Of a stretch of DNA of 64,000 nucleotides, positions 1 through 64,000 are shown in pieces (within the stretch, counting starts at the first letter, position 1; every line of letters begins with the position of its first letter). The notes under the pieces are model-generated. The model made no database searches, was not told the origin of the DNA, and saw only the letters and a program-made list of their open reading frames with translations. The stretch is from NCBI GenBank assembly GCA_040302145.1, contig JBEORG010000021.1. The stretch is one strand, 5' to 3'. A program made the position numbers and the translations under genes. This stretch comes from Spirillospora sp. NPDC127506 (GTDB taxonomy: Bacteria; Actinomycetota; Actinomycetes; Streptosporangiales; Streptosporangiaceae).

Positions 1-310
1 GGACGCCGTCGTCGCGGACGAGCCACTCCTGCACGACCGAGCCGTCCGGCGCCATCATGATCTCGAAGCGGAGGCCGGGCCACAGCGGCAGCGGCGGCCA
101 CCACGCGGTCTCGCACGCGACGTCGCCGATCCGCCGGCCGGCGGCGCCGGCGGGCGGGCCGAGGACGGCCTCGTAGCGGCGGCGGCCGCGCGGGAACGTC
201 CGGGACCGCAGGATGCGCTGCCAGCGCGCGTTGACCTCCCGCATCTCGGTGCGGGACGCGCCGAGCGCGCGCATCGCGTCCTCGACGAGGCCGGGCTGGT
301 AGTCGGCCAT
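1..310 (-). CDS. Hypothetical protein, 3' part of the gene lies outside the window (N-terminal ~103 aa seen: MADYQPGLVEDAMRALGASRTEMREVNARWQRILRSRTFPRG...)
   Basis: Reverse-strand ATG at ~310-308 followed by an open frame to the window edge. Third-codon positions are strongly G/C (gcc gac tac cag ccc ggc ctc gtc gag gac...), typical of real coding in this genome. It is not in the ORF track because it is truncated. Confidence 0.45.
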   Translation of the reverse strand, partial: MADYQPGLVEDAMRALGASRTEMREVNARWQRILRSRTFPRGRRRYEAVLGPPAGAAGRRIGDVACETAWWPPLPLWPGLRFEIMMAPDGSVVQEWLVRDDGV

Positions 311-469
311 GCGGCGGAGCAGCACGAGCTGGAACTCGCGCCGCGCGAACCCCTTCACCCCGGCCACGCTACCCGGCGCGCCCCGAGCCGGGCCGGGCTG
401 TGCAGGAACGGGCCGTGCGCGGCCACCGCCCGCCGTCCTCCTCGGCGGCGAACCGGGCCGGCGGCCCGG

Positions 470-1723
470 TCAGGACTTGCCGGCGCCGATCGTGGCGGCG
501 ATCTTCGGCCAGCTCGCGGCCAGCTCCCGCTTCCAGTACTTCCAGTTGTGCATGCCGGGCCCGTACAGGTGCGCGGTGACCGGGATGCCGGCCTGCTTCG
601 CGGCGGCGACGAAGTTCTCGTTCATCGTCCCGGCGAGCTGCTCGCCGATCCGCCCCGCGTCCAGCGGCGGGGTGTCGGGGTTGTCGAAGGGGCCGGGCTC
701 GCCGTTGCCGGACGAGACGTAGACGCCGATGCCCTTCAGCTTGGCGACGTTGACGGTGGCGTCGTGCGCCCGCCAGTTCGCCCGCGCGGTGATCGGGTCG
801 CCCCAGATGGCCGTGCCCGCCTGCCGGTTCATGGACGTCAGGATGACGGGCATGCCCGGCGCGGTGATGTTCAGGGCGCCGCTGTAGGACGCGGCGTACT
901 TGAACGTGGTGGGGTGCCGTTCGGCGTAGGTGATGGCGCCCTGCCCGCCGGACGACAGGCCGATCGCGGCGCGCACCGACCCGGCGTGGAAGTTGCGCTC
1001 CATCAGCGGGATGACCTCGTCGATGTGGAAGGTCTCCCACTTGGGGATGCCGCCCTTGCCGCCGTTCCACCAGTTGGTGTACGAGCCGTTCCAGCCGCCC
1101 TCGGGCATCACGACCATCGCGTTGTACGGGCCGATGACCTGCTCGATGTCGGAGTCCTTCGTCCAGGACGTGTAGTTGTTGTTGCCGCCGTGGTAGGCGT
1201 ACACGACCGGCCACGTCTTGGTGGTCTTGGACTTCCAGCCCTTGGGGATCATCACCCGGGTCTTCACGGCCGCGCCGAGCGCGGGCGAGGCGATCGTCAC
1301 GTCGAAGATGCGCGAGTTGACCTTCTTCACGCCGGTGATCGCGGCGCCGTCCGGGGCCTTGGCGTACTTGCTGGACGTCGTGCCCGGCGGCATGTGCGGC
1401 TTCTTGCCGTGGCTGCCGCTGTCGGTGTCGGGGTTGCCGGGGCTCGGCGAACCGCCGCCCGTCTTGAACGGGTTGGTCCCGAGCGGGACGCTCGGCAGCT
1501 TCGCCGGCTTGGGCGACCCGCTGGGGGACGCGGAGCCCGCGGGCGCCGACGGCTGCGTCGCCGGTCCGAACGAGGGGATCGCCTGGGAGTTGCCGGACGC
1601 CTCCGACTTGCCGGTCGGCACGCCGATGCCGGCCTGGGCGAGGCCGACCATGACGGTGGGCAGCACCACGGCCGCCGCCGCGGTGCCCGCAATGGCGATC
1701 TTCCTGTCGGTACGCTTCTTCAT
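470..1723 (-). CDS. Secreted esterase-family protein (antigen-85/ tributyrin-esterase-like alpha/beta hydrolase) with N-terminal signal peptide and Pro/Ser/Gly-rich linker
   Basis: 417-aa ORF. N-terminus MKKRTDRKIAIAGTAAAAVVLPTVMVGLAQA is signal-like. It has TWPVVYAYHGG, KGGIPKWETFHIDEV and a GLSSGG nucleophile-elbow-like motif. It is a paralogue of the ORF at 8540-9532. Confidence 0.8.
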   Translation of the reverse strand: MKKRTDRKIAIAGTAAAAVVLPTVMVGLAQAGIGVPTGKSEASGNSQAIPSFGPATQPSAPAGSASPSGSPKPAKLPSVPLGTNPFKTGGGSPSPGNPDTDSGSHGKKPHMPPGTTSSKYAKAPDGAAITGVKKVNSRIFDVTIASPALGAAVKTRVMIPKGWKSKTTKTWPVVYAYHGGNNNYTSWTKDSDIEQVIGPYNAMVVMPEGGWNGSYTNWWNGGKGGIPKWETFHIDEVIPLMERNFHAGSVRAAIGLSSGGQGAITYAERHPTTFKYAASYSGALNITAPGMPVILTSMNRQAGTAIWGDPITARANWRAHDATVNVAKLKGIGVYVSSGNGEPGPFDNPDTPPLDAGRIGEQLAGTMNENFVAAAKQAGIPVTAHLYGPGMHNWKYWKRELAASWPKIAATIGAGKS

Positions 1724-1845
1724 GGACTCCCCAGCCGCCCGGGCCGCCCCCGGCCCGACGCTCTGCTCGTCCGGTAGAAACTACTGTCCCGGGCGTCACA
1801 GCCGCAAGTATTGGCAACGAATGCAATAAAGGTGAGACAAGGCGT

Positions 1846-1863
1846 CCGCGACCGGCGTCGCGG
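1846..1863 (-). terminator. Short GC hairpin (ccgcgac-cggc-gtcgcgg) just downstream of the BBE-like oxidase stop
   Basis: Perfect 7-bp inverted repeat with a 4-nt loop. It lies between the stop of the 1870-3405 gene and the start of the esterase gene. There is no U-tract, which is common in high-GC actinobacteria. Confidence 0.35.
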
Positions 1864-1869
1864 CCCTGC

Positions 1870-3405
1870 TCAGGGGCGGATCGACTGGGCGTGCCGGAAC
1901 ACGTTGCACGGGTCCCAGCGGCGCTTGACCTCCTGGAGTTTCGCGTAGGCGTCCTTGTAGTAGAGCGTCTCCCACGACTGACCCGACTCGTTCCAGCGGC
2001 GATCACCGAGATCGGCGTCCGGATAGCCGATGTAGCAGCCGTCCGTGGTCTCGCCGCCCGCGACGGGCACACCGCCGGTCGCCGCGAACGTCGCCTTGTA
2101 GGCGTCGCGTATCCAGGCGATGTGCGCGTCCTCCCCGCCGTCCTGCTCCGCCCAGTAGACCTGGTACTGCACTTTCAGAATGGAGTCGCGCTGCCTCGCC
2201 GCGGTCGGGTGCGGCGGCCTGTTGACGGCGCCGCCGTACGAGTCGACCTGAATGAGGGCCTGCCGATTGGCGTAGTCGGTGTACCGCTCATTTCCGAGAT
2301 AAGCCCACATCGCATCGATCTGCTCGACCGTGAACGGCTTCCGCAGATAGGCGGACTTGTACTTGCCGCAGCGGTTCCCGCCGCCGGAGCCGAGCGCCCG
2401 CGCCGCCGTCAGCCACGGCATCGCCCGCGGAACATCGAGGTGGACGAAGTGCTCCCCCATCACCGACCGCATCTTCGTCGCGGCGGGCCCGATCCGCCCG
2501 TCGACGGCCGCGATGAACTCCGCCATCGCCCGCGGGCCGTCCGGGTCGTCCGCGTCCACCTGCGCCAGGAGCCCGATCTGCCCGTTGCTCACGTGGTTGA
2601 GCTTCAGCATCGCGAACAGCTTCCCCGCCGCGGTCGACGGGTTCTGATGGTCGCGGAAGTACTCCCCGAACGCGGTCACCAGCGCGGCGAACTCGTCCTT
2701 GGTGAAGTCGCTCCAGTCCCACGCCAACGCCGCCAGGAGCACTTGTCCCGGCGGCTGCGGAAGCCCCCGGAACCAGAACCGGGTGACCAGCCCGAAGTTC
2801 CCTCCCCCGCCCCCGGAATGGGCCCACCACAGCCCGCACAGCTCAGAGTCCCGGTCGTCGCGCCGGGCCACCACCAGCCTGACGTTCCCGTCCTCGTCGG
2901 CCACCGCCACCTCGACCGCGTAGAGGTAGTCGACGGTCAGCCCGTGCTGCCGCGACAGCAGCCCGAACCCGCCCGCCGGGACGTGCCCGCCGAGCCCCAC
3001 CGAGAAGCACGCCCCGCCGGGCAGCGCCTTCCCGCTGACCGGATACAGCCGGCCGTACACATGCCAGTTCGTCGCCCCGGCCTCGACGCAGTACGCCTTC
3101 ATGGACTCGTCGTAGGACACCCCGCACATCGGGCTGACGTCCAGGATCACCCGCACGTCCTCACCGCACACGAAGTCCTCGTAGCAGTGCCCGCCGGACC
3201 GAACCGTGATCCGCGTCCGCGCGGGGTCCGCCGGCTCCTCGCCGACCGCCTCCGCGAGCGCCGCCCTGGCCTCTTCGGGCGTCCGCACGAGCCGCACGTA
3301 CTCCGGCGCGGCGACCCACCGCTGGTTGAACCCCCGGCTGAGCGCCGGATACCGCTTGTCCCCGCCCCTCACGACCGTGGCCGGCACCGCCGAAAGCCCA
3401 CTCAT
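1870..3405 (-). CDS. FAD-linked oxidase, berberine-bridge-enzyme (BBE)-like / FAD-binding PCMH-type oxidoreductase
   Basis: The long ORF 1870..3813 contains VRSGGHCYEDF, GGGGGNFG and a C-terminal BBE-like region (YLNF-type). The likely start is the ATG (MSGLSAVPATVV...) at 3405. The upstream part of the ORF is Arg-rich and non-protein-like. Confidence 0.8.
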   Translation of the reverse strand: MSGLSAVPATVVRGGDKRYPALSRGFNQRWVAAPEYVRLVRTPEEARAALAEAVGEEPADPARTRITVRSGGHCYEDFVCGEDVRVILDVSPMCGVSYDESMKAYCVEAGATNWHVYGRLYPVSGKALPGGACFSVGLGGHVPAGGFGLLSRQHGLTVDYLYAVEVAVADEDGNVRLVVARRDDRDSELCGLWWAHSGGGGGNFGLVTRFWFRGLPQPPGQVLLAALAWDWSDFTKDEFAALVTAFGEYFRDHQNPSTAAGKLFAMLKLNHVSNGQIGLLAQVDADDPDGPRAMAEFIAAVDGRIGPAATKMRSVMGEHFVHLDVPRAMPWLTAARALGSGGGNRCGKYKSAYLRKPFTVEQIDAMWAYLGNERYTDYANRQALIQVDSYGGAVNRPPHPTAARQRDSILKVQYQVYWAEQDGGEDAHIAWIRDAYKATFAATGGVPVAGGETTDGCYIGYPDADLGDRRWNESGQSWETLYYKDAYAKLQEVKRRWDPCNVFRHAQSIRP

Positions 3406-3596
3406 GCCCCACGCCCCCGCGCACCTGGAAGAAAGGCCCCGGAAGAGCCTTCCCCGCCGCGCACCCGCGTAGTCGATCAGCAACACACAGTTAACGCCCC
3501 GGAAAGGGTCGCCCCCGGCGGCGGGGCCGCCGGGGGCTCGGGTGAGGGACGGCCGGTGACGTCGGGCCGGCCGGTTCTCGGGGGTCGGTTGCGGGG

Positions 3597-4118
3597 CTAC
3601 GCCGCGGTGAAGTCGTAGGTGGCGGTCACCGTGGCGGAGCCGGGGCAGAGCCAGCCGCTGGTCTTGGCGACCGTCTGCTCGGTGAAGGTGGCGCTGACCG
3701 GAAGGTCGGTCCCGGTGAAGCTGCCGGTGATGTCGCCACCGTAGGTGCAGCCGATGGCGCTCATCGAGAACCCGTCGATGGAGGCGGTGCCGTTGTCGAG
3801 CTTGCCGCTCCACGGCAGGTTCTTGGGCGTGACCGTGACGCCGCAGCCGCCGACGGAGGCGGAGGTGATGGTGAGGTTGCCGGCGGCGTCGACGGTGCCG
3901 GACAGGGTGGAGCTCGTGCAGGAGGCGGGGATCCCCGCGTCGATGACCATGGTGCCGTTGAGGTCGGCGGTGAAGGGACCGGCGGTCCAGGCCAGGGCGG
4001 GGGTGGCCGTCAGGGCGACGGCGAGGGCGGCCGCGGCCGAGGCGGAGGCGATCGCGGCCGGCTTGCTGATGCGGGACAAGGGAGTCCTCATTTCGGACGG
4101 CGGGCGTCGCGCCTGCAC
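3597..4118 (-). CDS. Small secreted hypothetical protein (signal peptide, Thr/Ser/Gly-rich, 4 Cys)
   Basis: ORF with a signal-like segment (AAIASASAAAALAVALTATPALA) and codon bias consistent with coding. The start is uncertain: GTG at 4118 or the internal ATG at ~4091. Confidence 0.55.
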   Translation of the reverse strand: MQARRPPSEMRTPLSRISKPAAIASASAAAALAVALTATPALAWTAGPFTADLNGTMVIDAGIPASCTSSTLSGTVDAAGNLTITSASVGGCGVTVTPKNLPWSGKLDNGTASIDGFSMSAIGCTYGGDITGSFTGTDLPVSATFTEQTVAKTSGWLCPGSATVTATYDFTAA

Positions 4119-4578
4119 CCGGGGGACGGGGTGGGTGGTGGTCCCGAGCCGCGCGCGCCGCGCCCTTGGCCGGAGGGCGGCGGGACGCCGGGAATCGGGG
4201 ACCGGGAGCCGGAGCCGTCTCGCATCATCGCCCAGGGACTCGGCGGCTCCAAGTAGAACGCGTTCTATGAAAGACGGTAGGGAAAACTTCTTGTACGGTC
4301 AATGATCCAGAGGACATCTTCTGTGGATATGTTTCCCGGTCGGGCCGCAAATCCCGGTTTCGACCGTCCTTTAGCTGGTGCATCACATGTGTGCAGGCTG
4401 CATCATTTGCCGGGCGACGATCACCGCCCATGCGTCGCCAACAGCGGAGATGACAGCCCCACCGGAGATGAGAACGCGTTATATATTGTGCTCGCCGAGC
4501 CAATCCCCGCGCCGGGGAATGGCCGCGATTCGGACGACGGGTCGCCCTGTCTTTCGGATGAGCGAAACGGGTTCCCGG

Positions 4579-5547
4579 TCAGCCGAAGCGTTCGCGGAGG
4601 GCGGGCAGGAGGTCCGCCTCCGCCCAGGTGCGGAAGTCCTTCTGGCGGTCCGCGCCCGACTGGCAGAACGAGATGTGCGTGAAGCCCGCGTCCGCCCACT
4701 GCTGGACCGCCCGGACGTAGTCGCCGACGTCGTCGCCGCACGGGACGGACTCGACGACGTCCTCGGGACGGACGGTCTTCGTCGCCGCCTCGAAGTTCAC
4801 CGGCCCCGGGAGCTCCGCCATGACCTTCCAGGAGGGCGCCGAGAACCTCCAGACGCGGTGGGCGCGCCGCTCGCACTCCTCGTAGTCGTCGCCGAACGCG
4901 ACGGGGATCATCCCGTAGGCGGGCCTGCCCTCGCCTCCCTCGCGGCGGAACAGCTCGGCGACCTCGGCGACGGGCTGGTCGGAGACCAGGATGTCGGCGT
5001 GCCGCGCGGCCAGCCGCCCGGCCCGGGGGCCGAACGCGGCCATCCCGATCGGGACCGGGCGGTCGGGCACGTCGTAGAGCTTCGCCGAGTCCACCCGGTA
5101 GTGCCTGCCCCGGTAGTTGACGTAGTCGCCGCCGAACAGCGCCCGGATGATCTCCACGGCCTCCTCGAACATCTCGTGCCGGACGTCGGCCGGGGGCCAG
5201 TCCCGCCCGACGACGTGCTCGTTGAGGTTCTCGCCCGCGCCGAGCCCGAGGATGAACCGGCCGTCCGACAGGACGCCCATCGTCGCGGCCTTCTGCGCCA
5301 CCACGGCGGGGTGGTAGCGCATGGTCGGGCAGGTCACCAGCGTCATCAGCGGGACGCGCTGCGTGGCGTGGGCGAGCCCGCCCAGCACCGACCACGCGTA
5401 GGCCGAGTGACCCTGGTCCTCCAGCCACGGGAAGTAGTGGTCGGAGACGGTGACGTAGTCGAAGCCGGCCTCCTCGGCCTCCACGCCGTCGGTGATGAGC
5501 TGCTTGGGCGGTGTCTGCTCGCAGAGCAGCGAGTATCCGAATTCCAT
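4579..5547 (-). CDS. LLM-class F420-dependent oxidoreductase (luciferase-like monooxygenase family, G6PDH-like subgroup)
   Basis: 322 aa, MEFGYSLLCEQ...DHYFPWLEDQGHSAYAWSVLGGLA...ILGLGAGE. This is a typical LLM / F420-dependent architecture. Confidence 0.8.
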   Translation of the reverse strand: MEFGYSLLCEQTPPKQLITDGVEAEEAGFDYVTVSDHYFPWLEDQGHSAYAWSVLGGLAHATQRVPLMTLVTCPTMRYHPAVVAQKAATMGVLSDGRFILGLGAGENLNEHVVGRDWPPADVRHEMFEEAVEIIRALFGGDYVNYRGRHYRVDSAKLYDVPDRPVPIGMAAFGPRAGRLAARHADILVSDQPVAEVAELFRREGGEGRPAYGMIPVAFGDDYEECERRAHRVWRFSAPSWKVMAELPGPVNFEAATKTVRPEDVVESVPCGDDVGDYVRAVQQWADAGFTHISFCQSGADRQKDFRTWAEADLLPALRERFG

Positions 5548-5581
5548 GCGGCTCGCATACCCGCCGGGCGGGCCTGAACCG

Positions 5582-6118
5582 TCACTGCCCGAGGAGGTCC
5601 ATGAGGTCGTCGGCGTGCTCCTCCTCCTCGGCGAGGATCTCCTCCATGATGCGGCGCGTGGTGACGTCGCCGTCGCCGAGCCACCGGATGATCTCCTGGT
5701 AGGACTCGATGACGATCCGCTCGGCGACGAGGTTCTCCTGGAGCATGCCCTTCAGGTCGTTGTCGTCGAAGGTCGCGTAGGCGGTGTGGGAGCGCTCGGC
5801 GAGCGTCTCCGGGTCGAAGTCGGGGTCGCCGCCGAGCTGGCTGATGCGCTCGGCGGCGCGCATCGCGTGGTCGCGCTCCTCGTCCGCGTGCTCGCCGAAC
5901 TCCGCGGCGACCTGCGCCCGGTCGATGCCGGTGGCGCTGATCGCGTGCTGCGCGTAGCGCATCCAGCAGACGATCTCGGTGGCGAGGACGTCGTTGAGGA
6001 CGCCGATGACCTCCTCGGGACTCCTGCCGTAGTTCTCGGTCACCGGGCCGTCGGCCATCTTCGCGCGGGCGCGCTCCCGGATCGCCGCGACGTCGATGCT
6101 GAAGCTGCTGCCGTCCAT
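5582..6118 (-). CDS. Ferritin-like (bacterioferritin/Dps-rubrerythrin superfamily) protein
   Basis: 178 aa with a ferritin-like di-iron motif pattern (E...EERDH...ENLVAERIVIESYQE...EEEEHADDL). Confidence 0.65.
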   Translation of the reverse strand: MDGSSFSIDVAAIRERARAKMADGPVTENYGRSPEEVIGVLNDVLATEIVCWMRYAQHAISATGIDRAQVAAEFGEHADEERDHAMRAAERISQLGGDPDFDPETLAERSHTAYATFDDNDLKGMLQENLVAERIVIESYQEIIRWLGDGDVTTRRIMEEILAEEEEHADDLMDLLGQ

Positions 6119-6346
6119 GCCGCCTCCTCCTGATCATGCGCCTGGACGTAAGGCGTCCTACCTCGGATCGGCGGGCGCATGCGCCGGCCCGCGAAACGGC
6201 GTGAGACGACGTCTGCCGACCCCATACTTGGCCACGGTCCGTAACACGTGCTATACGTAGAGCTACCTCGCTACGACCTGTGGCGAGGAAGGGACATCCG
6301 GTATCCACCTTGAGATCCGGGCGTGACAAGGAAGAAAAGGAACCAC

Positions 6347-6643
6347 ATGAAGTCCTTCAGCTACACCGAGCTGGACCTGCTGGCCGGCGAGGTCCTGCCG
6401 GAGCGCGCCGTGCTGTCCACCCTCCTCGTTGGGGGCGGCGACGACACCGACAACCACAACTTCAACCTCAACGCCGGCCACGGCGGTGGCGACGACGACA
6501 GCACCGTCCTCTCCCAGCAGTCCTGCTCGGTCGTGAACAACCAGCAGAACGCCGGGCTCCTGTCGGCCCTGGGCGTCGCGTCCCAGAACCCGACCAGCAC
6601 CCACAGCTGCCTGCCGGGCACGGCGATCGCCAACAACGGCTGA
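6347..6643 (+). CDS. Small leader-bearing peptide A (98 aa), putative RiPP-precursor-like / secreted signalling peptide
   Basis: ATG preceded by a good RBS (aaaaggaaccacATG). N-terminal motif MKSFSYTELDLLAGEVLPERAVLS is paralogous to the next ORF. It has a Gly/Asp/Asn/Gln/Ser/Thr-rich body with 2 Cys (SQQSCSV...THSCLPGT). Confidence 0.6.
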   Translation: MKSFSYTELDLLAGEVLPERAVLSTLLVGGGDDTDNHNFNLNAGHGGGDDDSTVLSQQSCSVVNNQQNAGLLSALGVASQNPTSTHSCLPGTAIANNG

Positions 6644-6678
6644 GTCGCCTCGACGTAACGGCGGGCTCCGGCCCGCAA

Positions 6679-6712
6679 GGGAAGGGCTGGCGATCTCCTG
6701 CCAGCCCTTCCC
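6679..6712 (+). terminator. Strong GC hairpin (12-bp perfect stem gggaagggctgg / ccagcccttccc, 10-nt loop) between the two peptide genes; candidate intrinsic terminator/attenuator
   Basis: The inverted repeat is seen directly in the sequence, preceded by a second small hairpin gcgggc-tccg-gcccgc. It lies immediately 3' of peptide A. Confidence 0.5.
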
Positions 6713-6742
6713 CCTTCTTCCCGTCCACGCGAAAGCTGTCAC

Positions 6743-6988
6743 ATGAGCCACGAAAACCCTCAGAAACTCAGCTACGCCGACCTCGACCGGCTCGACGCGG
6801 AGGTCCTGCCGCCGCGGCTCGCCATGTCGGCGCCGCGCGGCGACGGCCACGGCTCCACGGTCGTCATGTACGCGTGCCAGGCCACCTACTCGCCGGGCAC
6901 CACCGGCCTGCTCGGGACGGGCCTGCTGGCGCAGCCGCCGCACTCCACGCTGACCTGCGTCCCGGCGACCGTGGTCGACCACCACTGA
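6743..6988 (+). CDS. Small leader-bearing peptide B (81 aa), paralogue of peptide A
   Basis: MSHENPQKLSYADLDRLDAEVLPPRLAMS shares the motif S-[YF]-x-x-L-D-x-L-x-x-E-V-L-P-x-R with peptide A. C-terminal HSTLTCVPAT resembles THSCLPGT of A. Its TGA stop overlaps the ATG of the downstream gene (ATGA). Confidence 0.6.
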   Translation: MSHENPQKLSYADLDRLDAEVLPPRLAMSAPRGDGHGSTVVMYACQATYSPGTTGLLGTGLLAQPPHSTLTCVPATVVDHH

Positions 6989-8331
6989 TGAGCACTCCAG
7001 CGATGCCGGACCTGGACGGCGGGGAGCCCCGGGCCCTCGTCCTGCCCGCGCTCACCGAGGGCGCCGAACTCGTCGGCGAGTTCAAGAACTCCGGCTACCG
7101 GGAACCGCCCCAGCTCGTCTGCCTGCCGAACCGGCAGCTCGTCCGGCTGCCGCCGCTGCTGTTCGGCGTCGCCAAGGCGCTGCACGAGCACCGCGACCTC
7201 GCGGGCGGCGACGTCCAGGAGGCGCTCGACCGGGTGGCGGACGCGGTGAGCGAGGAGGCCGGCGCCCGGCTGACCGCCGAGCAGGTCGTCTACCTCGTCG
7301 ACCGCAAGCTCGCCCCCCTCGGCGTCACCACCTACAGCGACGGCACGCCGGCGCCGCTGGTGAAGTCCGACCCGTGGCTGGCGCTGAAGTTCAAGGTCGC
7401 GGTCTTCCCCGAGTCGTTCACCTGGTTCATCGGCGGGCTGTTCGCCCGGCTGTTCCAGCCCCTGGTGATGGCGGTCCTCATCGCCGCCTTCCTGGTGAGC
7501 GAGGGGTGGCTGCTCACCTCCCGGTCGATGTCGGACGCGCTGTCGCTGGCGATCCTGAACCCGGTCAGCATCCTGCTGGTCATGGGGCTCGGGGTCGCCT
7601 CGTGCGCGTTCCACGAGGTCGGGCACGCTTCCGCCTGCCGGTACGGCGGCGTCCGGCCGGGCACCATGGGCTGCGGGATCTACCTGGTGTGGCCGGCGTT
7701 CTACACCGACATCACCGAGTCGTACCGGCTCGGCCGCGGCGGCCGGCTGCGCGCCGACCTCGCCGGCGTGTACTTCAACGCGATCTTCGTGGTGGCGCTG
7801 ACGCTGGTGTACCTGCAGACGGGCTTCGAGCCGCTGCTCGTGGCCGTCCTGTACGTCAACATCGAGATGATCCAGCAGCTGCTGCCGACGCTGCGGTTCG
7901 ACGGGTACTACATCATGTCCGACCTGGTCGGCGTCCCCGACCTGTTCAAGTACATCGGGCCGATCCTCAAGCGGGCGCTGCTGCGGCGCCCGGCCGACGC
8001 GCGGCTGAACGACCTCAAGCGCTGGCCGCAGGTCTTCGTCACCCTGTGGGTGCTGACCGTCATCCCGATGCTGGTGTTCCAGATCGGCCTCATCACCACC
8101 CAGATCCCCGCCCTGGTCGCCAAGGACTGGTGGATGATGCGCCGGCTCGCGGCGGAGGCGTCGGCGGGCGCGAGCCCGCTGGAGCTGATCACGTCCGGGC
8201 TGCAGATCATGCTGCTCGTGCTGCCGCTGGCCGGGCTGGCGCTCATCTTCTACGGGATCGGCCGCCGCCTCGTGCGGTGGGCCGTCCGCTACGTCCAGGG
8301 GCCCGCGCCGCAGCCGGTGGCGGACGCCTGA
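6988..8331 (+). CDS. Membrane zinc metalloprotease, M50/site-2-protease-like (HExxH in TM helix), with ~150-aa cytoplasmic N-terminal domain
   Basis: 447 aa with multiple hydrophobic segments. HEVGHASACRYGG matches the M50 HExxH motif and there is a downstream Asp-containing TM segment. It is translationally coupled to peptide B. Confidence 0.7.
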   Translation: MSTPAMPDLDGGEPRALVLPALTEGAELVGEFKNSGYREPPQLVCLPNRQLVRLPPLLFGVAKALHEHRDLAGGDVQEALDRVADAVSEEAGARLTAEQVVYLVDRKLAPLGVTTYSDGTPAPLVKSDPWLALKFKVAVFPESFTWFIGGLFARLFQPLVMAVLIAAFLVSEGWLLTSRSMSDALSLAILNPVSILLVMGLGVASCAFHEVGHASACRYGGVRPGTMGCGIYLVWPAFYTDITESYRLGRGGRLRADLAGVYFNAIFVVALTLVYLQTGFEPLLVAVLYVNIEMIQQLLPTLRFDGYYIMSDLVGVPDLFKYIGPILKRALLRRPADARLNDLKRWPQVFVTLWVLTVIPMLVFQIGLITTQIPALVAKDWWMMRRLAAEASAGASPLELITSGLQIMLLVLPLAGLALIFYGIGRRLVRWAVRYVQGPAPQPVADA

Positions 8332-8539
8332 GCACGCCCGGACGGACGCCGGATGCCCGCCGGGGCATCCGGCGTCCGCACGTCCGGCCCATCCCGCGGC
8401 GGCACCGCGGAAATGCATTTTATACGCTTTTTGCTTTGCGCTTTCCCGGCACATCCGGCGGGAACCTACTCGGAGTAGGGAGAGAAATAGGCCGTATCAC
8501 GGCGCTCCCCTTTCTCCACGGCCGGCACCACCCCTGCCG

Positions 8540-9532
8540 GTGTTTCCGGAAGGCCCCGCATTGCTCCGTCGCATCACCCCCGCCGCCTGGCTGGGGGCCT
8601 TCGCCATGCTCGTCCCGACCCCGCTCGCGGCCCATTCCGCCGCGCTCGCCGGCACGGGCGCGCGGGTCGTCGCCGAGGCGCCCGTAGCGTCCCGGACGGT
8701 CGACCTGACGATCGACTCGCCGGCCGTGGACGGCCGGCAGAAGGTCCGCCTCCTGCTCCCCCGCGGCTGGTCGAAGGACGCGCACCGCACCTGGCCCACC
8801 CTGTGGCTGCTGCACGGCGGCGTCGACGACTACACCGCCTGGACGCGCGACACCGACGTCGCGCGGCTCACCGCCCGCAGCGACGTGATCGTCGTCATGC
8901 CGGACGCCGGCCGCTGCGGCAACTACTCCGACTGGTGGAACTACGGGAAGGGCGGCTCCCCGCGATGGGAGACGTTCCACATGACCGAACTCCGCCGCAT
9001 TCTCGAAGACGGCTACCGCGCCGGATCCGAACGCGTGATCGCGGGCAATTCCATGGGCGGTCTCGGCGCCATGCTCTACGCGGCCCGCTTCCCCGGCATG
9101 TTCAGGGCCGCCGCGTCGTTCAGCGGCTACGTCGACACCCTCCACGGCCACGAGCCGGGCGACGACTCGATCGGCTGGGGACCGTCCTTCGCCTGCCCCG
9201 GCACCGACTGGCGGCGGGTGTGGGGCGACCCCGACGACCAGTCCGACGTGTGGCGCGCGCACAACCCGACCGACCTCGCCGGGCGGCTGCGCGGCGTCCG
9301 GCTGTGGGTGGCGAGCGGCAACGGCGAGCGCGGGCCGCTCGGCCGGCTGCCGTTCACCGACCCGGTGGAGGCCGCCGCCGCCGGCAACGCGCACGCGTTC
9401 GTGGACCGGCTGCGCGACCTCGGCGTGCCGGTGACGGCCCGGTTCTTCGACGGGCAGCACGACTGGCCGTACTGGCAGCGCGACCTGCACGAGGTGTACC
9501 CGATGCTGATGGACGCCCTCGGGACGCGGTAA
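8540..9532 (+). CDS. Secreted esterase-family protein (paralogue of 470-1723)
   Basis: 330 aa. TWPTLWLLHGG, KGGSPRWETFHMTEL, GNSMGG. The N-terminus is signal/TAT-like (RRITPAAWLGAFAMLVPTPLAAHSA). Confidence 0.8.
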   Translation: MFPEGPALLRRITPAAWLGAFAMLVPTPLAAHSAALAGTGARVVAEAPVASRTVDLTIDSPAVDGRQKVRLLLPRGWSKDAHRTWPTLWLLHGGVDDYTAWTRDTDVARLTARSDVIVVMPDAGRCGNYSDWWNYGKGGSPRWETFHMTELRRILEDGYRAGSERVIAGNSMGGLGAMLYAARFPGMFRAAASFSGYVDTLHGHEPGDDSIGWGPSFACPGTDWRRVWGDPDDQSDVWRAHNPTDLAGRLRGVRLWVASGNGERGPLGRLPFTDPVEAAAAGNAHAFVDRLRDLGVPVTARFFDGQHDWPYWQRDLHEVYPMLMDALGTR

Positions 9533-9572
9533 GAGGTCGCGGGTAGGGGGCGCGGGGGTCGCGCGGTGGTGG

Positions 9573-10787
9573 TCAGCTCCGGCCCGCCGCCGGCAGGTCC
9601 CCCTGCCCCGGCCAGCCGTGCCATTCGACGAGGAGGACGGTGGCGTCGTCGTCGAGGCGTCCGCCGTGGTGGTCCAGGATCCTGTGGATGAGGCGCCGCA
9701 GGGTCTCGGGGGCGGGCAGCCCGTCGGCCTCGTGGCGGATGACGAAGTCCACGAAGCGGTGGAGGCCGAACTCCCGCTTGTCCGGGTCGCGCGCCTCCAC
9801 GATGCCGTCCGTGTAGAACAGGACGCGGTCGCCGGGTTCGAGCTGCTCGATGCACAGCTCGGGCGGGACGCCGAGGCCGGTGCCGAGCGGCGTCCCCGGC
9901 GGGCAGTCGAGCACGGTCACCCAGCGCCCCTTGCGGATGACGACCGGCGCCGGATGGCCGTGCGAGATCCACGACATGATGCCCGAGCGCAGGTCGAGCT
10001 CCGCCATGACCGCCGTCACGAAGCGCCCGCTGCCGTCCTGCTCGGCCAGCACCTCCTCGATCCCCTGCCCCGCCTCGACGAGCCCGGCCCGCTGCACCCG
10101 GCAGTTGCGGAAGGCCGCGATGGCGAGGCTGGAGGTGAGCCCGGACCTGGTGTCGTGCCCCATCGCGTCGAAGACCCCGAAGTGGACGGTGTCCCCGGCC
10201 AGCGCGTAGTCGAAGGTGTCGCCGCCCAGCTTGTAGGCCGGTTCCAGCGCGGCGCTGATGACCACCTGGTCGTTGGCGAAGGACAGCGGCGGCAGCAGCC
10301 GCCACTGCATCTCCGCCGACACCGTCATGTCCCGCGTGCGCACCAGCCGGGAGAGCGAGTCGCTGTAGGGGCCCTTGCTGATGATGATGAGCGCGGCCAT
10401 CCCGGCGAGGTACTCGGCGTCGTCCCTGGCCCGGGGGTCGTCCTTGCGGATGGTGGCCCTGATCACCCCGATCCGCTCGGAGCCGTCGAGGATCGGCAGC
10501 CAGTACTGGCAGGTGCCGTCGTCGAACGAGTGCCCGACCACCGGCGTCATGGTCTGGAACGCCCGGCCCGCGATCGTCCCCTCGATCTTGAGTTCCGGGC
10601 TCTCGTCCCCGGGGTCTCCCCCGGCGTCCACGCCCTTGCCGGTCAGCAGCCGCAGCACCGTCTGCTGAAGGTCGGAGATGTAGATCACGACATCGTGCAG
10701 GCCCACGTCCGCGGCGTACCGGGCCGCCGCGCCCGGCAGCTGCTCCATGGACATCAGGTGGCTCGCCGCCACCAGCTCTCTCAGCAT
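9573..10787 (-). CDS. PP2C-family (SpoIIE-like) protein serine/threonine phosphatase with N-terminal GAF-like sensor domain
   Basis: 404 aa. The C-terminal half has the PP2C/SpoIIE pattern (GDTFDYA...GVFDAMGHD...FYTDGIVEAR...DDATVLLVEW). Confidence 0.8.
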   Translation of the reverse strand: MLRELVAASHLMSMEQLPGAAARYAADVGLHDVVIYISDLQQTVLRLLTGKGVDAGGDPGDESPELKIEGTIAGRAFQTMTPVVGHSFDDGTCQYWLPILDGSERIGVIRATIRKDDPRARDDAEYLAGMAALIIISKGPYSDSLSRLVRTRDMTVSAEMQWRLLPPLSFANDQVVISAALEPAYKLGGDTFDYALAGDTVHFGVFDAMGHDTRSGLTSSLAIAAFRNCRVQRAGLVEAGQGIEEVLAEQDGSGRFVTAVMAELDLRSGIMSWISHGHPAPVVIRKGRWVTVLDCPPGTPLGTGLGVPPELCIEQLEPGDRVLFYTDGIVEARDPDKREFGLHRFVDFVIRHEADGLPAPETLRRLIHRILDHHGGRLDDDATVLLVEWHGWPGQGDLPAAGRS

Positions 10788-10836
10788 CGGTCCGGTGCCT
10801 CACGCTTCCGGCTGCGCACCCCCCTACTCCCCGTCC

Positions 10837-11325
10837 CTACCCTCCTGCTCCCGCCTCATGTGACGTGCGGTCCGAGGACGGCCAGACGTACGGGAGATCG
10901 TCCGGGACGCCGGGGAACAGAGGGCCGTAGAAGGCGGGGTCCTTCCGGACGAGCGCCGACCGGTGGCTGAGGTGGAAGTCCGGGTCGCCGAGCCAGGGCG
11001 GCAGCTCGCCGGCCGCGGCCAGCCGGTCCTGCGGCCGCGGCCGCCCGAGGCCCGTCGCCCCGGCCAGGTCGGCGACCAGCGTCCCGGCGCAGGTGTCGGC
11101 GTGGCCGAGGGCGCACCAGCGATCGCACATCTCCAGGCCGTACCGGACGAGCGCCTCCGCGTAGCCGGTCCACATCAGCGCCGCCGGGTGGCGGCGCCAG
11201 CCGTACCCGGGCACGGTGAGCGCCCGGAGCACCTGGATCGTCTCGACGCGCTGCTTGCCGAGCCTCCGCCGGTCCAGCACGCGGGCCGTTTCCGTGAAGT
11301 CCGCATACGGCAGGAATGTCTGCAC
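10837..11325 (-). CDS. MSMEG_6728-like / pyrimidine-dimer DNA glycosylase-like small protein
   Basis: 162 aa. MQTFLPYADFTETARVLDRRRLGKQRVE...HPAALMW resembles the conserved N-terminus of that family. Confidence 0.45.
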   Translation of the reverse strand: MQTFLPYADFTETARVLDRRRLGKQRVETIQVLRALTVPGYGWRRHPAALMWTGYAEALVRYGLEMCDRWCALGHADTCAGTLVADLAGATGLGRPRPQDRLAAAGELPPWLGDPDFHLSHRSALVRKDPAFYGPLFPGVPDDLPYVWPSSDRTSHEAGAGG

Positions 11326-11566
11326 AACCGCCCCCTCGTTCCCCCGTGTCCCCCCCGGTACCTACCCACCGCCGTGCGGGGCGGGCCGGCGGGTGAGATG
11401 GGACACACCGGCGGCGGCGCCCGCGCGGCTTCGGGACCGTTCAAAAGCACAGGTCACGGGCGGGGCTTATCGTTTTCTGACAAACCGCACCGGAAAGGCG
11501 GGCCATGAATTCCCGGAAGGACTGTGCTAAAACCCGTCTGGGGTTCGGCGAAGCGGAGGGAACGCT

Positions 11567-12430
11567 ATGGGCGCGGCGGAGGCTCTCGCACAGGTGGCCG
11601 ACACGGACCGTTATCCGCTGACCGACCTGGACGGCGCCCGCCGGCGCGAGATCGTTTCCCGGACCCGGGACGAACTGGCGAAATCGGGGTGCTGCGTGCT
11701 GCCCGACTTCATTCGTCCCGCATTGCAGGAGGCGCTGCGCGCGGAATGCGCGGCGATCGCCCCGTCCGCCCATTATGACGTCGAAACGGTGAACGCCTAC
11801 AACATCGATGTCGGCACCCCATTGCCGGACGGCCATCCCGGGCGTATCACCGTCCAGCGGGGCAACGCGTTCGTCGCGCGCGACCGCATCCCGGCCGGGT
11901 CCATCGTGCACCGGCTCTATTCGAACGAGCTGTTCCAGCGGTTCGTGGCGAGCTGCTTCGGGCTGCCGCGCGTGCACGAGCTGGGCGACCCGCTGTCGGG
12001 GCTGGTCCTGAACGTGGTCAGGCCGGGGATGGAGCATCCCTGGCATTTCGACACCAACGAGTTCACCGTCAGCCTGCTCACGCAGGAGCCGGAGGAGGGG
12101 GGCGTCTTCGAGTACTGCCCGAACATCAGGACGGCGGAGCGGGAGAACTTCGCCGACGTCCGGGACGTGCTCACCGGGCGCGGCGACCGGTTCGTCCAGC
12201 GGCTCACGCTGCGGCCCGGCGACCTGCAGCTGTTCAAGGGGCGGTACTCGCTGCACCGGGTGAGCACGGTCCGGGGGGACACGGCGCGGCACACGGCGAT
12301 CTTCGCCTACAGCGAGCGCCCGGGGGTCATCGGCAGCGTCGCGCGGACGAGGCAGCTCTTCGGCCGCGTGCTGCCCGAGCACCTGGCGGCGGAGGGGCGC
12401 GCCGTCCGGGTCGACCGGTTGCTGGACTAG
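11567..12430 (+). CDS. Putative Fe(II)/2-oxoglutarate-dependent oxygenase (cupin fold, HxD...H)
   Basis: 287 aa. HPWHFDTNEF (HxD) and a distal His (LHRV), plus an Arg-containing C-terminal strand. Family assignment is by motif only. Confidence 0.5.
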   Translation: MGAAEALAQVADTDRYPLTDLDGARRREIVSRTRDELAKSGCCVLPDFIRPALQEALRAECAAIAPSAHYDVETVNAYNIDVGTPLPDGHPGRITVQRGNAFVARDRIPAGSIVHRLYSNELFQRFVASCFGLPRVHELGDPLSGLVLNVVRPGMEHPWHFDTNEFTVSLLTQEPEEGGVFEYCPNIRTAERENFADVRDVLTGRGDRFVQRLTLRPGDLQLFKGRYSLHRVSTVRGDTARHTAIFAYSERPGVIGSVARTRQLFGRVLPEHLAAEGRAVRVDRLLD

Positions 12431-12443
12431 GAGAGGCCGTTTC

Positions 12444-13253
12444 TTGCGCGTCGACACGACTGGGAAGATCTCGCTCGACCACATCTACACGCGGCCCGAC
12501 CCCCGCGCCTATTTCAGCACGCTCCGCGATCTCGACTACAACATCCCGGAACTGGCGAAACCGCATTTCCTGCGGCTCATCGCCGAATACCGGGAGGCGC
12601 GCCGGGTCGCCGTCCCGACCGTGCTCGACATCGGCTGCTCGTACGGCATCAACGCGGCCCTGGTGAAGCACGGCGCGACGATGGCCGAGCTGTACGATCG
12701 CTACAGCGGCCGCGACGCCCACCGGCGGACGCGCGCCGAACTGCTGGCCCGCGACCGGGAGCTGGTCCGTTCCGGTGAACCCGCGAACCGCGTCCGCTTC
12801 CTCGGCCTGGACGCCTCGGACGGCGCCCTTTCCTACGCGCTCGAGGCCGGTTTCCTCGACGGCGCCGTGCACGCCGACCTGGAAAGCGGCGAGCCGACCG
12901 GCGAACAGCGCGCGCAACTCGCCGCGACGGACGTGGTCATCTCCACGGGCTGCCTCGGCTATGTCACCGAACGCACCATTTCCCGGATCGTCGGCGCCTG
13001 CGCGGCCCGGCCGCCGTGGATGGCGCATTTCATCCTGCGCATGTTCCCCTTCGACCCGATCGCGGACGCCCTGGCCGCCGCCGGATACGAGACCGTCCGC
13101 CGCGACGGGCTGTTCCGGCAGCGGAGGTTCGCGACGCCGGAGGAGCAGGCGTCCGTCCTGGAGCGCCTCGCGGAGCTCGGGGTCGACCCGTCCGGCCTGG
13201 AGACCGGCGGCTGGTACTACGCGCAGCTCTACATTTCCCGCCCGCGCGGCTGA
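12444..13253 (+). CDS. Class I SAM-dependent methyltransferase
   Basis: 269 aa with a glycine-rich SAM motif (VLDIGCSYGINAA). It follows 11567-12430 with a 13-bp gap, suggesting an operon. Confidence 0.65.
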   Translation: MRVDTTGKISLDHIYTRPDPRAYFSTLRDLDYNIPELAKPHFLRLIAEYREARRVAVPTVLDIGCSYGINAALVKHGATMAELYDRYSGRDAHRRTRAELLARDRELVRSGEPANRVRFLGLDASDGALSYALEAGFLDGAVHADLESGEPTGEQRAQLAATDVVISTGCLGYVTERTISRIVGACAARPPWMAHFILRMFPFDPIADALAAAGYETVRRDGLFRQRRFATPEEQASVLERLAELGVDPSGLETGGWYYAQLYISRPRG

Positions 13254-13277
13254 GGCACCGACACAACGAGGAACGAA

Positions 13278-15071
13278 GTGAACGCCAGCGAAGAACTCTC
13301 GTCCCGCACCTTCGGCAACGAGGCGAGCCTGCCGCGCGTGCCGCTGCCCACGCTCGACGCGACCTGCGAGCGGTTCATGGAATGGTGCGGGCCGCTGCTG
13401 ACCGACGACGAGCGCGCCGAGACGGAGGCGGCGCTCGCCGAGTTCGCCCGCCCGGACGGCCCCGGCCGCGTGCTGCACGCGGAGCTCGAACGCTACGACG
13501 CGAGCGAGGGCGTGCACAGCTGGCTCGACACGTTCTGGCCGTACCGGTACCTCGGCCGCCGCGACCGGATCGCGTTGAACGCGAACTTCTTCTTCCTGTT
13601 CAAGGAGTCGCCGGAGGGCCAGGTGGAGCGCGCCGCCGGGCTCATCGCCGGGGCGCTGGACTACAAGCTGCGGCTGGACGAGGAGCGGATCCCGCCGGCC
13701 GTGCAGCGCGGCCGCCCGCTGTCGATGGCGCAGAACCGGTTCCTGTTCTCCACGACGCGCATCCCCGGCGCCGAGCAGGACACCGTCCGGGCGCCCTACA
13801 CCGACGCGTGGCCCGGCCCGTCCCGCGCCCGGCACATCGTGGTCTTCTTCCGCGGCAACATGATCCGGATGGACGTGCTCGGCCCGGACGGCCGCCCCCA
13901 CACGCTGGACGAGCTGCGGGCCGGTCTGGGCACGATCCTGAAGGCGGAGCCGGCCGCGGAGCCGTCCACCGGGCACCTCACGACCAAGGCCCGCGCCGAG
14001 TGGGCGGCGAGCCGCGACGCGCTGCTGGCCCTCGGCAACGAGAAGGCGCTCGACGAGGTTGAGACGGCGCTGTTCTGCGTCTGCCTGGAGGACTTCGCCC
14101 CGGTGAGCGCCCTCGACGCCTGCGACCACCTCCTCCACGGCGACAGCGGCAACCGCTGGTTCGACAAGGCCGTGTCGTTCATCGTGTTCGGCGACGGGAC
14201 GGCGGGCGTCAACGTCGAGCACTGCGGCCTGGACGGCACCACGATCCTCGGCTTCGTCGACACCCTGCTCGGCACGTCCCCCGAGGAGGCGTCCCGGCGT
14301 TCGGGCGCCGCGCCGCAGGGGCTCCCCGCCATCGAGCCGATCGAGTTCGCCCTGGACGGCGCCATGCGGCGGGACATCGAGGACGCCGCGGCCTCGTTCG
14401 CCGCCTACGCCGCCGCGACCGCGACGACGACCGTGTCGTTCGACGACTTCGGCGCCGACGAGGCCAAGCGCCTGAAGACGTCGCCGGACGCGTTCGTCCA
14501 GATGGCCTACCAGCTCGCCCACAAGCGGGCGAAGGGCCTCACCGGCGCCACCTACGAGTCGATCGCCACCCGCCAGTACCGGCACGGGCGCACCGAGGCG
14601 ATGCGCGTCGTCACCCCCGAGGTGCTCGACTTCGTCGCGGCCATGGACGACCCGGCGGCCGGTCCCGAGGCCCGCCGGGACGCCTTCCGCGCCGCCGCCG
14701 AGGCCCATGTCCGCCGCGCGAAGGAGTGCCAGGCCGGGCAGGCGCCCGAGCAGCACCTCTGGGAGCTGCAGCTGATCGCGAAGCGGCGCGGGGCCGAGCT
14801 CGGCGTCACCGAGCCGCTGCCCCTCTTCGACACGCCCGGCTGGCTGAAGATGCGGGACGACTACCTCAGCACCAGCTCGGCGCCGTCCGCCAACATCCGG
14901 TACTTCGGGTTCGGCTCGACGAGCGAGCAGTGCATCGGCGTCGCCTACGTCCTCCTCCCGGACCGCTTCAACCTGTACCTGAGCACCCCGCGGCCGGTCG
15001 CCGGCGCGATGCACGTGTTCGCCGACAGGCTCCGCGAGGCCGTCCGGGAACTCCGCGACCTCCTCTCCTGA
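13278..15071 (+). CDS. Choline/carnitine O-acyltransferase family protein
   Basis: 597 aa. VNVEHCGLDGT matches the catalytic His motif (EHSxxDG) of carnitine/choline acyltransferases. The length and the C-terminal STPR region fit the family. Confidence 0.65.
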   Translation: MNASEELSSRTFGNEASLPRVPLPTLDATCERFMEWCGPLLTDDERAETEAALAEFARPDGPGRVLHAELERYDASEGVHSWLDTFWPYRYLGRRDRIALNANFFFLFKESPEGQVERAAGLIAGALDYKLRLDEERIPPAVQRGRPLSMAQNRFLFSTTRIPGAEQDTVRAPYTDAWPGPSRARHIVVFFRGNMIRMDVLGPDGRPHTLDELRAGLGTILKAEPAAEPSTGHLTTKARAEWAASRDALLALGNEKALDEVETALFCVCLEDFAPVSALDACDHLLHGDSGNRWFDKAVSFIVFGDGTAGVNVEHCGLDGTTILGFVDTLLGTSPEEASRRSGAAPQGLPAIEPIEFALDGAMRRDIEDAAASFAAYAAATATTTVSFDDFGADEAKRLKTSPDAFVQMAYQLAHKRAKGLTGATYESIATRQYRHGRTEAMRVVTPEVLDFVAAMDDPAAGPEARRDAFRAAAEAHVRRAKECQAGQAPEQHLWELQLIAKRRGAELGVTEPLPLFDTPGWLKMRDDYLSTSSAPSANIRYFGFGSTSEQCIGVAYVLLPDRFNLYLSTPRPVAGAMHVFADRLREAVRELRDLLS

Positions 15072-15109
15072 GCGTGCCCTCCTGAACGTTCTCTCCTGAG
15101 CGCGGCCGG

Positions 15110-15685
15110 TCAGCGGCCCGGCCGGGCGGGCCGGTGGGTCCGCCCGGCCGGGTACAGCCAGCGGCGGAGCAGGCGGCTGAGCGCGGGCATGATGACCACG
15201 GTGAGCAGCGGGATCACGATCACCGGGAAGGTCAGCGCCTGCAGCGGCACCGGCCACGCCTTCGTCAGCGGCGTCGCGAACGCGTTCAGCAGCAGGCTCA
15301 GCGGATAGACCGCGCAGAACGTCACAATGATCATCTTCGCCTTGGACGGCGCCGGGACGGACTCCCCGGGCAGGTTGAACCACGTCTCCAGCCCGGTGGT
15401 GTCCTGGTGGTGCTCCTCGGCGATGCCGCGGAGCCGGCCGATCCACTCCTCGCGATCGGGCGACTCCAGCCACCGGTCCAGGCTGTCCTGGCCGGAGAAG
15501 TGCACGACCGTGTAGTAGCGGTGCCGGGACCCCTCGGCCCGCAGCCACGTGGCGCCCCGGTGCCCCGGGTGGCTCGTCGCGACCCGGTGGAGCCCTTCGG
15601 CCCACTCCTCGAAGTCGCGCTCCCGGCCGGGTTTCACGTCCCACGTGACCACGAGCGTGACGGCCTCGGCGTCCGTTTCCGTCAT
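15110..15685 (-). CDS. ABM (antibiotic-biosynthesis-monooxygenase)-like domain fused to a C-terminal two-helix membrane segment
   Basis: 191 aa. The N-terminal ~100 aa are ABM-like (VTLVVTWDVKPGRERDFEEWAEGL...YYTVVHF). The C-terminus is hydrophobic. Confidence 0.45.
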   Translation of the reverse strand: MTETDAEAVTLVVTWDVKPGRERDFEEWAEGLHRVATSHPGHRGATWLRAEGSRHRYYTVVHFSGQDSLDRWLESPDREEWIGRLRGIAEEHHQDTTGLETWFNLPGESVPAPSKAKMIIVTFCAVYPLSLLLNAFATPLTKAWPVPLQALTFPVIVIPLLTVVIMPALSRLLRRWLYPAGRTHRPARPGR

Positions 15686-15733
15686 GTCCGAGGTGTCACC
15701 CGTCCCGGGCCGTCCATGCGCCGGCCGCCCGGG

Positions 15734-16942
15734 TCAGGTGGCGGCGAGCGCCTCGGTGGGGCTGAGGCGGGACGCCCGGATCGCCGGGTACAGGCCGGCC
15801 ACCGCGCCGATGAGGAGGGTGGCCGCCATGCCGCCGAGCACCGCCCACGCGGGGATGACGACCGGCCACCCCTGGTAGGCGGCGTACCCGGCGGTGACGA
15901 GCGCCCCGGCGAACGCGCCGCCGATCCCGCCCAGCAGCGACAGCAGCAGCGACTCGGCGAGGAACTGGGTGCGGATCTGGCCGCGGGTCGCGCCCAGCGA
16001 GCGGCGCAGCCCGATCTCCGCGCGGCGCTCCAGCACCGAGATGACCATGGTGTTGGCCACCCCGACGCCGCCGACGAGCAGCGCGACCGCGCCGAGGCCG
16101 AGCAGCAGCCCGGTGAACGCCTCGCCCGCCGCCTTCTTCGCGGCGAGGGCGTCCGACGGCCGCGACACCTCCACCTCGTTCGGCGCCGCCGGGTTCGCGG
16201 TCGCGCCGAGCACCGCCCGGACGTCCTCGACCCGCGCGTCCGCCGACCGGGTGTAGATCGTCGTCGGATGCCCGTCGAAGCCGAGCCGCGACTGCGCCGC
16301 CGGCCAGCCGACCAGGGCGGCGGTGTCCAGCTCGGGGGCCAGCGGCACCGGCTCCAGGATGCCGATCACCGTGAAGAGGCGGCCCCCGACCAGCACCTGG
16401 ACGTCGGGCGCCGCGTGGCCGATGCCGAGGCGCTCCGCGGCGGCCGACCCGAGCACCACCGCCGGGAAGCCGCCGGTCGCGGTGTTCAGCCAGACGCCGT
16501 GGCTCAGCTCGGCCCCCGTCGCGTCGCGCAGGTCCGTGCGGGCCGCGTAGACGGCGATCCCGTTGGTCTCGGTCTTCGGGATCTTCGACGTCCGGTAGAC
16601 CTTCGCGTCGTCCACCAGGCCGATCGCCGACACCCGCCGCACCGGCGCGATGCGGGCCACCATGCTCTCGGCCTCGACCGGAAGCTGCGCCTTCTCCCCG
16701 GTGAGCGTGCTGCCGGGCGAGACCGTCAGCAGGTTCGTGCCGAGCGCGGCGAGCGCGCGGTCCAGGTCGGCGCGGGAGGACGAGGACACGCCGGCGACGG
16801 CGACCATCGCGGCGATCCCGATCGCGATGCCGAGCGCGGACAGGAAGGCCCGCAGCGGGCGGGTCCGCAGGCCGACCGCGCCGACCTTGACCACGTCGCC
16901 CGGCCGCAGCCGCGCGGGCCGCAGCGTGCCCGGCGCCGTCAC
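15734..16942 (-). CDS. ABC transporter permease, FtsX/MacB-like
   Basis: 402 aa. N-terminal TM, large periplasmic domain and C-terminal FtsX-like 3-TM bundle. Overlaps the ATPase gene by 4 bp. Confidence 0.85.
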
Positions 16943-17619
16943 GTCGCCGCCCCGGCCGGGACCGAGTCGGCGACGACGCGGCCGTCCCGCATCCGGACGC
17001 GGCGCGGCAGCCCGGCCGCGATCTCCCGGTCGTGCGTGATGATCACGACGGTGGTCCCGGCCGCGTGCAGCTCGCGGAGCAGCGCCATCACCCCGTCCCC
17101 GGACGCCGAGTCGAGCGCGCCGGTCGGCTCGTCCGCGAGCAGCAGCGCGGGGTCCCCGGCGACGGCCCGCGCGATCGCGACCCGCTGCCGCTCCCCGCCG
17201 GACAGCTCGTGCGGCTCGTGGTCCAGCCGGTGGCCGAGCCCGACCCGCTCCAGCGCCGCGGCCGCCCGGCGGCGCCGCGCCGCCGCGCGCAGGCCGGTGT
17301 AGAGGAGGCCGTCGGCGACGTTGTCGAGCGCCCGCGTGCCGGCCGCCAGGTGGAAGTGCTGGAAGACGAACCCGATCCGGGTCGCGCGCAGCGCCGACAG
17401 TTCGGCGTCCGAGAGCCGCCCCACGTCGTGCCCGCCGATGCGGACGACGCCCGAGGTGGGGCGGTCCAGCGTGCCGAGGACGTTCAGCATGGTGGTCTTC
17501 CCCGAGCCGGACGGCCCGGCGATCGCCACCAGCTCGCCCGCCGCGATGTCCAGCGACACCCCGGCGAGGGCGTCGACGCCGCCGGGATACCGCTTCGTCA
17601 CGTCCCGCAGCTCGATCAT
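16939..17619 (-). CDS. ABC transporter ATP-binding protein (MacB/LolD-type)
   Basis: [11 protein letters not shown]...GPSGSGKTT (Walker A)...[14 protein letters not shown] (signature)...[12 protein letters not shown] (Walker B). The start ATG overlaps the stop of the upstream gene (ATGA). Confidence 0.9.
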
Positions 17620-18680
17620 TCCGGCACCCCCACGACCGTGCCCTCGGTGATCCCCGGGCCGGAGATCTCCACCTTCCCGTCCGCGAACAGGCCGGTCTCG
17701 ACCGGGACGTAGCCGGACGTCGCGCCCTTCACGACCTCCACCCCGAAACCGCCCTCGCTCAGCGCGACCAGCGCGGTGACCGGGACCGCCAGCACGTTCT
17801 CGCGCGTCCCGGCGGTGAAGGCGACGTCGACCGAGGCGAGCGCGTAGCGGGCGGCGGCCTTCTTCGCCTTTGCGGAGTCGAGCCAGATCGTCACCTCGAC
17901 CTTCGTCGTCGGATCCTGGCCCTGCTCCCCCGGCTCGATCACCGTCGCGACCTCGTCGATCTTCGCGGTGACGGTCTCGTTCTCCGGCAGCGTCACGGCC
18001 ACCTCGGCGCCCTTCTTCGCCAGGCGCTGGTCGGCGGTGTCGAGCTCGACGGTGACGGCCTTGCGGGTGCCCGTGCAGGACAGGATCTTCTTGCCGGGCG
18101 CGACCGGTTCGCCGGGATCGGCCTGGACGCTGTCGATCCGGACGGGCCCGTCCGCGAACGCGACCCGGCCGAGCTCGACGACACCGGTCTCCGGCACGCC
18201 GATGTCGTCCTGCCATTCCCGGACGGCCTCGGCCGTGCCGGACGTGTAGTCGTCGTCCACCGTGAAGCCGCCGTAGCCGAGCGCGCTGAGGTTCTTCTCG
18301 AACCGCTTCACGTCCGAGCCCTCGGTGCCGACCGTCAGCGCCCGGTAGGACGGCTTCGACCCGTACATCAGCACGACCGGGTCGCCGTCCACCTCGTAGA
18401 GCTCGTGGCCCCGGGTTATCTTGTCGCCGCTGTCCGGGACCTTGGTCAGCGTGCCCCTCAGCTGGCTCGTCACCGTCGACGCGGGGCCGTAGCCGAGCCG
18501 CCCGTCCTCGGTCTGCGTGTCGTGGAGCGTCTGCCGTTCGACCTTCGCGGTGCCGGGCGGCAGCGCCGACGCCGCCGCATCCCCGGGGCGGGAGCCGCCG
18601 CCGAGCGCGGCCACCGTCGCCGTTCCGCCGGCCGCGACGACCGCGCCGACCGCGAGCGCGACCGCGAGGCGCGACCTCAT
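17616..18680 (-). CDS. Efflux periplasmic adaptor / HlyD-MacA-like protein with peptidoglycan-binding-like domain
   Basis: Real frame starts at [18 protein letters not shown] (signal/anchor) within the long ORF 17616..19397. It has a beta-rich adaptor-like sequence and is in an operon with the ABC genes. Confidence 0.65.
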
Positions 18681-19183
18681 CGCCCGCCGCCCTGGAGGAT
18701 CTTCTGGCACTCCTGCTGGGCGGCCTCGAAGTCGGGGTCCTCGCCGACCTTCGCGTCGATGCGGATGCCGCGCCGGCCCGGCTCCGGGTCGGGGAACGCC
18801 TCGACGCCGTGCTGCCGCATGCACTCGGCGTGCTTGCGGGCCCGCTCCTGCATCTGCGGGTCGGGGGCGCCGGTCGCGTTGGCCATCGGGTTGAGGTCGC
18901 GGCACGCCTCCATGGCCTTGTCGATCGTCTCCTTCTTGCCCTTGGCCTTGATCTGGATGCCCTGGCCGGGCTTGGGGTCGTCCATCGGCACACCGTGCTC
19001 CCGCATGCACTGGGCGAACTTCACGCCCATCTCGTCCCGGTCGGGCTTCGCGCCGCCCGCCGCGCCGGTCTGCCGGGCGCCGCCCGCCGACGCCACGCCC
19101 GGGTCCTCGCCGCCGCCCGAGCCGCAGGCGGTCAGCGCCAGCGCCAGCGCGAGCGGCAGCGCCGCCAGGATCCGCAGTCGCAT
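18677..19183 (-). CDS. Lipoprotein with two tandem Cys/His-containing repeats (hypothetical)
   Basis: Lipobox LALTACGS. It has internal duplication ([19 protein letters not shown]... / [20 protein letters not shown]...). Its stop overlaps the adaptor start. Confidence 0.6.
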
Positions 19184-19326
19184 GTCTCCTCCTCGTCCCC
19201 CGGCCGGAGCGGTTCCGGCCGGACGAGGAGCGATGGAACCCGGCCGGACGTTTCCCCCGCGTTTCCGCGTCCCGGGGGCCGCGCCCTAACGGAAACGAAA
19301 CACGGCCTCGGGCACCATCACGGTCC

Positions 19327-19983
19327 ATGAGAGTGCTGGTGGTGGAGGACGAGCGGCTGCTCGCCGACGCGATCGCCGAATGGCTGCGGGACGGCACGCA
19401 CGCCGTCGACCTCGCCTACGACGGGGCCGCGGCGCTGGAGCGCGCCTGCGTCAACGACTACGACGTGATCGTCCTGGACCGCGACCTGCCGCTCGTCCAC
19501 GGCGACGACGTGTGCCAGGAGATCGTGCGGGGCGGGGCGGCGGCGCGGATCCTGATGCTGACCGCGGCCGCCGAGGTCACCGACCGGGTCGACGGGCTCG
19601 GGCTCGGCGCGGACGACTACCTCACCAAGCCGTTCGCGTTCCCGGAGCTGGCCGCCCGCGTCCTCGCGCTCGGCCGGCGGTGCCGCCCCGCCGCGCCGCC
19701 GACGCTGCGGCGCGCCGGCATCGCCCTGGACCCGGCGCGCCGCGAGGTGTTCCGGGACGGGCGGTACGTCCCCCTCGCGAAGAAGGAGTTCGCCGTCCTC
19801 GCCGAGCTGCTGCGCGCGGACGGCGCCGTGGTGTCCGCCGAGCAGCTCCTGGAGAAGGTGTGGGACGAGAACGCCGACCCGTTCACCGGGGCCGTCCGCC
19901 TCACCGTCCTCAAGCTGCGGCGCAAGCTCGCCGGCCCGCCCGTCATCGAGACCGTCAAGGGAGCGGGGTACCGGATCCCATGA
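19327..19983 (+). CDS. OmpR-family response regulator
   Basis: MRVLVVEDERLLADAI...DVIVLDRDLP (receiver) plus a winged-helix C-terminus (YVPLAKKEFAVLAELL...GAGYRI). Confidence 0.9.
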   Translation: MRVLVVEDERLLADAIAEWLRDGTHAVDLAYDGAAALERACVNDYDVIVLDRDLPLVHGDDVCQEIVRGGAAARILMLTAAAEVTDRVDGLGLGADDYLTKPFAFPELAARVLALGRRCRPAAPPTLRRAGIALDPARREVFRDGRYVPLAKKEFAVLAELLRADGAVVSAEQLLEKVWDENADPFTGAVRLTVLKLRRKLAGPPVIETVKGAGYRIP

Positions 19984-21158
19984 GGCTGTCGCTGCGCGCC
20001 CGGCTCACGCTCACCTACGGCGGACTGTTCCTCGTCGCCGGCGTGGTGCTCCTCGGCGCCACGTACGCCCTGTTCGACCAGCAGCTCTCCCGGTCGAGCA
20101 CGAAGGTGCTCGCGACGCGCGTGGACCCCGCCCCGGCGTCCACGGCGCCGCCGGTGCAGCGCCTCCCGGACGACCGGCTGATGAGCGAGACCGAACGCTG
20201 GATGGTGAAGCAGCGCGCCGAGCTGCACGACGCGGCCGTCACCTCCCTGGTCACCCAGGGGTCGATCGCCCTGCTCGTCGTCGGCGGCGCCGCCGCGGCG
20301 TTCGGCTGGCTCATCGCCGGACGGGTCCTGTCCCCGCTGCACCGCGTCACCGAGACGGCCCGCCGCATCGCGGGCGCGCCCGCCGCCGACCGGAGCCTGC
20401 ACGAGCGCATCGCGCTGCGCGGCCCGCACGACGAGGTCAAGGAGCTCGCCGACGCCTTCGACACGATGGTGGAGCGCCTCGACCGCTCCTTCGACGGGCA
20501 GCGTCGCTTCGTGGCCAACGCGTCCCACGAGCTGCGCACCCCGCTCACCCTCGGCCGCGCCCTCGTCGAGGTCGCGATGCACCGGGGGTCGGCGTCCCCG
20601 GACGTCCGGCAGCTCGGCGAGACGCTGCTGCAGATCAACGCGCGCCACGAACGCCTCATCACCGGGCTCCTGCTGCTCGCCCGCTCCGAGAACGAGATCA
20701 CCGACCGCGCCCCCGTCGACTTGGCGGACGTCGTCGCGCACGTCGCGTCCCAGACCGCCGCCGAGGCCGAGGAGTCCGGGATCACCGTCGAGACCGACAC
20801 CGCCGAGGCGGTGACCACCGGGGACGCCCTCCTCCTCGAACGCGTCGTGCAGAACCTCCTGGAGAACGGGCTGCGCCACAACACCGAGGGCGGCCGGGTC
20901 GCCCTCTCCTGCCGCACCGACTCCGGCCGCGCCGTCCTGGAGGTCGCCAACTCGGGACCGGCCGTCCCGCCCTACGAGATCCCGGCCCTGTTCGAACCGT
21001 TCCGCCGCCTCGACGCCGACCGCGTCGTCACCGCCAAGGGGGCGGGCCTCGGGCTGTCCATCGTCCAGTCGATCGTGCGTGCCCACGACGGCACCGTGGC
21101 CGCCGTCCCCCGCGACGAGGGCGGCCTGACCGTCACGGTCACCCTCCCCGGCGGCTAG
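19980..21158 (+). CDS. Sensor histidine kinase (HAMP + HisKA + HATPase_c)
   Basis: MRLSLRARLTLTYGGLFLV... Two TM segments, H-box (ASHELRTPLT) and N/G boxes (LENGLRHN...GAGLGLSIV). Overlaps the RR stop. Confidence 0.9.
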   Translation: MRLSLRARLTLTYGGLFLVAGVVLLGATYALFDQQLSRSSTKVLATRVDPAPASTAPPVQRLPDDRLMSETERWMVKQRAELHDAAVTSLVTQGSIALLVVGGAAAAFGWLIAGRVLSPLHRVTETARRIAGAPAADRSLHERIALRGPHDEVKELADAFDTMVERLDRSFDGQRRFVANASHELRTPLTLGRALVEVAMHRGSASPDVRQLGETLLQINARHERLITGLLLLARSENEITDRAPVDLADVVAHVASQTAAEAEESGITVETDTAEAVTTGDALLLERVVQNLLENGLRHNTEGGRVALSCRTDSGRAVLEVANSGPAVPPYEIPALFEPFRRLDADRVVTAKGAGLGLSIVQSIVRAHDGTVAAVPRDEGGLTVTVTLPGG

Positions 21159-22393
21159 CCGCGCGGGAAGAGCGCGTCCACGAAGGGGTTGCCGAACTTG
21201 CCGGCGGGGTCCAGCTCGCGTGCCAGCCGGGCGAAGTCGGGCGCGCGCTCGTACCTCCCGACGACCTCCGAGGCGGGCGTGGTGCTGACCTTCCCCCAGT
21301 GCGGGCGCGCGCCCAGCGGGACGAGCCGCTCCTGCAGCGCGCCGACCACGGGCAGCACGCCGTCCGGGTCGTCGCGCCAGGTGAAGTGCAGCGTCACCGA
21401 GTCGCGGCCGTGGGCGGGGCTCAGCCAGAGGTCGTCGCCGCGGACGGTCCGGATCTCGGAGATGTGCAGGACCGGCGCGATCCGCCCGGCGAGCCCCCGG
21501 ACCCGCGCGATCGCCTCGGCCGCCGCCTCCCGGGGCAGGAACCACTCGGACTGCAGCTCCTGACCGGCGCTCGGCGTCAGATCCGGCCGGAAATGGGGAA
21601 GGCGCTCGTGCCAGGGGCCCGGACGGTCCAGCTGCTCGGTGCAGAACGCCGGGTCCATGCCGGGCACGGGATGCACCGGGCCTTCCGCCGCACGTCCGCC
21701 GCTCCACGCCGGGCGGGGCGCGTCGGTGCGGCGCTTGAGCCAGACCGCGGCCTCGCCGCTGCGCCAGTCGGTGAACGCGCTGACGCTGTAGGCGGCGCCG
21801 AAGACCTCGTCGAACCGCCCCGCCACCTCGTCGAGCGGGACGCCGACCCGGACGCTCTGCGCCACCTCGAACGCGGGCTCGACGTCCAGTGTCAGCCGCG
21901 TCACGACGCCGAGCGCCCCGAGCGCGACGACCGCACCGGGGAAGCCGTCGTCGCCCCGCCGGAGTTCGGCCAGTCCGCCGTCCGGGCCGACGAGTTCGAG
22001 CGCGACGACCGACGCGGACAGGCACCGCCGCCCGTCCCCCGACCCGTGGGTCCCGGTGGCGCACGACCCGGCGACGGAGATGTGCGGCAGCGACGCCATG
22101 TTCGGCAGGGCGAACCCGTTCCGGTGCAGCTCCGCGGCGACCTCCGCGTACCGCATCCCGGCCCCGACCGTCACGGTCGACCGCGCGGTGTCGATCTCCA
22201 CCAGCGGCGGCAGCCCGTCCAGCCGGACGAGATCCCCGGCGGTGTCGGCGACGAGGCTGAACGAGTGCCCGCTGCCCAGCGCCCGCACCCGCCGGCTGCC
22301 CGCGACGACGCGCCGCACCTCCTCCACGGACTCCGGCCGGTGCACGCGTACGGCCCCGTAGGTGACGTTCCCGGCCCAGTTGGTAAGACGCAC
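21155..22393 (-). CDS. FAD-binding oxidase of the D-arabinono-1,4-lactone / L-gulonolactone / alditol oxidase family
   Basis: LTNWAGNVTYGA...RALGSGHSFS, and a C-terminal ALO domain (HWGK). The probable start is the GTG before VRLTNWAGN. The upstream part of ORF 21155..22522 is a degenerate duplicated copy. Confidence 0.75.
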   Translation of the reverse strand: MRLTNWAGNVTYGAVRVHRPESVEEVRRVVAGSRRVRALGSGHSFSLVADTAGDLVRLDGLPPLVEIDTARSTVTVGAGMRYAEVAAELHRNGFALPNMASLPHISVAGSCATGTHGSGDGRRCLSASVVALELVGPDGGLAELRRGDDGFPGAVVALGALGVVTRLTLDVEPAFEVAQSVRVGVPLDEVAGRFDEVFGAAYSVSAFTDWRSGEAAVWLKRRTDAPRPAWSGGRAAEGPVHPVPGMDPAFCTEQLDRPGPWHERLPHFRPDLTPSAGQELQSEWFLPREAAAEAIARVRGLAGRIAPVLHISEIRTVRGDDLWLSPAHGRDSVTLHFTWRDDPDGVLPVVGALQERLVPLGARPHWGKVSTTPASEVVGRYERAPDFARLARELDPAGKFGNPFVDALFPRG

Positions 22394-22593
22394 GACCTCA
22401 CTCTGATCCACACCGGCACCGTACTTCCCCGGCCGACTGGTAAGGCGCAGGGCCATACGCTGATCCACACGGGCGCCGAATTCCTCACGACGGCCCGCGA
22501 CCGATACCCGCCACTTGTGCATTTGTCCATATTTTTCTTGACAAGTCAGGCGTTACCGTGGGCGAAGGTCCGTCTATCCGTGGAGGGACGGGC

Positions 22594-25368
22594 ATGACGA
22601 CCTATCTCGGCGGGGCGAGCATCGGGGGCGACTCCGTCTCCGGAGACAAGATCGTGCACATGAGCGCGGCGGCGCCGGAGGCCGACCCCCCGCCCCGCCA
22701 GCTTCCGCCGGACGTTCCCGGGTTCACCGGCCGCCGGGACATCCTGGACCGTCTGGGTTCCCTCGTCGACGCGGGCGGCCCCGCCCCGGTGATCATCGCG
22801 CTGACCGGCATGCCGGGCATCGGCAAGACGGCGCTGGCAGTGCACTGGGCTCATCTGGTGTCGGACCGCTTCCCCGACGGCCAGTTGTTCATCGATCTGC
22901 GCGGCTACTCCAAGCGCGGCGCGCTCACGTCCAGGGAGGCACTCGGCCAGGCGTTGCGTACCCTCCGCGTCCCGGACAGCAGGCTCCCGGTCGACGAGGA
23001 CGAACTCGCGGCGCTCTACCGGTCGCGGCTCGCCAACAAGCGCATGCTGATCGTCCTGGACGACGCCGAGGATCCGCGGCAGGTCTATCCGCTGCTCCCG
23101 GGAACGTCCTCATGCGTCGTCATCGTGACCGCCCGCCTGAAACTCACGGCCCTGGTGGCGAGGTACGGCGCGCGTGCGATGGCACTGGATCTGCTGTCGG
23201 AGGCGGAGGCGCTCGACCTCGTCAGCGAGGTCGCCGGACGCGAACGGACCCGGCAGGAGCCGGACGCCGCGGCGGCGCTCGTCCAGATCTGCGCCCGGCT
23301 CCCGCTCGCGCTCCGAGTGGCCGCCGCGAACATCGCCACCCGTCCACAGCAGTCGGTGGCCGACACGGTGCACGCCCTCGCCGAGGGAGACCGGCTTTCC
23401 AAACTGGCCCTGGGCGAAGACCCCGGCGAGGCCGTCGGAGCCGCGTTCGACCTGTCCTACCGGGGGCTCGTCCCCGAGACGCGGCGCGCGTTCCGGCTGC
23501 TCGGACTCGTGGAGGGACCGCATGTCGCGCCGGAGGCGGTCGGCGCGCTTCTCGGAGCGACGCCGGAGGCGGCCCGCCGACTCCTCTACCTGCTGGAGAC
23601 GGCCGGTCTCGTCCAGGCCGTCGGCGGCGGCCGCTACCACCTGCACGAGCTTCTCCGCGAATACGCGCAAGGACGCGCCGCCGAGGAGGACACACCGATC
23701 GTCCAATCGGCGGCGATCAAGCGGCTCGCGATGTGGTACCTCACCACGGCCCAGCAGGCGGGACGGTTCCTCGATCGCTACCGCCGGACCATCCGCCAGG
23801 AGCTGACCGCGCCGCCGGTGAACGCGGACCCGGCCGAAAGGGCCCGCCACCTCGACTGGTTCGCCTCCGAGCAACCGAACCTGATCGCGCTCATCCGACA
23901 GGTCGCCCGGCTGGGCTGGGACCAGCTCACCTGGGAGCTCGCCGATGCCGTCTACGACTTCTTCGAGTTGCGCCGCCACTGCCACGAGAACCTGGAAGTC
24001 CACCGCCTCGGCCTGGAGGCGGCGCGGCGGGGATCCGACCCGCTCGCCTGCTTCTTCATGCACCATCACATCTCGGTCAGCCATCGCGAACTGGGCCAGA
24101 CGGAGGAGGCCCTCCAGGGGGCCGAGGCGGCGCTCCAGCTCAGCATCCAGCTCGAGGACCGCTACGGCGAAGCCGCCGTCCTGGACAACATGGCGAGGAC
24201 GCATCTCCAGGTGAGCGACTACCGCACGGCCCTCGACCTGGGCAAGCAGGCCCTGGAGATCCGCCGTGACATCAGCGACCGGCACGCGGAGGCCACCACT
24301 CTCGACACGTTGGCGCGCGGTTACCAGGGACTCAGCAAGTACACACGGGCCTACGAGTGCGCCGACGGCGCGCTCAAGATCCGCAAGGAGATCGGAGACC
24401 TGCGGGGCGAGGCGGAGACGCTCGACAACCTCGCCCGGATCTACTACGGGACGGGGCGGATCAAGGACTCGCTCACGGCCACGGAGAAGGCGCTGAGAAT
24501 CCGCAGCGACATCGGTGACCGCCACGGCCAAGGCGAGACACTCGCCTTCCTCGCTTACCTCCACATGCGGATCGGCCGGCACGAACAGGCCTGCGAGCAC
24601 ATCGAACACGCCCTCGCCATCCGGCGCGGAATCGCCGATCCGCAAGGGGAAGGCCAGGCGCTGGTCCATCTCTCCACGATCTGCCGACGGCTCGGCCGGT
24701 ATGAGAGCGCCCTCGCGGCCGGCCTGGAGGCCCTCGACATCTTGCAGCAGTTGCGTGACAGGCACGGCGAGGCGGAGGCCCTCGATAATCTGAGCCGCTG
24801 CTACCGCCGACTGGGCCTGTACGAGCGGGCCAGGGAGGACGTGAACCGCGCGCTCACCATCCGCAGGTCGATCGGCGACCGCCTCGGCGAGGCCAACACG
24901 CTGAACGCGCTGGGACTCGTGGAACTCCACGCCGGACGGCTCGGCAGGGCACGGCGGGCGGCGAAGCTGTCGCTCCGGCTCTGCCACTCGATCGACGACA
25001 AGCGCGGCATCGCCGGCTCACTCGATCTGCTCGCCAAGGTCTACCTGGACATGGGGCTGTATCAGAAGGCACGGCGCACCGCCGAAAAGGCTCTCAACGT
25101 GGCCGGAGACATAGGGCAGCGCTACGGGCAGATCATCACGCTGAGTGCGCTCGGCGAGATCCTCCGGCGGCTGGGGCACCCCGACGAGGCCCTGGCCCAC
25201 GCACGGGCGGCGAGAGAACTCGCCAAGCAGGCGGGCGACCTGCACGAGGAGATCAATATCCTCCGGCTGCAGGCGAAGATCCACATTGATCTGGGACAGG
25301 TCGACGAGTCTCGGATCATCACTGCACAAGTCGCGAACATGACACGGGATCTTGGACAACTCCCGTAG
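22594..25368 (+). CDS. STAND NTPase: NB-ARC (AAA+ P-loop) domain followed by ~12 TPR repeats; short Gly/Asp-rich N-terminal motif
   Basis: ALTGMPGIGKTALA (Walker A), MLIVLDDAED (Walker B), then repeated TPR units (...AEAL.N.A..Y...G.Y..A.....AL.I...). ATG at 22594 has RBS ggaggga and TTGACA at ~22537. Confidence 0.85.
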   Translation: MTTYLGGASIGGDSVSGDKIVHMSAAAPEADPPPRQLPPDVPGFTGRRDILDRLGSLVDAGGPAPVIIALTGMPGIGKTALAVHWAHLVSDRFPDGQLFIDLRGYSKRGALTSREALGQALRTLRVPDSRLPVDEDELAALYRSRLANKRMLIVLDDAEDPRQVYPLLPGTSSCVVIVTARLKLTALVARYGARAMALDLLSEAEALDLVSEVAGRERTRQEPDAAAALVQICARLPLALRVAAANIATRPQQSVADTVHALAEGDRLSKLALGEDPGEAVGAAFDLSYRGLVPETRRAFRLLGLVEGPHVAPEAVGALLGATPEAARRLLYLLETAGLVQAVGGGRYHLHELLREYAQGRAAEEDTPIVQSAAIKRLAMWYLTTAQQAGRFLDRYRRTIRQELTAPPVNADPAERARHLDWFASEQPNLIALIRQVARLGWDQLTWELADAVYDFFELRRHCHENLEVHRLGLEAARRGSDPLACFFMHHHISVSHRELGQTEEALQGAEAALQLSIQLEDRYGEAAVLDNMARTHLQVSDYRTALDLGKQALEIRRDISDRHAEATTLDTLARGYQGLSKYTRAYECADGALKIRKEIGDLRGEAETLDNLARIYYGTGRIKDSLTATEKALRIRSDIGDRHGQGETLAFLAYLHMRIGRHEQACEHIEHALAIRRGIADPQGEGQALVHLSTICRRLGRYESALAAGLEALDILQQLRDRHGEAEALDNLSRCYRRLGLYERAREDVNRALTIRRSIGDRLGEANTLNALGLVELHAGRLGRARRAAKLSLRLCHSIDDKRGIAGSLDLLAKVYLDMGLYQKARRTAEKALNVAGDIGQRYGQIITLSALGEILRRLGHPDEALAHARAARELAKQAGDLHEEINILRLQAKIHIDLGQVDESRIITAQVANMTRDLGQLP

Positions 25369-25382
25369 AATGCCTGTAGTGC

Positions 25383-26504
25383 GTGAGTAAGTGCGATTTT
25401 GGGACGACCACCTCCCGGGTCTCCGGCAAGGCCCGACCACGTTATCGAGGACGCGCTTTGCTCGAACCAGACGACCGATTTCTCACCTGCCGCGAAGTTC
25501 TGCGCTGGTATTACGGGCACCGGGATCCGCTGTTTCTGGGCCCTCCTCGGCGCCACTACAGCCTGCACTACACGTATTGGCACGAGGGGCGGCCATACGT
25601 GGCCTCGAAGGTGCGCAAGGAACGTGGACGAGTCCCTTTTAATCGACAATTCGCCATAATTCGGGCACTGGAGACAACCGCGGCGGGATCCATCGTGCGG
25701 TCTCCGATCACGACGCGGGACGGCCACCAGTGGGTCACCGGCCCTCGCAACCAGTGGTTCGTCCGCCCCTACACCGAGCACGACAGCGCACCGAATTGGC
25801 TGTCCGCTCAGCTGGTCGAGGACGCCGCGCGGAAACTGGCGCTCACGCATCGCACGTCCGGCGTCATCGACCCCGGCGTATTGCGCCATCCCGCGCACGG
25901 TCTGCGAATCTACGACTGGGGGATGTTCGACGTTCTCCGGCATCCCGACGCCATTGTCGTGGACATGCGCGCCCAGGGACGGCCTCCCGAGCACATCCTG
26001 ACCGTCCACGCGGGGCTCACCCGGCTGCGCGCCGCGAGAAAGGGGCTGGATCTCGGCCCTGAAGGGCTCACCCACCACGATGTGCACAAGGAGAACCTGC
26101 TCGTCAAGGACGAGAAAGTCGTCGAGATCGTCGACTGGGATCGCGCACATTGGGACGTCCAGTGGTACGACGTCACGCTGGCCGCCCTGCATATCGCACA
26201 TTGCCGGCAGGCCACCCTGCGCTGGGATCTGGCCGACGCGTTCGTCGACGCCTACCAGGCCGAATCGGGGTACGAAATCAAGCCGGATGCGCTGGGGTGG
26301 TTGTTCCGGTTCACGGCGGTGCGGAATCTGGCGGTTTCGCGGTCGCCGGGGAAGTGGGCGCGGCTCGTGCGCGGGGTCGAGGAGCGGTGGGGGGACGTGC
26401 CGTCAGTGTTCGTGGGTGATCTTGTTTCCGAGGACCAGGTCGCCGCGGACGTGGACGTCGCCGCTGAAGACGGTGGTTCCCTGGGGGCCGTCGGGGTCGG
26501 GTGA
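25383..26504 (+). CDS. Aminoglycoside-phosphotransferase-like (APH/CotS/HSK-II) small-molecule kinase
   Basis: Brenner/catalytic loop HHDVHKENLLV followed by VDWD. The 3' end overlaps the convergent 26403-27194 gene by ~100 bp, so the true C-terminus is uncertain. Confidence 0.55.
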   Translation: MSKCDFGTTTSRVSGKARPRYRGRALLEPDDRFLTCREVLRWYYGHRDPLFLGPPRRHYSLHYTYWHEGRPYVASKVRKERGRVPFNRQFAIIRALETTAAGSIVRSPITTRDGHQWVTGPRNQWFVRPYTEHDSAPNWLSAQLVEDAARKLALTHRTSGVIDPGVLRHPAHGLRIYDWGMFDVLRHPDAIVVDMRAQGRPPEHILTVHAGLTRLRAARKGLDLGPEGLTHHDVHKENLLVKDEKVVEIVDWDRAHWDVQWYDVTLAALHIAHCRQATLRWDLADAFVDAYQAESGYEIKPDALGWLFRFTAVRNLAVSRSPGKWARLVRGVEERWGDVPSVFVGDLVSEDQVAADVDVAAEDGGSLGAVGVG

Positions 26505-27194
26505 GCGGCGGGCCGGGGCGGGTCGGTTCTGGGCGCCCGCCAGGTACATCCACGCTTCGGTCGCCGTCTCCTTGACCTTGAGGGTCACGTGCTCGAAGGC
26601 GTCCGGGGCTATCAGGCCGTCCAGGTGGGTCACGAAGGCGTCGTAGACGAACGGCGAGACGATGAAGCCCAGGTCGGCGCCCGTCTCGGCGAGGGCCGTC
26701 TTGAGGACGGGGGCCTCCATGAGGCGGGCCGTCTGGATGATGACGTGGCCGTTCAGGCCCTCGGCGTCGGCGGTGACGGGGCCGACGTGCAGGGCCGCGC
26801 GGAGTTGGACGCGGACGGCGGCGCTCGCGATCCGGTTGTGCCGGTGGAGCGCGACGGCCAGGTGCCCGGCGAGCGGGTCGATGAGGGACGCGGTGCGGAC
26901 GGCCGGCGAGGCGATCACCAGGGCGCCGTCGCCGCGGTCCTCGCGGTAGATGTCGGCGGCCCCGACGCCCGACGCCTCCAGCGCTGACAGCAGGACGCGG
27001 TAGACGACCTCGCGGACGAGCCGGCGGTCCTCGTCGGTGCGGGACGGGTCGCCGAAGCCCGCGACGTCGCAGAACAGGACGGAGCAGTTCAGCCCCGACC
27101 AGGGCGCTAGGGCGCCGGCGGGCGCGCGGTCGAGTGGTGCGTCCACAGCACGAGTGAACGCCCCCGGCGGCCGGTTGTCCATGTCACCGGGCAC
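26403..27194 (-). CDS. Small class-III nucleotidyl-cyclase-like (CHD-like) protein with conserved C-terminal Gly/Asp motif
   Basis: SVLFCDVAGFGD resembles the metal-binding start of adenylyl/guanylyl cyclase catalytic domains (LFADIVGFT). The C-terminus TTVFSGDVHVRGDLVLGNKITHEH is similar to the N-terminus of the NB-ARC protein. Confidence 0.5.
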   Translation of the reverse strand: MPGDMDNRPPGAFTRAVDAPLDRAPAGALAPWSGLNCSVLFCDVAGFGDPSRTDEDRRLVREVVYRVLLSALEASGVGAADIYREDRGDGALVIASPAVRTASLIDPLAGHLAVALHRHNRIASAAVRVQLRAALHVGPVTADAEGLNGHVIIQTARLMEAPVLKTALAETGADLGFIVSPFVYDAFVTHLDGLIAPDAFEHVTLKVKETATEAWMYLAGAQNRPAPARRSPDPDGPQGTTVFSGDVHVRGDLVLGNKITHEH

Positions 27195-27204
27195 AAAGCG
27201 CGGG

Positions 27205-27996
27205 TCAGCGGTGCGCGGTCCGGCGGCGCAGCTCGCGCGGGCTGATCCCGAAACGCTGCCGGAAGGCGTGGCTCAGCGCGCTCGCCGAGGAGAAGCCCGT
27301 CGCGTGCGCGAGGTCGGTGATGGTGACGTGCCGGTAGAGCGGGTTGCGCAGCCGGTCCCGGACGAGCCGGAGGCGCTCCTCGCGGATCAGCTCGCGCGGC
27401 GTCGTCCCGGCGCGCTGCAGGGCGAGCTGGATCTGCCGCAGCGACCAGCCGAGGTCCTGCGCCATCGCGGTGCCGGTGAGGCCGGGGTCGGTGGCGTGCT
27501 CGCGGACGTACCGGCGCACGACCGCCTCCACCTCGGCGAGATGGCCGGGCGAGGGCGGGCGGTGCCGGCCCGCGACGGCCAGGCACAGCAGCTCGGTGAT
27601 CCGGTCGCAGGCGGCGTCGAACTGCGGCTCGGAGAGGGTGTCGCGCTCCTCCCCCACGGCCCGCACCATGTCGGCGACGACGCGGCCGAGGCCGGCGGTC
27701 AGGTCGAGGCCCGTCACCGGGCGGGGCGGCAGGTCCAGCCGCCCGTCCACCTCGTGCACCGGGATCGTCATGACGAGGGCGCGGGCGGGGCGCCGCTGGA
27801 CGACCCGGAGCGGCGCGGCGGGCGGGACGAGGCCGCCCGTGCCGGGGCCGAGCCGCGCCTCGCGGCCGTCCTGGAGCATGAGGAGCTCGCCGTGCAGCGG
27901 CAGCAGGAACCGGTAGCCGCCGGCGGTGAACGGCTCGGCGCGGTCCGCCGTGCAGAGGACGAGCCGGTAGGCGCCCGGCCCGCCGAGGTCGTCCAC
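27205..27996 (-). CDS. AraC/XylS-family transcriptional regulator
   Basis: C-terminal dual HTH (TITDLAHATGFSSASALSHAFRQRFGISPRELRRR). Confidence 0.8.
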   Translation of the reverse strand: MDDLGGPGAYRLVLCTADRAEPFTAGGYRFLLPLHGELLMLQDGREARLGPGTGGLVPPAAPLRVVQRRPARALVMTIPVHEVDGRLDLPPRPVTGLDLTAGLGRVVADMVRAVGEERDTLSEPQFDAACDRITELLCLAVAGRHRPPSPGHLAEVEAVVRRYVREHATDPGLTGTAMAQDLGWSLRQIQLALQRAGTTPRELIREERLRLVRDRLRNPLYRHVTITDLAHATGFSSASALSHAFRQRFGISPRELRRRTAHR

Positions 27997-28293
27997 CGCA
28001 GGCCCTTCCGCCGGTCCGTCCCGAGCCGGCCCCGTCCCGGCACGGTGATCGCTTGCGGAGCCGAGGGTAGTACGATCACCGCCGCCGAATCAGGTGAATC
28101 CAGCGGAAAGTAACGCGATTCAGACTGTGGGTGATCTTGCGATGCGCCCACCGGCAAGTTCCTTGCGCGCGAGCACAAGCACACCTGCGCGAACGGCCTT
28201 ACGGTGCCGAATCTGTGGCGTGTTCTGCGCCACCCCACTCCCGGCCGTGCGGCCGGTCCACCTCGCCCGAAACCCCCTGCATCCGAGGATCTG

Positions 28294-29574
28294 ATGGAGC
28301 AATTCCTCCTGGCGGCGGCGTTCGTCATCGTGGCGGGCGCCGGCATCGCCGCCGGCGTCCTGCTGGTACGCCAGCGGCAGGCGACCGCCGAGCTCCGCGC
28401 GCAGAACGCCGCGCTGGCCCGCGGCCTCGACCTGCGCGAGAAGGAGCTGCGGCACCTCGCGGACGTCCGGCTGCCCGAGCTGATGGAGTCCCTCACCAAC
28501 CCGGGCGTGCGCGTCACCGGCCCGCTGCACGACCTGGACCGCGAAGCGCCCGCCTACGGGCAGGCGATGCAGACCGTCCTGGACCTGTTCGCCGGGTCCG
28601 CCGCCCGCGTCCGGGAACGCGCGGACAAGTCCGCGAAGTCGACGCTGCGCGCGATGATGCGCGCCGTGCAGAGCCTCGCGAACGAGCAGCAGCTGGCCAT
28701 CTCGCACATGCAGGAGCGCCACGACGACCCCGACGTGCTGGAGGGCCTGCTCCGCATCGACCACATGAACGCCCAGCTCGGCCGGCGCGCCCAGGCCACC
28801 GCCGTGCTGTGCGGGTCGTGGCCGGGGCAGCAGCGCTCGGCGTCGTCGCTCACCGACGTGGTGCGCGGCGCGACCTCCCGCATCCGCGACTACCTGCGGA
28901 TCAACCTGGAGGGGACGCCGAACACCGCGGTGACTAGCCGCGCCGTCGAGCCGGTCGTGCTGACGCTCGCCGAGCTGCTGGACAACGCCGCGCGGCACTC
29001 CCGCCCCGACACCGCCGTCGAGGTCAACTTCCGCTCCGCGCACAACGGCGTCGCCATCACGATCGACGACGCGGGCGTCGCGATGGACGCCGACGAGCTG
29101 AAGCGCGCGGCCGAGCTGCTGTCCGGCGACGCGTCGGTGGACATCCACCGGCTCGGCGACCCGCCCCGCGTCGGGTTCGCGGTCGCGGGCGTGCTCGCCG
29201 CCCGGTACGGGTTCCGGGTGTCGGTCGACAGCCAGTCCCCCTACGGCGGCGTGCGGGCCGTCGTCTTCGTGCCGAGCGCGCTGCTGACGTCCCTGCCGGA
29301 CGAGCGCGCGCCCGAACCCGCGGCCGCGCCCCGCACGGCCGACGCCGCCGCCACGGCGGGCGGGCTGCCGAAGCGGAGCCGCGTCGCCGTGGCCGAACGT
29401 CCCGCCGAGCCCGACGCCGGCGACGGCGCGGCCGGCGCCGGGGAGCGGCCGCAGGCCCGCCCGGCGCGGGAGACCGCCGCGGGCCTCGGCGCCTGGCAGC
29501 GCGGGACGCGGTCCGGCCGCGCCGCCACACCGCCCGACGGCGAGGGCACCGACAGCAAGGACCTGCGGCCATGA
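28294..29574 (+). CDS. cvnA: Conservon CvnA-like sensor histidine-kinase-like ATPase (nitrate/nitrite-sensor-like N-terminus, HATPase_c)
   Basis: MEQFLLAAAFVIVAGAG (TM), then an HATPase-like region (LAELLDNAARHS...DDAGVAMD). It is followed by cvnB/C/D homologues in canonical order. Confidence 0.75.
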   Translation: MEQFLLAAAFVIVAGAGIAAGVLLVRQRQATAELRAQNAALARGLDLREKELRHLADVRLPELMESLTNPGVRVTGPLHDLDREAPAYGQAMQTVLDLFAGSAARVRERADKSAKSTLRAMMRAVQSLANEQQLAISHMQERHDDPDVLEGLLRIDHMNAQLGRRAQATAVLCGSWPGQQRSASSLTDVVRGATSRIRDYLRINLEGTPNTAVTSRAVEPVVLTLAELLDNAARHSRPDTAVEVNFRSAHNGVAITIDDAGVAMDADELKRAAELLSGDASVDIHRLGDPPRVGFAVAGVLAARYGFRVSVDSQSPYGGVRAVVFVPSALLTSLPDERAPEPAAAPRTADAAATAGGLPKRSRVAVAERPAEPDAGDGAAGAGERPQARPARETAAGLGAWQRGTRSGRAATPPDGEGTDSKDLRP

Positions 29575-30020
29575 ACTCTGCGGCCACGAACAAGGGGTGG
29601 GACGGCGCGATGGACGACGGTACGAACCGGCTCGGCTGGATGCTGGACGACGCGCTGCGGATGCCGGAGACCCGCTACGCGATCCTGCTGTCGGCCGACG
29701 GCCTGCTGATGGCGCACTCCGAGCGGATCAGCCGGGACGAGGCGGAGCGGCAGGCGGCCGGCATGGCGGGCCTGCAGTCGCTCGCCCGCAGCACCGCCGA
29801 GTTCTGCGGCGACGCGGGCACCACGTGGCGGCAGACGGTGAACGAGTTCGACGACGGCTACGTGTTCCTCGTCGCGGCCGGCCCCGGCGCCTACCTCGCG
29901 GTGTCGGCGACGCAGCACGTCGACATGGAGACCGTGTCGTTCCGCCTCCAGGAACTCGTGCAGCGGCTGGGCAAGGAGCTGACCACCCCGCCGCGGCCGG
30001 GCGCGGGCAGTCCCGCATGA
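29571..30020 (+). CDS. cvnB: Roadblock/LC7 domain protein (CvnB)
   Basis: 149 aa, LGWMLDDALRMPETRYAILLSADGLLMAHS. ATGA overlap with cvnA. Confidence 0.85.
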   Translation: MNSAATNKGWDGAMDDGTNRLGWMLDDALRMPETRYAILLSADGLLMAHSERISRDEAERQAAGMAGLQSLARSTAEFCGDAGTTWRQTVNEFDDGYVFLVAAGPGAYLAVSATQHVDMETVSFRLQELVQRLGKELTTPPRPGAGSPA

Positions 30021-30373
30021 CCCCGCGCAGGAACGAGCGCGCGCTGGTGCGCCCGCACGTCGTCACCGGCGGCCGGGCGCACCCCACCCGCAACGTGTTC
30101 GACCTCGTCACGCTCGTCATCGCCACCGGCGACCTGCCGCGCAAGGGGCTGTCCCCGGAGAAGCTCCGCATCCTGGGGCTGTGCCGGGGCGGCGCGCTGT
30201 CGGTCGTCGAGATCGCCGGGCACCTCGGGCTGCCCGTCGGGGTCGTCAAGGTGCTGCTCTCCGACCTGGTCGACAGCGGGCACCTCACCACCCGGGCCGC
30301 GGCGCCCGGGGCCCAGAAGTCGAAGGCCCGGCTCCTTCAGGAGGTGCTCGATGGACTCCGCGCTCGCCTCTGA
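30017..30373 (+). CDS. cvnC: DUF742 protein (CvnC)
   Basis: MTPRRNERALVRPHVVTGGRAHPTRN...ALSVVEIAGHLGLPVGVVKVLLSDLVDSGHL. This is the conserved conservon third gene. Overlaps cvnB. Confidence 0.8.
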   Translation: MTPRRNERALVRPHVVTGGRAHPTRNVFDLVTLVIATGDLPRKGLSPEKLRILGLCRGGALSVVEIAGHLGLPVGVVKVLLSDLVDSGHLTTRAAAPGAQKSKARLLQEVLDGLRARL

Positions 30374-30947
30374 CGCGGCCTACGTCCGCGACAGCGTGCG
30401 GACCGCCGTCAAGATCCTCATCGTGGGGCACTTCGCCGTCGGCAAGACCACCTACGTCGGGACGCTGTCGGAGATCCGCCCGCTGCGCACCGAGGAGCGG
30501 ATGACGCAGGCCGGCGCGACCGTCGACGACCTCGCCGGCATCCGCGACAAGACGACCACCACCGTCGCGATGGACTTCGGCCGCCTCACGCTCAGCGACG
30601 ACCTCGTCCTGTACCTGTTCGGCGCGCCCGGCCAGGAGCGCTTCACCCGGCTGTGGGACGACCTGGCGCGCGGCGCGCTCGGCGCGCTGGTCCTCGTGGA
30701 CACGGCGCGGCTCAAGGAGTCGTTCGCCGTCATGGACCTCGTGGAGAAGCAGGGCCTGCCGTACGCGGTGGCCGTCAACCACTTCGAGGGCTCGCCCGTC
30801 TTCCCGGACGCCGAGGTGCGCGAGGCCCTCGACCTCGCCCCCGCGACCCCGCTGGTCACCTGCGACGCCCGCGACCGCAGGTCGTCCACCGAGGCGCTCA
30901 TCTCACTCGTCGACCACCTCCTCACCCTGGATGGGGAACCCGCATGA
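30351..30947 (+). CDS. cvnD: Small Ras-like GTPase / ATP-GTP-binding protein (CvnD)
   Basis: VKILIVGHFAVGKTT (P-loop), DFG..., LFGAPGQERF, VAVNHFEG. Overlaps cvnC. Confidence 0.85.
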   Translation: MDSALASDAAYVRDSVRTAVKILIVGHFAVGKTTYVGTLSEIRPLRTEERMTQAGATVDDLAGIRDKTTTTVAMDFGRLTLSDDLVLYLFGAPGQERFTRLWDDLARGALGALVLVDTARLKESFAVMDLVEKQGLPYAVAVNHFEGSPVFPDAEVREALDLAPATPLVTCDARDRRSSTEALISLVDHLLTLDGEPA

Positions 30948-32128
30948 CCGAACCGCAGCGCTTCCCGCTGTACGGCCCCGAGTACGCGCAGGACCCGGCC
31001 GCGACCTACGCCCGGATGCGCGCCCACGGCGACCTCGTGCCCGTCGAGCTGGCCCCCGGCGTCCCGGCGACGCTGGTCATCGGGTACGAGGCGGCGCTGG
31101 AGATCCTCCGCGACCCGGACACGTTCCCGCGCTGCAGCGAGGTCTGGGAGGAGGAGGTCGGCCCGCACTGCCCGGTGCTGCCGATGATGATGGCGCGGCC
31201 GAACGCGCTGTTCACCAACGGCTCCGTCCACGCGCGGCTCCGGTCGGTGATCGTCGACAGCCTGGACCGCGTCGACCCGGCGTCGCTGCGCGAGCACGTC
31301 GAGACCAGCGCGGACACCCTCATCGACCGGTTCGCCGACGACGGCAAGGCCGACCTCATCGGCCAGTACGCGCGGACGCTGCCGCTGCTGGTGTTCAACG
31401 AGATGTTCGGCTGCCCCCGCGACATCGGCGACAAGCTCGTCCGCGGCATGAGCGCGATCTTCGACGCCGAGGGCGCCGAGGAGGGCAACGCGCTGCTCGC
31501 CCAGGCCACCGGCGAGCTGGTGGCGTACAAGCGGCAGCGGCCGGGCGCGGACGTGACGTCGTGGATGATGCGCCATCCCGCCGGGCTCGACGACATGGAG
31601 ATGGCGCACCAGCTGACGCTGCTGGTCGGCGCCGGCACCGAGCCGGAGCAGAACCTCATCGCCAACGGCATCCTGCTGCTGCTGTCGGACGACCGGTTCG
31701 GCGGCGACCTGTCGGGCGGCAGCATGCCCGTCGAGGACGCCCTGGACGAGATCCTGTGGACCGACCCGCCGATGGCCAACTACGGGACGACGTTCCCCCG
31801 CCAGGACGTCGACTTCCACGGGCACACGCTGCCCGCCCACCAGCCGATCCTGATCAGCTACGCCGCGGCGAACACCGACCCGTCCCGGGCGACGGCCGAC
31901 CGGAAGGGCAACCGCGCGCACCTGTCCTACGCGGGCGGGCCGCACACCTGCCCGGCCAAGAGCCACTCGCGGCTGATCGCGTCCGCCGCGATCGAGGTGC
32001 TCCTCGACCGGCTGCCCGACCTGGACCTGGCCGTCCCGAGGGACGCGCTGGAGTGGCGGCCCGGCCCGTTCCACCGCGCCCTCGTCGCGCTGCCGGTCAC
32101 CTTCCCGCCGGCGGGGAGGCGTCACTGA
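30944..32128 (+). CDS. Cytochrome P450 (conservon-associated, CvnE-like)
   Basis: 394 aa. ATGA overlap with cvnD. I-helix-like AGTEPEQN, and a Cys-ligand loop YAGGPHTCPAKSHSRL (a degenerate FxxGxHxCxG). Confidence 0.75.
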   Translation: MTEPQRFPLYGPEYAQDPAATYARMRAHGDLVPVELAPGVPATLVIGYEAALEILRDPDTFPRCSEVWEEEVGPHCPVLPMMMARPNALFTNGSVHARLRSVIVDSLDRVDPASLREHVETSADTLIDRFADDGKADLIGQYARTLPLLVFNEMFGCPRDIGDKLVRGMSAIFDAEGAEEGNALLAQATGELVAYKRQRPGADVTSWMMRHPAGLDDMEMAHQLTLLVGAGTEPEQNLIANGILLLLSDDRFGGDLSGGSMPVEDALDEILWTDPPMANYGTTFPRQDVDFHGHTLPAHQPILISYAAANTDPSRATADRKGNRAHLSYAGGPHTCPAKSHSRLIASAAIEVLLDRLPDLDLAVPRDALEWRPGPFHRALVALPVTFPPAGRRH

Positions 32129-33524
32129 CCGACCCGTCCGCGGCGGCGCGCAGCGCGCCGATCACCGCCGACAGCTGGGCGATCAGGCCCGCCACGCTGG
32201 TCTGGTCGGCGCCGTTGACGGTGACGGTGCGCAGCTCGTCCGGCTTGGGCAGCTTGGCCATGATCTCCGGAAGGGCGGCGATGAGCCGCGCCTGCACGGC
32301 GGCGGGCGTCCGGCCGTTCTCGATCGCCGCGCGGGCCGTCTCCCGCTCCAGGTCCAGCAGCGCCTGCTCGTGCCGGGACCGCGCGCGGGACTCGGCCAGG
32401 GCCAGCTCGCCCTCGGTGCGCAGCCGGGCCAGCTCGTGGTCGCGCTCGATGCGCAGCCGTCCCGTCTCGGCCTCCTCCGCGTGGCGCTCCCGCTCCATCC
32501 GCAGCGCGTGCCGCGTCGTCTCGGTCTCCAGCTCGGCGACCTCGCGGGCGTCGTCGTGCTCGCGCCGGGCGCGGCGCAGCTTCTCCGCCGCCTCCGCCTC
32601 GAACAGCCGCGACTCGTTGGCGGCGCGCAGCTCGGCCAGCTCCCGCTCGTGGTCCAGCCGCTGCGACTCCTTGGTCCGCGCGGCCGCCATCTCGCGCTGC
32701 GCGACGACCTCCGCGGCCTCCAGCTCGGCGAGCCGCGCGACCTGCTCCTGCTGCGCCCGGTAGGGCTTCTGCAGGTTCTCCCAGAGCTGGGACGAGCTGA
32801 CCACGGCCTCCTTGATCTGCACGGTGACGATCCGCAGCCCGAGCCCCTGGTCGCTGTTGTCCTCGCCCTCGGCCACCGCGCGCAGCCGGGCCGTCAGCTC
32901 CTCGATGATGGGCTGCTTGTCGCTGAGGACGTCCCGCACGCCCATCGTGGAGACCTTGTCCTTGATCGCGGCCTCGGCCTGCTCGCGGAGCTGGAGGTTC
33001 ACCAGCCGCATCGGGTCGTCGGCGTCGCCGAAGTCGAGCTTGCGGTACGCCGTCGCGAAATCCTGGATGATCCACTGGACGTAGCCCTGGACGAGCACGC
33101 CCTGCAGCTCCCGGCAGATGCAGTACGCGTTGATGAGGATCGTCTGCGTCGCGCCCGGCACCACGATGAACGAGTCGGTGGACGGGTTGAACCGGAACGA
33201 CACCCCGAGCCCGATGTGCAGCGGCTCGGCCCGGCCGCGCCGGGTGTGCACCACGAACGCGTTCGGCGGGACGAGCACGTTCTTCCACCGCCAGAACCCG
33301 GTGATCCGCACGTCCACGGGGCCGGGGCCGGTCTGGTCGCCGCCGGGCGCGCCGCGGCCGAGGGCGCGCTCCCGCTTCGCGAGCGGGCCGGGCGCCGGGA
33401 CCGCGCCCGGCGCGCCGGGCGCCGCCTGCGGGGCGCGGCGGCTCTTCAGGTCGTCCGCCAGCACCGCCTGCTGCGCGACGACCTTCTCCAGATACGTGTT
33501 GCTCCCCGGCTGCTGGGCGCTCAT
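32097..33524 (-). CDS. SPFH/band-7 (flotillin-like) domain protein with long coiled-coil C-terminus
   Basis: The N-terminal half is SPFH-like (FVVHTRRGRAEPLHIGLGVSFRF...RIVTVQIKE). The C-terminal E/R/A-rich segment is a coiled coil. Likely start MSAQQPG. Confidence 0.7.
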   Translation of the reverse strand: MSAQQPGSNTYLEKVVAQQAVLADDLKSRRAPQAAPGAPGAVPAPGPLAKRERALGRGAPGGDQTGPGPVDVRITGFWRWKNVLVPPNAFVVHTRRGRAEPLHIGLGVSFRFNPSTDSFIVVPGATQTILINAYCICRELQGVLVQGYVQWIIQDFATAYRKLDFGDADDPMRLVNLQLREQAEAAIKDKVSTMGVRDVLSDKQPIIEELTARLRAVAEGEDNSDQGLGLRIVTVQIKEAVVSSSQLWENLQKPYRAQQEQVARLAELEAAEVVAQREMAAARTKESQRLDHERELAELRAANESRLFEAEAAEKLRRARREHDDAREVAELETETTRHALRMERERHAEEAETGRLRIERDHELARLRTEGELALAESRARSRHEQALLDLERETARAAIENGRTPAAVQARLIAALPEIMAKLPKPDELRTVTVNGADQTSVAGLIAQLSAVIGALRAAADGSVSDASPPAGR

Positions 33525-33679
33525 CTCGCTCCTCGGCGGGATCGGGCGGCCGGGCGCGCCGGCCGGTCTGCGGTCTGGCGGAAACAGTATTGAACTTTCC
33601 ACCGGTTGTACGCGTATTTCCGGCCGTGACGACACATGAGGCGACCCCGGATCGGCCTTCGGCCCGGACCGACCGGGCG

Positions 33680-35623
33680 ATGCTCGTCATCGGGGCCGCC
33701 GCGCTCGCGCTGGTCGTCCTCGCGTTCGTGCTGCGGGTCGGCGGCGCGTTCACCGCGAGCGCGACGCCGGGGCTGTCGCAGGAGGGCGCGCTGACCAAGA
33801 TCGGCCTGTCGGTCGCCAAGCTCGGCGGCGACGTCGCGGCCGTCCTCACGGTCGGCTGGCTGCTCGTCGCGGCCGCGTTCGTGCCGGGGGCGTCCCCGCT
33901 CGGCCGCCGCTGCCTGCGCGCCGCGTCGCTGACCGCGCTGCTGTGGGCGCTGTGCACGCTCGCGCTGATCGTGTGCACCGTCCTCGACCTGTTCGGGGTC
34001 GGGCTCGCGGGCGTCACCGGCGACATGATGCGGACGCTCCTCGTCGAGCTGCCGCAGGGGCGGGCGCTGCTCATCGTCCTCGCCGCCGCGGTCGCCATCG
34101 CGGTCGCGGCGAGCCTGCCGCGCGCCGCGGGCGGCGCCGGGTACCTCCTCGCGGGCGCGCTCGCCGGCATGCTGCCGCCGCTGTTCACCGGGCACGCCGC
34201 GAGCGCCTCGAACCACGCACTCGCCGTCTACAGCCTCGCCGCCCACGTGCTGGGCGTCGCGCTGTGGGTCGGCGGGCTCGTCGCCCTGGTCACCGTCGCG
34301 CCGGACGTCCGCGGCGGGCTCCCCCGGGGCGCCGGGCACCACCCCTCCCCGGACGGCCCGGACGGCGCGCGGGGCGGCCTCGTCCGGGTCGTGGAACGCT
34401 ACAGCTCCCTCGCGCTCGTCGCGTTCGCCGTCGTCGGGGTCAGCGGCGCGGTGAACGCGTGGGTGCGGCTCGGCGGCGTCCACCTCGGGTCGCGGTACGG
34501 GATGCTGGTCGTGGCGAAGGGCGCGGCGCTCGCCGCGCTCGGCGCGTTCGGCTGGTGGCACCGCCGCACCACGATCCCGGCGCTGCGGGACGGCACGGGC
34601 CCGCGCGCCTTCCTCCGGCTCGGCACGGCGGAGACCCTCGTGATGGCGGCGACGATGGCGCTCGCCGCCGGGCTGTCCAGGACGCCCACGCCCGAGAACG
34701 CCCCCGGCACCCTCGACGTCACCGCGCTCCGGCTCGGCTTCCCGCTGCCCGGCCCGGCCGGGGCGGGCCCCTACCTGCTGGACTGGTGGGTCGATCCGCT
34801 GTTCTTCGTGCTGATCGCCGCCGGGGCCGTCCTGTACGGGCTGGGCCTCGTGCGCGTCCGGGACTGGCCGCTGCGGCGGTCCGCGGCGTGGGCCGCCGGG
34901 CTGCTCGTCCTGCTGCTCGGCACCGCGAGCGGCATCTCCCGCTACAGCATGGTGCTGTTCAGCGCGCACGCGATCCAGCACGTCCTCGTCGGCGTGGCCG
35001 CGCCGGCGCTGCTGCTGTACGGCGCGCCGGTGCGGCTGGCGCTGCGGGCGATGCGCGGCGAGGGCCGGACGCTGCTCGCCGCGGCCGCCGGCAGCCGCGG
35101 CCTGCGGGCGCTCGGCCACCCGGTCGCGGCGTCGGCGCTGCTGCTGCTCACCCTCTACGCGTGGTACGCGTCGCCGCTGTTCCCGCCGTCGCTCAGCAAC
35201 CACGCCCTCCACTCGCTCGCGATGGTCGTGTTCGTCATCGTCGGGCTCGCCTACTACCGCGGGACGGCCGGGACGCTCGTCCCGCTCGCCGTCCTGCCGC
35301 TGCACGCGCTGGCCGGGATGGCGCTGACGCGGTACGGGACGGTGCTCGGCGGCGACTGGTACGGGAGCCTCGGCCGCCGCTGGGGTGCGTCACCGCTGGA
35401 CGACCAGCACCTCGGCGCCCTCCTGCTGTGGACGTCCGCGGCGGCGATCACGGCCGGCGTCGCGGCGGTGCAGGCCCGCTACGGGCGGGGGCGCCGGTCC
35501 AGCACGCGGCTGAGCGCCTCCACGACCGCCGGGTCGTACTCGGCGGCCGAGTCGAGCCTGAGCCGCTCCAGCACGGCGGCGCCCCGGTCGCGGTCGGCGG
35601 AATCGCCCACCAGGTCGTCGTAG
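33680..35623 (+). CDS. Fused copper-resistance CopD-like / cytochrome-c-oxidase assembly CtaG-like (caa3-type) polytopic membrane protein
   Basis: It has >14 hydrophobic segments. The N-terminal half is CopD-like and the C-terminal half is CtaG-like (HAIQHVLVGVAAPALLL...LHSLAMVV). The start and exact 3' end are uncertain, and the 3' end overlaps the convergent gene. Confidence 0.55.
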   Translation: MLVIGAAALALVVLAFVLRVGGAFTASATPGLSQEGALTKIGLSVAKLGGDVAAVLTVGWLLVAAAFVPGASPLGRRCLRAASLTALLWALCTLALIVCTVLDLFGVGLAGVTGDMMRTLLVELPQGRALLIVLAAAVAIAVAASLPRAAGGAGYLLAGALAGMLPPLFTGHAASASNHALAVYSLAAHVLGVALWVGGLVALVTVAPDVRGGLPRGAGHHPSPDGPDGARGGLVRVVERYSSLALVAFAVVGVSGAVNAWVRLGGVHLGSRYGMLVVAKGAALAALGAFGWWHRRTTIPALRDGTGPRAFLRLGTAETLVMAATMALAAGLSRTPTPENAPGTLDVTALRLGFPLPGPAGAGPYLLDWWVDPLFFVLIAAGAVLYGLGLVRVRDWPLRRSAAWAAGLLVLLLGTASGISRYSMVLFSAHAIQHVLVGVAAPALLLYGAPVRLALRAMRGEGRTLLAAAAGSRGLRALGHPVAASALLLLTLYAWYASPLFPPSLSNHALHSLAMVVFVIVGLAYYRGTAGTLVPLAVLPLHALAGMALTRYGTVLGGDWYGSLGRRWGASPLDDQHLGALLLWTSAAAITAGVAAVQARYGRGRRSSTRLSASTTAGSYSAAESSLSRSSTAAPRSRSAESPTRSS

Positions 35624-36810
35624 GCGTTCGCGACCTTGATGATGCGGCCCGCGAGCGGCGGCGGGATCGGCCGCTCACCGGAGTCGCCGACGGGTTCGCG
35701 GCCCGCCCGGTAGGGGTGCGAGGACAGCTGCACGATGTGCGCGACCCGGTCCAGCACCCCGGTCTGCTTGATCACCTCGGCGCCCAGCTCGGCGATGCGG
35801 CGCTGCTCGGCCGGGGACGCCAGCACGGTCGCGCCGCCGGGGATCGGGTCGCCGAGCGACAGCTGCCCGATGTCGTGCATCAGCGCCGCGTACTCCAGTT
35901 CGAGCAGCTCCTCCTCGGTCATGCCGAGCTCGCGGCCCATCGCGACCGCGAGCCGCGCCACGCGCCGCGAGTGGCCCGCCTCCACGTAGCCGCCGACCTC
36001 GGTGACCCGCGACAGCGCGCGGACCGTCTCCAGGTAGGTGGCGCGGATGCCCGCGTACCGGCGGAACGCGAACTGCGTCACCAGGATCGGCACCGTGAAG
36101 ATCAGCAGCGCGGCCTCGCCCATCGCGGTCGTGGCGACCGCGATCAGCATGGCGGTCGCGCTGGTCGCGGCGCACAGCGCCATCTTCGCGCTGATCTCGT
36201 CGCGCAGCGCGATGCCGAACCGGGCCCGGACGGTCTCCGCCCGGATCATCGCGGCGATCAGCACGTCGGTGAAGCACGACCCGATCACCACCACGCCCAT
36301 CACGGCCAGCAGCAGGTACCAGGCGAGGTCGAGGCCCAGCACCGGCCGGAAGCAGAGCGCGATGACCGCGACGGTGAACAGCCGGCGCGCCATCGCGTCC
36401 GGGCGCGGCGTGCGGCCGACCGCGATGTGCGGCAGCGAGCCGACGAGCATGCCCACCGCGGTGACCGCGACGACCTGGAGCGCGGAGTGCTCGGCCGGGA
36501 CGACGCCGAGCGGCGCGTCCGGCGGGGCGCCCTCGGGGCCGACGCCGACCAGCAGCGCGTACCCCATCGCACCGGCGCTGGCGATCGGCGCGACCTCCCG
36601 GTTGCCGGGCATCACCATGCGGAACAGCTCGCCCAGCGCGATCAGCACGCCGAAGATGATCGCGACGTTGGGCTGGTGCAGGCCGACGGCCGCGACCTGC
36701 GTGACCGCGACGACGACGAACAGCCCGGCGGTGGCGATCAGCAGCAGCTGGCCGGAGTCGATGGTCTGCCACGCGGCCCGCTCGCGGGCGGGGATCCGGC
36801 TCGTCGTCAC
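35479..36810 (-). CDS. Polytopic membrane protein with C-terminal HD (HD-GYP-related) domain
   Basis: Real frame starts at the GTG (VTTSRIPARE...) overlapping the upstream stop (GTGA). Seven TM-like segments, then an HD domain (ALMHDIGQ...). The rest of ORF 35479..38223 upstream is wrong-frame. Confidence 0.65.
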   Translation of the reverse strand: MTTSRIPARERAAWQTIDSGQLLLIATAGLFVVVAVTQVAAVGLHQPNVAIIFGVLIALGELFRMVMPGNREVAPIASAGAMGYALLVGVGPEGAPPDAPLGVVPAEHSALQVVAVTAVGMLVGSLPHIAVGRTPRPDAMARRLFTVAVIALCFRPVLGLDLAWYLLLAVMGVVVIGSCFTDVLIAAMIRAETVRARFGIALRDEISAKMALCAATSATAMLIAVATTAMGEAALLIFTVPILVTQFAFRRYAGIRATYLETVRALSRVTEVGGYVEAGHSRRVARLAVAMGRELGMTEEELLELEYAALMHDIGQLSLGDPIPGGATVLASPAEQRRIAELGAEVIKQTGVLDRVAHIVQLSSHPYRAGREPVGDSGERPIPPPLAGRIIKVANAYDDLVGDSADRDRGAAVLERLRLDSAAEYDPAVVEALSRVLDRRPRP

Positions 36811-38159
36811 TGGTGCCGCACCTCGTCGCCGCCGGTGACCCGCAGCGGCCGGCTCGGGTCGTCGTGGTCCTGCTGGGTGGTCTCGGCGACGGCGTCGTCC
36901 GGCAGGACGACCGGCCGCGGCGGCTCCCAGCCCTCCCGGTCGAGGGCCCGCAGGAACGCCTCGACCATCTCCGGGTCGAAGTGGTCGCCCATCCCGCGGC
37001 GGAGCTCGGCCACGGCCTCCTCGATGCTGCGGGCCGCCCGGTAGGAGCGGGTCGAGGTCATCGAGTCGAAGGCGTCCGCGACCGAGATGACCCGGGCGAA
37101 CTCGGGGATCTCGTCGCCGGCGAGGCCCATCGGGTAGCCGCGGCCGTTCATCTTCTCGTGGTGGTGCATGATCCCGGCGAGCGCCTCGTCCAGGAACCCG
37201 ATCTCCCGGACGATCTCCAGCCCGCGCATCGGGTGCAGCTGGATCGCGGCGAACTCCTCCTCGGTCAGCGCGCCCGACTTCTGCAGCACCTTGGTGGGGA
37301 CGCCGAGCTTGCCGACGTCGTGCAGCATCCCGGCGTAGCGGATCGCCTCGACCCGGTCGGCGCGCATCCCGATCTCCTGCGCGATCATCACCGAGCCCCG
37401 GGAGACCCGCTCGGAGTGCCCGCGGGTGTAGAAGTCCTTGGTCTCGACCGCCTGGCACAGCGCGGCGAGGGTCGCGGCGTGCGCCTGCTGCTGCGCGTAC
37501 GCCTGGTCCATCGCCCAGCGGGCGATGAACAGCGGGAGCAGGACGAGCACGGCGGCGAACGGCCCGACGCGCGGCCACAGCCCGGCGATCAGCAGGCCGA
37601 CCATGCCGTAGCCGAGGCAGCCGACGGCGAGCTGGCCGCTCTCGTGCAGCCATTCGCGCGGCGTCGTCTGCCGGCTGAGCAGCAGCACCCCGCCCATCAG
37701 CGTCAGGTTGACCAGGACGAAGGTGACCAGCGCGCCGAGGAACGGCCCGATGACGTTCTCCACCCAGCGGGCCTGCTCGGGGTGGAAGCGGGCGCCGCCG
37801 AGCAGGTCGAAGACGGTCCCGGCGATGAAGCCGCTGAGCGCGAACTGCGCACCGTTGAAGATCCGCTTGACCGGGGCGAAGAACCGCTGCCCGGTGACGA
37901 CGGCGACCAGGCCGAGCAGCGCGGCGCCGACCGGGCCGAGCAGCACCACCGAGGCCAGGCTCGCGGCGAAGCTGAGCGACACCCGGGCGCGCGCGATGTT
38001 CAGCCGCGCCGGCGCCGAGTCGCAGACGAGGAACAGCAGGGCCAGCACGGCCAGCTTGCTCCAGTCCAGCTCCGCGAAGGACGACGTCGCGATGAGCCCG
38101 GCCGCGAGGGCCACCACACCGCATACGTACGCCCAGGCAGCGAGAGGTAGTCCACGCAT
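36807..38159 (-). CDS. Membrane-anchored HD-GYP phosphodiesterase-family protein (7TM receptor + HD-GYP)
   Basis: 450 aa. MLHDVGKLGVP...HHEKMNGRGYP is the HD-GYP signature. The N-terminal half is hydrophobic. Confidence 0.75.
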   Translation of the reverse strand: MRGLPLAAWAYVCGVVALAAGLIATSSFAELDWSKLAVLALLFLVCDSAPARLNIARARVSLSFAASLASVVLLGPVGAALLGLVAVVTGQRFFAPVKRIFNGAQFALSGFIAGTVFDLLGGARFHPEQARWVENVIGPFLGALVTFVLVNLTLMGGVLLLSRQTTPREWLHESGQLAVGCLGYGMVGLLIAGLWPRVGPFAAVLVLLPLFIARWAMDQAYAQQQAHAATLAALCQAVETKDFYTRGHSERVSRGSVMIAQEIGMRADRVEAIRYAGMLHDVGKLGVPTKVLQKSGALTEEEFAAIQLHPMRGLEIVREIGFLDEALAGIMHHHEKMNGRGYPMGLAGDEIPEFARVISVADAFDSMTSTRSYRAARSIEEAVAELRRGMGDHFDPEMVEAFLRALDREGWEPPRPVVLPDDAVAETTQQDHDDPSRPLRVTGGDEVRHQ

Positions 38160-38846
38160 TGCCGCCCCTCGGGGAGTGACGAGATGGCGGGCCGCCGCCG
38201 GGGTGCTGTGCGCCTGCCGGCACCTAGACCCAGGACACGCCCTTGGTCAGCATCAGCGACGACGCCGCGGCGCTCGGGCGCCCGCCGTGTCCTGCCGGCG
38301 ACACACGCTTGAGCATGGCTCCTTGCCTCCCCCCGCCGAACCGGGCCGTCCCGGCCTCGCGGCCGACCTCCGTCCGGGGCCGGGCGCGGGCCCGGCTTCC
38401 CGGGCGAGCACATACCCCGAATTGCATCGGCGCGCACGTGCTCCCGTCGCTGATTTCGGCACAAGCTTAACGCGAACTGCCCAGGTCACACAGGCGTGAG
38501 GGAAAAACTGAGCAAAGCGTGAACCGACCGTCACCATAGGTGATCAATTGCCCCGGCGAATGCACCCAACGTAAGCGCACAACCCGATTGCACAACAGAA
38601 TGCACGTGCATCGGCGAATGCACCGGCGACCCGCGCCGAATGCGCCGGCGGCCCCGCGCCTTTTCGCCTCGGCGACCCGCGGGGTACGACGTACCGTACC
38701 TCTCGGATCAAAAAGACTCACCCCAAGGAAATGGCTACAATACGACAAGCCCGTGTTTTGGGGTATGCAGCCGAATTCTGCCGGGCGTGCGCGCGTTCTG
38801 CCGCGCCCAGACGTGTTCAGGCGTGTTCTGCCGTGTCCAGGCGTGT

Positions 38847-39794
38847 TCAGCGGCGCCCTGCGGCCCGCGCGGGATCGCGCTCGCGCGCCCAGGCGACGGT
38901 CTCGGCGATCCCCTCGGCGAGGCCCACCTTCGGCTCCCAGCCGAGCACCTCCCGCGTCGCCCGCGGGTCGACGGCCATCGCGGGCAGGTCCCCCAGCCGG
39001 GGCGGCGCGAACTCCGGGTCGTCGGGCGCGCCCGCCGCCTCGGCGACCAGCGTGTGCAGGTCGCGGTCGGTCGTCTGCACGCCGGTGCCGACGTTGAAGC
39101 GGCGCCCGCCGCCCGCGTCCCCGGCCGCGCGGGCGAACGCGTCCACGACGTCCAGGACGTAGACGTAGTCGCGGGTCTGCGTGCCGTCGCCGTAGACCTT
39201 GGTCGGGCGGCCGGACAGCAGCGCGTCGGTGAAGATGGAGACGACGCCGGCCTCGCCCTCGGGGGTCTGCCGGGGCCCGTAGACGTTCGCCAGCGTCAGG
39301 GTCGTGAAGTCGATGCCGTGCAGCCGCCGGTACATGCCCGCGTAGACCTCGCCGGAGACCTTGGAGGCCGCGTACGGCGACGCGGGCCGCAGCTCGGCGT
39401 CGGCGGGGACGGGCAGCGCGTCCGGCACCCCGTACACCGCGCAGCTGGAGGTGAACACCACCTTCCGCCCGCCGGCCGCGCGCGCGGCCTCCAGCACGTT
39501 GGCGGTGCCCAGCACGTTGGTGCGGGCGTCGGCGAGCGGGTCGGAGACGCTGGCGCGGACGCTGACCTGCGCGGCGAGATGGCAGATCACCTCGGGCCGC
39601 CGCACCGCCGCCTTCTCCACCAGCGCCGGGTCGGCGACGTCCATCTCCCACAGCTCCACGCCGGGGCGGACGTTCGCGCCGGACGTCATGTCGTCCACGC
39701 CGATGACCTCGTGGCCGTCGGCGAGGAGCCGGTCGACGAGATGGGATCCGATGAATCCGGCCGCGCCGGTGACGAGTGCGAGCACCCGCAGCAC
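38847..39794 (-). CDS. NAD-dependent epimerase/dehydratase (UDP-glucose 4-epimerase-like SDR)
   Basis: VTGAAGFIGSHLVDRLL (Rossmann), YAASK (YxxxK), ~315 aa. Confidence 0.85.
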   Translation of the reverse strand: MLRVLALVTGAAGFIGSHLVDRLLADGHEVIGVDDMTSGANVRPGVELWEMDVADPALVEKAAVRRPEVICHLAAQVSVRASVSDPLADARTNVLGTANVLEAARAAGGRKVVFTSSCAVYGVPDALPVPADAELRPASPYAASKVSGEVYAGMYRRLHGIDFTTLTLANVYGPRQTPEGEAGVVSIFTDALLSGRPTKVYGDGTQTRDYVYVLDVVDAFARAAGDAGGGRRFNVGTGVQTTDRDLHTLVAEAAGAPDDPEFAPPRLGDLPAMAVDPRATREVLGWEPKVGLAEGIAETVAWARERDPARAAGRR

Positions 39795-39828
39795 GATACC
39801 GAAGGGGCGGCGGGCCGGAGCGGCGCCG

Positions 39829-39915
39829 CGGCCGCTCCCGGTCGGCCGCTCCCGGTCGGCCGCTCCCGGTCGGCCGCTCCCGGTCGGCCGCTCCCGGTCG
39901 GCCGCTCCCGGCCAG
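39829..39915. repeat. Tandem 15-bp repeat (ggccgctcccggtcg) x ~5.5 in the rsrA-epimerase intergenic region
   Basis: Read directly: gccgctcccggtcg repeated head-to-tail. In one frame it translates as (SRSAAPGRPLPVGR)n, but it lies between two well-defined genes. Confidence 0.8.
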
Positions 39916-39939
39916 GCGCTCGCGGCCGAGCGCCCGGGG

Positions 39940-40236
39940 TCAGGCGCTCTCGGTCTTCTCCGCGCCGCCCGTGGCCTTGATCTCGCCGCAGATCTCCTCG
40001 ATCCGGCCGAGCACCTTGGACCGCAGGTCGCTCGGCGCCTGCTCGCAGCCGCAGGACTTGTTCACGAGCTTCTTGACGGCCTCTTCGAGCCCGTACTCGC
40101 GCAGGCACGGCCCGCACTCGTCGAGGTGCTGCCGGACCTCGCTGCAGCCGCCCTGGTCGAGCTCGCCGTCGAGATAGGTGTAGACGCGGGCCAGGACCTC
40201 GTCGCACGGCGTTTCGTGGTGGTTGCCGCAGCTCAT
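39940..40236 (-). CDS. rsrA: Anti-sigma factor RsrA (ZAS family, redox-sensing)
   Basis: 98 aa. HxxxCxxC ZAS motif ([12 protein letters not shown]) plus additional Cys (CGC). ATGA-coupled to sigR. Confidence 0.85.
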
Positions 40237-40997
40237 GATGACCCCCTGCCGGCGCGGGTGAGCCCGCGGTCCTCAGCGTAGTCCTCCAGCATGCCGCGGA
40301 GCTGGCGCCGGCCGCGGTGCAGGCGGGACATCACCGTACCGATGGGCGTGCCCATGATCTCGGCGATCTCCTTGTAGGCGAAGCCCTCGACGTCGGCGAG
40401 GTACACGGCGATGCGGAACTCCTCGGGGAGGTCCTGCAGCGCCCGCTTCACGTCGCTGTCGGGCAGGTGCTCCAGCGCCTCGGCCTCCGCGGACTTCAGC
40501 CCGCTCGAGGTGTGCGACTCGGCGCGGTGGATCTGCCAGTCCTCGATGTCCTCGGTGGCGGCCTGCTGCGGCTGGCGCTGCTTCTTGCGGTAGGAGTTGA
40601 TGAACGTGTTGGTCAGGATGCGGTAGAGCCACGCCTTGAGGTTCGTGCCCTCCTTGAACTGGTGGAAGGACGCGAACGCCTTGGCGAAGGTCTCCTGGAC
40701 GAGGTCCTCGGCGTCGGCCGGGTTGCGCGTCATGCGCAGCGCGGCCGAGTACAGCTGGTCCAAGAACGGGAGCACGTCGCGCTGGAACCGCTCCTGGCGC
40801 TGCTCCACGGTCTCCGTGGTGCCCGGTACCTGACCCACCCCCTCGGCTGTGGCGCCCTTGGCCCCGACTGGGCCGGCGGCGTCGTACCCCACAGACGATA
40901 TCGGTCCGCGCGGCCTTCCGATGCGGACGGGTGCGCGTGCGTCGCCCCGGATCGCCGTCCCGGCTCTCCGCTGCCCATCGGCGACGGCTGTGGTCAT
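40233..40997 (-). CDS. sigR: ECF sigma factor SigR/SigH (thiol-oxidative stress); long ORF from ATG 40997 with probable shorter isoform start near 40838 (VGQVPGTTE...)
   Basis: [36 protein letters not shown]... (region 2) and a region 4 HTH ([15 protein letters not shown]). A GGAAT-N18-GTT promoter lies just upstream of the 40997 ATG. Confidence 0.85.
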
Positions 40998-41034
40998 CGG
41001 CTTGCACCTCCGTGTTGCTCGCTGTGAGACGGTG

Positions 41035-41060
41035 CAACACCGGAACGGCCCCGCCGATTC
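41035..41060 (-). promoter_or_regulatory. SigR/SigH-type promoter (GGAAT-N18-GTT) upstream of sigR
   Basis: The reverse complement reads GGGAATcggcggggccgttccggtGTTgca. This is an exact match to the sigmaR consensus with an 18-nt spacer, ~40 nt upstream of the 40997 ATG. Confidence 0.7.
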
Positions 41061-41117
41061 CCGGAGCGGCCCGCCGGCGGGTCACTCAGGGTGATGACCG
41101 GCCCCGGACGGGGAAGG

Positions 41118-41951
41118 ATGTCACATACACGCGGAGAACAGGAGCAATCGGTGCACTCCGTGCCTTCGGCGCGACCTTCCGAGCCCACCATCGCCAGCCT
41201 GCGCGACGGCTCCGGAGCCGCGTCCGGGGAGTCCCTGGCGCGCTACTGGACGTTCTACCGGGCCGTGGCCGACGCGCAGCTGGCCCGCTGGCTGCCGCGC
41301 AGGCCGTCGCGGGTGCTGGACATCTCGGGCGGGCACGGGCGCAGCGCCGGCCACGCCGCCGCGGCCGGCCACGCGGTGCTGGAGGTGCGCGACCCCGACC
41401 GCGCCGGCCGCTCGGCCCGGGACGAGACCCGCCGCCCCGTGCGGGGCACGATCCCGCTGGTGGGCGACTCTGGAACGCTCTCCTACCTGGTCGACGCCTC
41501 GGTGGACGCCGTGGTCGCGGAGAACCGGGTGCTGTCCCGGCACCTGGCCACCGAGGCCACCATCGCCGAGATCGCCCGCGTGCTGCGCCCCGGCGGCCGC
41601 GTCCTGCTCTGCGTCGACTCCCTCACCCTCGGGATGGCGCTGCTCGCCGAGCGGAACTACTGGGCGCACCTGTCGGACGTGCCGAGCGCCGAGGTCGTCC
41701 TCGTCCCCTGGCCGGACGGGACGATCACGCGCTCGTTCTCGTCCCACCAGCTGCGCGAGCTGCTCGGCGACGCCGGCCTTGAGGTCGAGTGGATCAGGCC
41801 GCGCACCGTGCTGTCGCCCTCGACGGTCGAGCACGTGCTGGCCGAGTCGCCCCGCGCCCTGCCCCGCCTCGTCCGCACCGAGCTGAACGCCCCGCAGGGG
41901 GACGAGTCGCTGGGCGTCCACCTCCTGGCGAGCGCACGCCGCGCGGGCTAG
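41118..41951 (+). CDS. Putative SAM-dependent methyltransferase-like protein
   Basis: 277-286 aa. RVLDISGGHGRSAGHAA (motif I-like), RPGGRVLLCVD. The start is uncertain (ATG 41091/41118). Confidence 0.5.
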   Translation: MSHTRGEQEQSVHSVPSARPSEPTIASLRDGSGAASGESLARYWTFYRAVADAQLARWLPRRPSRVLDISGGHGRSAGHAAAAGHAVLEVRDPDRAGRSARDETRRPVRGTIPLVGDSGTLSYLVDASVDAVVAENRVLSRHLATEATIAEIARVLRPGGRVLLCVDSLTLGMALLAERNYWAHLSDVPSAEVVLVPWPDGTITRSFSSHQLRELLGDAGLEVEWIRPRTVLSPSTVEHVLAESPRALPRLVRTELNAPQGDESLGVHLLASARRAG

Positions 41952-42289
41952 CGCCTGCGGTCGCGGCGCGCCTGGCAGGTGATGCAGCGGGCGGCGTCGG
42001 GACGGGCCTCCAGGCGGCCCTCCGGGACCGCCTCACCGCAGTCGACGCACCGGCCGTAGGCGCCGGCGTCGATGCGCTCCAGGGCGGCGGCCACCCCGCC
42101 GCGATGGCGCTCCAGGGATTCCAGCGCCGCCTCCACGCGGTCGTGCGCGGTGAGGCCGGCGCCGGCGTCCGCCGCGGAATTGTCGTGCTCGGGCGTCTCG
42201 CCGCGGAGAATGGCGATGGACCGCTCCAGATCGGCGAGCATGACCTCAAGGCGGGAACGGGCGGCGGCGATGTCCACGATGGTGCGCAC
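41948..42289 (-). CDS. DksA/TraR-family C4-type zinc-finger protein
   Basis: 113 aa. CVDCGEAV...CITCQ, a four-Cys zinc finger after a coiled-coil region. Confidence 0.75.
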   Translation of the reverse strand: MRTIVDIAAARSRLEVMLADLERSIAILRGETPEHDNSAADAGAGLTAHDRVEAALESLERHRGGVAAALERIDAGAYGRCVDCGEAVPEGRLEARPDAARCITCQARRDRRR

Positions 42290-42312
42290 TCCCTCCCCCG
42301 AGGCGGCGGCGG

Positions 42313-43107
42313 TCAGAACAAACTGTCGGACGGATTACCCGGACTATCCCCAGAAATCAGCGGTTCTATGAGTTCGGGCCCGTTGTTTCGCACGCTGTTG
42401 ACCGCCTTTGACACCGGGTAGGCGTCCATTGTCCCGGCCATGGCGGGGACCAGGAGCCCGCGCACCCGCTCGGTGTCGGTGAGTTCCGGATCGAGCCAGG
42501 CGTCCCAGCGGTCCGGTTCGACGATCATCGGCATCCGGTCGTGGATGCGGCCGAGGTCGTCCGGCGCCTCGGTGGTGATGACGGTGCACGTCCACACCCA
42601 CTCGTCCTCCGGCGACTTCCACAACTCGTACAGCCCGGCCATCGCCATGACGGAGCCGTCGTTCGGGCGGATGAAATAGGGCTGCTTCTGCGGCTTCTTC
42701 TTGGCCTTCTTCTCGCCTTCGGCCGGGTCCGGCGCGTCGCCCTGGTTCTGGAGCGTGTACCACTCGAAATAGCCGTCGGCCGGCAGCAGGCAGCGGCGGC
42801 GGGCGAACGCCCGCCGGTAGGACGGCTTCTCGTGCACGGTCTCGAACCGGGCGTTGATCATGCGCGACCCGATGGACAGGTCCTTGGCCCAGGAGGGGAC
42901 GAGCCCCCAGCGCACCGTCCGCAGCTGCCGGACGGCGGGCTCCTCCTCCGGGGCGTCCTTCGGGCGCCGGTTCAGGACGACCGGAACCTGCTTCGTCGGG
43001 GCGACGTTGTAGTCAGGCTGGAGATCCCCGTCGACGGCGTCGAGCTGCACCTGGAACTCGTCCAGCAGCTCCTGACGCGCGCGGGTGGTGGCATAGCGTC
43101 CGCACAT
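42313..43107 (-). CDS. SOS-response-associated peptidase (SRAP/YedK/HMCES family), abasic-site processing protein
   Basis: Begins MCGRY (catalytic Cys2) and has conserved WGLVPSW and H...FEW motifs. The ATG is at 43107 within the longer ORF. Confidence 0.85.
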   Translation of the reverse strand: MCGRYATTRARQELLDEFQVQLDAVDGDLQPDYNVAPTKQVPVVLNRRPKDAPEEEPAVRQLRTVRWGLVPSWAKDLSIGSRMINARFETVHEKPSYRRAFARRRCLLPADGYFEWYTLQNQGDAPDPAEGEKKAKKKPQKQPYFIRPNDGSVMAMAGLYELWKSPEDEWVWTCTVITTEAPDDLGRIHDRMPMIVEPDRWDAWLDPELTDTERVRGLLVPAMAGTMDAYPVSKAVNSVRNNGPELIEPLISGDSPGNPSDSLF

Positions 43108-43183
43108 GCGTCCCATGACACCACGAGCCTGGGACACCGGCCGGTCGCGCTTGAGGTGCGGCGCGCTGGGCATGGAGAGGGTC

Positions 43184-44227
43184 ATGCGACCCTTCACGAC
43201 CCTGGCCCGCCCCCTCGTGGCGGCGCCCTACATCATGACCGGCCTGGACGCCATCCGCGATCCGCGGGAGCGCGCCGAGCAGGTCGGCCCGGCCGTCAAG
43301 CCGGTCGCCGACCGGCTCGACTGGATGCCGAAGGACCCGGAGACCCTCGTCCGCATCGAGGGCGCGCTGAGCCTCGGCACGGGCGCGCTGCTGCTGACCG
43401 GCAAGCTCCGCCGGCTGACGACGCTGATGCTCGCCGTGGAGCTGATCCCCGCGCTGGCGACCGAGCACCGCTACTGGACCGAGAGCGACCCCGAGCGCCG
43501 CGCCGATGAGCGCTCCCACCTGCTGAAGAACGCCGCGCTGTTCGGCGCGCTGCTGATGTCGGCGACCGAGCCGCGCCGCCCGCCCCGCACGGCGGAGCTG
43601 CGGCGCGCGATGCGCGAGTCGCAGATCAGGACCGGCGCCGAGGCCAAGGCGATGCGCAGGGAGGCGGCCGCCACGCTGCGGGACGCCCGCCGGGAGGCCG
43701 CGCGGCAGATCCGGATCGCCCGCGCGGAGGGCGGGCGCAAGGCCGCCCAGAAGGCCGCGAAGGCGGCCAGGGCGAAGCCGGCCGCCAAGCGGGGCGGCGG
43801 CCTGTTCAAGGCGGGCAAGGCCGGCGGCGGGCTCTTCAAGGCCGGAAAGGCCGGCAAGGGCGGGCTGTTCAAAGCCGGAAAGGCGGGCAAGGGCGGCCTG
43901 TTCAAGAGCGCCAAGGCGGGCGGCGTGCTGGGCAAGGCCGGTGCCGCGGGCACGTTCAAGGCGGGCAAGGCGACCGGCGCGCTGAAGGGCCGCCTCGGGT
44001 CCCGCGGCCGGTCCAGGGGCGGCCTGTTCTCCCAGGGCGGCAACCCGGACATCCGCGAGATGGCGGCGCTCCGCGCCGGGCGGGCCGCGAAGGCCGGCAA
44101 GGCCGCGGGCAAGACCGTGAAGGCGGGGACGGCCACCCAGGCGGCGAAGGCGGTGAAGGCCGGCCGGACCGTGAAGGCGGGCACGGCGGCCCAGGCGGGG
44201 AAGGTCAGGGAGGCGGTCAAGCGCTGA
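43184..44227 (+). CDS. DoxX-family membrane protein fused to a Lys/Gly/Ala-rich repetitive C-terminal tail
   Basis: The N-terminal ~150 aa are DoxX-like 4-TM. The C-terminus has (GGLFKAGKAGK)x4 and many AGKA/KAGT repeats, histone-H1/HU-tail-like. Confidence 0.6.
   Translation: MRPFTTLARPLVAAPYIMTGLDAIRDPRERAEQVGPAVKPVADRLDWMPKDPETLVRIEGALSLGTGALLLTGKLRRLTTLMLAVELIPALATEHRYWTESDPERRADERSHLLKNAALFGALLMSATEPRRPPRTAELRRAMRESQIRTGAEAKAMRREAAATLRDARREAARQIRIARAEGGRKAAQKAAKAARAKPAAKRGGGLFKAGKAGGGLFKAGKAGKGGLFKAGKAGKGGLFKSAKAGGVLGKAGAAGTFKAGKATGALKGRLGSRGRSRGGLFSQGGNPDIREMAALRAGRAAKAGKAAGKTVKAGTATQAAKAVKAGRTVKAGTAAQAGKVREAVKR
43790..43925 (+). repeat. 33-bp tandem repeat x4 (encoding GGLFKAGKAGK) inside the DoxX-tail gene
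   Basis: ggcctgttcaaggcgggcaaggccggcggc... repeated with minor variation. Confidence 0.75.
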
Positions 44228-44391
44228 CTTCCCGAAGAAAACCTTAAAAGAGCCTCAAGGCCGTTGAACCGCGGAGCGGCGCGGTCCCGTACTGCCAGGT
44301 GACCGCATACCGTCCTCCAGCCCCGCCCGCGACCGACCAGTCGGCGAGCCCCGCTCGGCGACCGCCCCACCTCAACGGAGACGCCCCGGCC

Positions 44392-44985
44392 ATGGCCCTT
44401 CCCGGATCGACCGGTCGCCCGACCGGCGGGCTGCGGAGCCTGCTCCGCCGCCCCGGCACGGCGCGGCCGCCATCGGCCGCGAGCGACGAGGAGATCGTCG
44501 CGGAGCTGTACCGCGAGTACCATCGGCCCCTCCTCGCGTTCGTGCTCCGGCTCACCGGCGGTGACCGCCAGTGGGCCGAGGACGTGGTGCAGGAGACCAT
44601 GATCAGGGCGTGGCGCAGCGCGGACCGGCTGGACGACCGGACGTCCTCGCTGATGCCGTGGCTGGCCACGGTCTCCCGGCGTATCGTGATCGACAACCGG
44701 CGGCAGCGCGAGGTCAGGCCGCCGGAGGTCGGCGACGGCCCCCTGGAGAACCTCCCGATGGCGGACGAGATGGACGGCCTGCTGCGCAAGGTCGTGGTGA
44801 CGGAGGCGCTGGAGTCCCTCTCCCCCGCGCATCGGCAGGCGCTGACGGAGACGGTGCTGCGCGACCGTACGGTGAACCAGGCCGCCGAGTACCTCGGCAT
44901 CCCGGTCGGGACGGTCAAGTCCCGCGTGTACTACGCGCTGCGCGCCCTGCGCGTCGCCTTGGAGGAGAGGGGGGTGACCTCATGA
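44392..44985 (+). CDS. ECF (sigma-70 family) RNA polymerase sigma factor
   Basis: Region 2 (EELYREYHRPLLAFVLRLTG...AEDVVQETMIRAW) and region 4 (VNQAAEYLGIPVGTVKSRVYYALRAL). Confidence 0.8.
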   Translation: MALPGSTGRPTGGLRSLLRRPGTARPPSAASDEEIVAELYREYHRPLLAFVLRLTGGDRQWAEDVVQETMIRAWRSADRLDDRTSSLMPWLATVSRRIVIDNRRQREVRPPEVGDGPLENLPMADEMDGLLRKVVVTEALESLSPAHRQALTETVLRDRTVNQAAEYLGIPVGTVKSRVYYALRALRVALEERGVTS

Positions 44986-45704
44986 GCTCCCAGATCGAGC
45001 ACACCGACGTCGGCGCCTACGCCCTGGGCCTTCTCGAAGACGCCGACCGGCGGGCGTTCGAGGCGCATCTGCACGGGTGCGGCCGCTGCCAGGCCGAGCT
45101 GGGCGAGCTGTCCGGGGCGGCCGGCGCCCTCTTCGAGCTGGCGCCCGGCGCGGCCGAGCCCGGCGCGGAGGCGGCCGCCGAGGAGGACGAGCCGTCCACA
45201 CCCCCGGCGCCGGTGATCGACATGATGCGCCGGCGGCGGAGGGCGGACCGGCGCTTTCGCCGCGGCGCGTACGCGGTGGGCACCGCCGCCGCGGCGGTGG
45301 CCCTCGGCGCGGGCATCGCGGTGGGGGCGGCGCTGGGCGACGAGGGCGCCGGCCAGAAGCAGCCGCCCGCGGCGCAGTCGGTCATGGGCGAGCAGTTCAG
45401 CGCGAAGGACGCGGGCACGGGCGTGTCCGGGACGGTCGGCCTGGTCGACAAGGGCTGGGGCACGCAGGTGAGCCTGGAGCTGCGCGGCGTCAAGGGGCCG
45501 CTGCGGTGCCACCTGGAGGCCGTGTCGAAGGCGGGCGAACGCAGCGTCGTCGCCGGCTGGCGCGTCCCCGACGAGGGCTACGGCGTGCCCGGGCAGCCGA
45601 AGCCGCTGGTCATGCAGGGCGGGACGGGCCTCGACCGGCAGCAGATCGAGAGCTTCGCGGTCAGGCTCGACACCGGCGGGACGCTCCTCACCATCCCCCT
45701 CTGA
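44982..45704 (+). CDS. Anti-sigma factor (ZAS/RskA-like) with C-terminal extracytoplasmic domain
   Basis: ATGA-coupled to the sigma gene. HLHGCGRCQAEL zinc motif, then a TM segment (AYAVGTAAAAVALGAGIAVGAAL) and an anti-sigma-K-like C-terminal domain. Confidence 0.75.
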   Translation: MSSQIEHTDVGAYALGLLEDADRRAFEAHLHGCGRCQAELGELSGAAGALFELAPGAAEPGAEAAAEEDEPSTPPAPVIDMMRRRRRADRRFRRGAYAVGTAAAAVALGAGIAVGAALGDEGAGQKQPPAAQSVMGEQFSAKDAGTGVSGTVGLVDKGWGTQVSLELRGVKGPLRCHLEAVSKAGERSVVAGWRVPDEGYGVPGQPKPLVMQGGTGLDRQQIESFAVRLDTGGTLLTIPL

Positions 45705-45730
45705 TCCGGCCGGCCCGATAACCTTGGGGC

Positions 45731-47002
45731 ATGCCCTCTCCGCATTGGTCCGCCCCGGTCGCGCACGCCCCGGTGGACGCCACGGTGCCGCTGCCCGGTT
45801 CGAAGTCGATGACCAACCGGGCGCTCGTGCTGGCCGCGCTCGCCGCCGCGCCGGGCCGGGTGGTCCGGCCGCTGCGCAGCCGCGACACCGACCTGATGGC
45901 CGCCGCGCTCCGCGCGCTCGGCACGGGGATCGCCGAGGACGGCGGGGACTGGCGGATCGTCCCGGGTGAGCTGCGCGGCCCGGCGGACGTCGACACGGGC
46001 CTGGCCGGGACGGTGATGCGGTTCCTGCCGCCGGTCGCGGCGCTCGCGTCCGGCGAGGTGTCGGTGGACGGCGACCCCCGCGCGCGGGAGCGGCCCATGG
46101 GCCCGCTCATCACCGCCCTGCGGGCGCTCGGGGCCGTCGTCGACGACGGCGGGCGGGGCGCGCTCCCGTTCACCGTCCGGGGCGCGGGCTCGGTGGACGG
46201 CGGCGGGGTCGTGATCGACGCGTCCGGGTCGTCCCAGCTGGTGTCGGGGCTGCTGCTGGCCGCGCCGCGCTTCGAGAAGGGCGTCGAGGTCCGGCACGAG
46301 GGGCCGCCGGTGCCGTCGGCGGCGCATCTGGCGATGACCGTCGGGATGCTCCGCGAGGCGGGCGCGGTCGTCGAGACGGAGGAGAACCTCTGGCGCGTCG
46401 CCCCCGGCCCGCTGCGGGGCCGCGACTGGGTGATCGAGCCGGACCTGTCGAACGCGGCGCAGTTCCTCGGCGCCGCGCTCGTCACCGGCGGCCGGGTGAC
46501 CGTGCCGGGCTGGCCGGCGGAGACGACCCAGCCGGGCGACGCGCTGCGCGGCCTCCTCACCGCGATGGGCGCCGAGGCGTCCCGCGGTCCGGACGGGCTG
46601 ACGGTGCGCGGCCGGGGCGGGTTCTCCGGCCTGGACGCCGACCTGCACGAGGTCGGCGAGCTGACCCCGGTGCTCGCGGCCCTCTGCGCGCTCGCGGACT
46701 CCCCGTCCAGGCTGACCGGCATCGCGCACCTGCGCGGCCACGAGACCGACCGGCTCGCCGCGCTGGCCGCGGAGATCAACGGGCTCGGCGGCGACGTCAC
46801 CGAGCTGCCGGACGGGCTGGAGATCCGCCCGCGCCCGCTGCGCGGCGGCGTCTTCCGCACCTACGACGACCACCGGATGGTGATGGCGGCGGCGGTGCTG
46901 GGCCTGGCCGTTCCCGGCATCGATGTGGAGAATCCGGGCACCGTGGGCAAGACTCTTCCGAACTTCACTCGGCAGTGGGCGTCGATGCTGGCGCCCGCCT
47001 GA
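45731..47002 (+). CDS. aroA: 3-phosphoshikimate 1-carboxyvinyltransferase (EPSP synthase)
   Basis: [18 protein letters not shown], ...GTVMRFL..., [19 protein letters not shown] are canonical EPSPS motifs. Confidence 0.9.
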
Positions 47003-47059
47003 CGGCAGGGGCGGACACTGGCTCGACGAGTACACGACTACGACGAGGACGACGTCCGG

Positions 47060-48025
47060 GTGCGGCCCGGGCGCCGCGGGTCGCGGCCGCGCACCCGCCG
47101 CCGTCCCGCGCACGAGGACGCCTCGCCCGGCTTCGTCACCGCGGTGGACCGCGGCCGGTACCGCTGCCTGGTCGACCCGGGCACCCGCGACGAGCGTCCC
47201 GTCACCGCGATGCGCGCCCGCGAGCTGGGCCGCAAGGGCGTCGTCGTGGGCGACCGGGTGGCGCTCGTCGGGGACGTGTCCGGCGACCCCGACACGCTCG
47301 CCCGCATCGTCCGGGTGGAGCCGCGGACCTCGGCGCTGCGCCGCACCGCCGACGACACCGACCCGTTCGAGCGGATCATCGTCGCGAACGCCGACCAGCT
47401 CGCCATCGTGACCGCGCTGGCCGACCCCGAGCCCCGCCCCCGCCTGATCGACCGGCAGCTCGTCGCCGCCTACGACGCCGGGATGGACCCGCTGCTCTGC
47501 CTCACCAAGGCCGACCTCGGCGACCCGGACGCCCTCGTCGCCGAGTACGCGCCGCTCGGCGTCCCCTACGCGGTGACCCGGCGCGGCGGCGACCTGGACG
47601 AGCTGCGCGCCCACCTGGCCGGCCGCACCACCGTCCTCGTCGGCCACTCGGGCGTCGGCAAGTCGACGCTGGTGAACGCCCTCGTCCCGGACGCCGAACG
47701 CGCCGTCAGCGACGTCAACGCGGTCACCGGCCGCGGGCGGCACACCTCGTCGTCCGCGATCGCGCTCGAACTCCCCGGCGGCGACGGCTGGATCATCGAC
47801 ACCCCGGGCGTCCGCAGCTTCGGGCTGGCGCACGTCGACCCGGAGAACGTGATCAACGCGTTCGACGACCTCGCGGAGGGCGCCGCCGAGCGCTGCCCGC
47901 CGCACTGCGACCACTTCCAGGAGGACTGCGGGCTGGACGGCTGGGTCGCCGAGGGCCGCGCGTCCCGGGCCCGCCTGGACTCGCTGCGCCGCCTGCTCTC
48001 CAGCCGCGAGTCCGACGCCGAATAG
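47060..48025 (+). CDS. rsgA: Ribosome small-subunit-dependent GTPase A
   Basis: VGHSGVGKSTLVNAL (G1), DTPG, and a C-terminal Zn-finger (CPPHCDHFQEDCG). The start is uncertain: GTG at 47060, but the conserved YDEDDVRVRPGRRG is in frame upstream without an ATG/GTG. Confidence 0.85.
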   Translation: MRPGRRGSRPRTRRRPAHEDASPGFVTAVDRGRYRCLVDPGTRDERPVTAMRARELGRKGVVVGDRVALVGDVSGDPDTLARIVRVEPRTSALRRTADDTDPFERIIVANADQLAIVTALADPEPRPRLIDRQLVAAYDAGMDPLLCLTKADLGDPDALVAEYAPLGVPYAVTRRGGDLDELRAHLAGRTTVLVGHSGVGKSTLVNALVPDAERAVSDVNAVTGRGRHTSSSAIALELPGGDGWIIDTPGVRSFGLAHVDPENVINAFDDLAEGAAERCPPHCDHFQEDCGLDGWVAEGRASRARLDSLRRLLSSRESDAE

Positions 48026-48063
48026 CCCGCGACGGCCGCCGCGCGCGTCGGTAGGGTCGCTGC

Positions 48064-49587
48064 ATGCCTCAGATGATCGCGGCGCGCTACGAGCTTCTGG
48101 AGCTGCTGGGCCGGGGCGGCATGGGCGCGGTGTGGCGCGCCCGCGACCGCACCCTCGACCGCGAGGTGGCGGTCAAGGAGGTGTCGCTGCCGCACGGCCT
48201 GGACGACGCCCAGGTCGAGCGGCTGTACGCGCGGACGTTCCGGGAGGCGCGGTCGGCGGCCCGGCTCGACCATCCGGGCATCGTGACGGTCTACGACGTC
48301 GTCGAGGAGGACGGCCGGCCGTGGATCGTGATGCGGCTCGTCCGGGCGGAGGGGCTCGACAAGGTCATCTCGCGGGAGGGGCCGCTGCCGCCCGCGCGGG
48401 TCGCGGCGATCGGGCTCGACCTGCTGGACGCGCTGGGCGCCGCGCACGCGGCCGGGGTGGTGCACCGCGACGTCAAGCCGGGGAACGTGCTGATGGCGCC
48501 GGGGCGGGCCGTCCTCACCGACTTCGGCATCGCGACCGTGGCGGGCGACGAGACGCTCACCCAGGCGGGCGCGATCATCGGGTCGCCCGCGTACGTGGCG
48601 CCCGAGCAGGCCCGGCACCAGAAGGCGACCCCGGCGTCCGACCTGTGGTCGCTGGGCGCGACGCTGTACGCCGCCGTCGAGGGCCGCCCGCCGTTCGGGC
48701 GCCCGGACGTGTGGGGCGTGATGGCCGCCGTCCTGTCGGACGAGCCGGACCCGCTGCGCCTCGCCGGCCCGCTGGCGCCCGTCCTGCACGGGCTGCTGCG
48801 CAAGGACCCCGGCGAGCGGATGGGGCGGGACGAGGCCGAGCGGCTGCTGCGCCGGGCCGCGCAGGGCTCGCCGGCGCCGTCGTTCGCCCCGGCGCGGCCG
48901 CCGCAGGACATCACGCTGCCGCCGCCCGAGCCCGCCCCGACGGTGCCGTCGCCCCCGCCCCCGGCGCCGCGGCGGGTGCCGTGGCAGCTGATCGTGCCCG
49001 CCGGGATCTTCGCGGCCGCGCTGGCCGTCGCCGTGGCCGCGGTCGTGCTGTTCACCCGGACCGGCGACGACGCCCCGGGGAGCCGGCCGGGCGCGTCCTC
49101 GTCCGCGACCGGCTCGTCCCCGGCGGCGCGGGGCTCCGCGCCGCCGGGGTACCGCCTCTACCAGGGCTCCTCGTTCACGGCCGCCGTCCCCCAGGGCTGG
49201 AAAGAGGAAGCCGAGGGCGACGACGTGACGTTCACCGACCCGGCGGACGGGGTCACGCGGGGGCTGGCGTTCCAGCGCCTCGGCTCGTCCTTCCAGAACC
49301 CCGGGGAGGGGCTCGCATCCGCCATCGGCCAGATGAAGAACGACAAGGACGCCTACCCCGACTTCAAGCAGGAGAAATTCGACCGGGGCGTCCCCTACAA
49401 GTACGCGCCGGCGGCCGAGCTGCAGTTCACCTTCACCAAGAACGGCACGCCGGGCCGCACCCGGGTGCGGGTGTTCGAGGCCGGCGGCGTCCTCTACCAG
49501 GTCCTGCTGGCGACGGACCGGGCGCACTGGGACGAGAGCGTCGAGTACTACGAGCAGTTCCTGCGGAGCCTGACCATGAGGTCCTAG
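48064..49587 (+). CDS. Serine/threonine protein kinase with TM segment and extracellular C-terminal domain
   Basis: LGRGGMGAVWRA...VAVK, HRDVKPGNVL, DFGIA, APE motifs. Pro-rich linker and a TM (LIVPAGIFAAALAVAVAAVVLF). Confidence 0.9.
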   Translation: MPQMIAARYELLELLGRGGMGAVWRARDRTLDREVAVKEVSLPHGLDDAQVERLYARTFREARSAARLDHPGIVTVYDVVEEDGRPWIVMRLVRAEGLDKVISREGPLPPARVAAIGLDLLDALGAAHAAGVVHRDVKPGNVLMAPGRAVLTDFGIATVAGDETLTQAGAIIGSPAYVAPEQARHQKATPASDLWSLGATLYAAVEGRPPFGRPDVWGVMAAVLSDEPDPLRLAGPLAPVLHGLLRKDPGERMGRDEAERLLRRAAQGSPAPSFAPARPPQDITLPPPEPAPTVPSPPPPAPRRVPWQLIVPAGIFAAALAVAVAAVVLFTRTGDDAPGSRPGASSSATGSSPAARGSAPPGYRLYQGSSFTAAVPQGWKEEAEGDDVTFTDPADGVTRGLAFQRLGSSFQNPGEGLASAIGQMKNDKDAYPDFKQEKFDRGVPYKYAPAAELQFTFTKNGTPGRTRVRVFEAGGVLYQVLLATDRAHWDESVEYYEQFLRSLTMRS

Positions 49588-50423
49588 CCGCGCGGCTCCT
49601 CGAAGAGGGTGCGGGCCTTGGCCTCGGCCTCGTTCAGGGCCTTGAGGTGGCGGGGCGCGAGTTCCTCCACGCACCGGGTCATCTCCTCGGTGACGTGGCT
49701 GAACGCGCTCTCCTCCGCGCCGCGCAGCGCCGCCCGCACGGTCGCCGACCGGGCGCCCAGCGCGGACCACTCCAGCTCCAGCCGCGCCACGGCCTCGTCG
49801 AACGCGCGGGACGTCTCGGCGCCCGCGTCCTGCAGCTCGTCGGGGACGGGCCCCCGGCCAGCCTTCCGGGCGTGGCCGGACAGGGCCGAGATGCGGCTGG
49901 CCAGCGTCAGGCCCTCGCGGGCGAGCGGCAGCACGTCGTGGATCAGGTCGGTGACGGCCCTCGCCAGCTCCTCCACCCGGGTGAGCAGCGTCTGCGTCGC
50001 CTCCTCCAGGGCCTCCGACGTGCGCCGGGCGACGCGTTCGGCGACGTCCCGCTGCTGCCTGGACAGCGCGGGGACGACGTCGCGGTCCAGCAGGCGGCGC
50101 AGCTCCCGCTCCCGGGCGCCGTGCTCGCCGGGCCCGGCGTGCTCGGCCCAGACCCGCTCGATGCGCTCCTCCCCGGACGCGGCGATCTCCGCCGTGATCT
50201 CGTCCAGGGCCTCGCCCACCCGGGCCTTCAGCCGCTCCACGCGGCCGTACAGCGCCTCGCGCTTGAACGGGTCGTTGAGCTCGTTGAGCTGCGCCTGCAA
50301 TCGGCGGGACACGTCGATGGCGTGCTCGGCCAGCGGGACGAGGCGGTCGGCGAGCTCGTCGAGCGTCGCGGCCCGGCGCGGGTCGGTCAGCTCGGCCACC
50401 CACGCGGGAAGGTCGTGCGGCAT
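49584..50423 (-). CDS. Hypothetical coiled-coil protein
   Basis: ~280 aa, helical (E/R/A/L-rich) and in a consistent frame. Real start MPHDLPAWVAEL within ORF 49584..50510. No recognisable domain. Confidence 0.45.
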   Translation of the reverse strand: MPHDLPAWVAELTDPRRAATLDELADRLVPLAEHAIDVSRRLQAQLNELNDPFKREALYGRVERLKARVGEALDEITAEIAASGEERIERVWAEHAGPGEHGARERELRRLLDRDVVPALSRQQRDVAERVARRTSEALEEATQTLLTRVEELARAVTDLIHDVLPLAREGLTLASRISALSGHARKAGRGPVPDELQDAGAETSRAFDEAVARLELEWSALGARSATVRAALRGAEESAFSHVTEEMTRCVEELAPRHLKALNEAEAKARTLFEEPRG

Positions 50424-50557
50424 GGCCCCATGCTGCCACTGCCGGTCCCGCGGCACCGGCGTTCGCGCCCGGCGTGCCACGTCCGGCCGACCGAAAAGCC
50501 GGATCGGCACGGGTAAGTGTGTCTGGACAGGCGGTGATCAGGGTAGCGTTGCACGCC

Positions 50558-51361
50558 GTGGCGGGCTATTCCGATGACCTGCGTCTCGCGCACGTGCTGG
50601 CGGACGGGGCCGACGACATCACGACCAGGCGTTTCCGCGCCCTCGATCTGGCCATCGAGACCAAGCCGGACCTGACGCCGGTCAGCGACGCCGACCGCAG
50701 CGTCGAGGAGCAGATCCGCGGCACGCTGAAGCGGGCCCGCCCGCGCGACGCGGTGCTCGGCGAGGAGTACGGCAAGACCGGGTACGGGAACCGCTGCTGG
50801 ATCATCGACCCGATCGACGCGACGAAGAACTTCGTGCGCGGCGTCCCGGTGTGGGCGACGCTGATCGCGCTGATGGAGAACGACGAGATCGTCGTGGGGG
50901 TGGTGTCGGCGCCGGCCCTGAACCGGCGCTGGTGGGCGGCCCGGGGCGGCGGCGCCTGGACGGGCCGCAGCCTCACCCGCGCCGCCCGGATGACCGTGTC
51001 GTCGGTCGGCGACCTGTCGGACGCGTCCCTGTCGTTCTCCAGCCTGAGCGGCTGGGAGGAGCAGGGGCGCCTCACGCACTTCCTCGACCTGACCCGCTCG
51101 GTGTGGCGGACGCGGGCGTTCGGCGACTTCTGGTCGCACATGATGGTCGCCGAGGGCGCGGTCGACATCTCCGCCGAGCCCGAGGTGTCGCTGTGGGACC
51201 TCGCCGCGCTTCAGGTCATCGTGGAGGAGGCCGGCGGGATGTTCACCGACCTGTCCGGCGTGCCGGGCCCGGACGGCGGCAGCGTCGTGTGCACGAACGG
51301 CAGACTGCACGCCGACGTCCTGCGGACCCTGGGCGGCGGCCAGCTCTCCCTCCGCATCTGA
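50558..51361 (+). CDS. hisN: Histidinol-phosphatase HisN (inositol-monophosphatase family)
   Basis: DDLRLAHVLADGADDITTRRF...ETKPDLTPVSDADRSVEE...LGEEYG...WIIDPIDATKNFVRGVP...W.DLAAL is an IMPase fold with the HisN-type N-terminus. Start options are GTG 50534/50558. Confidence 0.8.
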   Translation: MAGYSDDLRLAHVLADGADDITTRRFRALDLAIETKPDLTPVSDADRSVEEQIRGTLKRARPRDAVLGEEYGKTGYGNRCWIIDPIDATKNFVRGVPVWATLIALMENDEIVVGVVSAPALNRRWWAARGGGAWTGRSLTRAARMTVSSVGDLSDASLSFSSLSGWEEQGRLTHFLDLTRSVWRTRAFGDFWSHMMVAEGAVDISAEPEVSLWDLAALQVIVEEAGGMFTDLSGVPGPDGGSVVCTNGRLHADVLRTLGGGQLSLRI

Positions 51362-51539
51362 GGATCCGCATCTGAGGATCCGCGCGTCCGGCGCGCATCC
51401 GATCGTCCCGCGCCGGGCATACCGACCCCGAGGCGGGATCGATCCCCATGGCCAACCGCGCGACTCGCGACATATCGTGGAACAGCGGTCGCGGGACGGC
51501 CGTTGTACAGGATGGGCGGCCCGTAAACGGAGGTACCAG

Positions 51540-51731
51540 ATGTCGACCCAGACCAAGCTAGTGATCGGCGGCGTCGTCGTCGGCTTCCTGACCCTGTTCG
51601 TCTTCCCCTGGTGGCTGAGCGCACTGATCATCCTCGGCGTCATCGGCGCACCCCTCGTGGGGTACATGATGCTCGACCCGTCCCAGCGCAGGCGGCTGCG
51701 GGCGCAGGGGCGCAAGCGCCTCGGGAGCTGA
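51540..51731 (+). CDS. Small (63 aa) two-TM membrane protein
   Basis: RBS ggaggtaccagATG. Hydrophobic LVIGGVVVGFLTLFVFPWWLSALIILGVIGAPLVGYMML followed by a basic tail. Confidence 0.45.
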   Translation: MSTQTKLVIGGVVVGFLTLFVFPWWLSALIILGVIGAPLVGYMMLDPSQRRRLRAQGRKRLGS

Positions 51732-51769
51732 CCCGCGGGGCGTCTCCGGGCGCCCGCTAGGGTGCGGGT

Positions 51770-52957
51770 GTGGCGGAGACACGGGTCGGCGTGGTCGGCG
51801 CGGGGATCCTCGGGCTGGCCATCGCGCGCCGGCTGACCGAGACGCGCCCTGACGTGACGGTCACGGTCCTCGACAAGGAGGACCGCGTCGCGGCCCACCA
51901 GACGGGCCGCAACAGCGGCGTCGCGCACGCGGGCCTGTACTACGCGCCGGGATCGCTGAAGGCGACGCTGTGCAGGCGCGGCATCGCGCTGCTCAAGGAA
52001 TACTGCACCGACCGGAACCTCCCCTACGTGGAGTGCGGCAAGGTCGTCGTCGCCCGCGACGCGTCCGAGGTGGCCGCGCTGGACGAGATCGAGCGGCGCG
52101 CCGCGGCCAACGGGGTTCCGGGGTTGCGGCGCCTGCCGGGCGGCGGGCTGCGGGAGATCGAGCCGCACGCCGCCGGAGTCGCCGCGCTGCACTCCCCCAC
52201 CACCGCGATCGTGGACTTCCCGGCGGTCGCCCGCGCGCTCGCCGGCGACGTCGCCGAGGGCGGCGGAGAGGTGCGGCTCGGCTTCGAGGTCGTCCGCATC
52301 GGGCGGTCCGGCGACGGCGTGGCGGTCGCGTCGGCGAGCGAGGAGCTGCGGTTCGACAGGCTCGTGGTGTGCGCCGGGCTCCAGTCGGACCGGGTGGCGC
52401 GGCTCGCCGGCGACTCGCCCGCTCCGGCGATCATCCCGTTCCGGGGCGAGTACTACCGGCTCGTCCCGTCGCGGACCGGCCTGGTCCGCGGCCTCATCTA
52501 CCCCGTGCCCGACCCCCGCTACCCGTTCCTCGGCGTGCATTTCACGCGCCGCGTGGACGGCGGCGTGGACGTCGGCCCCAACGCCGTCCTGGCGCTGGCC
52601 AGGGAGGGGTACCGGCGCCGCGACGTCCGCCCGGCCGACCTGTGGGAGACGATCCGCTGGCCGGGCTTCCGGCGCCTGGCGGTGCGGCACTGGCGGACGG
52701 GCGCGAAGGAGCTGTGGGGGTCGGCGGTCAAGCGCGCGTTCGTCGCCGAGGCGCGCGGTTTCGTCCCGGAGCTGGCGGCGGCGGACGTCGTCGCGGCTCC
52801 CGCCGGGGTCCGCGCGCAGGCGGTGGACCCCGACGGGTCGCTCGTCGACGACTTCCGCATCGGGCGGGTCGGCCCGGTGGTGACCGTCCGGAACGCCCCG
52901 TCCCCGGCGGCGACGTCCTCGCTCGCCATCGCCGAGCACGTCGTCGAACGGCTCTAG
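51770..52957 (+). CDS. L-2-hydroxyglutarate oxidase/dehydrogenase-like FAD-dependent oxidoreductase (LhgO family)
   Basis: VGVVGAGILGLAIARRL (FAD Rossmann), HQTGRNSGVAHAGLYY, ~395 aa. Confidence 0.75.
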   Translation: MAETRVGVVGAGILGLAIARRLTETRPDVTVTVLDKEDRVAAHQTGRNSGVAHAGLYYAPGSLKATLCRRGIALLKEYCTDRNLPYVECGKVVVARDASEVAALDEIERRAAANGVPGLRRLPGGGLREIEPHAAGVAALHSPTTAIVDFPAVARALAGDVAEGGGEVRLGFEVVRIGRSGDGVAVASASEELRFDRLVVCAGLQSDRVARLAGDSPAPAIIPFRGEYYRLVPSRTGLVRGLIYPVPDPRYPFLGVHFTRRVDGGVDVGPNAVLALAREGYRRRDVRPADLWETIRWPGFRRLAVRHWRTGAKELWGSAVKRAFVAEARGFVPELAAADVVAAPAGVRAQAVDPDGSLVDDFRIGRVGPVVTVRNAPSPAATSSLAIAEHVVERL

Positions 52958-54429
52958 TCCCAGAGCTTGCGGACGTCCCCGCGCGGGTCGTGGACGGTCG
53001 CGTCGGACGGCCCGTCGAACAGCCGCACCGCCCGCGTGGACGGGTCGAAGGGCGTCCAGCCGGGGTCGCCGGTGGCGGCGAACCGCACCCAGTGGCGGTG
53101 CATCCGGTCGGCGAGCGGCTGCGGCGGGTTCGGCCCGGTCAGCCCGTCGGGCTCGGCGGTCAGGTTGTCGAACACGAAGCCCAGCTCCAGGGCGTGGCAG
53201 GCGCCGAGGCCGTGGTTCGGGGACCGCCACGCGAACTCGTACATCCAGGTGCGCCCGCCGGACGCGGTGTGCCCGGCGGCGGCCCGGTTCGCGGGGATGC
53301 GGAACAGGTGGTCGGTGATGATCGTCGCCATCAGCTCGCCGGGTGCCATGCCGGGGTGCCGGTCGCGGTAGGCGGCGGGCAGCCCGGACGGGACGCCCAT
53401 GCCGCCGGCGACGAAGTCCACGACCTCGTCGGTGGCCTGGGCCGCGATGCCGGTCGGCATCAGGAAGAAGCGGAACTCCTCGGAGGTGTAGCCGATGAGG
53501 AGGTCGACGTCGCGCCCGGCGCCGGCGGCGATGGCGTCCTCGGGGCGGCGCGTGATCAGCTCGCCGTCGAGGACCGGGGTGAGGGACATGCCGCCCGCCG
53601 CGGTGGTGGCGCCCCAGCGGACGGGGTCGGGCGTCATCGAGACCTCGGCGGCGACGGACGCCTGCGCGGGGATGATCGCGGCGGGGTCGAGCGCGGCGAA
53701 CGCCTCCGCGGTCGGCTCGATCCCGAGCCGGGCGGCCATCTCCCGGGTGACGAGCATGGCGTCGTCCGGGTCCTGCGCGATGCCGCCGGCGCCGCTCTGC
53801 GCGATCGCGCGGCGGAACAGCCCGAGGTCGAGGGAGAGCAGCGTGGTGACGCTCATCCCGCCCGCGGACTCGCCGAAGACGGTGACGTCGTCCGGGTCGC
53901 CGCCGAATCCGGCGATGTTGTCGCGCACCCACTCCAGCGCGGCGATCTGGTCGAGCAGCCCCCGGTTGAGCGGGGCGCCGGGCAGGTTGGCGAAGCCCTC
54001 CACGCCGAGCCGGTAGTTGATCGTCACGCAGACGACGCCGTCGCGGGCGAAGTTGCGGCCGTCGTAGACCGGCACGGCGCCGGACCCGTTGCGGAACGCG
54101 CCGCCGTGGATCCACACCATGACCGGCAGGCCCGCCCCTCCCGCGCCGGTGAGGCCCGGCGTCCAGACGTTCAGGTTCAGGCAGTCGTCGCCGGGGATCA
54201 CGGGGTCGGGCAGCAGCGCGGCGAACGGCGGCGGGTAGCCGGGCTTGGGCGCGGTCGGCCCGTACTCGAAGGCGTCGCGGACGCCGTCCCACGGCTCGGG
54301 CGGGCGCGGCGCCCGGAAGCGGCCGGGCCCGAACGGCGGCGCGGCGTAGGGGATGCCGAGGAAGGCGGTGACGCCGTCCCGTGTCCTGCCGCGCACCTTC
54401 CCGTAGGACGTCTCGACGACCGGCTCCAT
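52954..54429 (-). CDS. Carboxylesterase type B (para-nitrobenzyl-esterase-like)
   Basis: PVMVWIHGGAF...GSG, and a nucleophile elbow FGESAGG. Confidence 0.85.
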   Translation of the reverse strand: MEPVVETSYGKVRGRTRDGVTAFLGIPYAAPPFGPGRFRAPRPPEPWDGVRDAFEYGPTAPKPGYPPPFAALLPDPVIPGDDCLNLNVWTPGLTGAGGAGLPVMVWIHGGAFRNGSGAVPVYDGRNFARDGVVCVTINYRLGVEGFANLPGAPLNRGLLDQIAALEWVRDNIAGFGGDPDDVTVFGESAGGMSVTTLLSLDLGLFRRAIAQSGAGGIAQDPDDAMLVTREMAARLGIEPTAEAFAALDPAAIIPAQASVAAEVSMTPDPVRWGATTAAGGMSLTPVLDGELITRRPEDAIAAGAGRDVDLLIGYTSEEFRFFLMPTGIAAQATDEVVDFVAGGMGVPSGLPAAYRDRHPGMAPGELMATIITDHLFRIPANRAAAGHTASGGRTWMYEFAWRSPNHGLGACHALELGFVFDNLTAEPDGLTGPNPPQPLADRMHRHWVRFAATGDPGWTPFDPSTRAVRLFDGPSDATVHDPRGDVRKLWD

Positions 54430-54525
54430 GCCCCGCCTCCGATTCTAGAACGAGATTCAATGAGCCGAGCGTACGGGACGGAGGCGGCCGGCGGAACGCC
54501 GCTCCACCTCCTTCCGCACGGCCTT

Positions 54526-55173
54526 CTACACGCCCCCGGGCGCGGGCTGGAGCATGCGGGTGAGGTAGCCGCGGGCGAACGCGCGGATCGCGTCCTCGTC
54601 GTCCAGCCGCAGCCCGCCGCCCGGGAGCAGCAGCAGCGACACCGCGAGCCGCAGCAGCACCTCCGCGACGGTGTTGTGGTCCTCGGCGTCGCCGGGGCGC
54701 GCGCGGCGCAGCCGGTCGGCGAGGATGTCGCGGGCGGCGATCATCACCGCGCCGCCGTTCATGCTGAGCTGCGGGAGGAACGCCTCCGGCTCGCTCTCCA
54801 GGACGCGCGTCATCAGCGGGTGCGTGCGGGCGCTGCGCAGGCCGACCACGAACCCCTCCACGACGGCGTCCTCGGCCGACTCGAGGTCGTCGGTGGCCTC
54901 GGCGATCGCGGTGAGGAACCGGTGGCACTCCCGCAGGATCACCGCCTGGAGCAGCTGCTCCTTGTTGCTGAACCGGCGGTAGATGGTGGTGCGCGCGACC
55001 CCCGCGCGCTTGGCGACGTCCTCGACGCTGACCCTGCGCAGCCCGTAGGTCTCGAACTCCGCGAGCGCGGCGTCCAGGATGCGGGTGTCGAGGTCGTCGG
55101 CACCGCTGTCCGGCGCGGCGAGCCGCGCCAGCAGCGCGTCCGAGGCCGTGGCGTCCGTCGTCATGACCAGCAC
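54526..55173 (-). CDS. TetR/AcrR-family transcriptional regulator
   Basis: N-terminal HTH (RVSVEDVAKRAGVARTTIYRRFSNKEQLL). Confidence 0.85.
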   Translation of the reverse strand: MLVMTTDATASDALLARLAAPDSGADDLDTRILDAALAEFETYGLRRVSVEDVAKRAGVARTTIYRRFSNKEQLLQAVILRECHRFLTAIAEATDDLESAEDAVVEGFVVGLRSARTHPLMTRVLESEPEAFLPQLSMNGGAVMIAARDILADRLRRARPGDAEDHNTVAEVLLRLAVSLLLLPGGGLRLDDEDAIRAFARGYLTRMLQPAPGGV

Positions 55174-55329
55174 CCTAACCGGATCCGGCGTCCGGCTCGC
55201 GGCGGCGGTCCGGGCGGGGAACCGGGTGCGGCCGCTGCTGCCCGAGGCCGTCCGCCACCTGCCGCAGGCCCGCCGCGCCTGCCGGAAGGCGCGGAAGGCG
55301 CGGCGGGGCTGAGCGGCGGGGCCGAGGGG

Positions 55330-56139
55330 TCAGCCGCCGGACCGGATGCGCGCGTCGTACTCCTTGCGCGCGTCGGGGTCGTACTCCAGGAAGATCTTGT
55401 CGAGCCCGAGCCGGCGGGACGTCGCCTGCCGGAACCGCTCGGGGAGGAGCGCGCCCAGCTTGATCTGCGTGCCGAGCTTCTTCGGCACCGCGACCTGCGG
55501 GCGCGGCCTGCCGATCAGCTCGACGATGGCGGCGGCGATCTCCTCCGGCTCGCAGTTCCTCTGCCCCTTGGGGCTGCGGGTGCCGGCGACCAGCTCGGTG
55601 TTGGTGAACGTCGGCAGGACGGCGCTGACGTGGACGCCCCGGTCCTGGACCTCCAGCCGGGTCGCCTCGGTGAACCCGACGACGGCGGCCTTGCTGGCGT
55701 TGTAGAGGGCGAGGCCGGGCGTGAACATGACGCCCGCGAGCGAGGCGATGTTGATGACGTGCCCCGACTCGCGCGGCAGCATCCGGCCGAGGGCGAGCTT
55801 GGTGCCGAGCATGACGCCGTGCACGTTGATGTCGATGCAGCGGCGGGCGTCGGCGTCGCTCTCGTCGGTGACCGGGCCGATCGGCATGATCCCGGCGTTG
55901 TTGATCAGGACGTCGAGCGGCCCGGCGGCCTCCTCGGCCCGGTCGAGGAACGCGGTGAACGACTCGCGGGACGTGACGTCCACCACGAGGCCGGTGACGC
56001 CGAGCGACTCGGCGGCGTCCTTGACGGCGGCCTCGTCGATGTCGCCGATGACGACGGTGGCGCCCTTGGCCTTCAGGGCGCGGGCCGTGGCGAGGCCGAT
56101 CCCCCGCGCGGCTCCGGTGATGGCGACGACCTTGCTCAT
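55330..56139 (-). CDS. SDR-family short-chain dehydrogenase/reductase
   Basis: MSKVVAITGAARGIGLATA (TGxxxGxG), NNAG, YNASK. Confidence 0.85.
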   Translation of the reverse strand: MSKVVAITGAARGIGLATARALKAKGATVVIGDIDEAAVKDAAESLGVTGLVVDVTSRESFTAFLDRAEEAAGPLDVLINNAGIMPIGPVTDESDADARRCIDINVHGVMLGTKLALGRMLPRESGHVINIASLAGVMFTPGLALYNASKAAVVGFTEATRLEVQDRGVHVSAVLPTFTNTELVAGTRSPKGQRNCEPEEIAAAIVELIGRPRPQVAVPKKLGTQIKLGALLPERFRQATSRRLGLDKIFLEYDPDARKEYDARIRSGG

Positions 56140-57491
56140 TTCTGCTCCAGGGGTTCGAGCCGGACGGGAAGCCCGTCCTTCGGCGAAGGGAGGGACGTGG
56201 TGTCCAGGGGCCATTCGTACCGCGCGGGGACGCTCCAGCGGTAGCGCTGGAGCACCTGGTGCAGGATCGTTTTGACCTGCATCCCGGCGAAGTGCAGCCC
56301 GATGCACTTGTGCGCGCCGCCGCCGAACGGGGCCCACGCGTACTTGTGGACCCTGTCCTCGCGGCGTTCCGGGGAGAACCGCCCGGGGTCGAACCGCTCC
56401 GGGTCCGGCCACCACTGCGCCATGTGGTGGTTGCTGAGCATCGGCACCACGACCATCGTGCCGGCCGGGACGTGGTAGCCGAGGATGGAGGTGTCCTTGA
56501 CGACCTTGCGGGGCAGCGCCGGGACGGGCGGCAGGATGCGCAGCGACTCCTTCATCACCATGTCGATGCCGGTGAAGGAGCCGAGGTCGTCGTAGGACGG
56601 CTGCGCCTTGCCGAGGCTCAGCGACTCCTCGCGCAGCCGCTCCTGCCATTCGGGGAACTTGGCCAGGTGGTAGGCCATCGTCGTCAGCGTGATGGTGGTC
56701 GTGTCGTGCGCCGCCATCAGCGCGAAGATCATGTGGTTGACGACGTCCTCGTCGGTGAACCGCGCGCCGTCGTCGGTCTCGGCCGCGCAGAGGGCGGCGA
56801 ACAGGTCGTCGCCGCCGTCGCGGCGCTTGGCGGGCAGGTGCCGGTAGAAGAACTCCTCCAGCGCCTTGCGGGCCTTCAGCCCCTTGTGCCAGCGCAACCC
56901 CGGGACGGGGAACCGCACGTACGCCGTCCCCGCCCGGACGGCGTCGATGAACGCTCCGTTGACCCGCGCGCGCTCGGCGTCGTCCAGTCGCACGCCCATG
57001 AACACGTCCACGGCGAGGTCGAGCGTGAGCTGCTTGATGCTGTCGTAGACCTTGAAGCCGGGGCCGGGCCGCCACGACTCGACGCCCCGGACGATGCCGG
57101 GCGCCATCGCCTCCATGTACGCGCGCAGCCGCGCCGGGGTGAACGCCTGCTGCATGATGCGGCGGTGGTGCAGGTGCTCCTCGAAGTCGAGCAGCATGAT
57201 GCCGCGCCGGAAGAACGGCCCGATGTAGTAGCTCCACGCGGGCCCGCTCGCGAACGCCTTGTCCCGGTTGACCAGGACGACCTCGGCGGCCTCCGGCCCC
57301 TGGACGGTGCAGGTGCGCTGCCCGAGCAGCCAGCCCCAGGCGACCGGCCCGTACTGCTCGTACCGCTTCCTGGCCATGCCGATCGGGTCGCGCATCACCG
57401 CGAGCGTGCTGCCGATGTAGGGCACACCGGGCACGCCGGGGACCGGTTTCAGGCCGCTGCCCTGCGGCGGCGGCGCGAGGACGCTGGTCAT
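56136..57491 (-). CDS. Cytochrome P450 monooxygenase
   Basis: FGGGAHKCIGLHFAGMQ heme-binding loop, ExxR (ESLR), 451 aa. ATGA-coupled to the SDR gene. Confidence 0.9.
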   Translation of the reverse strand: MTSVLAPPPQGSGLKPVPGVPGVPYIGSTLAVMRDPIGMARKRYEQYGPVAWGWLLGQRTCTVQGPEAAEVVLVNRDKAFASGPAWSYYIGPFFRRGIMLLDFEEHLHHRRIMQQAFTPARLRAYMEAMAPGIVRGVESWRPGPGFKVYDSIKQLTLDLAVDVFMGVRLDDAERARVNGAFIDAVRAGTAYVRFPVPGLRWHKGLKARKALEEFFYRHLPAKRRDGGDDLFAALCAAETDDGARFTDEDVVNHMIFALMAAHDTTTITLTTMAYHLAKFPEWQERLREESLSLGKAQPSYDDLGSFTGIDMVMKESLRILPPVPALPRKVVKDTSILGYHVPAGTMVVVPMLSNHHMAQWWPDPERFDPGRFSPERREDRVHKYAWAPFGGGAHKCIGLHFAGMQVKTILHQVLQRYRWSVPARYEWPLDTTSLPSPKDGLPVRLEPLEQK

Positions 57492-57570
57492 GGATCCCTC
57501 CGGACGCGCGCAACAAATAAGCGAAATCTGTTGCTTTGTTCTAACGCAGCGGACGCCCGTAAGTCCAGAC

Positions 57571-60500
57571 TTATCGCCGGTGACTTGCGCGTGAGCGCGT
57601 CTCGCGGGCCGCCGCGCCGCGCAGCAGCCGGCGCCGCGCGGTCTCGGTGAGCGGCCGGTACGCGCCCGACCGGTCGCGGTAGTAGGTCAGCCCGTCGCCG
57701 GCGGCGGGGACGCCCTCCTCGCGCAGCGGGGCGGTCCAGAGCCGCCGCCCGGCGGTGACGGGCACCTCGTCCACGACCCGGACGAGCGCGGGCCGCAGCT
57801 CCGGCTCCACCCGCAGCAGCGCCTCCGTCAGGTCGATCGCCTTGACCGTCTCCTCCGCGTCCCGCAGGCTCACGGCGGCGGCGGCCAGCTCGGTGTCCCC
57901 CGCGGGGATCCCGTAGACGGCGACGGTGTCGACGTACGGCAGGTCGCCGAGCGCGTCCCGGATCGGGCCGGGCGGGACGATGCCCTCGGCGGTGCCGATC
58001 AGTTCGGCCTCCCGCCCGACGAGCCAGTAGTCCCCGTCGGCGTCCCGGCGGAACAGGTCCCCGGTGATCGTCCAGGCGTCCTCGGGCCGGAACACGCCCC
58101 GCACGACGCGCGACGCGGAGCCGGCCGCCGACGGCCGGACCCGCGCGAGCAGCATGCCGATCTCCCCCGGCTCGCAGCGGACCGCGAATCCGTCGGGGCC
58201 TTCGGCGAGCCGCCCGTTCTCCAGGTCGTACCGGGCGAGCCGCACCTCGGCGCTGCCGGGCAGCGGCCGGCCCAGCGAGCCGGGCTTCTTGCCGCTCAGG
58301 TTGACCAGCACCGCCTCGCCCTCGGTCGAGGCGTAGAACTCCAGCACCCGCGCGGGCGCGAACCGCTCCTCGACCCGCCGCCACAGCCCGCGCGGCATCC
58401 CGGACCCGATGAACAGCCGGATCGCGTGGTGCCGCTCGGCCGGGTTCGGCGGCGCGTTCACGAGGTCGCGCAGCAGCGTCCAGGTGTAGGACGCGACGGT
58501 CACGCCGTAGCGGCGCGCCTCGTCCCAGAAGGCCTCCGGGTCGATGTCCCGGTGGGGGGACGACTCCCCGCCGGGGACCGCGGCGGAGGCGCCGGCCAGT
58601 GCGAGCCGCGCCCCGCCGGCGACGGCGCCGCCGAGGCTCATCAGCAGCGCGGACGGGTGCTGGAGCGGCGTGATGCTGTAGACGGTGTCGGACGGCGACA
58701 GGGCGGCCGACGAGGCGGTCCCGAACGCCGACAGGGCCCATCTGCGGTTCGTGATCCGGCTGGCCCGCAGGTGCTCGCCGTCTCCCCGGAACACCACGAA
58801 GGCGAGGTCGCCGGCCCGCCCCGGGTTGGGCCGGTACCACCCGGGCAGCTCGACCTGCGCGGGGTCGATGCGCTCCATGTCCATGAGCGTCCCGCGGTCG
58901 CCGCGCCCGGCGCCGCCGAGCAGGTACCCCTGGACGCCGTCCAGCTTCGCGGCCTCCGCCGCGTGCTCGGGGTCGGCGATGACCCGCGTGATCCCGCTGA
59001 GCCGCGCCTCGGCCGCGGGGTCCCCGTCGGGGCGCAGCAGGACCGCCACGGCGCCGAGCCGGCTCAGCGCGGCGACCAGGGCGAGCGCGGTGGGCCGGGT
59101 CCCCATCAGCACGCCGACCGCGTCGCCGTGCCGCACGCCGATGTGGATCAGCCCGCGCACGACGGCGTCGATGCGCCGCCTGGCCGCGTCGTGGGTGTGC
59201 CCGCGCCCCCGGTACAGGAAGAAGACCTCGCCGGGCCTGCGGCGGGCCTGCTCGTCCAGGAGCAGCCCCATCGACATGCGCGTGTCGGACTGGATGCGCT
59301 CCAGCCGCGCCAGCCGCGGCAGGTTCTGCGCGGCCTCCCCGGTCAGCTGCCGGCTTCCGCGGGCGACCCGCGCGGCCGTCCGCAGCGCGGACCGCGCGGC
59401 GCTCGTCCCGATGCCCGCGGCGAGCTGGAGCCCGTACCCGGCGGGGCCGCCGGGCAGGTCGGCGGTCTCGGCCTCCTCGTCCCCGGCGACCGGGGCGACG
59501 ATCTCGGGCAGTTCGCCCTCGCCCTCCCGCCACAGCGCCCACGACGCGACGGCGGGCCAGGTCTGCGCGATCGCGAGGCCGCCCACGACGAGCCCGAAGT
59601 GCCCGGCCCTGAGCGACGCCTCGTACACCTGGGCGCGCGGCGCCGCCCGCCTGATGCCGCGGACCATCGGCGGCGGCGCGATCTCGTCGACCTCGCCGAC
59701 GAACGTGAGCACGGGGCAGGTGATGTCGGCGAGCGTCACGAGCCGGTCGCCGATGACGAAGCCGCCGGTGAGCATCCGGTTGTGCTGGATGAACTGGCGG
59801 AGGAACTCGGCGAGCGCGGGGCCGGGCCACGACACCCACCCCTCCCGCTCCAGGAACCGCCGCTGCCGTTCCCTCTGCGCCAGCCGCTCCCGGTCGTGCA
59901 GCTGCAGGATGAAGTCGACCCGCGACCGCACCGACTTGACGGGGCTGAGGACCTGGAAGCCGAGCCGGGTGACCCATCCGGGCACGGCGAAGCCGCCGAG
60001 CACCCGGTCGGGGATCCGCTCGACGCCCTCGGACGCGAGCCAGCCGGGCAGCCCGAACGGGAGCCCCCGGCTGGTGTCGGCCGGGCTGCCGAACGTCACG
60101 ATCGACTCGATGCCGTCGCTGCGCCGGTACGCGGCCGCCTGGTAGACGAACATGCCGCCCTGCGAGTACCCGGCGAGGTGGACGTCGCGTCCGGTCGCCT
60201 TGCGGATCCGGTCGACGGCGTCGCTGACGGCCAGCACGTGGTCGCTGATGTTCCGCTCGAGCCCGCCGGGCTCCCGCTCGGGCGCCCCGAAGTCGACGAC
60301 CCACGGGTCGACGCCCAGGTCGTGCAGGACCTTCACCGCACTGACCCGCGAGGAGATGTCGTACACCTCCGCGGTGATCATCAGCGGCGGGACGAGCAGC
60401 ATCACGGGCCCGCCCGCCGCGTCCGGGAAGTAGTGCCGCAGCCGGTACACCCGCTGCTCGGTCACCACCTCGCACGGGGAGGCGTCCTCGTCGGTGTCGA

Positions 60501-60645
60501 ACCCCCCGAACCGGGCGACCTCCAGGGCGTTCTGGGCGGTGGAGCCCAGGCGGGCGCCCACCGAAACGAGCGAACCGAATCGGGGGGTGAGGGAGGTCGT
60601 CCCCCCTCGGACGGCTCGGAACAGCGTCTTGGCAACAGCCGGCAT
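57571..60645 (-). CDS. Fusion protein: N-terminal alpha/beta-hydrolase (PHA-synthase/PhaC-N-like) domain + C-terminal AMP-binding acyl-CoA synthetase/ligase domain
   Basis: The N-terminal half has an alpha/beta hydrolase fold (LAGYSQGG). The C-terminal half is an adenylate-forming enzyme (YRGRGHTHDA..., ITGDLFRRDADGDYWLVGR). An alternative start is 60673. Confidence 0.7.
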   Translation of the reverse strand: MPAVAKTLFRAVRGGTTSLTPRFGSLVSVGARLGSTAQNALEVARFGGFDTDEDASPCEVVTEQRVYRLRHYFPDAAGGPVMLLVPPLMITAEVYDISSRVSAVKVLHDLGVDPWVVDFGAPEREPGGLERNISDHVLAVSDAVDRIRKATGRDVHLAGYSQGGMFVYQAAAYRRSDGIESIVTFGSPADTSRGLPFGLPGWLASEGVERIPDRVLGGFAVPGWVTRLGFQVLSPVKSVRSRVDFILQLHDRERLAQRERQRRFLEREGWVSWPGPALAEFLRQFIQHNRMLTGGFVIGDRLVTLADITCPVLTFVGEVDEIAPPPMVRGIRRAAPRAQVYEASLRAGHFGLVVGGLAIAQTWPAVASWALWREGEGELPEIVAPVAGDEEAETADLPGGPAGYGLQLAAGIGTSAARSALRTAARVARGSRQLTGEAAQNLPRLARLERIQSDTRMSMGLLLDEQARRRPGEVFFLYRGRGHTHDAARRRIDAVVRGLIHIGVRHGDAVGVLMGTRPTALALVAALSRLGAVAVLLRPDGDPAAEARLSGITRVIADPEHAAEAAKLDGVQGYLLGGAGRGDRGTLMDMERIDPAQVELPGWYRPNPGRAGDLAFVVFRGDGEHLRASRITNRRWALSAFGTASSAALSPSDTVYSITPLQHPSALLMSLGGAVAGGARLALAGASAAVPGGESSPHRDIDPEAFWDEARRYGVTVASYTWTLLRDLVNAPPNPAERHHAIRLFIGSGMPRGLWRRVEERFAPARVLEFYASTEGEAVLVNLSGKKPGSLGRPLPGSAEVRLARYDLENGRLAEGPDGFAVRCEPGEIGMLLARVRPSAAGSASRVVRGVFRPEDAWTITGDLFRRDADGDYWLVGREAELIGTAEGIVPPGPIRDALGDLPYVDTVAVYGIPAGDTELAAAAVSLRDAEETVKAIDLTEALLRVEPELRPALVRVVDEVPVTAGRRLWTAPLREEGVPAAGDGLTYYRDRSGAYRPLTETARRRLLRGAAARETRSRASHRR

Positions 60646-60701
60646 CGTCGACCTCTCGCAGAGTCAACGACATGGTGTCCTGTCATCAGCGGCTTAAGCA
60701 A

Positions 60702-62348
60702 TCAGCCGACGACGCGCGCGCCCTCCATGCGACCGGCCTGGAGCCGCTCCCACATGTACCTGCGGCGCGGCTTGCCGCTGGACGTCCGCTGGATGAGCCC
60801 GGACCCGACGACGACCGTGATCTCCACGTCGTCCCCGACGCGGCGCCGCAGCGTCTCCCGCACGGCGGGCACCCATTCCTCGCTCTGCGTCTCGGCGAAC
60901 AGCGCGAGCCCCTTCCGCCCGGCCCCCGGCACGCCGACCACCACGACGCGCCCCTTGCCGAGCCCGCTCACCTCGGCGATCTTGGATTCGAGGTCCTCGA
61001 CGTAGACGGACCGGCCGCGGACCTTGATGCTGTCGCCCATCCGCCCGAGGACGAACAGCTGCCCCTCGTAGAAGAAGCCCGCGTCCCCGGTGTAGACCTT
61101 CCCGTCCATGAACCGCGTCGACTTGGCCTCGGCGCCCGCGTAGTACCCGGGACAGGCCGAGGCGCCGCCGACCACGATCTCCCCGAGCAGGCCCTCGCCC
61201 AGCTCGTTGCCGTCGTCGTCGACGATCGCGACGGGGACGTCGTCCTCCGGGGTCCCGCACCCGACGACCCACCCGGCCTTGGCGCCGATCGACCGGGGTC
61301 CGAGCCGGTGCTGCTCCAGGATGCGCACCGGCCGCCCGAACGACAGCGCCTCGGGGTCGGGCCGGACGGCGAGGGGTTCGCGCTGCTCGTTGTCCATGGT
61401 GACCAGCAGGGTCGTCTCGGCCATGCCGTAGGCGGGCTTGAACATCGCCCGGGAGAACCCGAACGGCTCGACGAGCTGCGCGAACACCTCCAGCGCATGC
61501 GGGTCGATCGGCTCGGCGCCGATCAGCGCCATCTTCCACCCGGACAGGTCGAGCCCTTCGAGCTGCTCCGGCTTGACCCGCCGCGCGCAGTAGGCGTACG
61601 CGAACGGCGGAGCCGCGGTGTGCTGGGCCTCGGCGAAGCACCGGATCCACCGTGCCGGGTCGCGGATGAAGTGGTCGGGCCGCATGAGCCGCAGCATCCC
61701 CTGCCGCGCGATCGGGGTGATGAACGTCCCGATGAGCCCCATGTCGTGGTAGAGCGGCAGCCACGTGGCCACCACGTCGCCGTCCTCGTACCCGGCCATC
61801 CGCGCGATCAGCTCGCTGTTGGCCTCCAGGTTCTCCCAGGTGACCATGACGCCGCGCGGGGCGCCGCTGGACCCGGAGGTGAACTGGAGCAGCGCCAGCT
61901 CGCCGGCGGGCTGCACGTCCGCCTCCGCGCCCTGGCACGGCTGCCACGGCTCACCGCTCAGCCCGGCCTGGTCCATGGCGCGCCCGGCGTACTCGTTCAG
62001 GTCCTTGGAGGCGACGACGAGCGCGGGCGACGCCTGCCGCAGGATCGCCGCGACGTGCGCCACGTAGTCGTCGCCGTCCTGGAACAGCGGCGGCGTGATC
62101 AGGCAGACGGTGGCCCCGGCGGCCCACACCCCGTAGTACGTCTCTATGCAGGTGAAGTCCGTGGGCAGGATGAGGCAGACGACATCGCCGGGCCGGACGC
62201 CCTCCTCGATCAGCGCCCCGGCGGTGCGCCGTGCGGCGGCCGCCAGCGCGCCGTAGTCGCGGAACTCCCAGCCGCCGTCGTCCGTCGCCAGGTGCACGCC
62301 GCGTCCGGTGTTCGGCTTCTCCAGCCATGCGCGCAGCGCAGATGCCAT
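60702..62348 (-). CDS. AMP-binding enzyme, fatty-acyl-AMP ligase (FAAL)-like
   Basis: LQFTSGSSGAPRGVMVTWENL (A3 core), YGMAETT, YTGDAGF..GRMGDSIKVRGR, ~548 aa. Confidence 0.8.
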   Translation of the reverse strand: MASALRAWLEKPNTGRGVHLATDDGGWEFRDYGALAAAARRTAGALIEEGVRPGDVVCLILPTDFTCIETYYGVWAAGATVCLITPPLFQDGDDYVAHVAAILRQASPALVVASKDLNEYAGRAMDQAGLSGEPWQPCQGAEADVQPAGELALLQFTSGSSGAPRGVMVTWENLEANSELIARMAGYEDGDVVATWLPLYHDMGLIGTFITPIARQGMLRLMRPDHFIRDPARWIRCFAEAQHTAAPPFAYAYCARRVKPEQLEGLDLSGWKMALIGAEPIDPHALEVFAQLVEPFGFSRAMFKPAYGMAETTLLVTMDNEQREPLAVRPDPEALSFGRPVRILEQHRLGPRSIGAKAGWVVGCGTPEDDVPVAIVDDDGNELGEGLLGEIVVGGASACPGYYAGAEAKSTRFMDGKVYTGDAGFFYEGQLFVLGRMGDSIKVRGRSVYVEDLESKIAEVSGLGKGRVVVVGVPGAGRKGLALFAETQSEEWVPAVRETLRRRVGDDVEITVVVGSGLIQRTSSGKPRRRYMWERLQAGRMEGARVVG

Positions 62349-62474
62349 CGGTGTTCCCCTTCAACATGATCACGGTCACCCACGTGACTCGCGGGTAACT
62401 TCACCAGGACCGGCGCGCAGTAGTCAACTGGTTGGATCGGTCAAAGAGACCGGGCGGTCATTTGACGGAAACGT

Positions 62475-62840
62475 TCATTTCTCCACGGCGGTCCGCCGTG
62501 CCGCCATCCGCCCGGCGGCGCGCCACCCGAGCAGCCCGGCTCCGAGGAACAGGGCGGCGACGACCGTGAACGCGACCGCGACACCCTGCCCGGACAGGGC
62601 CCGCAGCAGCATCCCCACCGCGACGGTCGCCGCCCAGACTCCCGCACCGGTCGGGACGAGCGCGTCGACCCGCCGCCAGGCCCGCAGGCCGCCCCATCCG
62701 GCCGCGAGCCCGACGAGGAACGGCCACGCGGTGCCGGCGAACCCCGCCAAGCCGCCCGCCTCGTCGTGCGCAGCGCGTCCGATGGCCACGAAGACGAGCA
62801 CCCAGCAGACGTCAAGCCCCGCACCCACCCAGTTCCGCAT
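62475..62840 (-). CDS. Small 4-TM membrane protein (DUF3054-like)
   Basis: 121 aa, hydrophobic with conserved Trp/Gly pattern. Confidence 0.45.
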   Translation of the reverse strand: MRNWVGAGLDVCWVLVFVAIGRAAHDEAGGLAGFAGTAWPFLVGLAAGWGGLRAWRRVDALVPTGAGVWAATVAVGMLLRALSGQGVAVAFTVVAALFLGAGLLGWRAAGRMAARRTAVEK

Positions 62841-62933
62841 ATCACCAGGCTACGCACCCCCGCGCCCATCCGGGGCAGGTGGACTGCGAGACGGGGGGTA
62901 TGGGACCCATCGACCGAGCCGAGTGGAGGCGTG

Positions 62934-63857
62934 ATGCACGATTGGCCGCGGTTGCGGGCGGCGGACTGGACGGCGACCCGCGAAACCCTGCACATGTGGG
63001 CGCAGATAGTCGGGAAGGTCCGGCTGGCCCATGCGCCGCTGCTCAACCATTGGTGGCAGGTCACGCTGTACGTCAGCCCGAGGGGCCTGACCACCTCGGC
63101 GGTCCCGTACCGGGACGGCGTCTTCGACATCGAGTTCGACTTCGTCGAGCACCTGCTGCGCATCCGCAGCAGCGACGGCGGCTCCCGCACGGTGGCCTTG
63201 GAGCCCAAGTCGGTGGCCGATTTCTACGCCGAGACCATGGCCGCCCTGCACGAACTGGACATCGAGGCACCGATCCAGGCCAGCCCGAACGAGGTGGAAC
63301 CAGCGATCCCGTTCGCCGAGGACCACCAGAACGCCTCGTATGACGCGGATGCCGCCCACCTGTTCTGGCGGCAGCTTCTCCAGGCGGACCGGGTCCTGGG
63401 CGAGTTCCGCTCCCGCTTCACCGGTAAGGTGAGCCCGGTGCACTTCTTCTGGGGTGCGATGGACCTGGCGTGCACGAGGTTCTCAGGCCGCCCCGCCCCG
63501 AAGCACCCGGGCGGCGCGCCGAACTGCCCGGACTGGGTGATGGTGGAGGGCTATTCGGGCGAGTTGTCGAGCGCCGGCTTCTGGCCGGGCGGTGGCGAGG
63601 AGGGAGCGTTCTACTCCTACGCCTACCCGGAGCCCGAAGGCTTCCCCGACCATCCGGTGGCCCCCAAGGAAGCCTTCTACAGCAGCGAGATGGGAGAGTT
63701 CGTCCTCCCCTACGAGGCCGTGGCGACCGCCGAGGACCCGGACGCGACCCTCACGGACTTCCTGCAAACCACCTACGAAGCAGCCGCAGAACTCGCCAAC
63801 TGGGACCGCGGCGCCCTGGAGGACACCCCCACCAGACTCAACACCCTGAAGGAATGA
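62934..63857 (+). CDS. Hypothetical cytoplasmic protein (DUF5996-like)
   Basis: MHDWPRLRAADWTATRETLHMWAQIVGKVRLAHAP... consistent codon bias, ~307 aa. No catalytic motif recognised. Confidence 0.5.
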   Translation: MHDWPRLRAADWTATRETLHMWAQIVGKVRLAHAPLLNHWWQVTLYVSPRGLTTSAVPYRDGVFDIEFDFVEHLLRIRSSDGGSRTVALEPKSVADFYAETMAALHELDIEAPIQASPNEVEPAIPFAEDHQNASYDADAAHLFWRQLLQADRVLGEFRSRFTGKVSPVHFFWGAMDLACTRFSGRPAPKHPGGAPNCPDWVMVEGYSGELSSAGFWPGGGEEGAFYSYAYPEPEGFPDHPVAPKEAFYSSEMGEFVLPYEAVATAEDPDATLTDFLQTTYEAAAELANWDRGALEDTPTRLNTLKE

Positions 63858-64000
63858 CCACACCCCCGAAAAACCTCAGCGAGCAGGGAGAGGCAGGAAG
63901 ACCGCCATCCGAACCCCGCACGGGGGCGAGGGGCGGAGCCCCAACGGGGGACAGGGGCGGAGCCCCGGGGGCGGGCGGGTGGGGGCGGGCGGCGGAACCC

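Follow-up and report, generated by a model that had tools for sequence, protein, structure and literature searches.

The 64-kb stretch of DNA analyzed here (the window) carries a three-gene locus in which two small leader-bearing peptides, A and B, precede a membrane zinc metalloprotease, and which we read, with moderate confidence, as a self-contained ribosomal-peptide maturation module relying on RRE-guided leader removal. Its products would probably be secreted, disulfide-looped peptides. The strongest argument that the peptides are substrates of the adjacent protease is the RRE domain at the N-terminus of that enzyme. RRE-fused S2P (site-2-protease) enzymes have so far been known from daptide clusters, as the last step of a multi-enzyme pathway; new here is an RRE-S2P protease that stands alone with its own substrates, an arrangement that recurs in actinobacterial genomes by the hundreds, with a still larger sister group among metagenomic sequences. 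No curated family or description of the three-gene unit was found in the libraries and literature searched, and its peptides and proteases are nearly all labeled 'hypothetical' in the databases.

Gene layout, candidate expression signals and putative precursors

The genes and the signals around peptide A are as follows:

6228–6262, + strand: promoter/operator-like block, with TTGGCC (6228–6233), an 18-nt spacer and the invariant GCTATACGTAGAG (6250–6262)
6266–6288, + strand: predicted 5′ hairpin just 3′ of the invariant motif, with a 9-bp stem (CCUCGCUAC/GUGGCGAGG) and a 5-nt loop
6328–6342, + strand: RBS region, purine-rich AAGGAAGAAAAGGAA, 5′ of the peptide A ATG, as read from the sequence
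6347–6643, + strand: putative precursor peptide A, 98 aa, with a leader (approximately residues 1–28), a Gly/Asp/Asn/His-rich linker and a core containing Cys60 and Cys88
6661–6712, + strand: predicted double hairpin 3′ of peptide A, a 6-bp stem followed by a 14-bp stem (6679–6712)
6743–6988, + strand: putative precursor peptide B, 81 aa, with an A-like leader, a short linker and the two-Cys core YACQATYSPGTTGLLGTGLLAQPPHSTLTCVPATVV
6988–8331, + strand: 447-aa membrane zinc metalloprotease, an RRE domain fused to an S2P-like core

Both small ORFs are present as the initial annotation had described them, including the overlap of the peptide B TGA (6986–6988) with the protease ATG, which have one base in common; this stop/start overlap is kept at 18 loci. 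The RBS that had been assigned to peptide A corresponds to the purine-rich stretch at 6328–6342, which is conserved over Actinomadura loci, even where an upstream in-frame GTG is missing, making the ATG at 6347 the likely start. GC3 is 0.96 in both peptide ORFs, the same as in true genes of the window, and indels among peptide copies are multiples of three. When all 64 kb were translated in six frames, the motif [DE]x[LIVM]PxRxx[LM]S had two matches only, which are ORFs A and B. RefSeq annotates ORFs of this kind as CDS, peptide B has orthologues at the corresponding place of Actinomadura and Spirillospora loci, and the relatives of peptide A (n = 114) all bear hypothetical names, with the exception of one automatic UniRef label.

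The upstream block recurs, nearly invariant, in 34 copies 5′ of A-type peptides and is a candidate promoter; a generic sigma-70 promoter scan did not call it. The 9-mer TATACGTAG occurs 31 times in the ~1 Mb of loci plus window, ~95 nt 5′ of A-type starts where an ATG could be assigned, and is absent elsewhere in that sequence. A hairpin is predicted right after the motif in 34/34 copies, with stems of 6–10 bp that covary, the sequence differing while pairing is kept, as in CCUCACUGCG/CGCGGUGAGG and ACCGCUGCG/CGCAGCGGG (per-sequence folding). The RNAalifold consensus on a MAFFT alignment of the upstream region is weak, the stems being misaligned by MAFFT. Rfam and tRNA scans of the window returned no match, and the conserved 5′ region is thus not a known RNA family. 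Downstream of peptide A, positions 6640–6745 fold with a minimum free energy of −52.8 kcal/mol (z = −4.9), a value equaled by 0 of 200 shuffles. Most Actinomadura loci carry this pairing of a small with a large hairpin 3′ of their A-type gene; in Streptomyces and Amycolatopsis, too, precursors are followed by strong hairpins. The double hairpin is likely a terminator or attenuator and mRNA stabilizer; it was not called by a terminator scan because it has no U-tract.

A and B share the leader [ST][YF]x[ED]L[DE]xLxGE[VE]LPxRxx[LM]S, and approximately 130 peptides with a matching leader lie 5′ of homologous proteases in 73 of a total of 81 sequences (80 related loci and the window). Among these peptides L-5 is kept in 126/130, L3 in 127/130, E1 in 125/130 and L-2 in 96/130, whereas the invariance of P4 and R6 is by construction, as the search pattern demands both. 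Exactly two Cys are found in 100 of 102 cores, usually 27–28 residues apart and with 8–9 residues C-terminal to the second. Peptide A ends in ...ANNG and peptide B in ...VDHH, and the last aligned core positions are mostly His or Gly. The conserved C-terminal Cys motif noted earlier therefore survives as to its conservation but not as a single motif, given that the core holds two Cys. The Cys pair suggests a core disulfide closing a loop of ~28 residues, and in a low-confidence model of peptide A (pLDDT 55) each Cys sits on a strand of its own, the two strands being in register.

Taken as relative values only, because the extreme GC3 lowers dS, dN/dS ratios in peptide A were 0.25 for the leader and 1.31 for the core, as compared to 0.45 for the protease; the core of peptide B gave 0.46. 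The claim that A and B are leader-bearing paralogues is borne out by this pattern of a conserved leader and a fast-diverging A core, although a dN/dS close to 1 over linker and core of peptide A could alternatively reflect weak constraint. Together, the conserved leader, the fast-evolving core and the A-specific motif and hairpins point to precursor-like evolution and expression. The maximum KD19 hydropathy of the peptides is 1.24, indicating that they have no signal peptide, and no transmembrane segment was found by hydropathy. Searched against Pfam and NCBIfam precursor HMMs, A, B and relatives representing three core types had no match at E ≤ 1, leaving the proposed analogy with lanthipeptide and FxLD leaders without HMM support; the closer analogue is the daptide motif ELExMEAP, which is read by an RRE. 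The name 'SapB/AmfS family lantipeptide', given automatically to one homologue in UniRef, was likewise rejected for want of HMM support.

An RRE-fused S2P-like protease

Three features of the 447-aa protein bear on its assignment:

7045–7332, + strand: RRE (PqqD-like) domain, approximately residues 20–115, three strands and then three helices
7612–7626, + strand: HEVGH zinc-binding/catalytic motif, residues 209–213 (H209, E210, H213), at the end of membrane helix 2
7876–7905, + strand: second S2P motif, Q297-L-L-P300-T-L-R-F-D305-G306, NxxPxxxxDG-like

In the structure model, the N-terminal domain has the winged-helix-like RRE fold, three helices coming after a three-stranded sheet, and is joined to a membrane core with the S2P fold. 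As proposed in the initial annotation, HEVGH falls within a membrane helix (modeled at residues 192–219). H209, E210 and H213 are invariant across 30 homologues, as are Q297, P300, D305 and G306 of the second motif, in which Gln takes the place of Asn. Motifs of the NxxPxxxxDG type are defining for S2Ps, and their Asp is the third zinc ligand. The protein thus combines HExxH in a membrane helix with an NxxPxxxxDG-type motif, as expected of an S2P.

The profile searches were less uniform. Pfam PF02163 (M50) scored 10 bits (E = 0.54) against a gathering threshold of 27.2, so that the M50/S2P identity claimed earlier holds for the HExxH/DG motifs and the fold but not for the PF02163 HMM. Failure of an M50 HMM had been named in the initial annotation as counting against its proposal; in our assessment, motifs, NCBIfam similarity and fold outweigh it. 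The best HMM match was NF041824 (daptide_HExxH/MpaP), with 85.2 bits (E = 4.9e-24) over residues 84–319, which is below the equivalog cut-off of 300 bits; a distant relative of the protease (L061) reached 108 bits. A likeness to YydH had also been suggested, and here the similarity is real (NF058609, YydH/LiaK, E = 4.1e-13) while family membership is not supported (49.6 bits against a cut-off of 225), the 246-position model matching the membrane core only (residues 184–314). A PDB sequence search with the protease returned no match, and Foldseek no significant match against the PDB. At the level of sequence, homology to RiPP leader peptidases is shown by these profile matches.

The co-conservation of leader and RRE domain suggests that the latter may bind the precursor leader. 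MpaP, the daptide leader peptidase, is likewise an S2P fused to an RRE; the leader that it takes off carries ELExMEAP, and L(-7) and M(-4) of daptide leaders are needed for RRE-dependent processing, as assayed with the MpaB RRE. Here, L-5 (126/130) and L-2 (96/130) within ELDxL reproduce the i, i+3 hydrophobic spacing of the daptide leader, in keeping with reading by an RRE.

Distribution, neighborhood and alternative readings

The pairing of peptide and protease is conserved in relatives, in line with the initial proposal: of the 81 sequences compared, 73 show it, each with 1–6 peptide copies, and they span at least five actinobacterial genera (Actinomadura, Spirillospora, Streptomyces, Amycolatopsis and Actinocatenispora). 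One copy of the module resides on a Streptomyces changanensis plasmid, with no obvious tailoring genes beside it. Species-representative genomes contain at least 592 matching stretches, 1079 cluster representatives of the protease were obtained at E ≤ 1e-30, and a 42-column leader-region profile, which also covers residues just C-terminal of the leader, retrieved 1917 peptides at E ≤ 10. Acidimicrobiia and Gaiellales form a distant sister group that keeps the leader and the protease pairing with an entirely different core (SLINANVAAPVNAAVAANVLSD...), which is Cys-free, Ala/Asn-rich and near-invariant over hundreds of metagenomic variants. The sister-group peptides occur in 2–5 tandem copies and are followed downstream by one or two conserved genes for secreted proteins or lipoproteins, in 16 and 8 loci. 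Conservation as high as that of these cores is unlike typical antimicrobial peptides.

Genes neighboring the locus in the window encode esterases, a luciferase-like oxidoreductase, a ferritin-like protein, a SpoIIE phosphatase and others. No Lan, YcaO, radical-SAM or ABC gene was found near the locus, in agreement with the earlier observation that no Lan, YcaO or radical-SAM gene is adjacent. Tailoring genes were found neither among the large ORFs of the window nor within ±6 kb in any genus, and no gene other than the pair, whether for a tailoring enzyme, a transporter or anything else, is co-conserved across genera. No immunity gene was recognized at the locus, and PADLOC defense models gave no match. 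The luciferase-like oxidoreductase (4579–5547), whose synteny is confined to Actinomadura, was rejected as a tailoring enzyme, lying on the opposite strand and beyond the ferritin-like gene. ORF clustering of the 81 sequences yielded a single extra conserved neighbor cluster, which proved to consist of Arg/Pro-rich shadow frames. By tblastn, a VKOR (disulfide-formation) gene 3′ of the protease in locus L053 and a PspC-domain histidine kinase with a LuxR-type regulator in an Amycolatopsis locus (L043) were each confined to a single locus and were set aside.

Three other explanations were weighed against the module. It is scarcely credible that the small ORFs are chance frames or remnants and that the protease acts on an unrelated, housekeeping substrate: high-GC genomes do contain many spurious ORFs, but over 100 copies from different genera retain the frame, the leader and the Cys pair, with indels in multiples of three, a GC3 of 0.96 and a conserved RBS, promoter motif and hairpins, the leader motif occurs nowhere else in the window, and RefSeq annotates such ORFs as CDS. 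Conservation effectively refutes this explanation. We consider it unlikely that the locus encodes a true RiPP whose tailoring enzymes, such as a lanthipeptide-type synthetase or an RRE-less enzyme, lie elsewhere, with the local protease as final leader peptidase. Modifying genes of RiPP pathways do sometimes lie apart from those for protease and precursor, and the Ser/Thr-rich cores, in which the two invariant Cys have S/T nearby (SSxTCxP), would fit such a pathway, as would the automatic lantipeptide name of one homologue. This explanation has to contend, however, with the lack of any precursor HMM match (lanthipeptide, FxLD, NHLP or other) at E ≤ 1 and of tailoring genes over the ranges given above, with the mobility of the module as a unit, including on a plasmid without obvious adjacent tailoring genes, and with the Cys-free sister-group cores, which share the leader-protease pair.

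Still less probable, in our estimate, is a role of the peptides as membrane or cell-surface building blocks or regulators, whose assembly would be licensed when a dedicated membrane peptidase takes off the leader, in the manner of prepilin and its peptidase, or as substrates or decoys in regulated-intramembrane-proteolysis signaling. The almost invariant sister-group cores in 2–5 tandem copies and the secreted or lipoprotein genes added downstream of them would be in keeping with such a role, as would purifying selection on the B core similar to that on the protease and the PspC-domain kinase and LuxR-type regulator, an envelope-stress-type pair, that follow one Amycolatopsis locus. Yet no transmembrane segment is present in the peptides, the core of A changes rapidly, as in secreted effectors, the kinase/regulator neighbor was seen only once, and nothing ties the type of locus in the window to the genes for secreted partners that accompany the sister group. 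Weighing on the other side, against the module reading, are the PF02163 and equivalog failures, the null Foldseek result, the lack of a linked transporter to account for export, the pLDDT of 55, the weak constraint that the dN/dS of the A linker and core may reflect, the single-locus VKOR and the conservation of the sister-group cores.

Proposed maturation route and relation to known systems

In the module that we favor, and in the route that we infer for it from leader binding and cleavage site to export, disulfide and biological activity, peptide A would be made from its own strong transcript, bracketed by hairpins, and peptide B co-translated with the protease. Both peptides, devoid of a signal sequence, would have their leader bound by the cytoplasmic RRE domain, most likely via [YF]x[ED]L[DE]xL, such that GE[VE]LPxRxx[LM]S is presented to the HExxH/DG site at the inner membrane face and the leader is cut off. 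The released part, linker plus a ~45-residue core, would leave the cell by way of the protease, a route proposed for EpeP/YydH, or else via an unlinked exporter. Outside the cell, the two conserved Cys would close the ~28-residue loop over a beta-hairpin, and the product would probably be secreted and bioactive, acting as a signal or in the manner of a bacteriocin. A bolder version, which we regard as doubtful, is that of a new and widespread actinobacterial ribosomal-peptide class with an RRE-guided intramembrane metalloprotease as its sole dedicated machinery, an enzyme that removes the leader and also passes the core across the membrane, independently of Sec and ABC systems, yielding disulfide-stapled hairpins in Actinomadura and Streptomyces and near-invariant Ala/Asn-rich, perhaps surface-assembling peptides in Acidimicrobiia and Gaiellales.

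With three genes, the locus offers a simple test system for the RRE-mediated delivery of a soluble peptide to an active site inside the membrane, and allows a direct test of peptide export by RRE-S2P proteases. It is also a source of new, probably secreted peptide families from antibiotic-producing genera, its leader/protease pair may be reusable in peptide engineering, and it can guide the annotation of peptides and proteases now called 'hypothetical'.

Among known systems, daptide clusters share with the locus an N-terminal RRE joined to an intramembrane S2P metalloprotease, several similar precursors adjacent to it, their occurrence in Actinomycetota and an acidic-Leu leader motif ending in Pro (ELExMEAP in daptides, ELDxLxGExLP here). 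Unlike them, the locus has no MpaB/C/D/M (decarboxylase pair, aminotransferase, methyltransferase) or linked ABC transporter, and the adjacent MpaB/MpaC (PF00465), PLP aminotransferase and methyltransferase expected of a daptide cluster were not found. In daptides, the precursor has Thr as its invariant last residue and a helical core of branched-chain aliphatic residues, in contrast to the linker and two-Cys core seen here. The epipeptide loci yydFGHIJ/epeXEPAB likewise combine a small precursor with a neighboring M50-type membrane protease, which cleaves off the leader and presumably helps in export; EpeP is thought to cleave and also export its own peptide (review PMC10885120). The present locus differs in having neither a radical-SAM epimerase nor an ABC transporter, and the YydH/LiaK model appears to lack the RRE domain of the 447-aa protease. 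Compared with SpoIVFB, RseP and MjS2P, this protease lacks PDZ and CBS domains and falls short of the Pfam M50 model, and its presumed substrates are soluble leader peptides reached via the RRE rather than membrane-anchored anti-sigma or pro-sigma factors.

Other RREs are arranged differently. PqqD and the lasso-peptide B1/E proteins are RREs of this other kind: in lasso systems the domain is stand-alone or fused to the cysteine leader peptidase, whereas here it is fused to a membrane metalloprotease. The lasso-peptide leader motif is YxxPxL, which differs from the leader of A and B. Neither of the two marks of a lanthipeptide, a precursor model match and a Lan synthetase in the locus, was found. 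Class II bacteriocins are similar in being otherwise unmodified and in having a conserved leader, a variable core, often a disulfide and one dedicated membrane protein that removes the leader; there, that protein also exports the peptide. The metalloprotease and RRE are unrelated to the C39 cysteine protease/ABC exporter of these bacteriocins and the leader is not of the double-glycine type, while plasmid carriage is common to both.

Gene anatomy and the partner protease

The two small ORFs of the peptide precursors A and B, 98 and 81 aa, were found where the initial annotation had placed them, and the elements of the region are as follows.

5582-6118, minus strand: ferritin-like gene, a neighbour in the window
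6228-6233, plus strand: TTGGCC, followed by an 18-nt spacer
6250-6262, plus strand: invariant GCTATACGTAGAG, upstream of A
6347-6643, plus strand: peptide A ORF, 98 aa
6661-6712, plus strand: double hairpin 3' of A (MFE -52.8 kcal/mol over 6640-6745, z = -4.9)
6743-6988, plus strand: peptide B ORF, 81 aa
6988-8331, plus strand: protease ORF, 447 aa

The TGA of B and the ATG of the protease have one base in common, as had been reported; 18 loci preserve this overlap, and we infer translational coupling of B to the protease. Third-position GC is 0.96 in A and B alike, as in real genes of the host genome, and in a six-frame translation of all 64 kb the motif [DE]x[LIVM]PxRxx[LM]S occurs in these two ORFs only. 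The ribosome-binding site ascribed to A corresponds to a purine-rich stretch conserved in relatives; because it is kept even where the upstream in-frame GTG is absent, ATG 6347 is the likely start of A.

The closest match to the protease (99% identity) is a protein labelled 'Actinomadura sp.'. A search with Pfam M50, the family proposed initially, did not reach threshold (10 bits, E = 0.54). Significant, sub-cut-off matches were obtained to two RiPP leader-peptidase families, NCBIfam daptide_HExxH (85 bits, cut-off 300, E = 4.9e-24) and YydH/LiaK (50 bits, cut-off 225, E = 4.1e-13). Across 30 protease homologues H209, E210 and H213, as well as Q297, P300, D305 and G306, are invariant, and correspond to both motifs that define site-2 proteases (S2Ps), HExxH and NxxPxxxxDG, with Gln replacing Asn. 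Together with the membrane helices of the model, these residues uphold the earlier reading of the 447-aa protein as an S2P-like membrane protease.

The AlphaFold model (mean pLDDT 75.5) has at its N terminus a domain built from three strands and three helices (residues ~27-111, pLDDT mostly 84-93), read as a RiPP recognition element (RRE); membrane helices come after it, with a beta-hairpin at 227-240. A Foldseek search against the PDB gave no significant match. Hydropathy indicates five or six membrane segments; provided that the RRE is cytoplasmic, HExxH lies where the second of them reaches the cytoplasm. Judged from motifs, NCBIfam similarity, and modelled fold and topology, the protease is an RRE fused to an S2P, related to the daptide leader peptidase MpaP, for which this architecture has been reported. 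Most protease relatives are longer (450-990 aa) than the window's 447 aa; this applies to those of L032, L043, L047, L053 and L057, and to most hits among the top 150. In the five locus proteases (545-655 aa), a Pfam scan detected no domain in the extra C-terminal sequence. The Actinomadura protease looks like a minimal version of the family.

Leader peptides paired with the protease

We compared 81 sequences, the window and 80 genomic loci fetched for their protease relatives (at least 592 confirmed among 600 pattern matches). The peptide-protease pairing holds in several genera: 73 of the 81 encode, upstream of the protease, 1-6 copies of a peptide with the leader shared by A and B. The leader consensus over 130 copies, [ST][YF]x[ED]L[DE]xLxGE[VE]LP[ED]Rx[VA][LM]S, is strongly conserved at L-5 (126/130), G0 (114/130), E1 (125/130), L3 (127/130) and S10 (117/130); P4 and R6 were demanded by the search pattern, and their invariance is no evidence.

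Window-like two-Cys peptides (type 1) occur in Actinomadura, Spirillospora, Streptomyces, Amycolatopsis and Actinocatenispora. They are ordered as leader, low-complexity linker and ~45-residue core, with 6-51 residues (median 25) from the end of LPxR to eight residues before the first Cys, a span that takes in the conserved residues directly after the motif. The core follows the pattern GxTTVVxAC(Q)...GLLGxLGL...S(S/T)xTCxPAxV.... The C-terminal Cys motif noted initially stands as regards its conserved Cys, and is amended in that the core has two: exactly two Cys are present in 100 of 102 type 1 copies, mostly spaced 27-28 residues, and the second is followed by 8-9 more. In a model of A, of low confidence (pLDDT 55), two long antiparallel strands, 53-64 and 84-96, are predicted to bring Cys60 and Cys88 into register (60+88 = 64+84), which fits a hairpin stapled by a disulfide. 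Neither A nor B has a signal-peptide-like hydrophobic stretch. The suggested resemblance to RiPP leader boxes was not recovered, no Pfam or NCBIfam model matching any of these leader peptides; the 114 relatives of A are all labelled hypothetical but one, which carries an automatic 'SapB/AmfS' label.

The same leader also precedes other cores. Type 2 systems (L060-L078 and L080; e.g. L061:4719-5937, L066:4991-5870 and L075:1645-2520) have protease relatives of 39-46% identity in Acidimicrobiia, Gaiellales, Solirubrobacterales, Dormiibacterota and related metagenome-assembled genomes. Two to five tandem peptides of 66-97 aa precede the protease, with divergent flanking in L065, and their cores are Cys-free and Ala/Asn-rich (...GEELP[DE]R[AE]AMSLINANVAAPVNAAVAANVLSD...), with a near-invariant SLINANVAAPVNAAVAANVLSD..A.A.A.Q. 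One or two conserved secreted/lipoprotein genes, matching no Pfam or NCBIfam family, lie 3' of the protease (16 and 8 loci), which in these loci is longer (541-593 aa); those of L061 are:

7719-8513: secreted or lipoprotein gene
8510-9343: secreted or lipoprotein gene

In type 3, found in a Pseudonocardiaceae MAG (L079:3103-5653), a protease homologue is preceded by five tandem peptides whose leader is the variant VELLPARTV[LM]S and whose cores are rich in Gly and lack Cys (GGRGGNGGQGGTGG...). Comparison of the three types indicates that the invariant pairing is that of leader and RRE-S2P protease, the cores being interchangeable. On comparative grounds, a pairing that stays while cores swap argues strongly for recognition of the leader by the protease.

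A leader-region profile retrieved 1917 proteins at E<=10; the best 120 were all 66-73 aa and unnamed, and the eight sequences read were type 2. The protease search of cluster representatives returned 9576 at E<=1e-3 and 1079 at E<=1e-30, and almost all of the top 150 match near full length, many with C-terminal extensions. A further copy (L081) lies on a linear 82.6-kb Streptomyces changanensis plasmid, NZ_CP102333.1, with all three genes annotated hypothetical:

3524-3751: precursor, 75 aa
5422-5682: precursor, 86 aa
5953-7602: protease, 549 aa

Expression signals and selection

Conservation of the ~125 nt 5' of A far exceeds that of coding third positions. In ~1 Mb of loci plus window, TATACGTAG occurs 31 times, ~95 nt upstream of an A-type start wherever the ATG is assignable, and the 9-mer is absent elsewhere. 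Directly after the motif, a 5' hairpin (window 6266-6288) is predicted in 34/34 copies, with stems of 6-10 bp whose sequences vary while pairing is kept. Most Actinomadura loci share the double hairpin 3' of A, and precursors of other genera also have comparable hairpins behind them. Rfam gave no match in the window, so the conserved 5' region belongs to no known RNA family. Actinomadura sp. K4S16 (L014:2925-5929) carries five tandem A-type cassettes and one B-type. Every A-type cassette there has a 5' hairpin, a 3' hairpin and a motif of the TATACGTAG type, which in two of them has a single mismatch; the whole ~580-bp cassette has therefore been duplicated. These signals suggest that A would be made from a short, stable, abundant transcript, and B and the protease at a lower level.

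Comparison of 11 orthologous Actinomadura loci with the window yielded dN/dS values, meaningful in relative terms only because extreme GC3 depresses dS, of 0.25 for the A leader, 1.07 for its linker, 1.31 for its core, 0.46 for the B core and 0.45 for the whole protease. By its leader and core values, peptide A combines a conserved leader with a variable core, as RiPP and bacteriocin precursors typically do.

Relation to known systems and genomic surroundings

Conserved pairing and leader support the peptide-protease module proposed in the initial annotation, and the module is widespread; its cores are interchangeable, and it has expression signals of its own. We infer a route in which a cytoplasmic RRE would bind the leader through [YF]x[ED]L[DE]xL, offering the neighbouring GExLPxRxx[LM]S segment to the S2P active site for leader removal; the core would be exported and then oxidised to a disulfide loop. 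Within the part that would be bound, the two Leu show the i, i+3 spacing found in the daptide leader between L(-7) and M(-4), both of which were needed for RRE-dependent processing. Unlike daptides, the module lacks the C-terminal Thr and the MpaBCDM genes, and its HMM score is below cut-off; unlike epipeptides, it has neither a radical-SAM epimerase nor an ABC transporter. No evidence for a lanthipeptide system was found. The module resembles daptide and epipeptide systems at the leader-peptidase step and belongs to none of them. EpeP/YydH, another M50 RiPP protease, has been proposed to cleave and also export its own peptide (PMC10885120). In an incomplete literature search, no paper or curated family describing the module was found; it is widespread, uncharacterised and easily tested, and the main surprise, if true, would be a protease-only maturation route for peptides, perhaps export too.

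The reported absence of adjacent Lan, YcaO or radical-SAM genes was borne out among the ten largest other window ORFs scanned. ORF clustering of the 81 sequences found nothing besides protease and peptides conserved across genera; one extra cluster was rejected as shadow reading frames. In L053 only (7765-8229, Amycolatopsis sp. PS_44_ISF1), a gene of the VKOR family (89.6 bits), a family of disulfide-bond formation, lies directly 3' of the protease, with a DUF1345 gene next, which fits a disulfide in two-Cys peptides. In Amycolatopsis eburnea (L043:7684-9712) only, a PspC-domain histidine kinase (HisKA_3) and a LuxR/GerE-type response regulator lie close behind the protease on the same strand, a pair that recalls the LiaRS envelope-stress response to epipeptides.

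Other window neighbours include a luciferase-like oxidoreductase, two esterases and a SpoIIE-type phosphatase. At 11567-12430 and 13278-15068, a HalD-like Fe/2OG enzyme (57 bits) lies near a full-length protein (537 bits) of the mostly eukaryotic choline/carnitine O-acyltransferase family, and the block around these genes was found again in ~23 Actinomadura loci. At 56136-62357, on the minus strand, a cytochrome P450 adjoins two AMP-binding enzymes, one of ~1029 aa; these genes perhaps belong to a biosynthetic cluster for a small molecule, with no relation to the peptide module.

What the first reader, a model, noticed from the sequence alone, without database searches (positions are those of the whole stretch)
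11567..15071. Three-gene cassette: 2OG-oxygenase-like + SAM methyltransferase + choline/carnitine O-acyltransferase-family enzyme
The three genes are tightly spaced on the same strand (11567-12430, 12444-13253, 13278-15071). Choline/carnitine acyltransferase-family proteins (catalytic motif VEHCGLDGT, cf. eukaryotic EHSxxDG) are uncommon in bacteria. Pairing one with a hydroxylase-type oxygenase and a methyltransferase suggests synthesis or tailoring of a small acylated, possibly quaternary-ammonium (carnitine/betaine-like), metabolite. The upstream divergent gene is a glycosylase-like protein and the downstream one an ABM-membrane fusion.
Basis: inference. Interest (0 to 1): 0.55.

Follow-up and report, generated by a model that had tools for sequence, protein, structure and literature searches.

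The report
Hydroxylase–methyltransferase–acyltransferase operon, product unknown
Three adjacent genes in this Actinomadura genome (an iron-dependent hydroxylase, a methyltransferase-like protein and a bacterial relative of carnitine acetyltransferase) form a self-contained unit that stays together, is sometimes fused, and is shuffled in order across many bacteria, so they almost certainly make or process one small molecule that nobody has yet identified.

Summary
Three real, tightly spaced, same-strand genes lie at 11567-12430 (A), 12444-13253 (B) and 13278-15071 (C).

- **A** is a BesD/HalD-family Fe(II)/2-oxoglutarate enzyme with an invariant HxD...H triad, so it is a hydroxylase, not a halogenase.
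- **B** has a divergent class I SAM-methyltransferase fold.
- **C** is a full-length choline/carnitine O-acyltransferase family member with the catalytic His. The carnitine-carboxylate Arg (CrAT R518) is Gln and V569 is Thr. These changes are specific to this clade.

Functional linkage is strong:
- A is adjacent to C in 80/80 genome loci, and B in 75/80, while the flanking genes differ.
- B is fused to C in five lineages.
- Distant loci, including low-GC ones, keep the genes in other orders (A-C-B, C-A-B, divergent).
- No other gene is conserved with them, and I found no literature on the cassette.

Best model (inferred, confidence about 0.4): A hydroxylates a small cationic amino-acid-like metabolite, B methylates it, and C O-acylates the new hydroxyl, probably with a short acyl group. 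The product would be carnitine-like but is unlikely to be carnitine. B is missing from about 15-20% of loci, so methylation may be accessory. I rate this a new variant of a known kind, of moderate interest.

The parts
11448..11533 (+). Conserved upstream DNA boxes that travel with the cassette: CACAGGTCAC (11448-11457), a T(G/C)ACAAA box (about 11478-11485), an (A/G)TGAAT box resembling a -35 element (about 11506-11511), and TGTGCTAAAAC (11523-11533), which resembles an extended -10 element and lies 44 nt before the ATG of A. I interpret this as a likely promoter/operator.
   Evidence: K-mer and spacing analysis of 81 upstream regions. TGTGCTA(A/G)A occurs in Actinomadura, Thermomonospora, Streptomyces, Amycolatopsis, Pseudonocardiaceae and Frankia loci. 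The spacing between the two main boxes is fixed at 75-77 nt in Thermomonosporaceae. RNAalifold finds 0 conserved pairs and Rfam gives no hit, so this is not a structured RNA. Promoter function is inferred, not shown.
11567..12430 (+). Gene A (287 aa): a BesD/HalD-family Fe(II)/2-oxoglutarate oxygenase of the hydroxylase type (H160-x-D162 ... H230, R241).
   Evidence: Pfam HalD, 57.4 bits. AF2 model with pLDDT 86. The top Foldseek PDB hits are HalB, HalD, BesD, the BesD hydroxylase homologue and HalA, with E 4e-14 to 1e-11, TM 0.6-0.7 and 16-18% identity. The HFD of A aligns with the HWG of the halogenases HalD and HalB. H160, D162, H230 and R241 are invariant in 23 orthologues.
12444..13253 (+). 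Gene B (269 aa): a divergent class I (Rossmann-fold) SAM-methyltransferase-like protein. The methyl acceptor is unknown. B is fused to C in some genomes.
13278..15071 (+). Gene C (597 aa): a choline/carnitine O-acyltransferase family enzyme with an intact catalytic apparatus and an altered acceptor pocket (CrAT R518->Gln492, V569->Thr548, M564->Phe543).
   Evidence: PF00755, E 6e-161. PDB matches: CPT2 8e-73, CrAT 1e-67, COT and ChAT. Across 80 loci: EHCxLDG 80/80, TYESIATR 79/80, GRTE 80/80, PEQHL at least 76/80, LSTS 80/80, and the YFGFG motif in all eight commonest gate variants, which account for 61 of the 80 loci.

Best explanation
A, B and C form a self-contained operon that builds, and possibly reversibly acylates, one small metabolite derived from primary metabolism.

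1. A, a BesD/HalD-family Fe(II)/2OG hydroxylase, installs a hydroxyl on an unactivated carbon of a small substrate that carries a carboxylate and is probably cationic and amino-acid-like. A lysine- or ornithine-type side chain hydroxylated on the carbon next to the terminal ammonium is the most economical guess. That is the regiochemistry of HalB and HalD, and it would recreate the N+-CH2-CH(OH)- motif found in carnitine and choline.
2. B methylates the same molecule. This is plausibly N-methylation, but the acceptor atom is not established.
3. C uses its catalytic His to transfer an acyl group from acyl-CoA to the new hydroxyl. The acyl group is probably short (acetyl-sized), because a bulky Phe fills the chain-length gate. 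Family members catalyse near-equilibrium transfers, so C could also run in reverse and buffer acyl-CoA.

Shown here: the enzyme families, intact catalytic residues, the altered acceptor pocket of C, and the functional coupling of the three genes. Inferred: the substrate, the order of steps, the acyl chain length and the physiological role.
For: **Coupling**
- A is adjacent to C in 80/80 genome loci, and B in 75/80, with flanks that are not conserved.
- B::C fusions occur in 5 loci from Streptomyces, a Frankia symbiont, Pseudonocardiaceae and Gandjariella.
- The B stop and C start overlap by 4 nt in 7 loci.
- The trio persists in other orders (A-C-B, C-A-B, divergent), at C identities down to 40%, and on contigs of 39-52% GC.

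**A**
- HalD Pfam family, BesD/Hal fold, and an invariant HxD...H triad plus Arg.
- All of the closest solved relatives act on free lysine or ornithine (PMC10041140).
- The near-invariant R93 lies within one residue of HalB's carboxylate-binding Arg83.

**C**
- The catalytic His, the STS oxyanion motif, the Y/S/T cradle, the Phe equivalent to F566, and CoA-site residues K423/D430/E453 are all conserved.
- R518->Q and V569->T are specific to this clade, while nearly all other family representatives keep R and V. This points to a related but different acceptor.
- Phe (or Trp) occupies the position that is Met in CrAT and Gly in CPT2.

**B**
- Class I methyltransferase fold with an intact motif I.

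**Context**
- No PKS/NRPS gene or any other conserved partner is present, so the substrate must come from general metabolism.
Against: - No substrate, product or activity has been measured, and I found no literature on the cassette.
- A is only 16-18% identical to the Lys/Orn enzymes. The Asp that follows the HxG motif in the halogenases (HWGD) is Thr in A, so the substrate may not be a standard alpha-amino acid.
- B is missing from 5/80 genome loci and from 9 of the 29 A-containing metagenome loci with adequate flanks. Methylation therefore cannot be obligatory for C unless B is encoded elsewhere.
- About 22% of well-flanked metagenomic loci have C without A. Some of these pair C with a CN_hydrolase (+/- DUF6282) instead.
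- The short-acyl prediction rests on a single alignment column.
- The roles I assign to R518, M564, F566 and V569 are recalled from the CrAT/ChAT structural literature. I could not re-verify them in the searchable library.
Confidence: 0.4

Rival explanations
1. Catabolic or salvage module. The cassette takes up and processes an exogenous quaternary-ammonium or hydroxylated compound, for example a betaine or an acyl ester made by neighbouring organisms. C would run in the acyl-ester-to-CoA direction to harvest acyl-CoA, and A would oxidise the backbone.
For: Carnitine-family transferases are freely reversible (PMC11852590). A subset of Q-type C homologues sits next to hydrolytic genes (CN_hydrolase, DUF6282) and, in Microbacterium soli, next to ABC-transporter and SSF-transporter genes. 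B is dispensable in some loci.
Against: No transporter or catabolic regulator is conserved with the A-B-C cassette. A SAM methyltransferase, fused to C in five lineages, is atypical for a degradative route.
Confidence: 0.15
2. Cryptic leaving-group chemistry. Hydroxylation followed by O-acylation activates a C-H position for later elimination, substitution or cyclisation. This would parallel the cryptic chlorination used in BesD/HalB-type pathways, or the use of O-acetyl- and O-succinyl-homoserine. The ester would be an intermediate, not the end product.
For: A belongs to the family whose halogenase members install cryptic leaving groups on amino acids (PMC10041140). O-acyl esters are established leaving groups in amino-acid metabolism (general biochemical knowledge).
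Against: No PLP enzyme or other downstream enzyme is conserved next to the cassette in 80 genome loci or in the metagenome loci. This model gives the methyltransferase no obvious role.
Confidence: 0.15
3. Xenobiotic or antibiotic modification. The three enzymes detoxify or tailor an external small molecule by hydroxylation, methylation and acylation. C would act like chloramphenicol acetyltransferase, which shares the His-based acyl-transfer mechanism.
For: The cassette is standalone, patchily distributed and lies in variable genomic contexts, sometimes next to transposases. This pattern fits accessory functions. The upstream boxes suggest regulated expression.
Against: C retains the polar Y/S/T cradle and the aromatic Phe typical of sites that bind small zwitterionic acceptors. 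The closest solved relatives of A act on free amino acids. No efflux or resistance gene is conserved with the cassette outside the Actinomadura lineage.
Confidence: 0.08
4. Tailoring enzymes for a larger natural product whose core biosynthetic genes lie elsewhere in the genome.
For: Hydroxylase, methyltransferase and acyltransferase is a classic tailoring combination (general knowledge).
Against: No biosynthetic core genes are conserved near the cassette in any of the more than 100 loci examined. The cassette also occurs in unrelated genomes with different secondary metabolomes and on low-GC contigs.
Confidence: 0.05

Closest known systems
Eukaryotic carnitine acetyltransferase (CrAT), with CPT2 and COT (PF00755; PDB 1nm8, 1ndb, 2h4t, 1xl7)
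   Same: C shows full-length homology (E 1e-67 to 8e-73). It shares the catalytic His in the E-H-x-x-x-(D/E)-G motif, the STS oxyanion motif, the Y452/S454/T465 cradle, F566, and CoA-site residues K423/D430/E453. A bulky residue occupies the acyl gate, as in the short-chain enzyme CrAT.
   Different: R518, the carnitine carboxylate clamp, is Gln. V569 is Thr and K419 is Ala. These changes define a bacterial clade. C is encoded in an operon with, or fused to, a methyltransferase-like protein and a hydroxylase. No eukaryotic counterpart of that arrangement is known to me.
BesD/HalA/HalB/HalD radical amino-acid halogenases and their hydroxylase homologue (PF23169; PDB 6nie, 7u6h, 7u6j, 7jsd)
   Same: A shares the Pfam family and has these enzymes as its closest fold matches. 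It has His ligands and a 2OG-binding Arg. A likely lid Arg for a substrate carboxylate is also present.
   Different: A has HxD (hydroxylase) where the halogenases have HxG, and is only 16-18% identical to them. The Asp after the metal motif is Thr. A also has a C-terminal extension of about 35 aa. Its substrate is unknown. NCBI's name 'halogenase' is misleading for this protein.
Eukaryotic carnitine biosynthesis plus the carnitine acyl-transfer system (trimethyllysine -> 2OG hydroxylases TMLH/BBOX -> carnitine -> acylcarnitine)
   Same: The logic is the same: a methylated ammonium compound is hydroxylated by an Fe/2OG oxygenase and then reversibly O-acylated by a PF00755 enzyme. This is a comparison of what the system works like, based on established biochemistry.
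   Different: The hydroxylase belongs to a different 2OG subfamily (BesD/HalD rather than TauD/BBOX-type). The aldolase and dehydrogenase steps are absent. The acyltransferase lacks the carnitine-specific Arg. All three genes are clustered or fused. Membership in the carnitine pathway is not supported.
Carnitine-acyltransferase (cAT) domains of fungal polyketide synthases
   Same: They are a precedent for PF00755 domains recruited into small-molecule biosynthesis with non-carnitine alcohol acceptors. I recall this from the literature; the domain is listed among fungal megasynthase domains in PMC8582187.
   Different: Those are C-terminal domains of fungal PKSs that release polyketides. Here C is standalone or fused to a methyltransferase, is bacterial, and has no PKS nearby.

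Membership tests
Choline/carnitine O-acyltransferase superfamily (PF00755) | Full-length match to the two-domain family profile above the curated threshold | tested here: met
   537 bits against a cut-off of 22.3, profile positions 1-573 of 574. E 1e-55 to 8e-73 against solved CPT2, CrAT, COT and ChAT.
Choline/carnitine O-acyltransferase superfamily (PF00755) | Catalytic His in the E-H-x-x-x-(D/E)-G motif (CrAT His343) | tested here: met
   VEHCGLDG aligns with the EH motifs of CPT2 and CrAT. EHCxLDG is present in 80/80 orthologues. The role of His343 is described in PMC11852590.
Choline/carnitine O-acyltransferase superfamily (PF00755) | Ser-Thr-Ser oxyanion motif and CoA-site residues (K419, K423, D430, E453) | tested here: met
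   LSTS is present in 80/80 loci. K423, D430 and E453 are conserved, while K419 is Ala (alignment; residue roles).
Bona fide carnitine acyltransferase (CrAT/COT/CPT specificity) | Arg that pairs with the carnitine carboxylate (CrAT R518, 'DRHL') | tested here: not met
   This position is Gln ('PEQHL') in the window and in at least 76/80 orthologues. Nearly all more distant family representatives keep Arg. The role of the residue is recalled from the CrAT structural literature.
Bona fide carnitine acyltransferase (CrAT/COT/CPT specificity) | Tyr452/Ser454/Thr465 hydrogen-bond cradle for the acceptor | tested here: met
   TYESIATR in 79/80 loci and GRTE in 80/80.
Bona fide carnitine acyltransferase (CrAT/COT/CPT specificity) | Trimethylammonium pocket (F566, V569) | tested here: inconclusive
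   F566 is conserved, but V569 is Thr in this clade only. The effect on ligand preference cannot be judged from sequence.
Bona fide carnitine acyltransferase (CrAT/COT/CPT specificity) | Measured acyl transfer to L-carnitine | not testable with these tools
   This needs an enzyme assay.
Choline acetyltransferase-type specificity | Loss of the carboxylate contacts (Asn in ChAT at the R518 position and Val at the T465 position; recalled from the literature) | tested here: inconclusive
   C lacks the Arg, as ChAT does, but keeps Thr465, as carnitine enzymes do. I did not re-verify the ChAT residues with the tools.
HalD/BesD family (PF23169) Fe(II)/2OG enzymes | Family profile match above threshold, with a double-stranded beta-helix fold closest to BesD/Hal structures | tested here: met
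   57.4 bits against a cut-off of 26. Foldseek top 41 hits are all BesD, HalA/B/D or their hydroxylase homologue, E down to 4e-14.
HalD/BesD family (PF23169) Fe(II)/2OG enzymes | Metal ligands and the 2OG-binding Arg | tested here: met
   H160, D162, H230 and R241 are invariant in 23 orthologues. H160 and H230 align with the HalD and HalB His ligands.
Radical halogenase (the functional subclass of the family) | Carboxylate ligand replaced by Gly or Ala (HxG/A), leaving a halide site | tested here: not met
   A has H-F-D where HalD and HalB have H-W-G. D162 is invariant. A is therefore predicted to be a hydroxylase, not a halogenase.
BesD-family free Lys/Orn-binding mode | Lid Arg for the alpha-carboxylate and an Asp after the metal motif | tested here: inconclusive
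   R93 lies within one residue of HalB Arg83 (PMC10041140). The Asp of 'HWGD' is Thr163 in A. Alignment at 17% identity is unreliable.
Class I SAM-dependent methyltransferase | Rossmann-type methyltransferase fold | tested here: met
Class I SAM-dependent methyltransferase | Glycine-rich motif I and acidic residues for SAM binding | tested here: met
   D62-I-G-C-S-Y-G68, D123 and D145 are invariant in 22 orthologues.
Class I SAM-dependent methyltransferase | Curated family HMM above threshold; measured methyl transfer and known acceptor atom | tested here: not met
   Only sub-threshold Pfam hits were found (17 bits against cut-offs of 27-30), and there is no NCBIfam hit. Activity and the acceptor atom cannot be tested here.
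Operon / functionally coupled gene cassette | Same strand with short gaps, conserved adjacency despite variable flanks, gene fusion, and linkage that survives rearrangement | tested here: met
   Gaps are 13 and 24 nt. Adjacency is 80/80 for A and 75/80 for B. There are 5 fusions. Orders seen include ABC, ACB, CAB and divergent.
Operon / functionally coupled gene cassette | Co-transcription | not testable with these tools
   No internal terminator or promoter was predicted, but transcript data are needed.

The most novel reading that the evidence does not exclude
Many actinomycetes, and some low-GC bacteria, synthesise their own carnitine-like acyl carrier. This would be a side-chain-hydroxylated, variably N-methylated basic amino acid. 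A dedicated PF00755 enzyme would reversibly acetylate it, giving bacteria a previously unrecognised counterpart of the carnitine/acetylcarnitine system for buffering acyl-CoA, or a new class of acetylcholine-like small esters with signalling or osmoprotective roles. A sister clade that pairs the same acyltransferase with a CN_hydrolase and DUF6282 could be the consumer side of that metabolite.
Probability: 0.2. Interest if true: 0.8.

Novelty: new variant of a known kind. Interest (0 to 1): 0.55.

Why it matters
As far as I could find, bacterial members of the choline/carnitine acyltransferase family have no assigned function. This work defines a large clade with these properties:
- It is present in hundreds of species.
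- Its acceptor pocket differs diagnostically from all carnitine-type enzymes.
- It is genetically locked to a BesD-family hydroxylase, and even fused to a methyltransferase-like protein.

That makes a compact three-gene target for discovering a new small metabolite and a new enzyme specificity. It would also add a hydroxylase with a possibly new substrate or regiochemistry to a family valued for C-H functionalisation. Finally, the analysis corrects misleading database names: gene A is labelled 'halogenase' or 'arpA protein', and gene C 'carnitine O-acetyltransferase'.

Tried and rejected
1. **Riboswitch or leader RNA upstream of A.** Rfam gave no hit at gathering threshold anywhere in the window. 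RNAalifold on 16 diverse upstream regions predicted 0 pairs. I rejected this in favour of DNA-level boxes.
2. **ECF-sigma promoter (GGAAC-N-GTC) upstream of CACAGGTCAC.** The motif is present mainly in Actinomadura. The spacing of about 14 nt is short, and it overlaps a GAACGTTC palindrome. This is unresolved and not used in the argument.
3. **Additional conserved partner genes (transporter, regulator, PLP enzyme, CoA ligase).** None was found by ORF clustering over 80 genome loci, or over the 40 non-Actinomadura loci. Pfam-annotated neighbourhoods also showed none. The window's own flanks (esterase, SpoIIE phosphatase, Pyr_excise, ABM-TM, MacB) are conserved only within the Actinomadura/Spirillospora lineage.
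4. **Literature.** Six searches for the cassette or for bacterial PF00755 enzymes returned nothing relevant.
5. **The 'arpA' label on A.** In the literature ArpA is the TetR-type A-factor receptor, so the label is a misnomer.
6. **Naming the proteins.** NCBIfam gave no hits for A, B or C, and PDB sequence search found nothing for B.
7. **Intrinsic terminators.** There is no credible terminator between the genes or after C.
8. **Halogenase function for A.** Rejected because of the invariant HxD.
9. **Coding status of the 1105-aa antisense ORF.** Rejected on codon-position GC.

Full report
**What is in the sequence.** The window has about 72% GC. Its gene C is 92% identical to that of Actinomadura latina, so the source is an Actinomadura. 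The gaps are 13 nt and 24 nt, and each start codon is preceded by a purine-rich ribosome-binding sequence. The pattern scan found no terminator between the genes (one weak terminator-like hit lies inside gene C and is within the number expected by chance) and no promoter anywhere in the region. GC3 is 0.93, 0.91 and 0.98. Two long antisense ORFs over the same DNA, one of 1105 aa, have GC3 of 0.66-0.71 with inflated GC1, so they are shadow ORFs.

**Gene C.** C matches the choline/carnitine O-acyltransferase profile end to end (E 6e-161). It also matches solved CPT2, CrAT, COT and ChAT structures at E 1e-55 to 8e-73. Residue-level alignments show the following:
- The catalytic His (VEHCGLDG against EHSWGDG/EHAAAEG) is in register.
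- The Tyr-Glu-Ser...Gly-Arg-Thr cradle (ATYESIATRQYRHGRTE) is conserved.
- The Ser-Thr-Ser motif, the Phe equivalent to CrAT F566, and CoA-site residues K423, D430 and E453 are conserved (roles of H343, K419, K423, D430 and E453 are from PMC11852590).

Three positions differ. The Arg of 'DRHL' (CrAT R518, which I recall from the CrAT structural literature as the partner of the carnitine carboxylate) is Gln ('PEQHL'). V569 is Thr. The chain-length gate, Met in CrAT and Gly in CPT2, is Phe. This signature is essentially invariant in 80 orthologues.

An exhaustive search of 1.84 billion representative proteins found 5327 family members. Tabulating the diagnostic columns shows that Q at position 518 and T at position 569 occur only in this clade and its nearer relatives (about 40% identity or more). 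Almost all other representatives, bacterial and eukaryotic, keep R and V. C is therefore a catalytically competent family member whose acceptor pocket has been specifically remodelled. It fails one defining feature of a true carnitine acyltransferase.

**Gene A.** A belongs to Pfam HalD. A confident model (pLDDT 86) is closest to HalB, HalD, BesD, HalA and the BesD hydroxylase homologue. All of these act on free lysine or ornithine (PMC10041140). Identity is only 16-18%. Where the halogenases have H-W-G, A has H-F-D. H160, D162, H230 and R241 are invariant in 23 orthologues. A is therefore a hydroxylase, and NCBI's names for it are misleading: 'HalD/BesD family halogenase' is wrong on function, and 'arpA protein' refers to the TetR-type A-factor receptor. 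A near-invariant Arg93 lies within one residue of HalB's carboxylate-binding Arg83. The Asp that follows the metal motif in the halogenases is Thr in A. The evidence for an amino-acid substrate is therefore suggestive only.

**Are the three genes one unit?** Yes, and this is the strongest result.
- In 80 genome loci from Actinomadura, Spirillospora, Thermomonospora, Streptomyces, Saccharopolyspora, Amycolatopsis, Gandjariella, Actinokineospora and a Frankia symbiont, A lies immediately upstream of C in 80/80. B lies between them in 75/80.
- The window's own flanking genes are conserved only within the Actinomadura/Spirillospora lineage.
- Clustering all ORFs showed that no other gene is conserved with the trio. 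Annotated neighbourhoods in S. erythraea, a Streptomyces and Thermomonospora share nothing else.
- In five lineages B is fused to the N-terminus of C, giving proteins of about 900 aa. The B part of the S. specialis fusion is 64% identical to the window's B.
- In seven loci the B stop overlaps the C start by 4 nt.
- In more distant loci the genes stay together in other orders: C-A-B (L089, L090; C only 40% identical in L090) and A divergent from C (L087).
- A metagenome scan adds further arrangements. Among 37 loci with at least 2 kb on both sides of C, 29 have A and 20 have B, in the orders ABC, ACB, AC, CAB, CA and two divergent forms.
- Some of these contigs have 39-52% GC, and their A genes are confirmed HalD-family members. 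The association is therefore not confined to Actinobacteria.

**Limits of the linkage.**
- B is absent from 5/80 genome loci and from 9 of the 29 A-containing metagenome loci with adequate flanks.
- C stands alone in 8/37 metagenome loci, in Naumannella and in Microbacterium soli.
- In some of these, C follows a CN_hydrolase and DUF6282 instead.
- Both locus sets were retrieved with clade-specific peptide patterns, so they describe this clade and not the whole family.

**How it most likely works.** The core pair is A plus C, so the simplest reading is hydroxylation followed by O-acylation of the new hydroxyl. B adds one or more methyl groups to the same molecule. No biosynthetic core genes accompany the cassette, so the substrate should be a common metabolite.

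Several points suggest a basic amino-acid-like substrate hydroxylated next to its terminal ammonium, which would give a carnitine- or choline-like N+-CH2-CH(OH)- motif:
- A's closest solved relatives bind free Lys or Orn and functionalise the carbon next to the terminal CH2-N+ (HalB at C5 of Lys, HalD at C4 of Orn; PMC10041140).
- C retains the polar cradle and the aromatic residue.
- C has lost the carboxylate-clamping Arg.

The Phe at the acyl gate suggests a short acyl group. All of this paragraph is inference. I put about 0.4 on the general scheme and considerably less on any specific substrate. The rival explanations are catabolism or salvage, cryptic leaving-group activation, xenobiotic modification, and tailoring of a distal natural product. 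They are listed separately with their evidence.

**Regulation (side observation).** The 240-nt region upstream of A carries discrete conserved boxes that travel with the cassette across genera. TGTGCTA(A/G)AAC lies 44 nt before the ATG and resembles an extended -10 element. An (A/G)TGAAT box sits 17 nt upstream of it. Further upstream are a T(G/C)ACAAA box and, in Thermomonosporaceae, CACAGGTCAC at a fixed 75-77 nt from the first box. There is no conserved RNA structure and no Rfam match. The boxes are therefore probably a promoter/operator for a regulator encoded elsewhere.

**Novelty and verdict.** I found no paper on this cassette or on any bacterial PF00755 enzyme of this clade. All three enzyme families are known, so this is not a new kind of system. 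What is uncharacterised is the combination: a clade-specific remodelled acyltransferase, a BesD-family hydroxylase and a fused or adjacent methyltransferase. Its product is unknown. I rate it a new variant of a known kind, of moderate interest (0.55).

Noticed in passing
window 11448-11533 (upstream of gene A): Conserved DNA boxes (CACAGGTCAC, T(G/C)ACAAA, (A/G)TGAAT, TGTGCTAAAAC) accompany the cassette across several actinobacterial families. Two of them keep a fixed spacing of 75-77 nt. In Actinomadura, CACAGGTCAC is preceded by GGA(A/C)CGTTCGAAGG, which contains a GAACGTTC palindrome. This is probably a promoter/operator for an unknown regulator that is not encoded nearby. It is not a structured RNA.
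   Followed up: partly
L086 4319-7788; L147 3073-6899; L146; L163/L164: A sister group of Q-type acyltransferases lacks A and B. Instead it sits directly downstream of a CN_hydrolase (nitrilase/amidase superfamily) gene, usually with DUF6282. In Microbacterium soli this group lies next to ABC-transporter, IclR and SSF-transporter genes. It could be a catabolic counterpart of the cassette.
   Followed up: partly
L126 (39% GC, from a 479-kb contig), L110, L091, L094: The hydroxylase-acyltransferase(-methyltransferase) trio also occurs on low-GC metagenomic contigs in rearranged or divergent orientations. The association therefore predates or crosses the actinobacterial lineage. I did not determine which organisms these contigs come from.
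   Followed up: partly
window 11567-12430 and orthologues (P0123, P0125 and others): Public annotation calls gene A 'arpA protein' or 'HalD/BesD family halogenase'. ArpA is a TetR-type receptor, and the invariant HxD motif marks A as a hydroxylase, so both names are misleading. JGI labels several B orthologues 'carnitine O-acetyltransferase', presumably carried over from B::C fusion proteins.
   Followed up: yes
window 12327-15644 (- strand) and 11441-12484 (- strand): Very long antisense ORFs (1105 aa and 347 aa) overlap genes A to C. Their codon-position GC (GC1 0.86-0.95, GC3 0.66-0.71) shows they are shadow ORFs typical of high-GC DNA, not genes.
   Followed up: yes
window 15110-15685 (- strand) and 15734-16942 (- strand): Downstream and convergent to C lies an ABM (antibiotic biosynthesis monooxygenase) domain fused to a hydrophobic C-terminal segment, followed by a MacB/FtsX-type permease. 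Both are syntenic with the cassette only within Actinomadura/Spirillospora, so they are probably unrelated to it.
   Followed up: partly
L088 6001-7848: In this metagenomic A-B-C locus, C matches the window protein in several tblastn pieces, and the A match spans two called genes. This suggests frameshifts, from either a decaying copy or assembly errors.
   Followed up: no
L154 4443-6818: The C open reading frame here extends about 190 aa upstream of the usual start, and the extension has no Pfam match. It could be a mis-called start or an unrecognised N-terminal fusion.
   Followed up: no

Follow-up and report, generated by a model that had tools for sequence, protein, structure and literature searches.

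The window analysed here, a 64,000-nucleotide stretch of DNA from Spirillospora sp. NPDC127506, contains genes for an NB-ARC/TPR STAND NTPase (the receptor), an APH-fold kinase, and a convergently encoded 263-aa class III cyclase-like protein (the effector). The public annotation names these three genes no further than 'TPR protein', 'phosphotransferase', and 'hypothetical protein'. An initial annotation, made from the letters of the DNA, proposed that they form a three-component sensor-effector module; all of the sequences that it quoted were found in the window where it had placed them. The locus thus raises the question of whether the three genes belong to one signalling system and, if so, how the receptor could be coupled to the effector.

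Organization of the locus

The features of the three genes are as follows.

22594..25368, + strand: NLR-like STAND NTPase, 924 aa, with N-terminal motif, Pro-rich linker, NB-ARC, and TPR sensor (ORF, Pfam)
22594..22662, + strand: receptor-side motif MTTYLGGASIGGDSVSGDKIVHM, residues 1-23 (kept in 17 related receptors)
22762-23343, + strand: NB-ARC domain, residues 57-250 (Pfam span)
22807..22830, + strand: Walker A GMPGIGKT, residues 72-79 (regex position)
24016..25347, + strand: TPR repeat region, about residues 475-918, presumed ligand sensor (Pfam TPR_12, TPR_10, TPR_MalT)
25458..26504, + strand: APH-fold kinase, 348 aa; alternative GTG start at 25383 (Pfam, AF2, Foldseek)
26073-26096, + strand: kinase catalytic loop HHDVHKEN
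26133-26141, + strand: kinase DWD
26403..26504, unstranded: convergent 3'-end overlap of kinase and effector, about 100 nt (coordinates)
26403..27194, - strand: effector, 263 aa, with class III cyclase-like domain, Pro-rich linker, and C-terminal motif (ORF, homologues, AF2, Foldseek)
26406..26477, - strand: effector-side motif TTVFSGDVHVRGDLVLGNKITHEH, residues 240-263 (kept in about 50 homologues)
26478-26534, - strand: variable Pro-rich linker of the effector, before the motif
26535..27098, - strand: cyclase-homology domain, about residues 33-220 (invariant columns, HMM alignment, fold matches)

The receptor starts at ATG 22594, which is preceded by GGAGGG, and the public annotation has the same 924-aa start. 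Pfam matched residues 57-250 to NB-ARC (E 1e-14) and a further part of the protein to TPR_12 (E 9e-64); no DNA-binding, SARP, BTAD, or HTH domain was found with Pfam and NCBIfam. The NCBIfam AfsR model aligned to the receptor over model positions 281-969 only, which lie downstream of its SARP/BTAD part, and scored 397 bits where its cut-off is 1430. The receptor therefore resembles AfsR and the other SARP-NB-ARC-TPR regulators of Streptomyces in its homologous NB-ARC and TPR core (the AfsR score, together with plasmid hits), but differs from them in that the SARP DNA-binding and BTAD domains are missing and a 23-residue motif stands in their place. Lacking a SARP or HTH domain, it is indeed not a classical AfsR-type regulator, as had been proposed.

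The receptor and the effector share a terminal motif

The first 23 residues of the receptor and the last 24 residues of the effector share a motif with the consensus F.G.V.V.GD.V.G.K[IV]. When the two segments were aligned locally, a score of 47 was obtained, which was matched by 10 of 20,000 shuffles; aligned in the family register, the window's motifs showed 9 identities over 23 positions, and none of 51,000 shuffles attained their score of 44. A profile built from effector tails only was also searched against 13,515 ORFs, and its best non-effector matches were receptor N-termini. The window's own receptor was not recovered by this profile at E < 10, and the receptor-side motif in the window's clade is fairly diverged. 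Over 2.4 million residues, a joint profile set 42 true sites (E < 2e-3) apart from noise (E > 6). The similarity above chance in the shuffles and the effector-only profile both support the initial claim that the two short segments are related.

The motif is a predicted strand-turn peptide of ~22 residues behind a Pro-rich linker. It is kept after the variable linker in about 50 effector homologues, with F, G, D, G, and K invariant, and in 17 related receptors it always lies about 70 residues before Walker A. Both partners carry the motif in 17 related loci that fall into three clades, with identities down to 35% for the receptor and 45% for the effector. Across clades, cognate receptor and effector motifs were no more alike than non-cognate ones. 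AF2 predicted two strands in the effector tail (residues 242-250 and 253-259) at low confidence (pLDDT 47-65). When the motif profile was compared with 1.84 billion representatives, it matched two kinds of protein only: cyclase-like effectors, at their C-termini, and proteins with beta-helical repeats, among them a clear Bactofilin match (4.6e-17).

The effector tail is linked to the receptor gene

Gene linkage was counted over 80 homologous effector loci (23 tail-bearing and 57 tail-less), all from Actinomadura, Spirillospora, Actinoallomurus, or Streptosporangiaceae records, by recording whether a receptor gene lay within 10 kb. A receptor was nearby for 17 of the 23 tail-bearing effectors versus none of the 57 tail-less paralogues (Fisher 1e-12). 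An intact tail was also present without a nearby receptor or kinase in four to six species (L003, L004, L008, L010, and perhaps L009 and L034). The window's clade has the receptor and effector genes in convergent orientation and separated by another gene, which in the window is that of the kinase; in clade 3 (L021, L039, L041, L065) the two are collinear, receptor then effector, and in L016 two tandem receptors, both with the motif, adjoin one effector. Moreover, 8 loci encode all-in-one proteins, whose single chain joins a cNMP-binding domain, HTH_Crp, and the cyclase-like domain through a Pro-rich linker to a Walker-A STAND NTPase with TPRs. The motif is absent from the fusion proteins of these 8 loci, which suggests that the motif pair takes the place of a covalent link.

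These observations bear on two other explanations of the locus. According to one, the genes would be unrelated neighbours, namely an AfsR-like regulator and a resistance kinase, and the motif a low-complexity coincidence. The uninformative public annotation and the likeness of the NB-ARC part to AfsR/SARP regulators would agree with this, but it is contradicted by the strict tie between tail and receptor adjacency, by conservation of the motif on both partners in three clades, and by the existence of fusion proteins; the receptor also lacks a DNA-binding domain, and the kinase family is restricted to the module (see below). We regard it as extremely improbable. According to the other, the effector tail would be a ligand of the receptor TPR region, and the N-terminal copy on the receptor an autoinhibitory mimic displaced by the effector or by a signal. 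TPR domains often bind short terminal peptides, and such an arrangement would account for the likeness of the two termini. However, several effectors (P0030, P0042, P0044, L039) run 10-30 residues past the motif, so a free effector C-terminus is not conserved, and the all-in-one fusions lose the motif yet keep the TPR region, as would be expected of a linker substitute rather than a TPR ligand. This explanation is, in our judgement, very unlikely.

The kinase is a conserved third gene

The middle ORF encodes an APH-family kinase (Pfam APH, E about 1.5e-9 to 1.6e-9) that probably starts at TTG 25458, giving 348 aa, rather than at GTG 25383. Its AF2 model (pLDDT 85) was matched best by Foldseek to APH(9)-Ia, type II homoserine kinase, and AmiN. 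Both the catalytic loop (HxDxxxxN) and the metal site (DxD) are intact, with H206, D208, N213, and D226-W-D228 invariant. The last ~33 residues are an antisense reading of the effector motif; the model shows this C-terminal stretch as disordered (pLDDT ~26), and clade-2 kinases lack it. All NCBIfam resistance-enzyme models scored far below their cut-offs, so the protein is not a known APH resistance enzyme, and TCAD9 was matched by relatives of the kinase, below threshold only. Of the 17 loci with a linked receptor, 12 also contain the kinase, which occurs there in two gene orders, and its family comprises only 24 clusters, all in the taxa of the module, to which it is confined. In this respect, the proposal of a three-component module holds. 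PADLOC found no system match here; of its models, only a generic TPR one hit the receptor, and none hit the kinase or the effector.

The effector is predicted to be a class III cyclase-like enzyme

No Pfam or NCBIfam match was obtained for the effector, and no Pfam family, Guanylate_cyc (PF00211) included, reached E <= 10. Its AlphaFold model (pLDDT 81.7) was matched by Foldseek to class III adenylyl/guanylyl cyclases only; every one of the top 50 matches was an AC/GC catalytic domain (E 5e-8; target TM reaching 0.78). In addition, a profile search matched 3et6 among PDB sequences at E 3e-4. These matches bear out the proposed resemblance of the effector core to class III nucleotidyl cyclases, and in the model the domain is a class III cyclase fold. 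The ORF is also conserved, as shown by the motif-bearing homologues, which extend to ~45% domain identity.

Catalytic positions were assigned from an HMM alignment to 3et6, 3mr7, and 4p2m together with the invariant columns of the family. D43 and D89 occupy the metal-ligand positions and R157 that of the transition-state Arg, all three being invariant; E85 and G146 fall at the base-specifying positions, G146 being placed by motif register. The canonical transition-state Asn is replaced by I153 (likewise placed by motif register), and this Asn-to-Ile change occurs in >90% of the window's effector clade. Compared with class III cyclases such as Cya2, Ma1120, Rv1625c, and CYG12, the effector thus shares the fold, the two metal Asp residues, the Arg, and the Glu at the purine-specifying position, but differs in lying below Pfam detection, in having Ile for Asn, and in carrying a C-terminal signalling motif; its activity is predicted, and may be low or altered because of the Ile.

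It could be argued that the domain is catalytically dead or makes no cyclic nucleotide, and that the output is nucleotide binding or scaffolding, polymerisation itself being the signal or toxic. The Asn-to-Ile change and the missing Guanylate_cyc match agree with this, as do the inactive cyclase domains of related conflict systems (Kaur et al., PMC7159879). Against it, 28 sequences that are 44-84% identical all keep the metal Asp pair, the Arg, and the residues at the Glu/Gly positions, two distant tail-bearing members (P0179 and P0186) keep the Asn, and CRP-like cNMP-binding modules are recurrently fused to the same cyclase domain in sister clades, which points to a cyclic-nucleotide connection. 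We therefore consider a dead cyclase unlikely.

The motif resembles amyloid signalling motifs more than globular adaptor domains

In HET-s/NWD2, a receptor N-terminal motif templates the C-terminal prion-forming region of the effector, and one repeat of ~21 residues corresponds to one beta-solenoid winding. By analogy, the receptor N-terminus described here may template the effector C-terminus. The present effector differs from HET-s/NWD2 and the fungal NLR amyloid signalosomes in that it carries a single motif copy rather than two pseudorepeats, has an enzyme in place of the membrane-targeting HeLo domain, and shows no detectable sequence homology to them.

Bacterial counterparts are the BASS motifs, shared by the N-terminus of an NLR and the C-terminus of an effector. 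They were shown to form fibrils and prions, the receptor-side copy seeding the effector-side one; guanylate cyclase was named among the non-Bell effector domains, and 91% of pairs were collinear and close together, a tendency rather than a fixed rule (Dyrka et al. 2020, J Mol Biol; bioRxiv 10.1101/2020.01.06.895854). Like these pairs, the present one has a motif of ~20-25 residues, which an NB-ARC/TPR NLR carries N-terminally and an effector linked within about 5 kb carries C-terminally, a predicted beta-strand motif after a flexible linker, a filamentous actinomycete host, and all-in-one equivalents. Unlike them, it has a cyclase-like rather than a Bell pore-forming effector, and in two of the three clades its partners are convergent and separated by a conserved kinase gene; amyloid formation of the motif is predicted by analogy. 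A BASS4 HMM that we built from Table S2 of that study matched the window tail weakly (4.5 bits, over the V.V.G[DN]L..G[DN] core only). The core strings GDLV, GDKI, and GNKI were absent from Table S2, and the other BASS families, compared by eye, were dissimilar. The motif fits among the NLR-associated motifs of the BASS kind, and we read as new here the motif family, the cyclase effector, and the conserved third gene within a known kind of signalling. In Bab/Agp of E. coli (BASS11; bioRxiv 10.1101/2024.11.07.622273), two adjacent genes are likewise reported to share an amyloid motif through which a sensor switches on an effector in abortive infection; there, the effector is of the cell-death Bell type and the sensor is a different one, and for the module PADLOC matched no system.

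The initial annotation had instead attributed the pairing to effector-associated domains (EADs). Of this, the coupling stands, in that a STAND NTPase and an enzymatic effector encoded apart from it are paired through a homotypic motif at their termini; the globular domain does not. EADs are small globular domains, mostly alpha-helical or alpha+beta (Kaur et al. 2020, PMC7159879), whereas the motif is a predicted strand-turn peptide of ~22 residues, and no Pfam family, including such EAD models as this Pfam copy has, matched receptor residues 1-49 or the whole effector at E <= 10. We therefore rejected the motif as an EAD of that type. The systems of that study do resemble the module in that the core NTPase and a neighbouring enzymatic or signalling protein each bear a copy of a small unit, with cNMP cyclases and APH-like kinases among the associated domains; they differ in that their EADs serve vWA-MoxR, iSTAND, and GTPase systems, whereas the peptide described here sits on an AP-ATPase-type NB-ARC/TPR protein. 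The module genes belong to neither the vWA-MoxR nor the GTPase-centred systems.

A non-amyloid homotypic adaptor would also couple the partners: the motifs would pair in a stoichiometric beta-sheet complex and recruit the cyclase to the oligomerised receptor without self-propagation, on the coupling principle that Kaur et al. set out for EADs. What was seen of pairing, synteny, and fusions agrees with this equally well, pair-specific covariation was not seen, and EAD2-type adaptors recruit cNMP cyclases (PMC7159879). On the other hand, a ~22-residue motif behind a disordered linker is too short to fold as a domain of its own, no Pfam model matches it while EADs are mostly alpha-helical and globular, its sequence is like single windings of polymer-forming beta-helices, and its architecture is the same as that of experimentally validated BASS motifs. 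We regard such an adaptor as rather unlikely.

Proposed mechanism

With slightly more belief than doubt, we lean toward a split NLR module in which the activated receptor would switch on the cyclase-like effector through prion-like templating of the motif. The NB-ARC/TPR protein would be the sensor: ligand binding by the TPR region would cause the NTPase to oligomerise and so gather the N-terminal ~22-residue motifs. Each motif can be read as a row of three short strand-turn units (phi-x-phi-x-G-D/N) that would resemble a single winding in a beta-solenoid of the bactofilin/HET-s type, and the clustered motifs could form a stacked cross-beta nucleus, which would recruit and template the motif of the same type at the effector C-terminus. 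Since cyclase-homology domains need dimerisation to form active sites, stacking that drew them together would turn on cyclic nucleotide synthesis, and CRP-like cNMP-binding modules may read the signal. The kinase, co-transcribed with the receptor, would be a dedicated accessory, whose most likely task is to make or remove the small-molecule signal, or else to gate the receptor. Weighed against the amyloid part of this reading are the weak BASS4 match, the low-confidence AF2 hairpin, and the lack of pair specificity, and further the convergent partners, the receptor-less tails, and the Asn-to-Ile change.

A more specific version, possible but on the doubtful side, is that the NLR nucleates a beta-solenoid cyclase polymer producing a cyclic nucleotide, possibly cGMP in view of the Glu/Gly specificity pair, that CRP-cyclase paralogues read it, and that the kinase makes or destroys the receptor ligand. 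If true, prion-like templating would here drive a second-messenger synthase instead of a pore-forming killer, in a three-gene, non-lethal amyloid-to-cNMP pathway with a motif family outside BASS1-10.

A flanking regulator gene

On the effector's strand, one further gene lies directly upstream of it.

27205..27996, - strand: AraC-family regulator (Pfam HTH_18, 9e-17)

We treat this gene as context and possibly as a regulator of the module; in clade-1 loci, an AraC-family gene adjoins the effector even where the receptor and kinase are absent.

Receptor and effector carry a common terminal motif

The initial annotation proposed a three-component module in which an NB-ARC/TPR STAND NTPase (an NLR, here the receptor) is paired with a cyclase-like protein (the effector) through related short terminal segments, with a kinase encoded between them. 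The three genes are:

22594-25368, + strand: receptor, 924 aa; ATG preceded by GGAGGG, with the same start in the public annotation
25458-26504, + strand: kinase, 348 aa from the public start; the ORF opens with GTG at 25383
26403-27194, - strand: effector, 263 aa; a variable Pro-rich linker, then the C-terminal TTVFSGDVHVRGDLVLGNKITHEH

In Pfam scans, the receptor contained NB-ARC at residues 57-250 (E 1e-14) and a long stretch of TPRs (TPR_12, E 9e-64), and no DNA-binding domain was found, as had been proposed. The NCBIfam AfsR model aligned with it only from model position 281 onward, at a score far under the cut-off. The receptor thus has the NB-ARC/TPR core of an AfsR-like protein, with 23 residues, MTTYLGGASIGGDSVSGDKIVHM, and a Pro-rich linker taking the place of the SARP part. 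This N-terminus had no match in Pfam, NCBIfam or PADLOC scans.

The similarity between the receptor N-terminus and the effector C-terminus (the tail) was assessed by shuffling. The local alignment of the window pair scored 47, a value reached by 10 of 20,000 shuffles; in the family register, 9 of 23 positions were common and the score of 44 was reached by 0 of 51,000 shuffles. The tail was present in about 50 of 120 effector homologues, after a linker variable in length and sequence, and F, G, D, G, and K were invariant among these tail-bearing homologues (motif consensus F.G.V.V.GD.V.G.K[IV]). When genomic loci with effector homologues were compared, tails were found at 23 of 80. An NB-ARC/TPR gene lay within 10 kb of 17 of the 23 tailed effectors, compared with 0 of the 57 tail-less paralogues (Fisher 1e-12). 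In all of these linked receptors except that of locus L044, the motif was located about 70 residues ahead of Walker A. Such pairs are exemplified by loci L021 (receptor, TWFNGPVRAQGDLVAGVKVVQ; effector, TRFDGQVHIDGDLVIGSKFVD) and L065 (receptor, TKFTGLVRANGDIVAGDKVIMR; effector, HFHEAVRVKGDLVLGDKIIER).

Profile searches were also carried out. When a profile of effector tails only was run against 13,515 six-frame ORFs, the best non-effector matches were receptor N-termini (2.9e-6, 5e-3, 0.03, and weaker); the window's own, more diverged receptor motif was not reached in this search. At locus L016 (11749-17625), two tandem NB-ARC/TPR genes, both motif-bearing, adjoin one tailed effector. Of all receptor motifs seen, that of the second gene, GPVFSGEVRISGDAVMGDKIVV, was closest to the effector tails, at E 2.9e-6 in the effector-only profile search. 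A joint motif profile gave 42 true sites at E < 2e-3, with noise at E > 6. Clade-specific or pair-specific covariation between cognate motifs was tested for, and none was found. These combined data confirm that the two termini share a motif, and that it recurs on effectors beside NB-ARC/TPR genes in related genomes.

Split and fused forms of the module

In clade 1 (which includes the window, L001, L002, L005, L007, L011, and L012), kinase and receptor converge on the effector. Clade 2 (L014-L018) has the same arrangement, with identities to the window proteins of about 51% (effector), 40% (kinase), and 60% (receptor); its effectors have a cNMP-binding domain added at the N-terminus, in some cases together with a CRP helix-turn-helix. 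In clade 3 (L021, L039, L041, and L065), the receptor is longer, the effector gene comes immediately after it in the same orientation, and the kinase is absent. At L044, kinase, receptor, and effector are all collinear.

Single all-in-one proteins were found at 8 loci (L023, L032, L033, L046, L047, L050, L054, and L072). Their ORFs, of about 1200-1550 aa around locus positions 9000-13600, combine cNMP-binding, HTH_Crp, and cyclase-like domains, a Pro-rich linker, a Walker-A STAND NTPase, and TPR (TPR_10/TPR_12). It is unusual in itself for a CRP-type transcription factor to be joined to both a cyclase and an NLR. The motif was absent from all 8 proteins. These motif-free fusions indicate that the cyclase-like domain is the output of the receptor, and that the motif pair takes over the role of a covalent link where the two are separate proteins. 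Together with the association between tail and receptor, they support the proposed pairing of receptor and effector by the motif. Module-carrying genomes also encode tail-less cNMP-binding-cyclase paralogues elsewhere (L058, L063, L051, L067, L075, L070, L077, and L078), and these may serve to read or amplify the signal.

Nature of the motif

The motif comprises about 22 residues in three phi-x-phi-x-G-[DN] units, in which AF2 gives two strands at low confidence. It had been assigned to the effector-associated domains (EADs), but this assignment was not supported: EADs are small globular domains (Kaur et al. 2020, PMC7159879), whereas the motif is a strand-turn peptide matching no Pfam model. 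Bacterial amyloid signalling motifs (BASS) are ~25-residue motifs on NLR N-termini and effector C-termini of filamentous bacteria, and experimentally form fibrils and prions and cross-seed (Dyrka et al. 2020, 10.1101/2020.01.06.895854). The motif architecture of our module is like that of BASS. Moreover, the same study lists a guanylate cyclase among non-Bell effectors and describes all-in-one forms for other amyloid-linked effectors, of which the all-in-one proteins found here are the counterpart (Dyrka et al. 2020). Of the known kinds of system, NLR-associated amyloid signalling fits the module better than EADs.

Among the published BASS families, BASS4 (e.g. QVILSGIELTGDLKAGDITQ) looks closest to the motif. 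However, our own HMM from the BASS4 sequences of Table S2 matched only the motif core, at 3-7.5 bits, and the strings GDLV, GDKI, and GNKI are absent from that table (Dyrka et al. 2020). The motif appears to constitute a new family outside the published Bell-linked sets.

A profile from the motif alignment of the window and homologous proteins from protein searches (P-sequences) matched only 19 proteins at E <= 1e-3 among 1.84 billion cluster representatives. Some were additional C-termini of cyclase-like effectors, and the others were a few beta-helical repeat proteins with the motif as repeating unit; no other effector types (Bell, TIR, etc.) with the motif were found among the representatives. 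A 40-aa motif query against the 5.8-billion-protein index returned two fragments only. One protein from the representatives search, the 68-aa N-terminal fragment P0181, contained two tandem motif copies, AQIAGDMVMGDKNVT and TAGGDIVLGNKITN. V.V.GDL..G is a recurring unit in five unrelated repeat proteins (P0178, P0182, P0183, P0184, and P0185), of which P0185 clearly matches Bactofilin (4.6e-17). The signalling motif resembles a single winding of these beta-helices, and we take the matches as indirect support for its being one turn of a helix that can stack.

The effector is cyclase-like

No Pfam, NCBIfam, or PADLOC match was found for the effector. The class III cyclase-like core ascribed to it was nonetheless borne out: Foldseek matched its model (pLDDT 81.7) to catalytic domains of class III adenylyl/guanylyl cyclases and to nothing else (E 5e-8, target TM <=0.78), and the family profile matched the guanylyl cyclase sequence 3et6 (E 3e-4) with both metal-binding Asp aligned. 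D43 and D89 (metal ligands), R157 (transition state), and E85 were invariant in 28 effector sequences, and G146 occupies, by motif register, the second base-specifying position; an E/G pair is also present in the guanylyl cyclase Cya2. The canonical cyclase Asn is replaced by Ile (I153) in >90% of the window effector's clade, but is kept in two distant tail-bearing family members. Because the catalytic residues are kept but this Asn is replaced, cyclase activity is plausible, not assured.

Active sites of class III cyclases form across the dimer interface, and motif-driven clustering would therefore be a natural mechanism of effector activation. That NLRs signal through amyloids to pore-forming effectors of cell death was established in fungi and later in bacteria as well; amyloid templating is not known to activate an enzyme by induced proximity. 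The module, with a predicted dimerisation-dependent cyclase and a single-winding motif, represents a compact test case, and its natural fused and split versions allow comparison. It also places in a functional context the cyclase-like and CRP-cyclase proteins of Actinomadura and relatives, which form a large family that lacks annotation. That the module works by templating, has cyclase activity, responds to a ligand, and serves in defence or developmental signalling is our inference.

A conserved kinase accompanies the pair

The kinase belongs to the APH family (Pfam E 1.5e-9). The structures closest to its AF2 model (pLDDT 85) were APH(9)-Ia, type II homoserine kinase, amicoumacin kinase, and NahK; the modelled fold is that of small-molecule kinases. 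Its catalytic loop HxDxxxxN and DWD metal site are invariant. Rare active APH-like kinases occur in conflict systems (Kaur et al. 2020). Of the 17 receptor-linked loci, 12 have the kinase, and two gene orders were seen among them, which supports the three-gene module. Only 24 clusters of the kinase family were found (E <= 1e-3) among 5.8 billion proteins, and none came from other taxa. This conserved, dedicated kinase is a new element, and may point to the signal sensed by the receptor. TCAD9 was rejected for kinase relatives, as the sub-threshold matches span the catalytic loop only. A relation between kinase presence and Thr at the motif start (possible phospho-sites) was dropped, because clade 2 has the kinase without a conserved Thr and clade 3 has the Thr without the kinase.

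The convergent kinase and effector genes overlap by about 100 nt (26403-26504), and the stretch that encodes the last ~33 kinase residues (SVFVGDLVSEDQVAADVDVAAEDGGSLGAVGVG) encodes, on the opposite strand, the conserved motif of the effector. Clade 1 kinases share this tail, clade 2 kinases lack it, and the model shows it as disordered; it is probably passive read-through. Convergent transcription could also regulate the effector.

Module loss and genomic context

L006 (11596-14459) comes from a Spirillospora strain in which the module appears to be breaking down: the receptor gene is split between two ORFs, and no kinase is left. L003, L004, L008, and L010 keep AraC and the effector with its tail intact, receptor and kinase are absent at the locus, and the FAD oxidase gene directly adjoins the orphan effector (at about 10001-10790). 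Species with orphan effectors include A. madurae, A. bangladeshensis, and A. livida. Gene content at these five loci suggests that the module is being lost in places. The cyclase-like effector family is newly documented here in split, fused, and orphan states. Module copies on plasmids or phages were searched for, and none were found. The 2.6 kb inserted between AraC and effector at L001 encode a LysR regulator and secreted proteins, and are unrelated.

The window region is high-GC actinomycete chromosome (GC about 0.72), with nearest relatives in Actinomadura and Spirillospora. GC3 was 0.88 for the receptor and 0.79 for the kinase, compared with 0.93-0.99 for neighbouring genes, and GC dipped to 0.664 at 24001-26000 between flanks of about 0.72-0.75. 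By composition, the receptor-kinase pair appears atypical and may be an insertion between FAD oxidase and effector. Elsewhere in the window, ORF translations inspected by eye suggested a two-component pair at ~19327-21158 and, at 28204-32128, a conservon-like set (histidine-kinase-like ATPase, roadblock/LC7-like, DUF742-like, and small GTPase) followed by a cytochrome P450.
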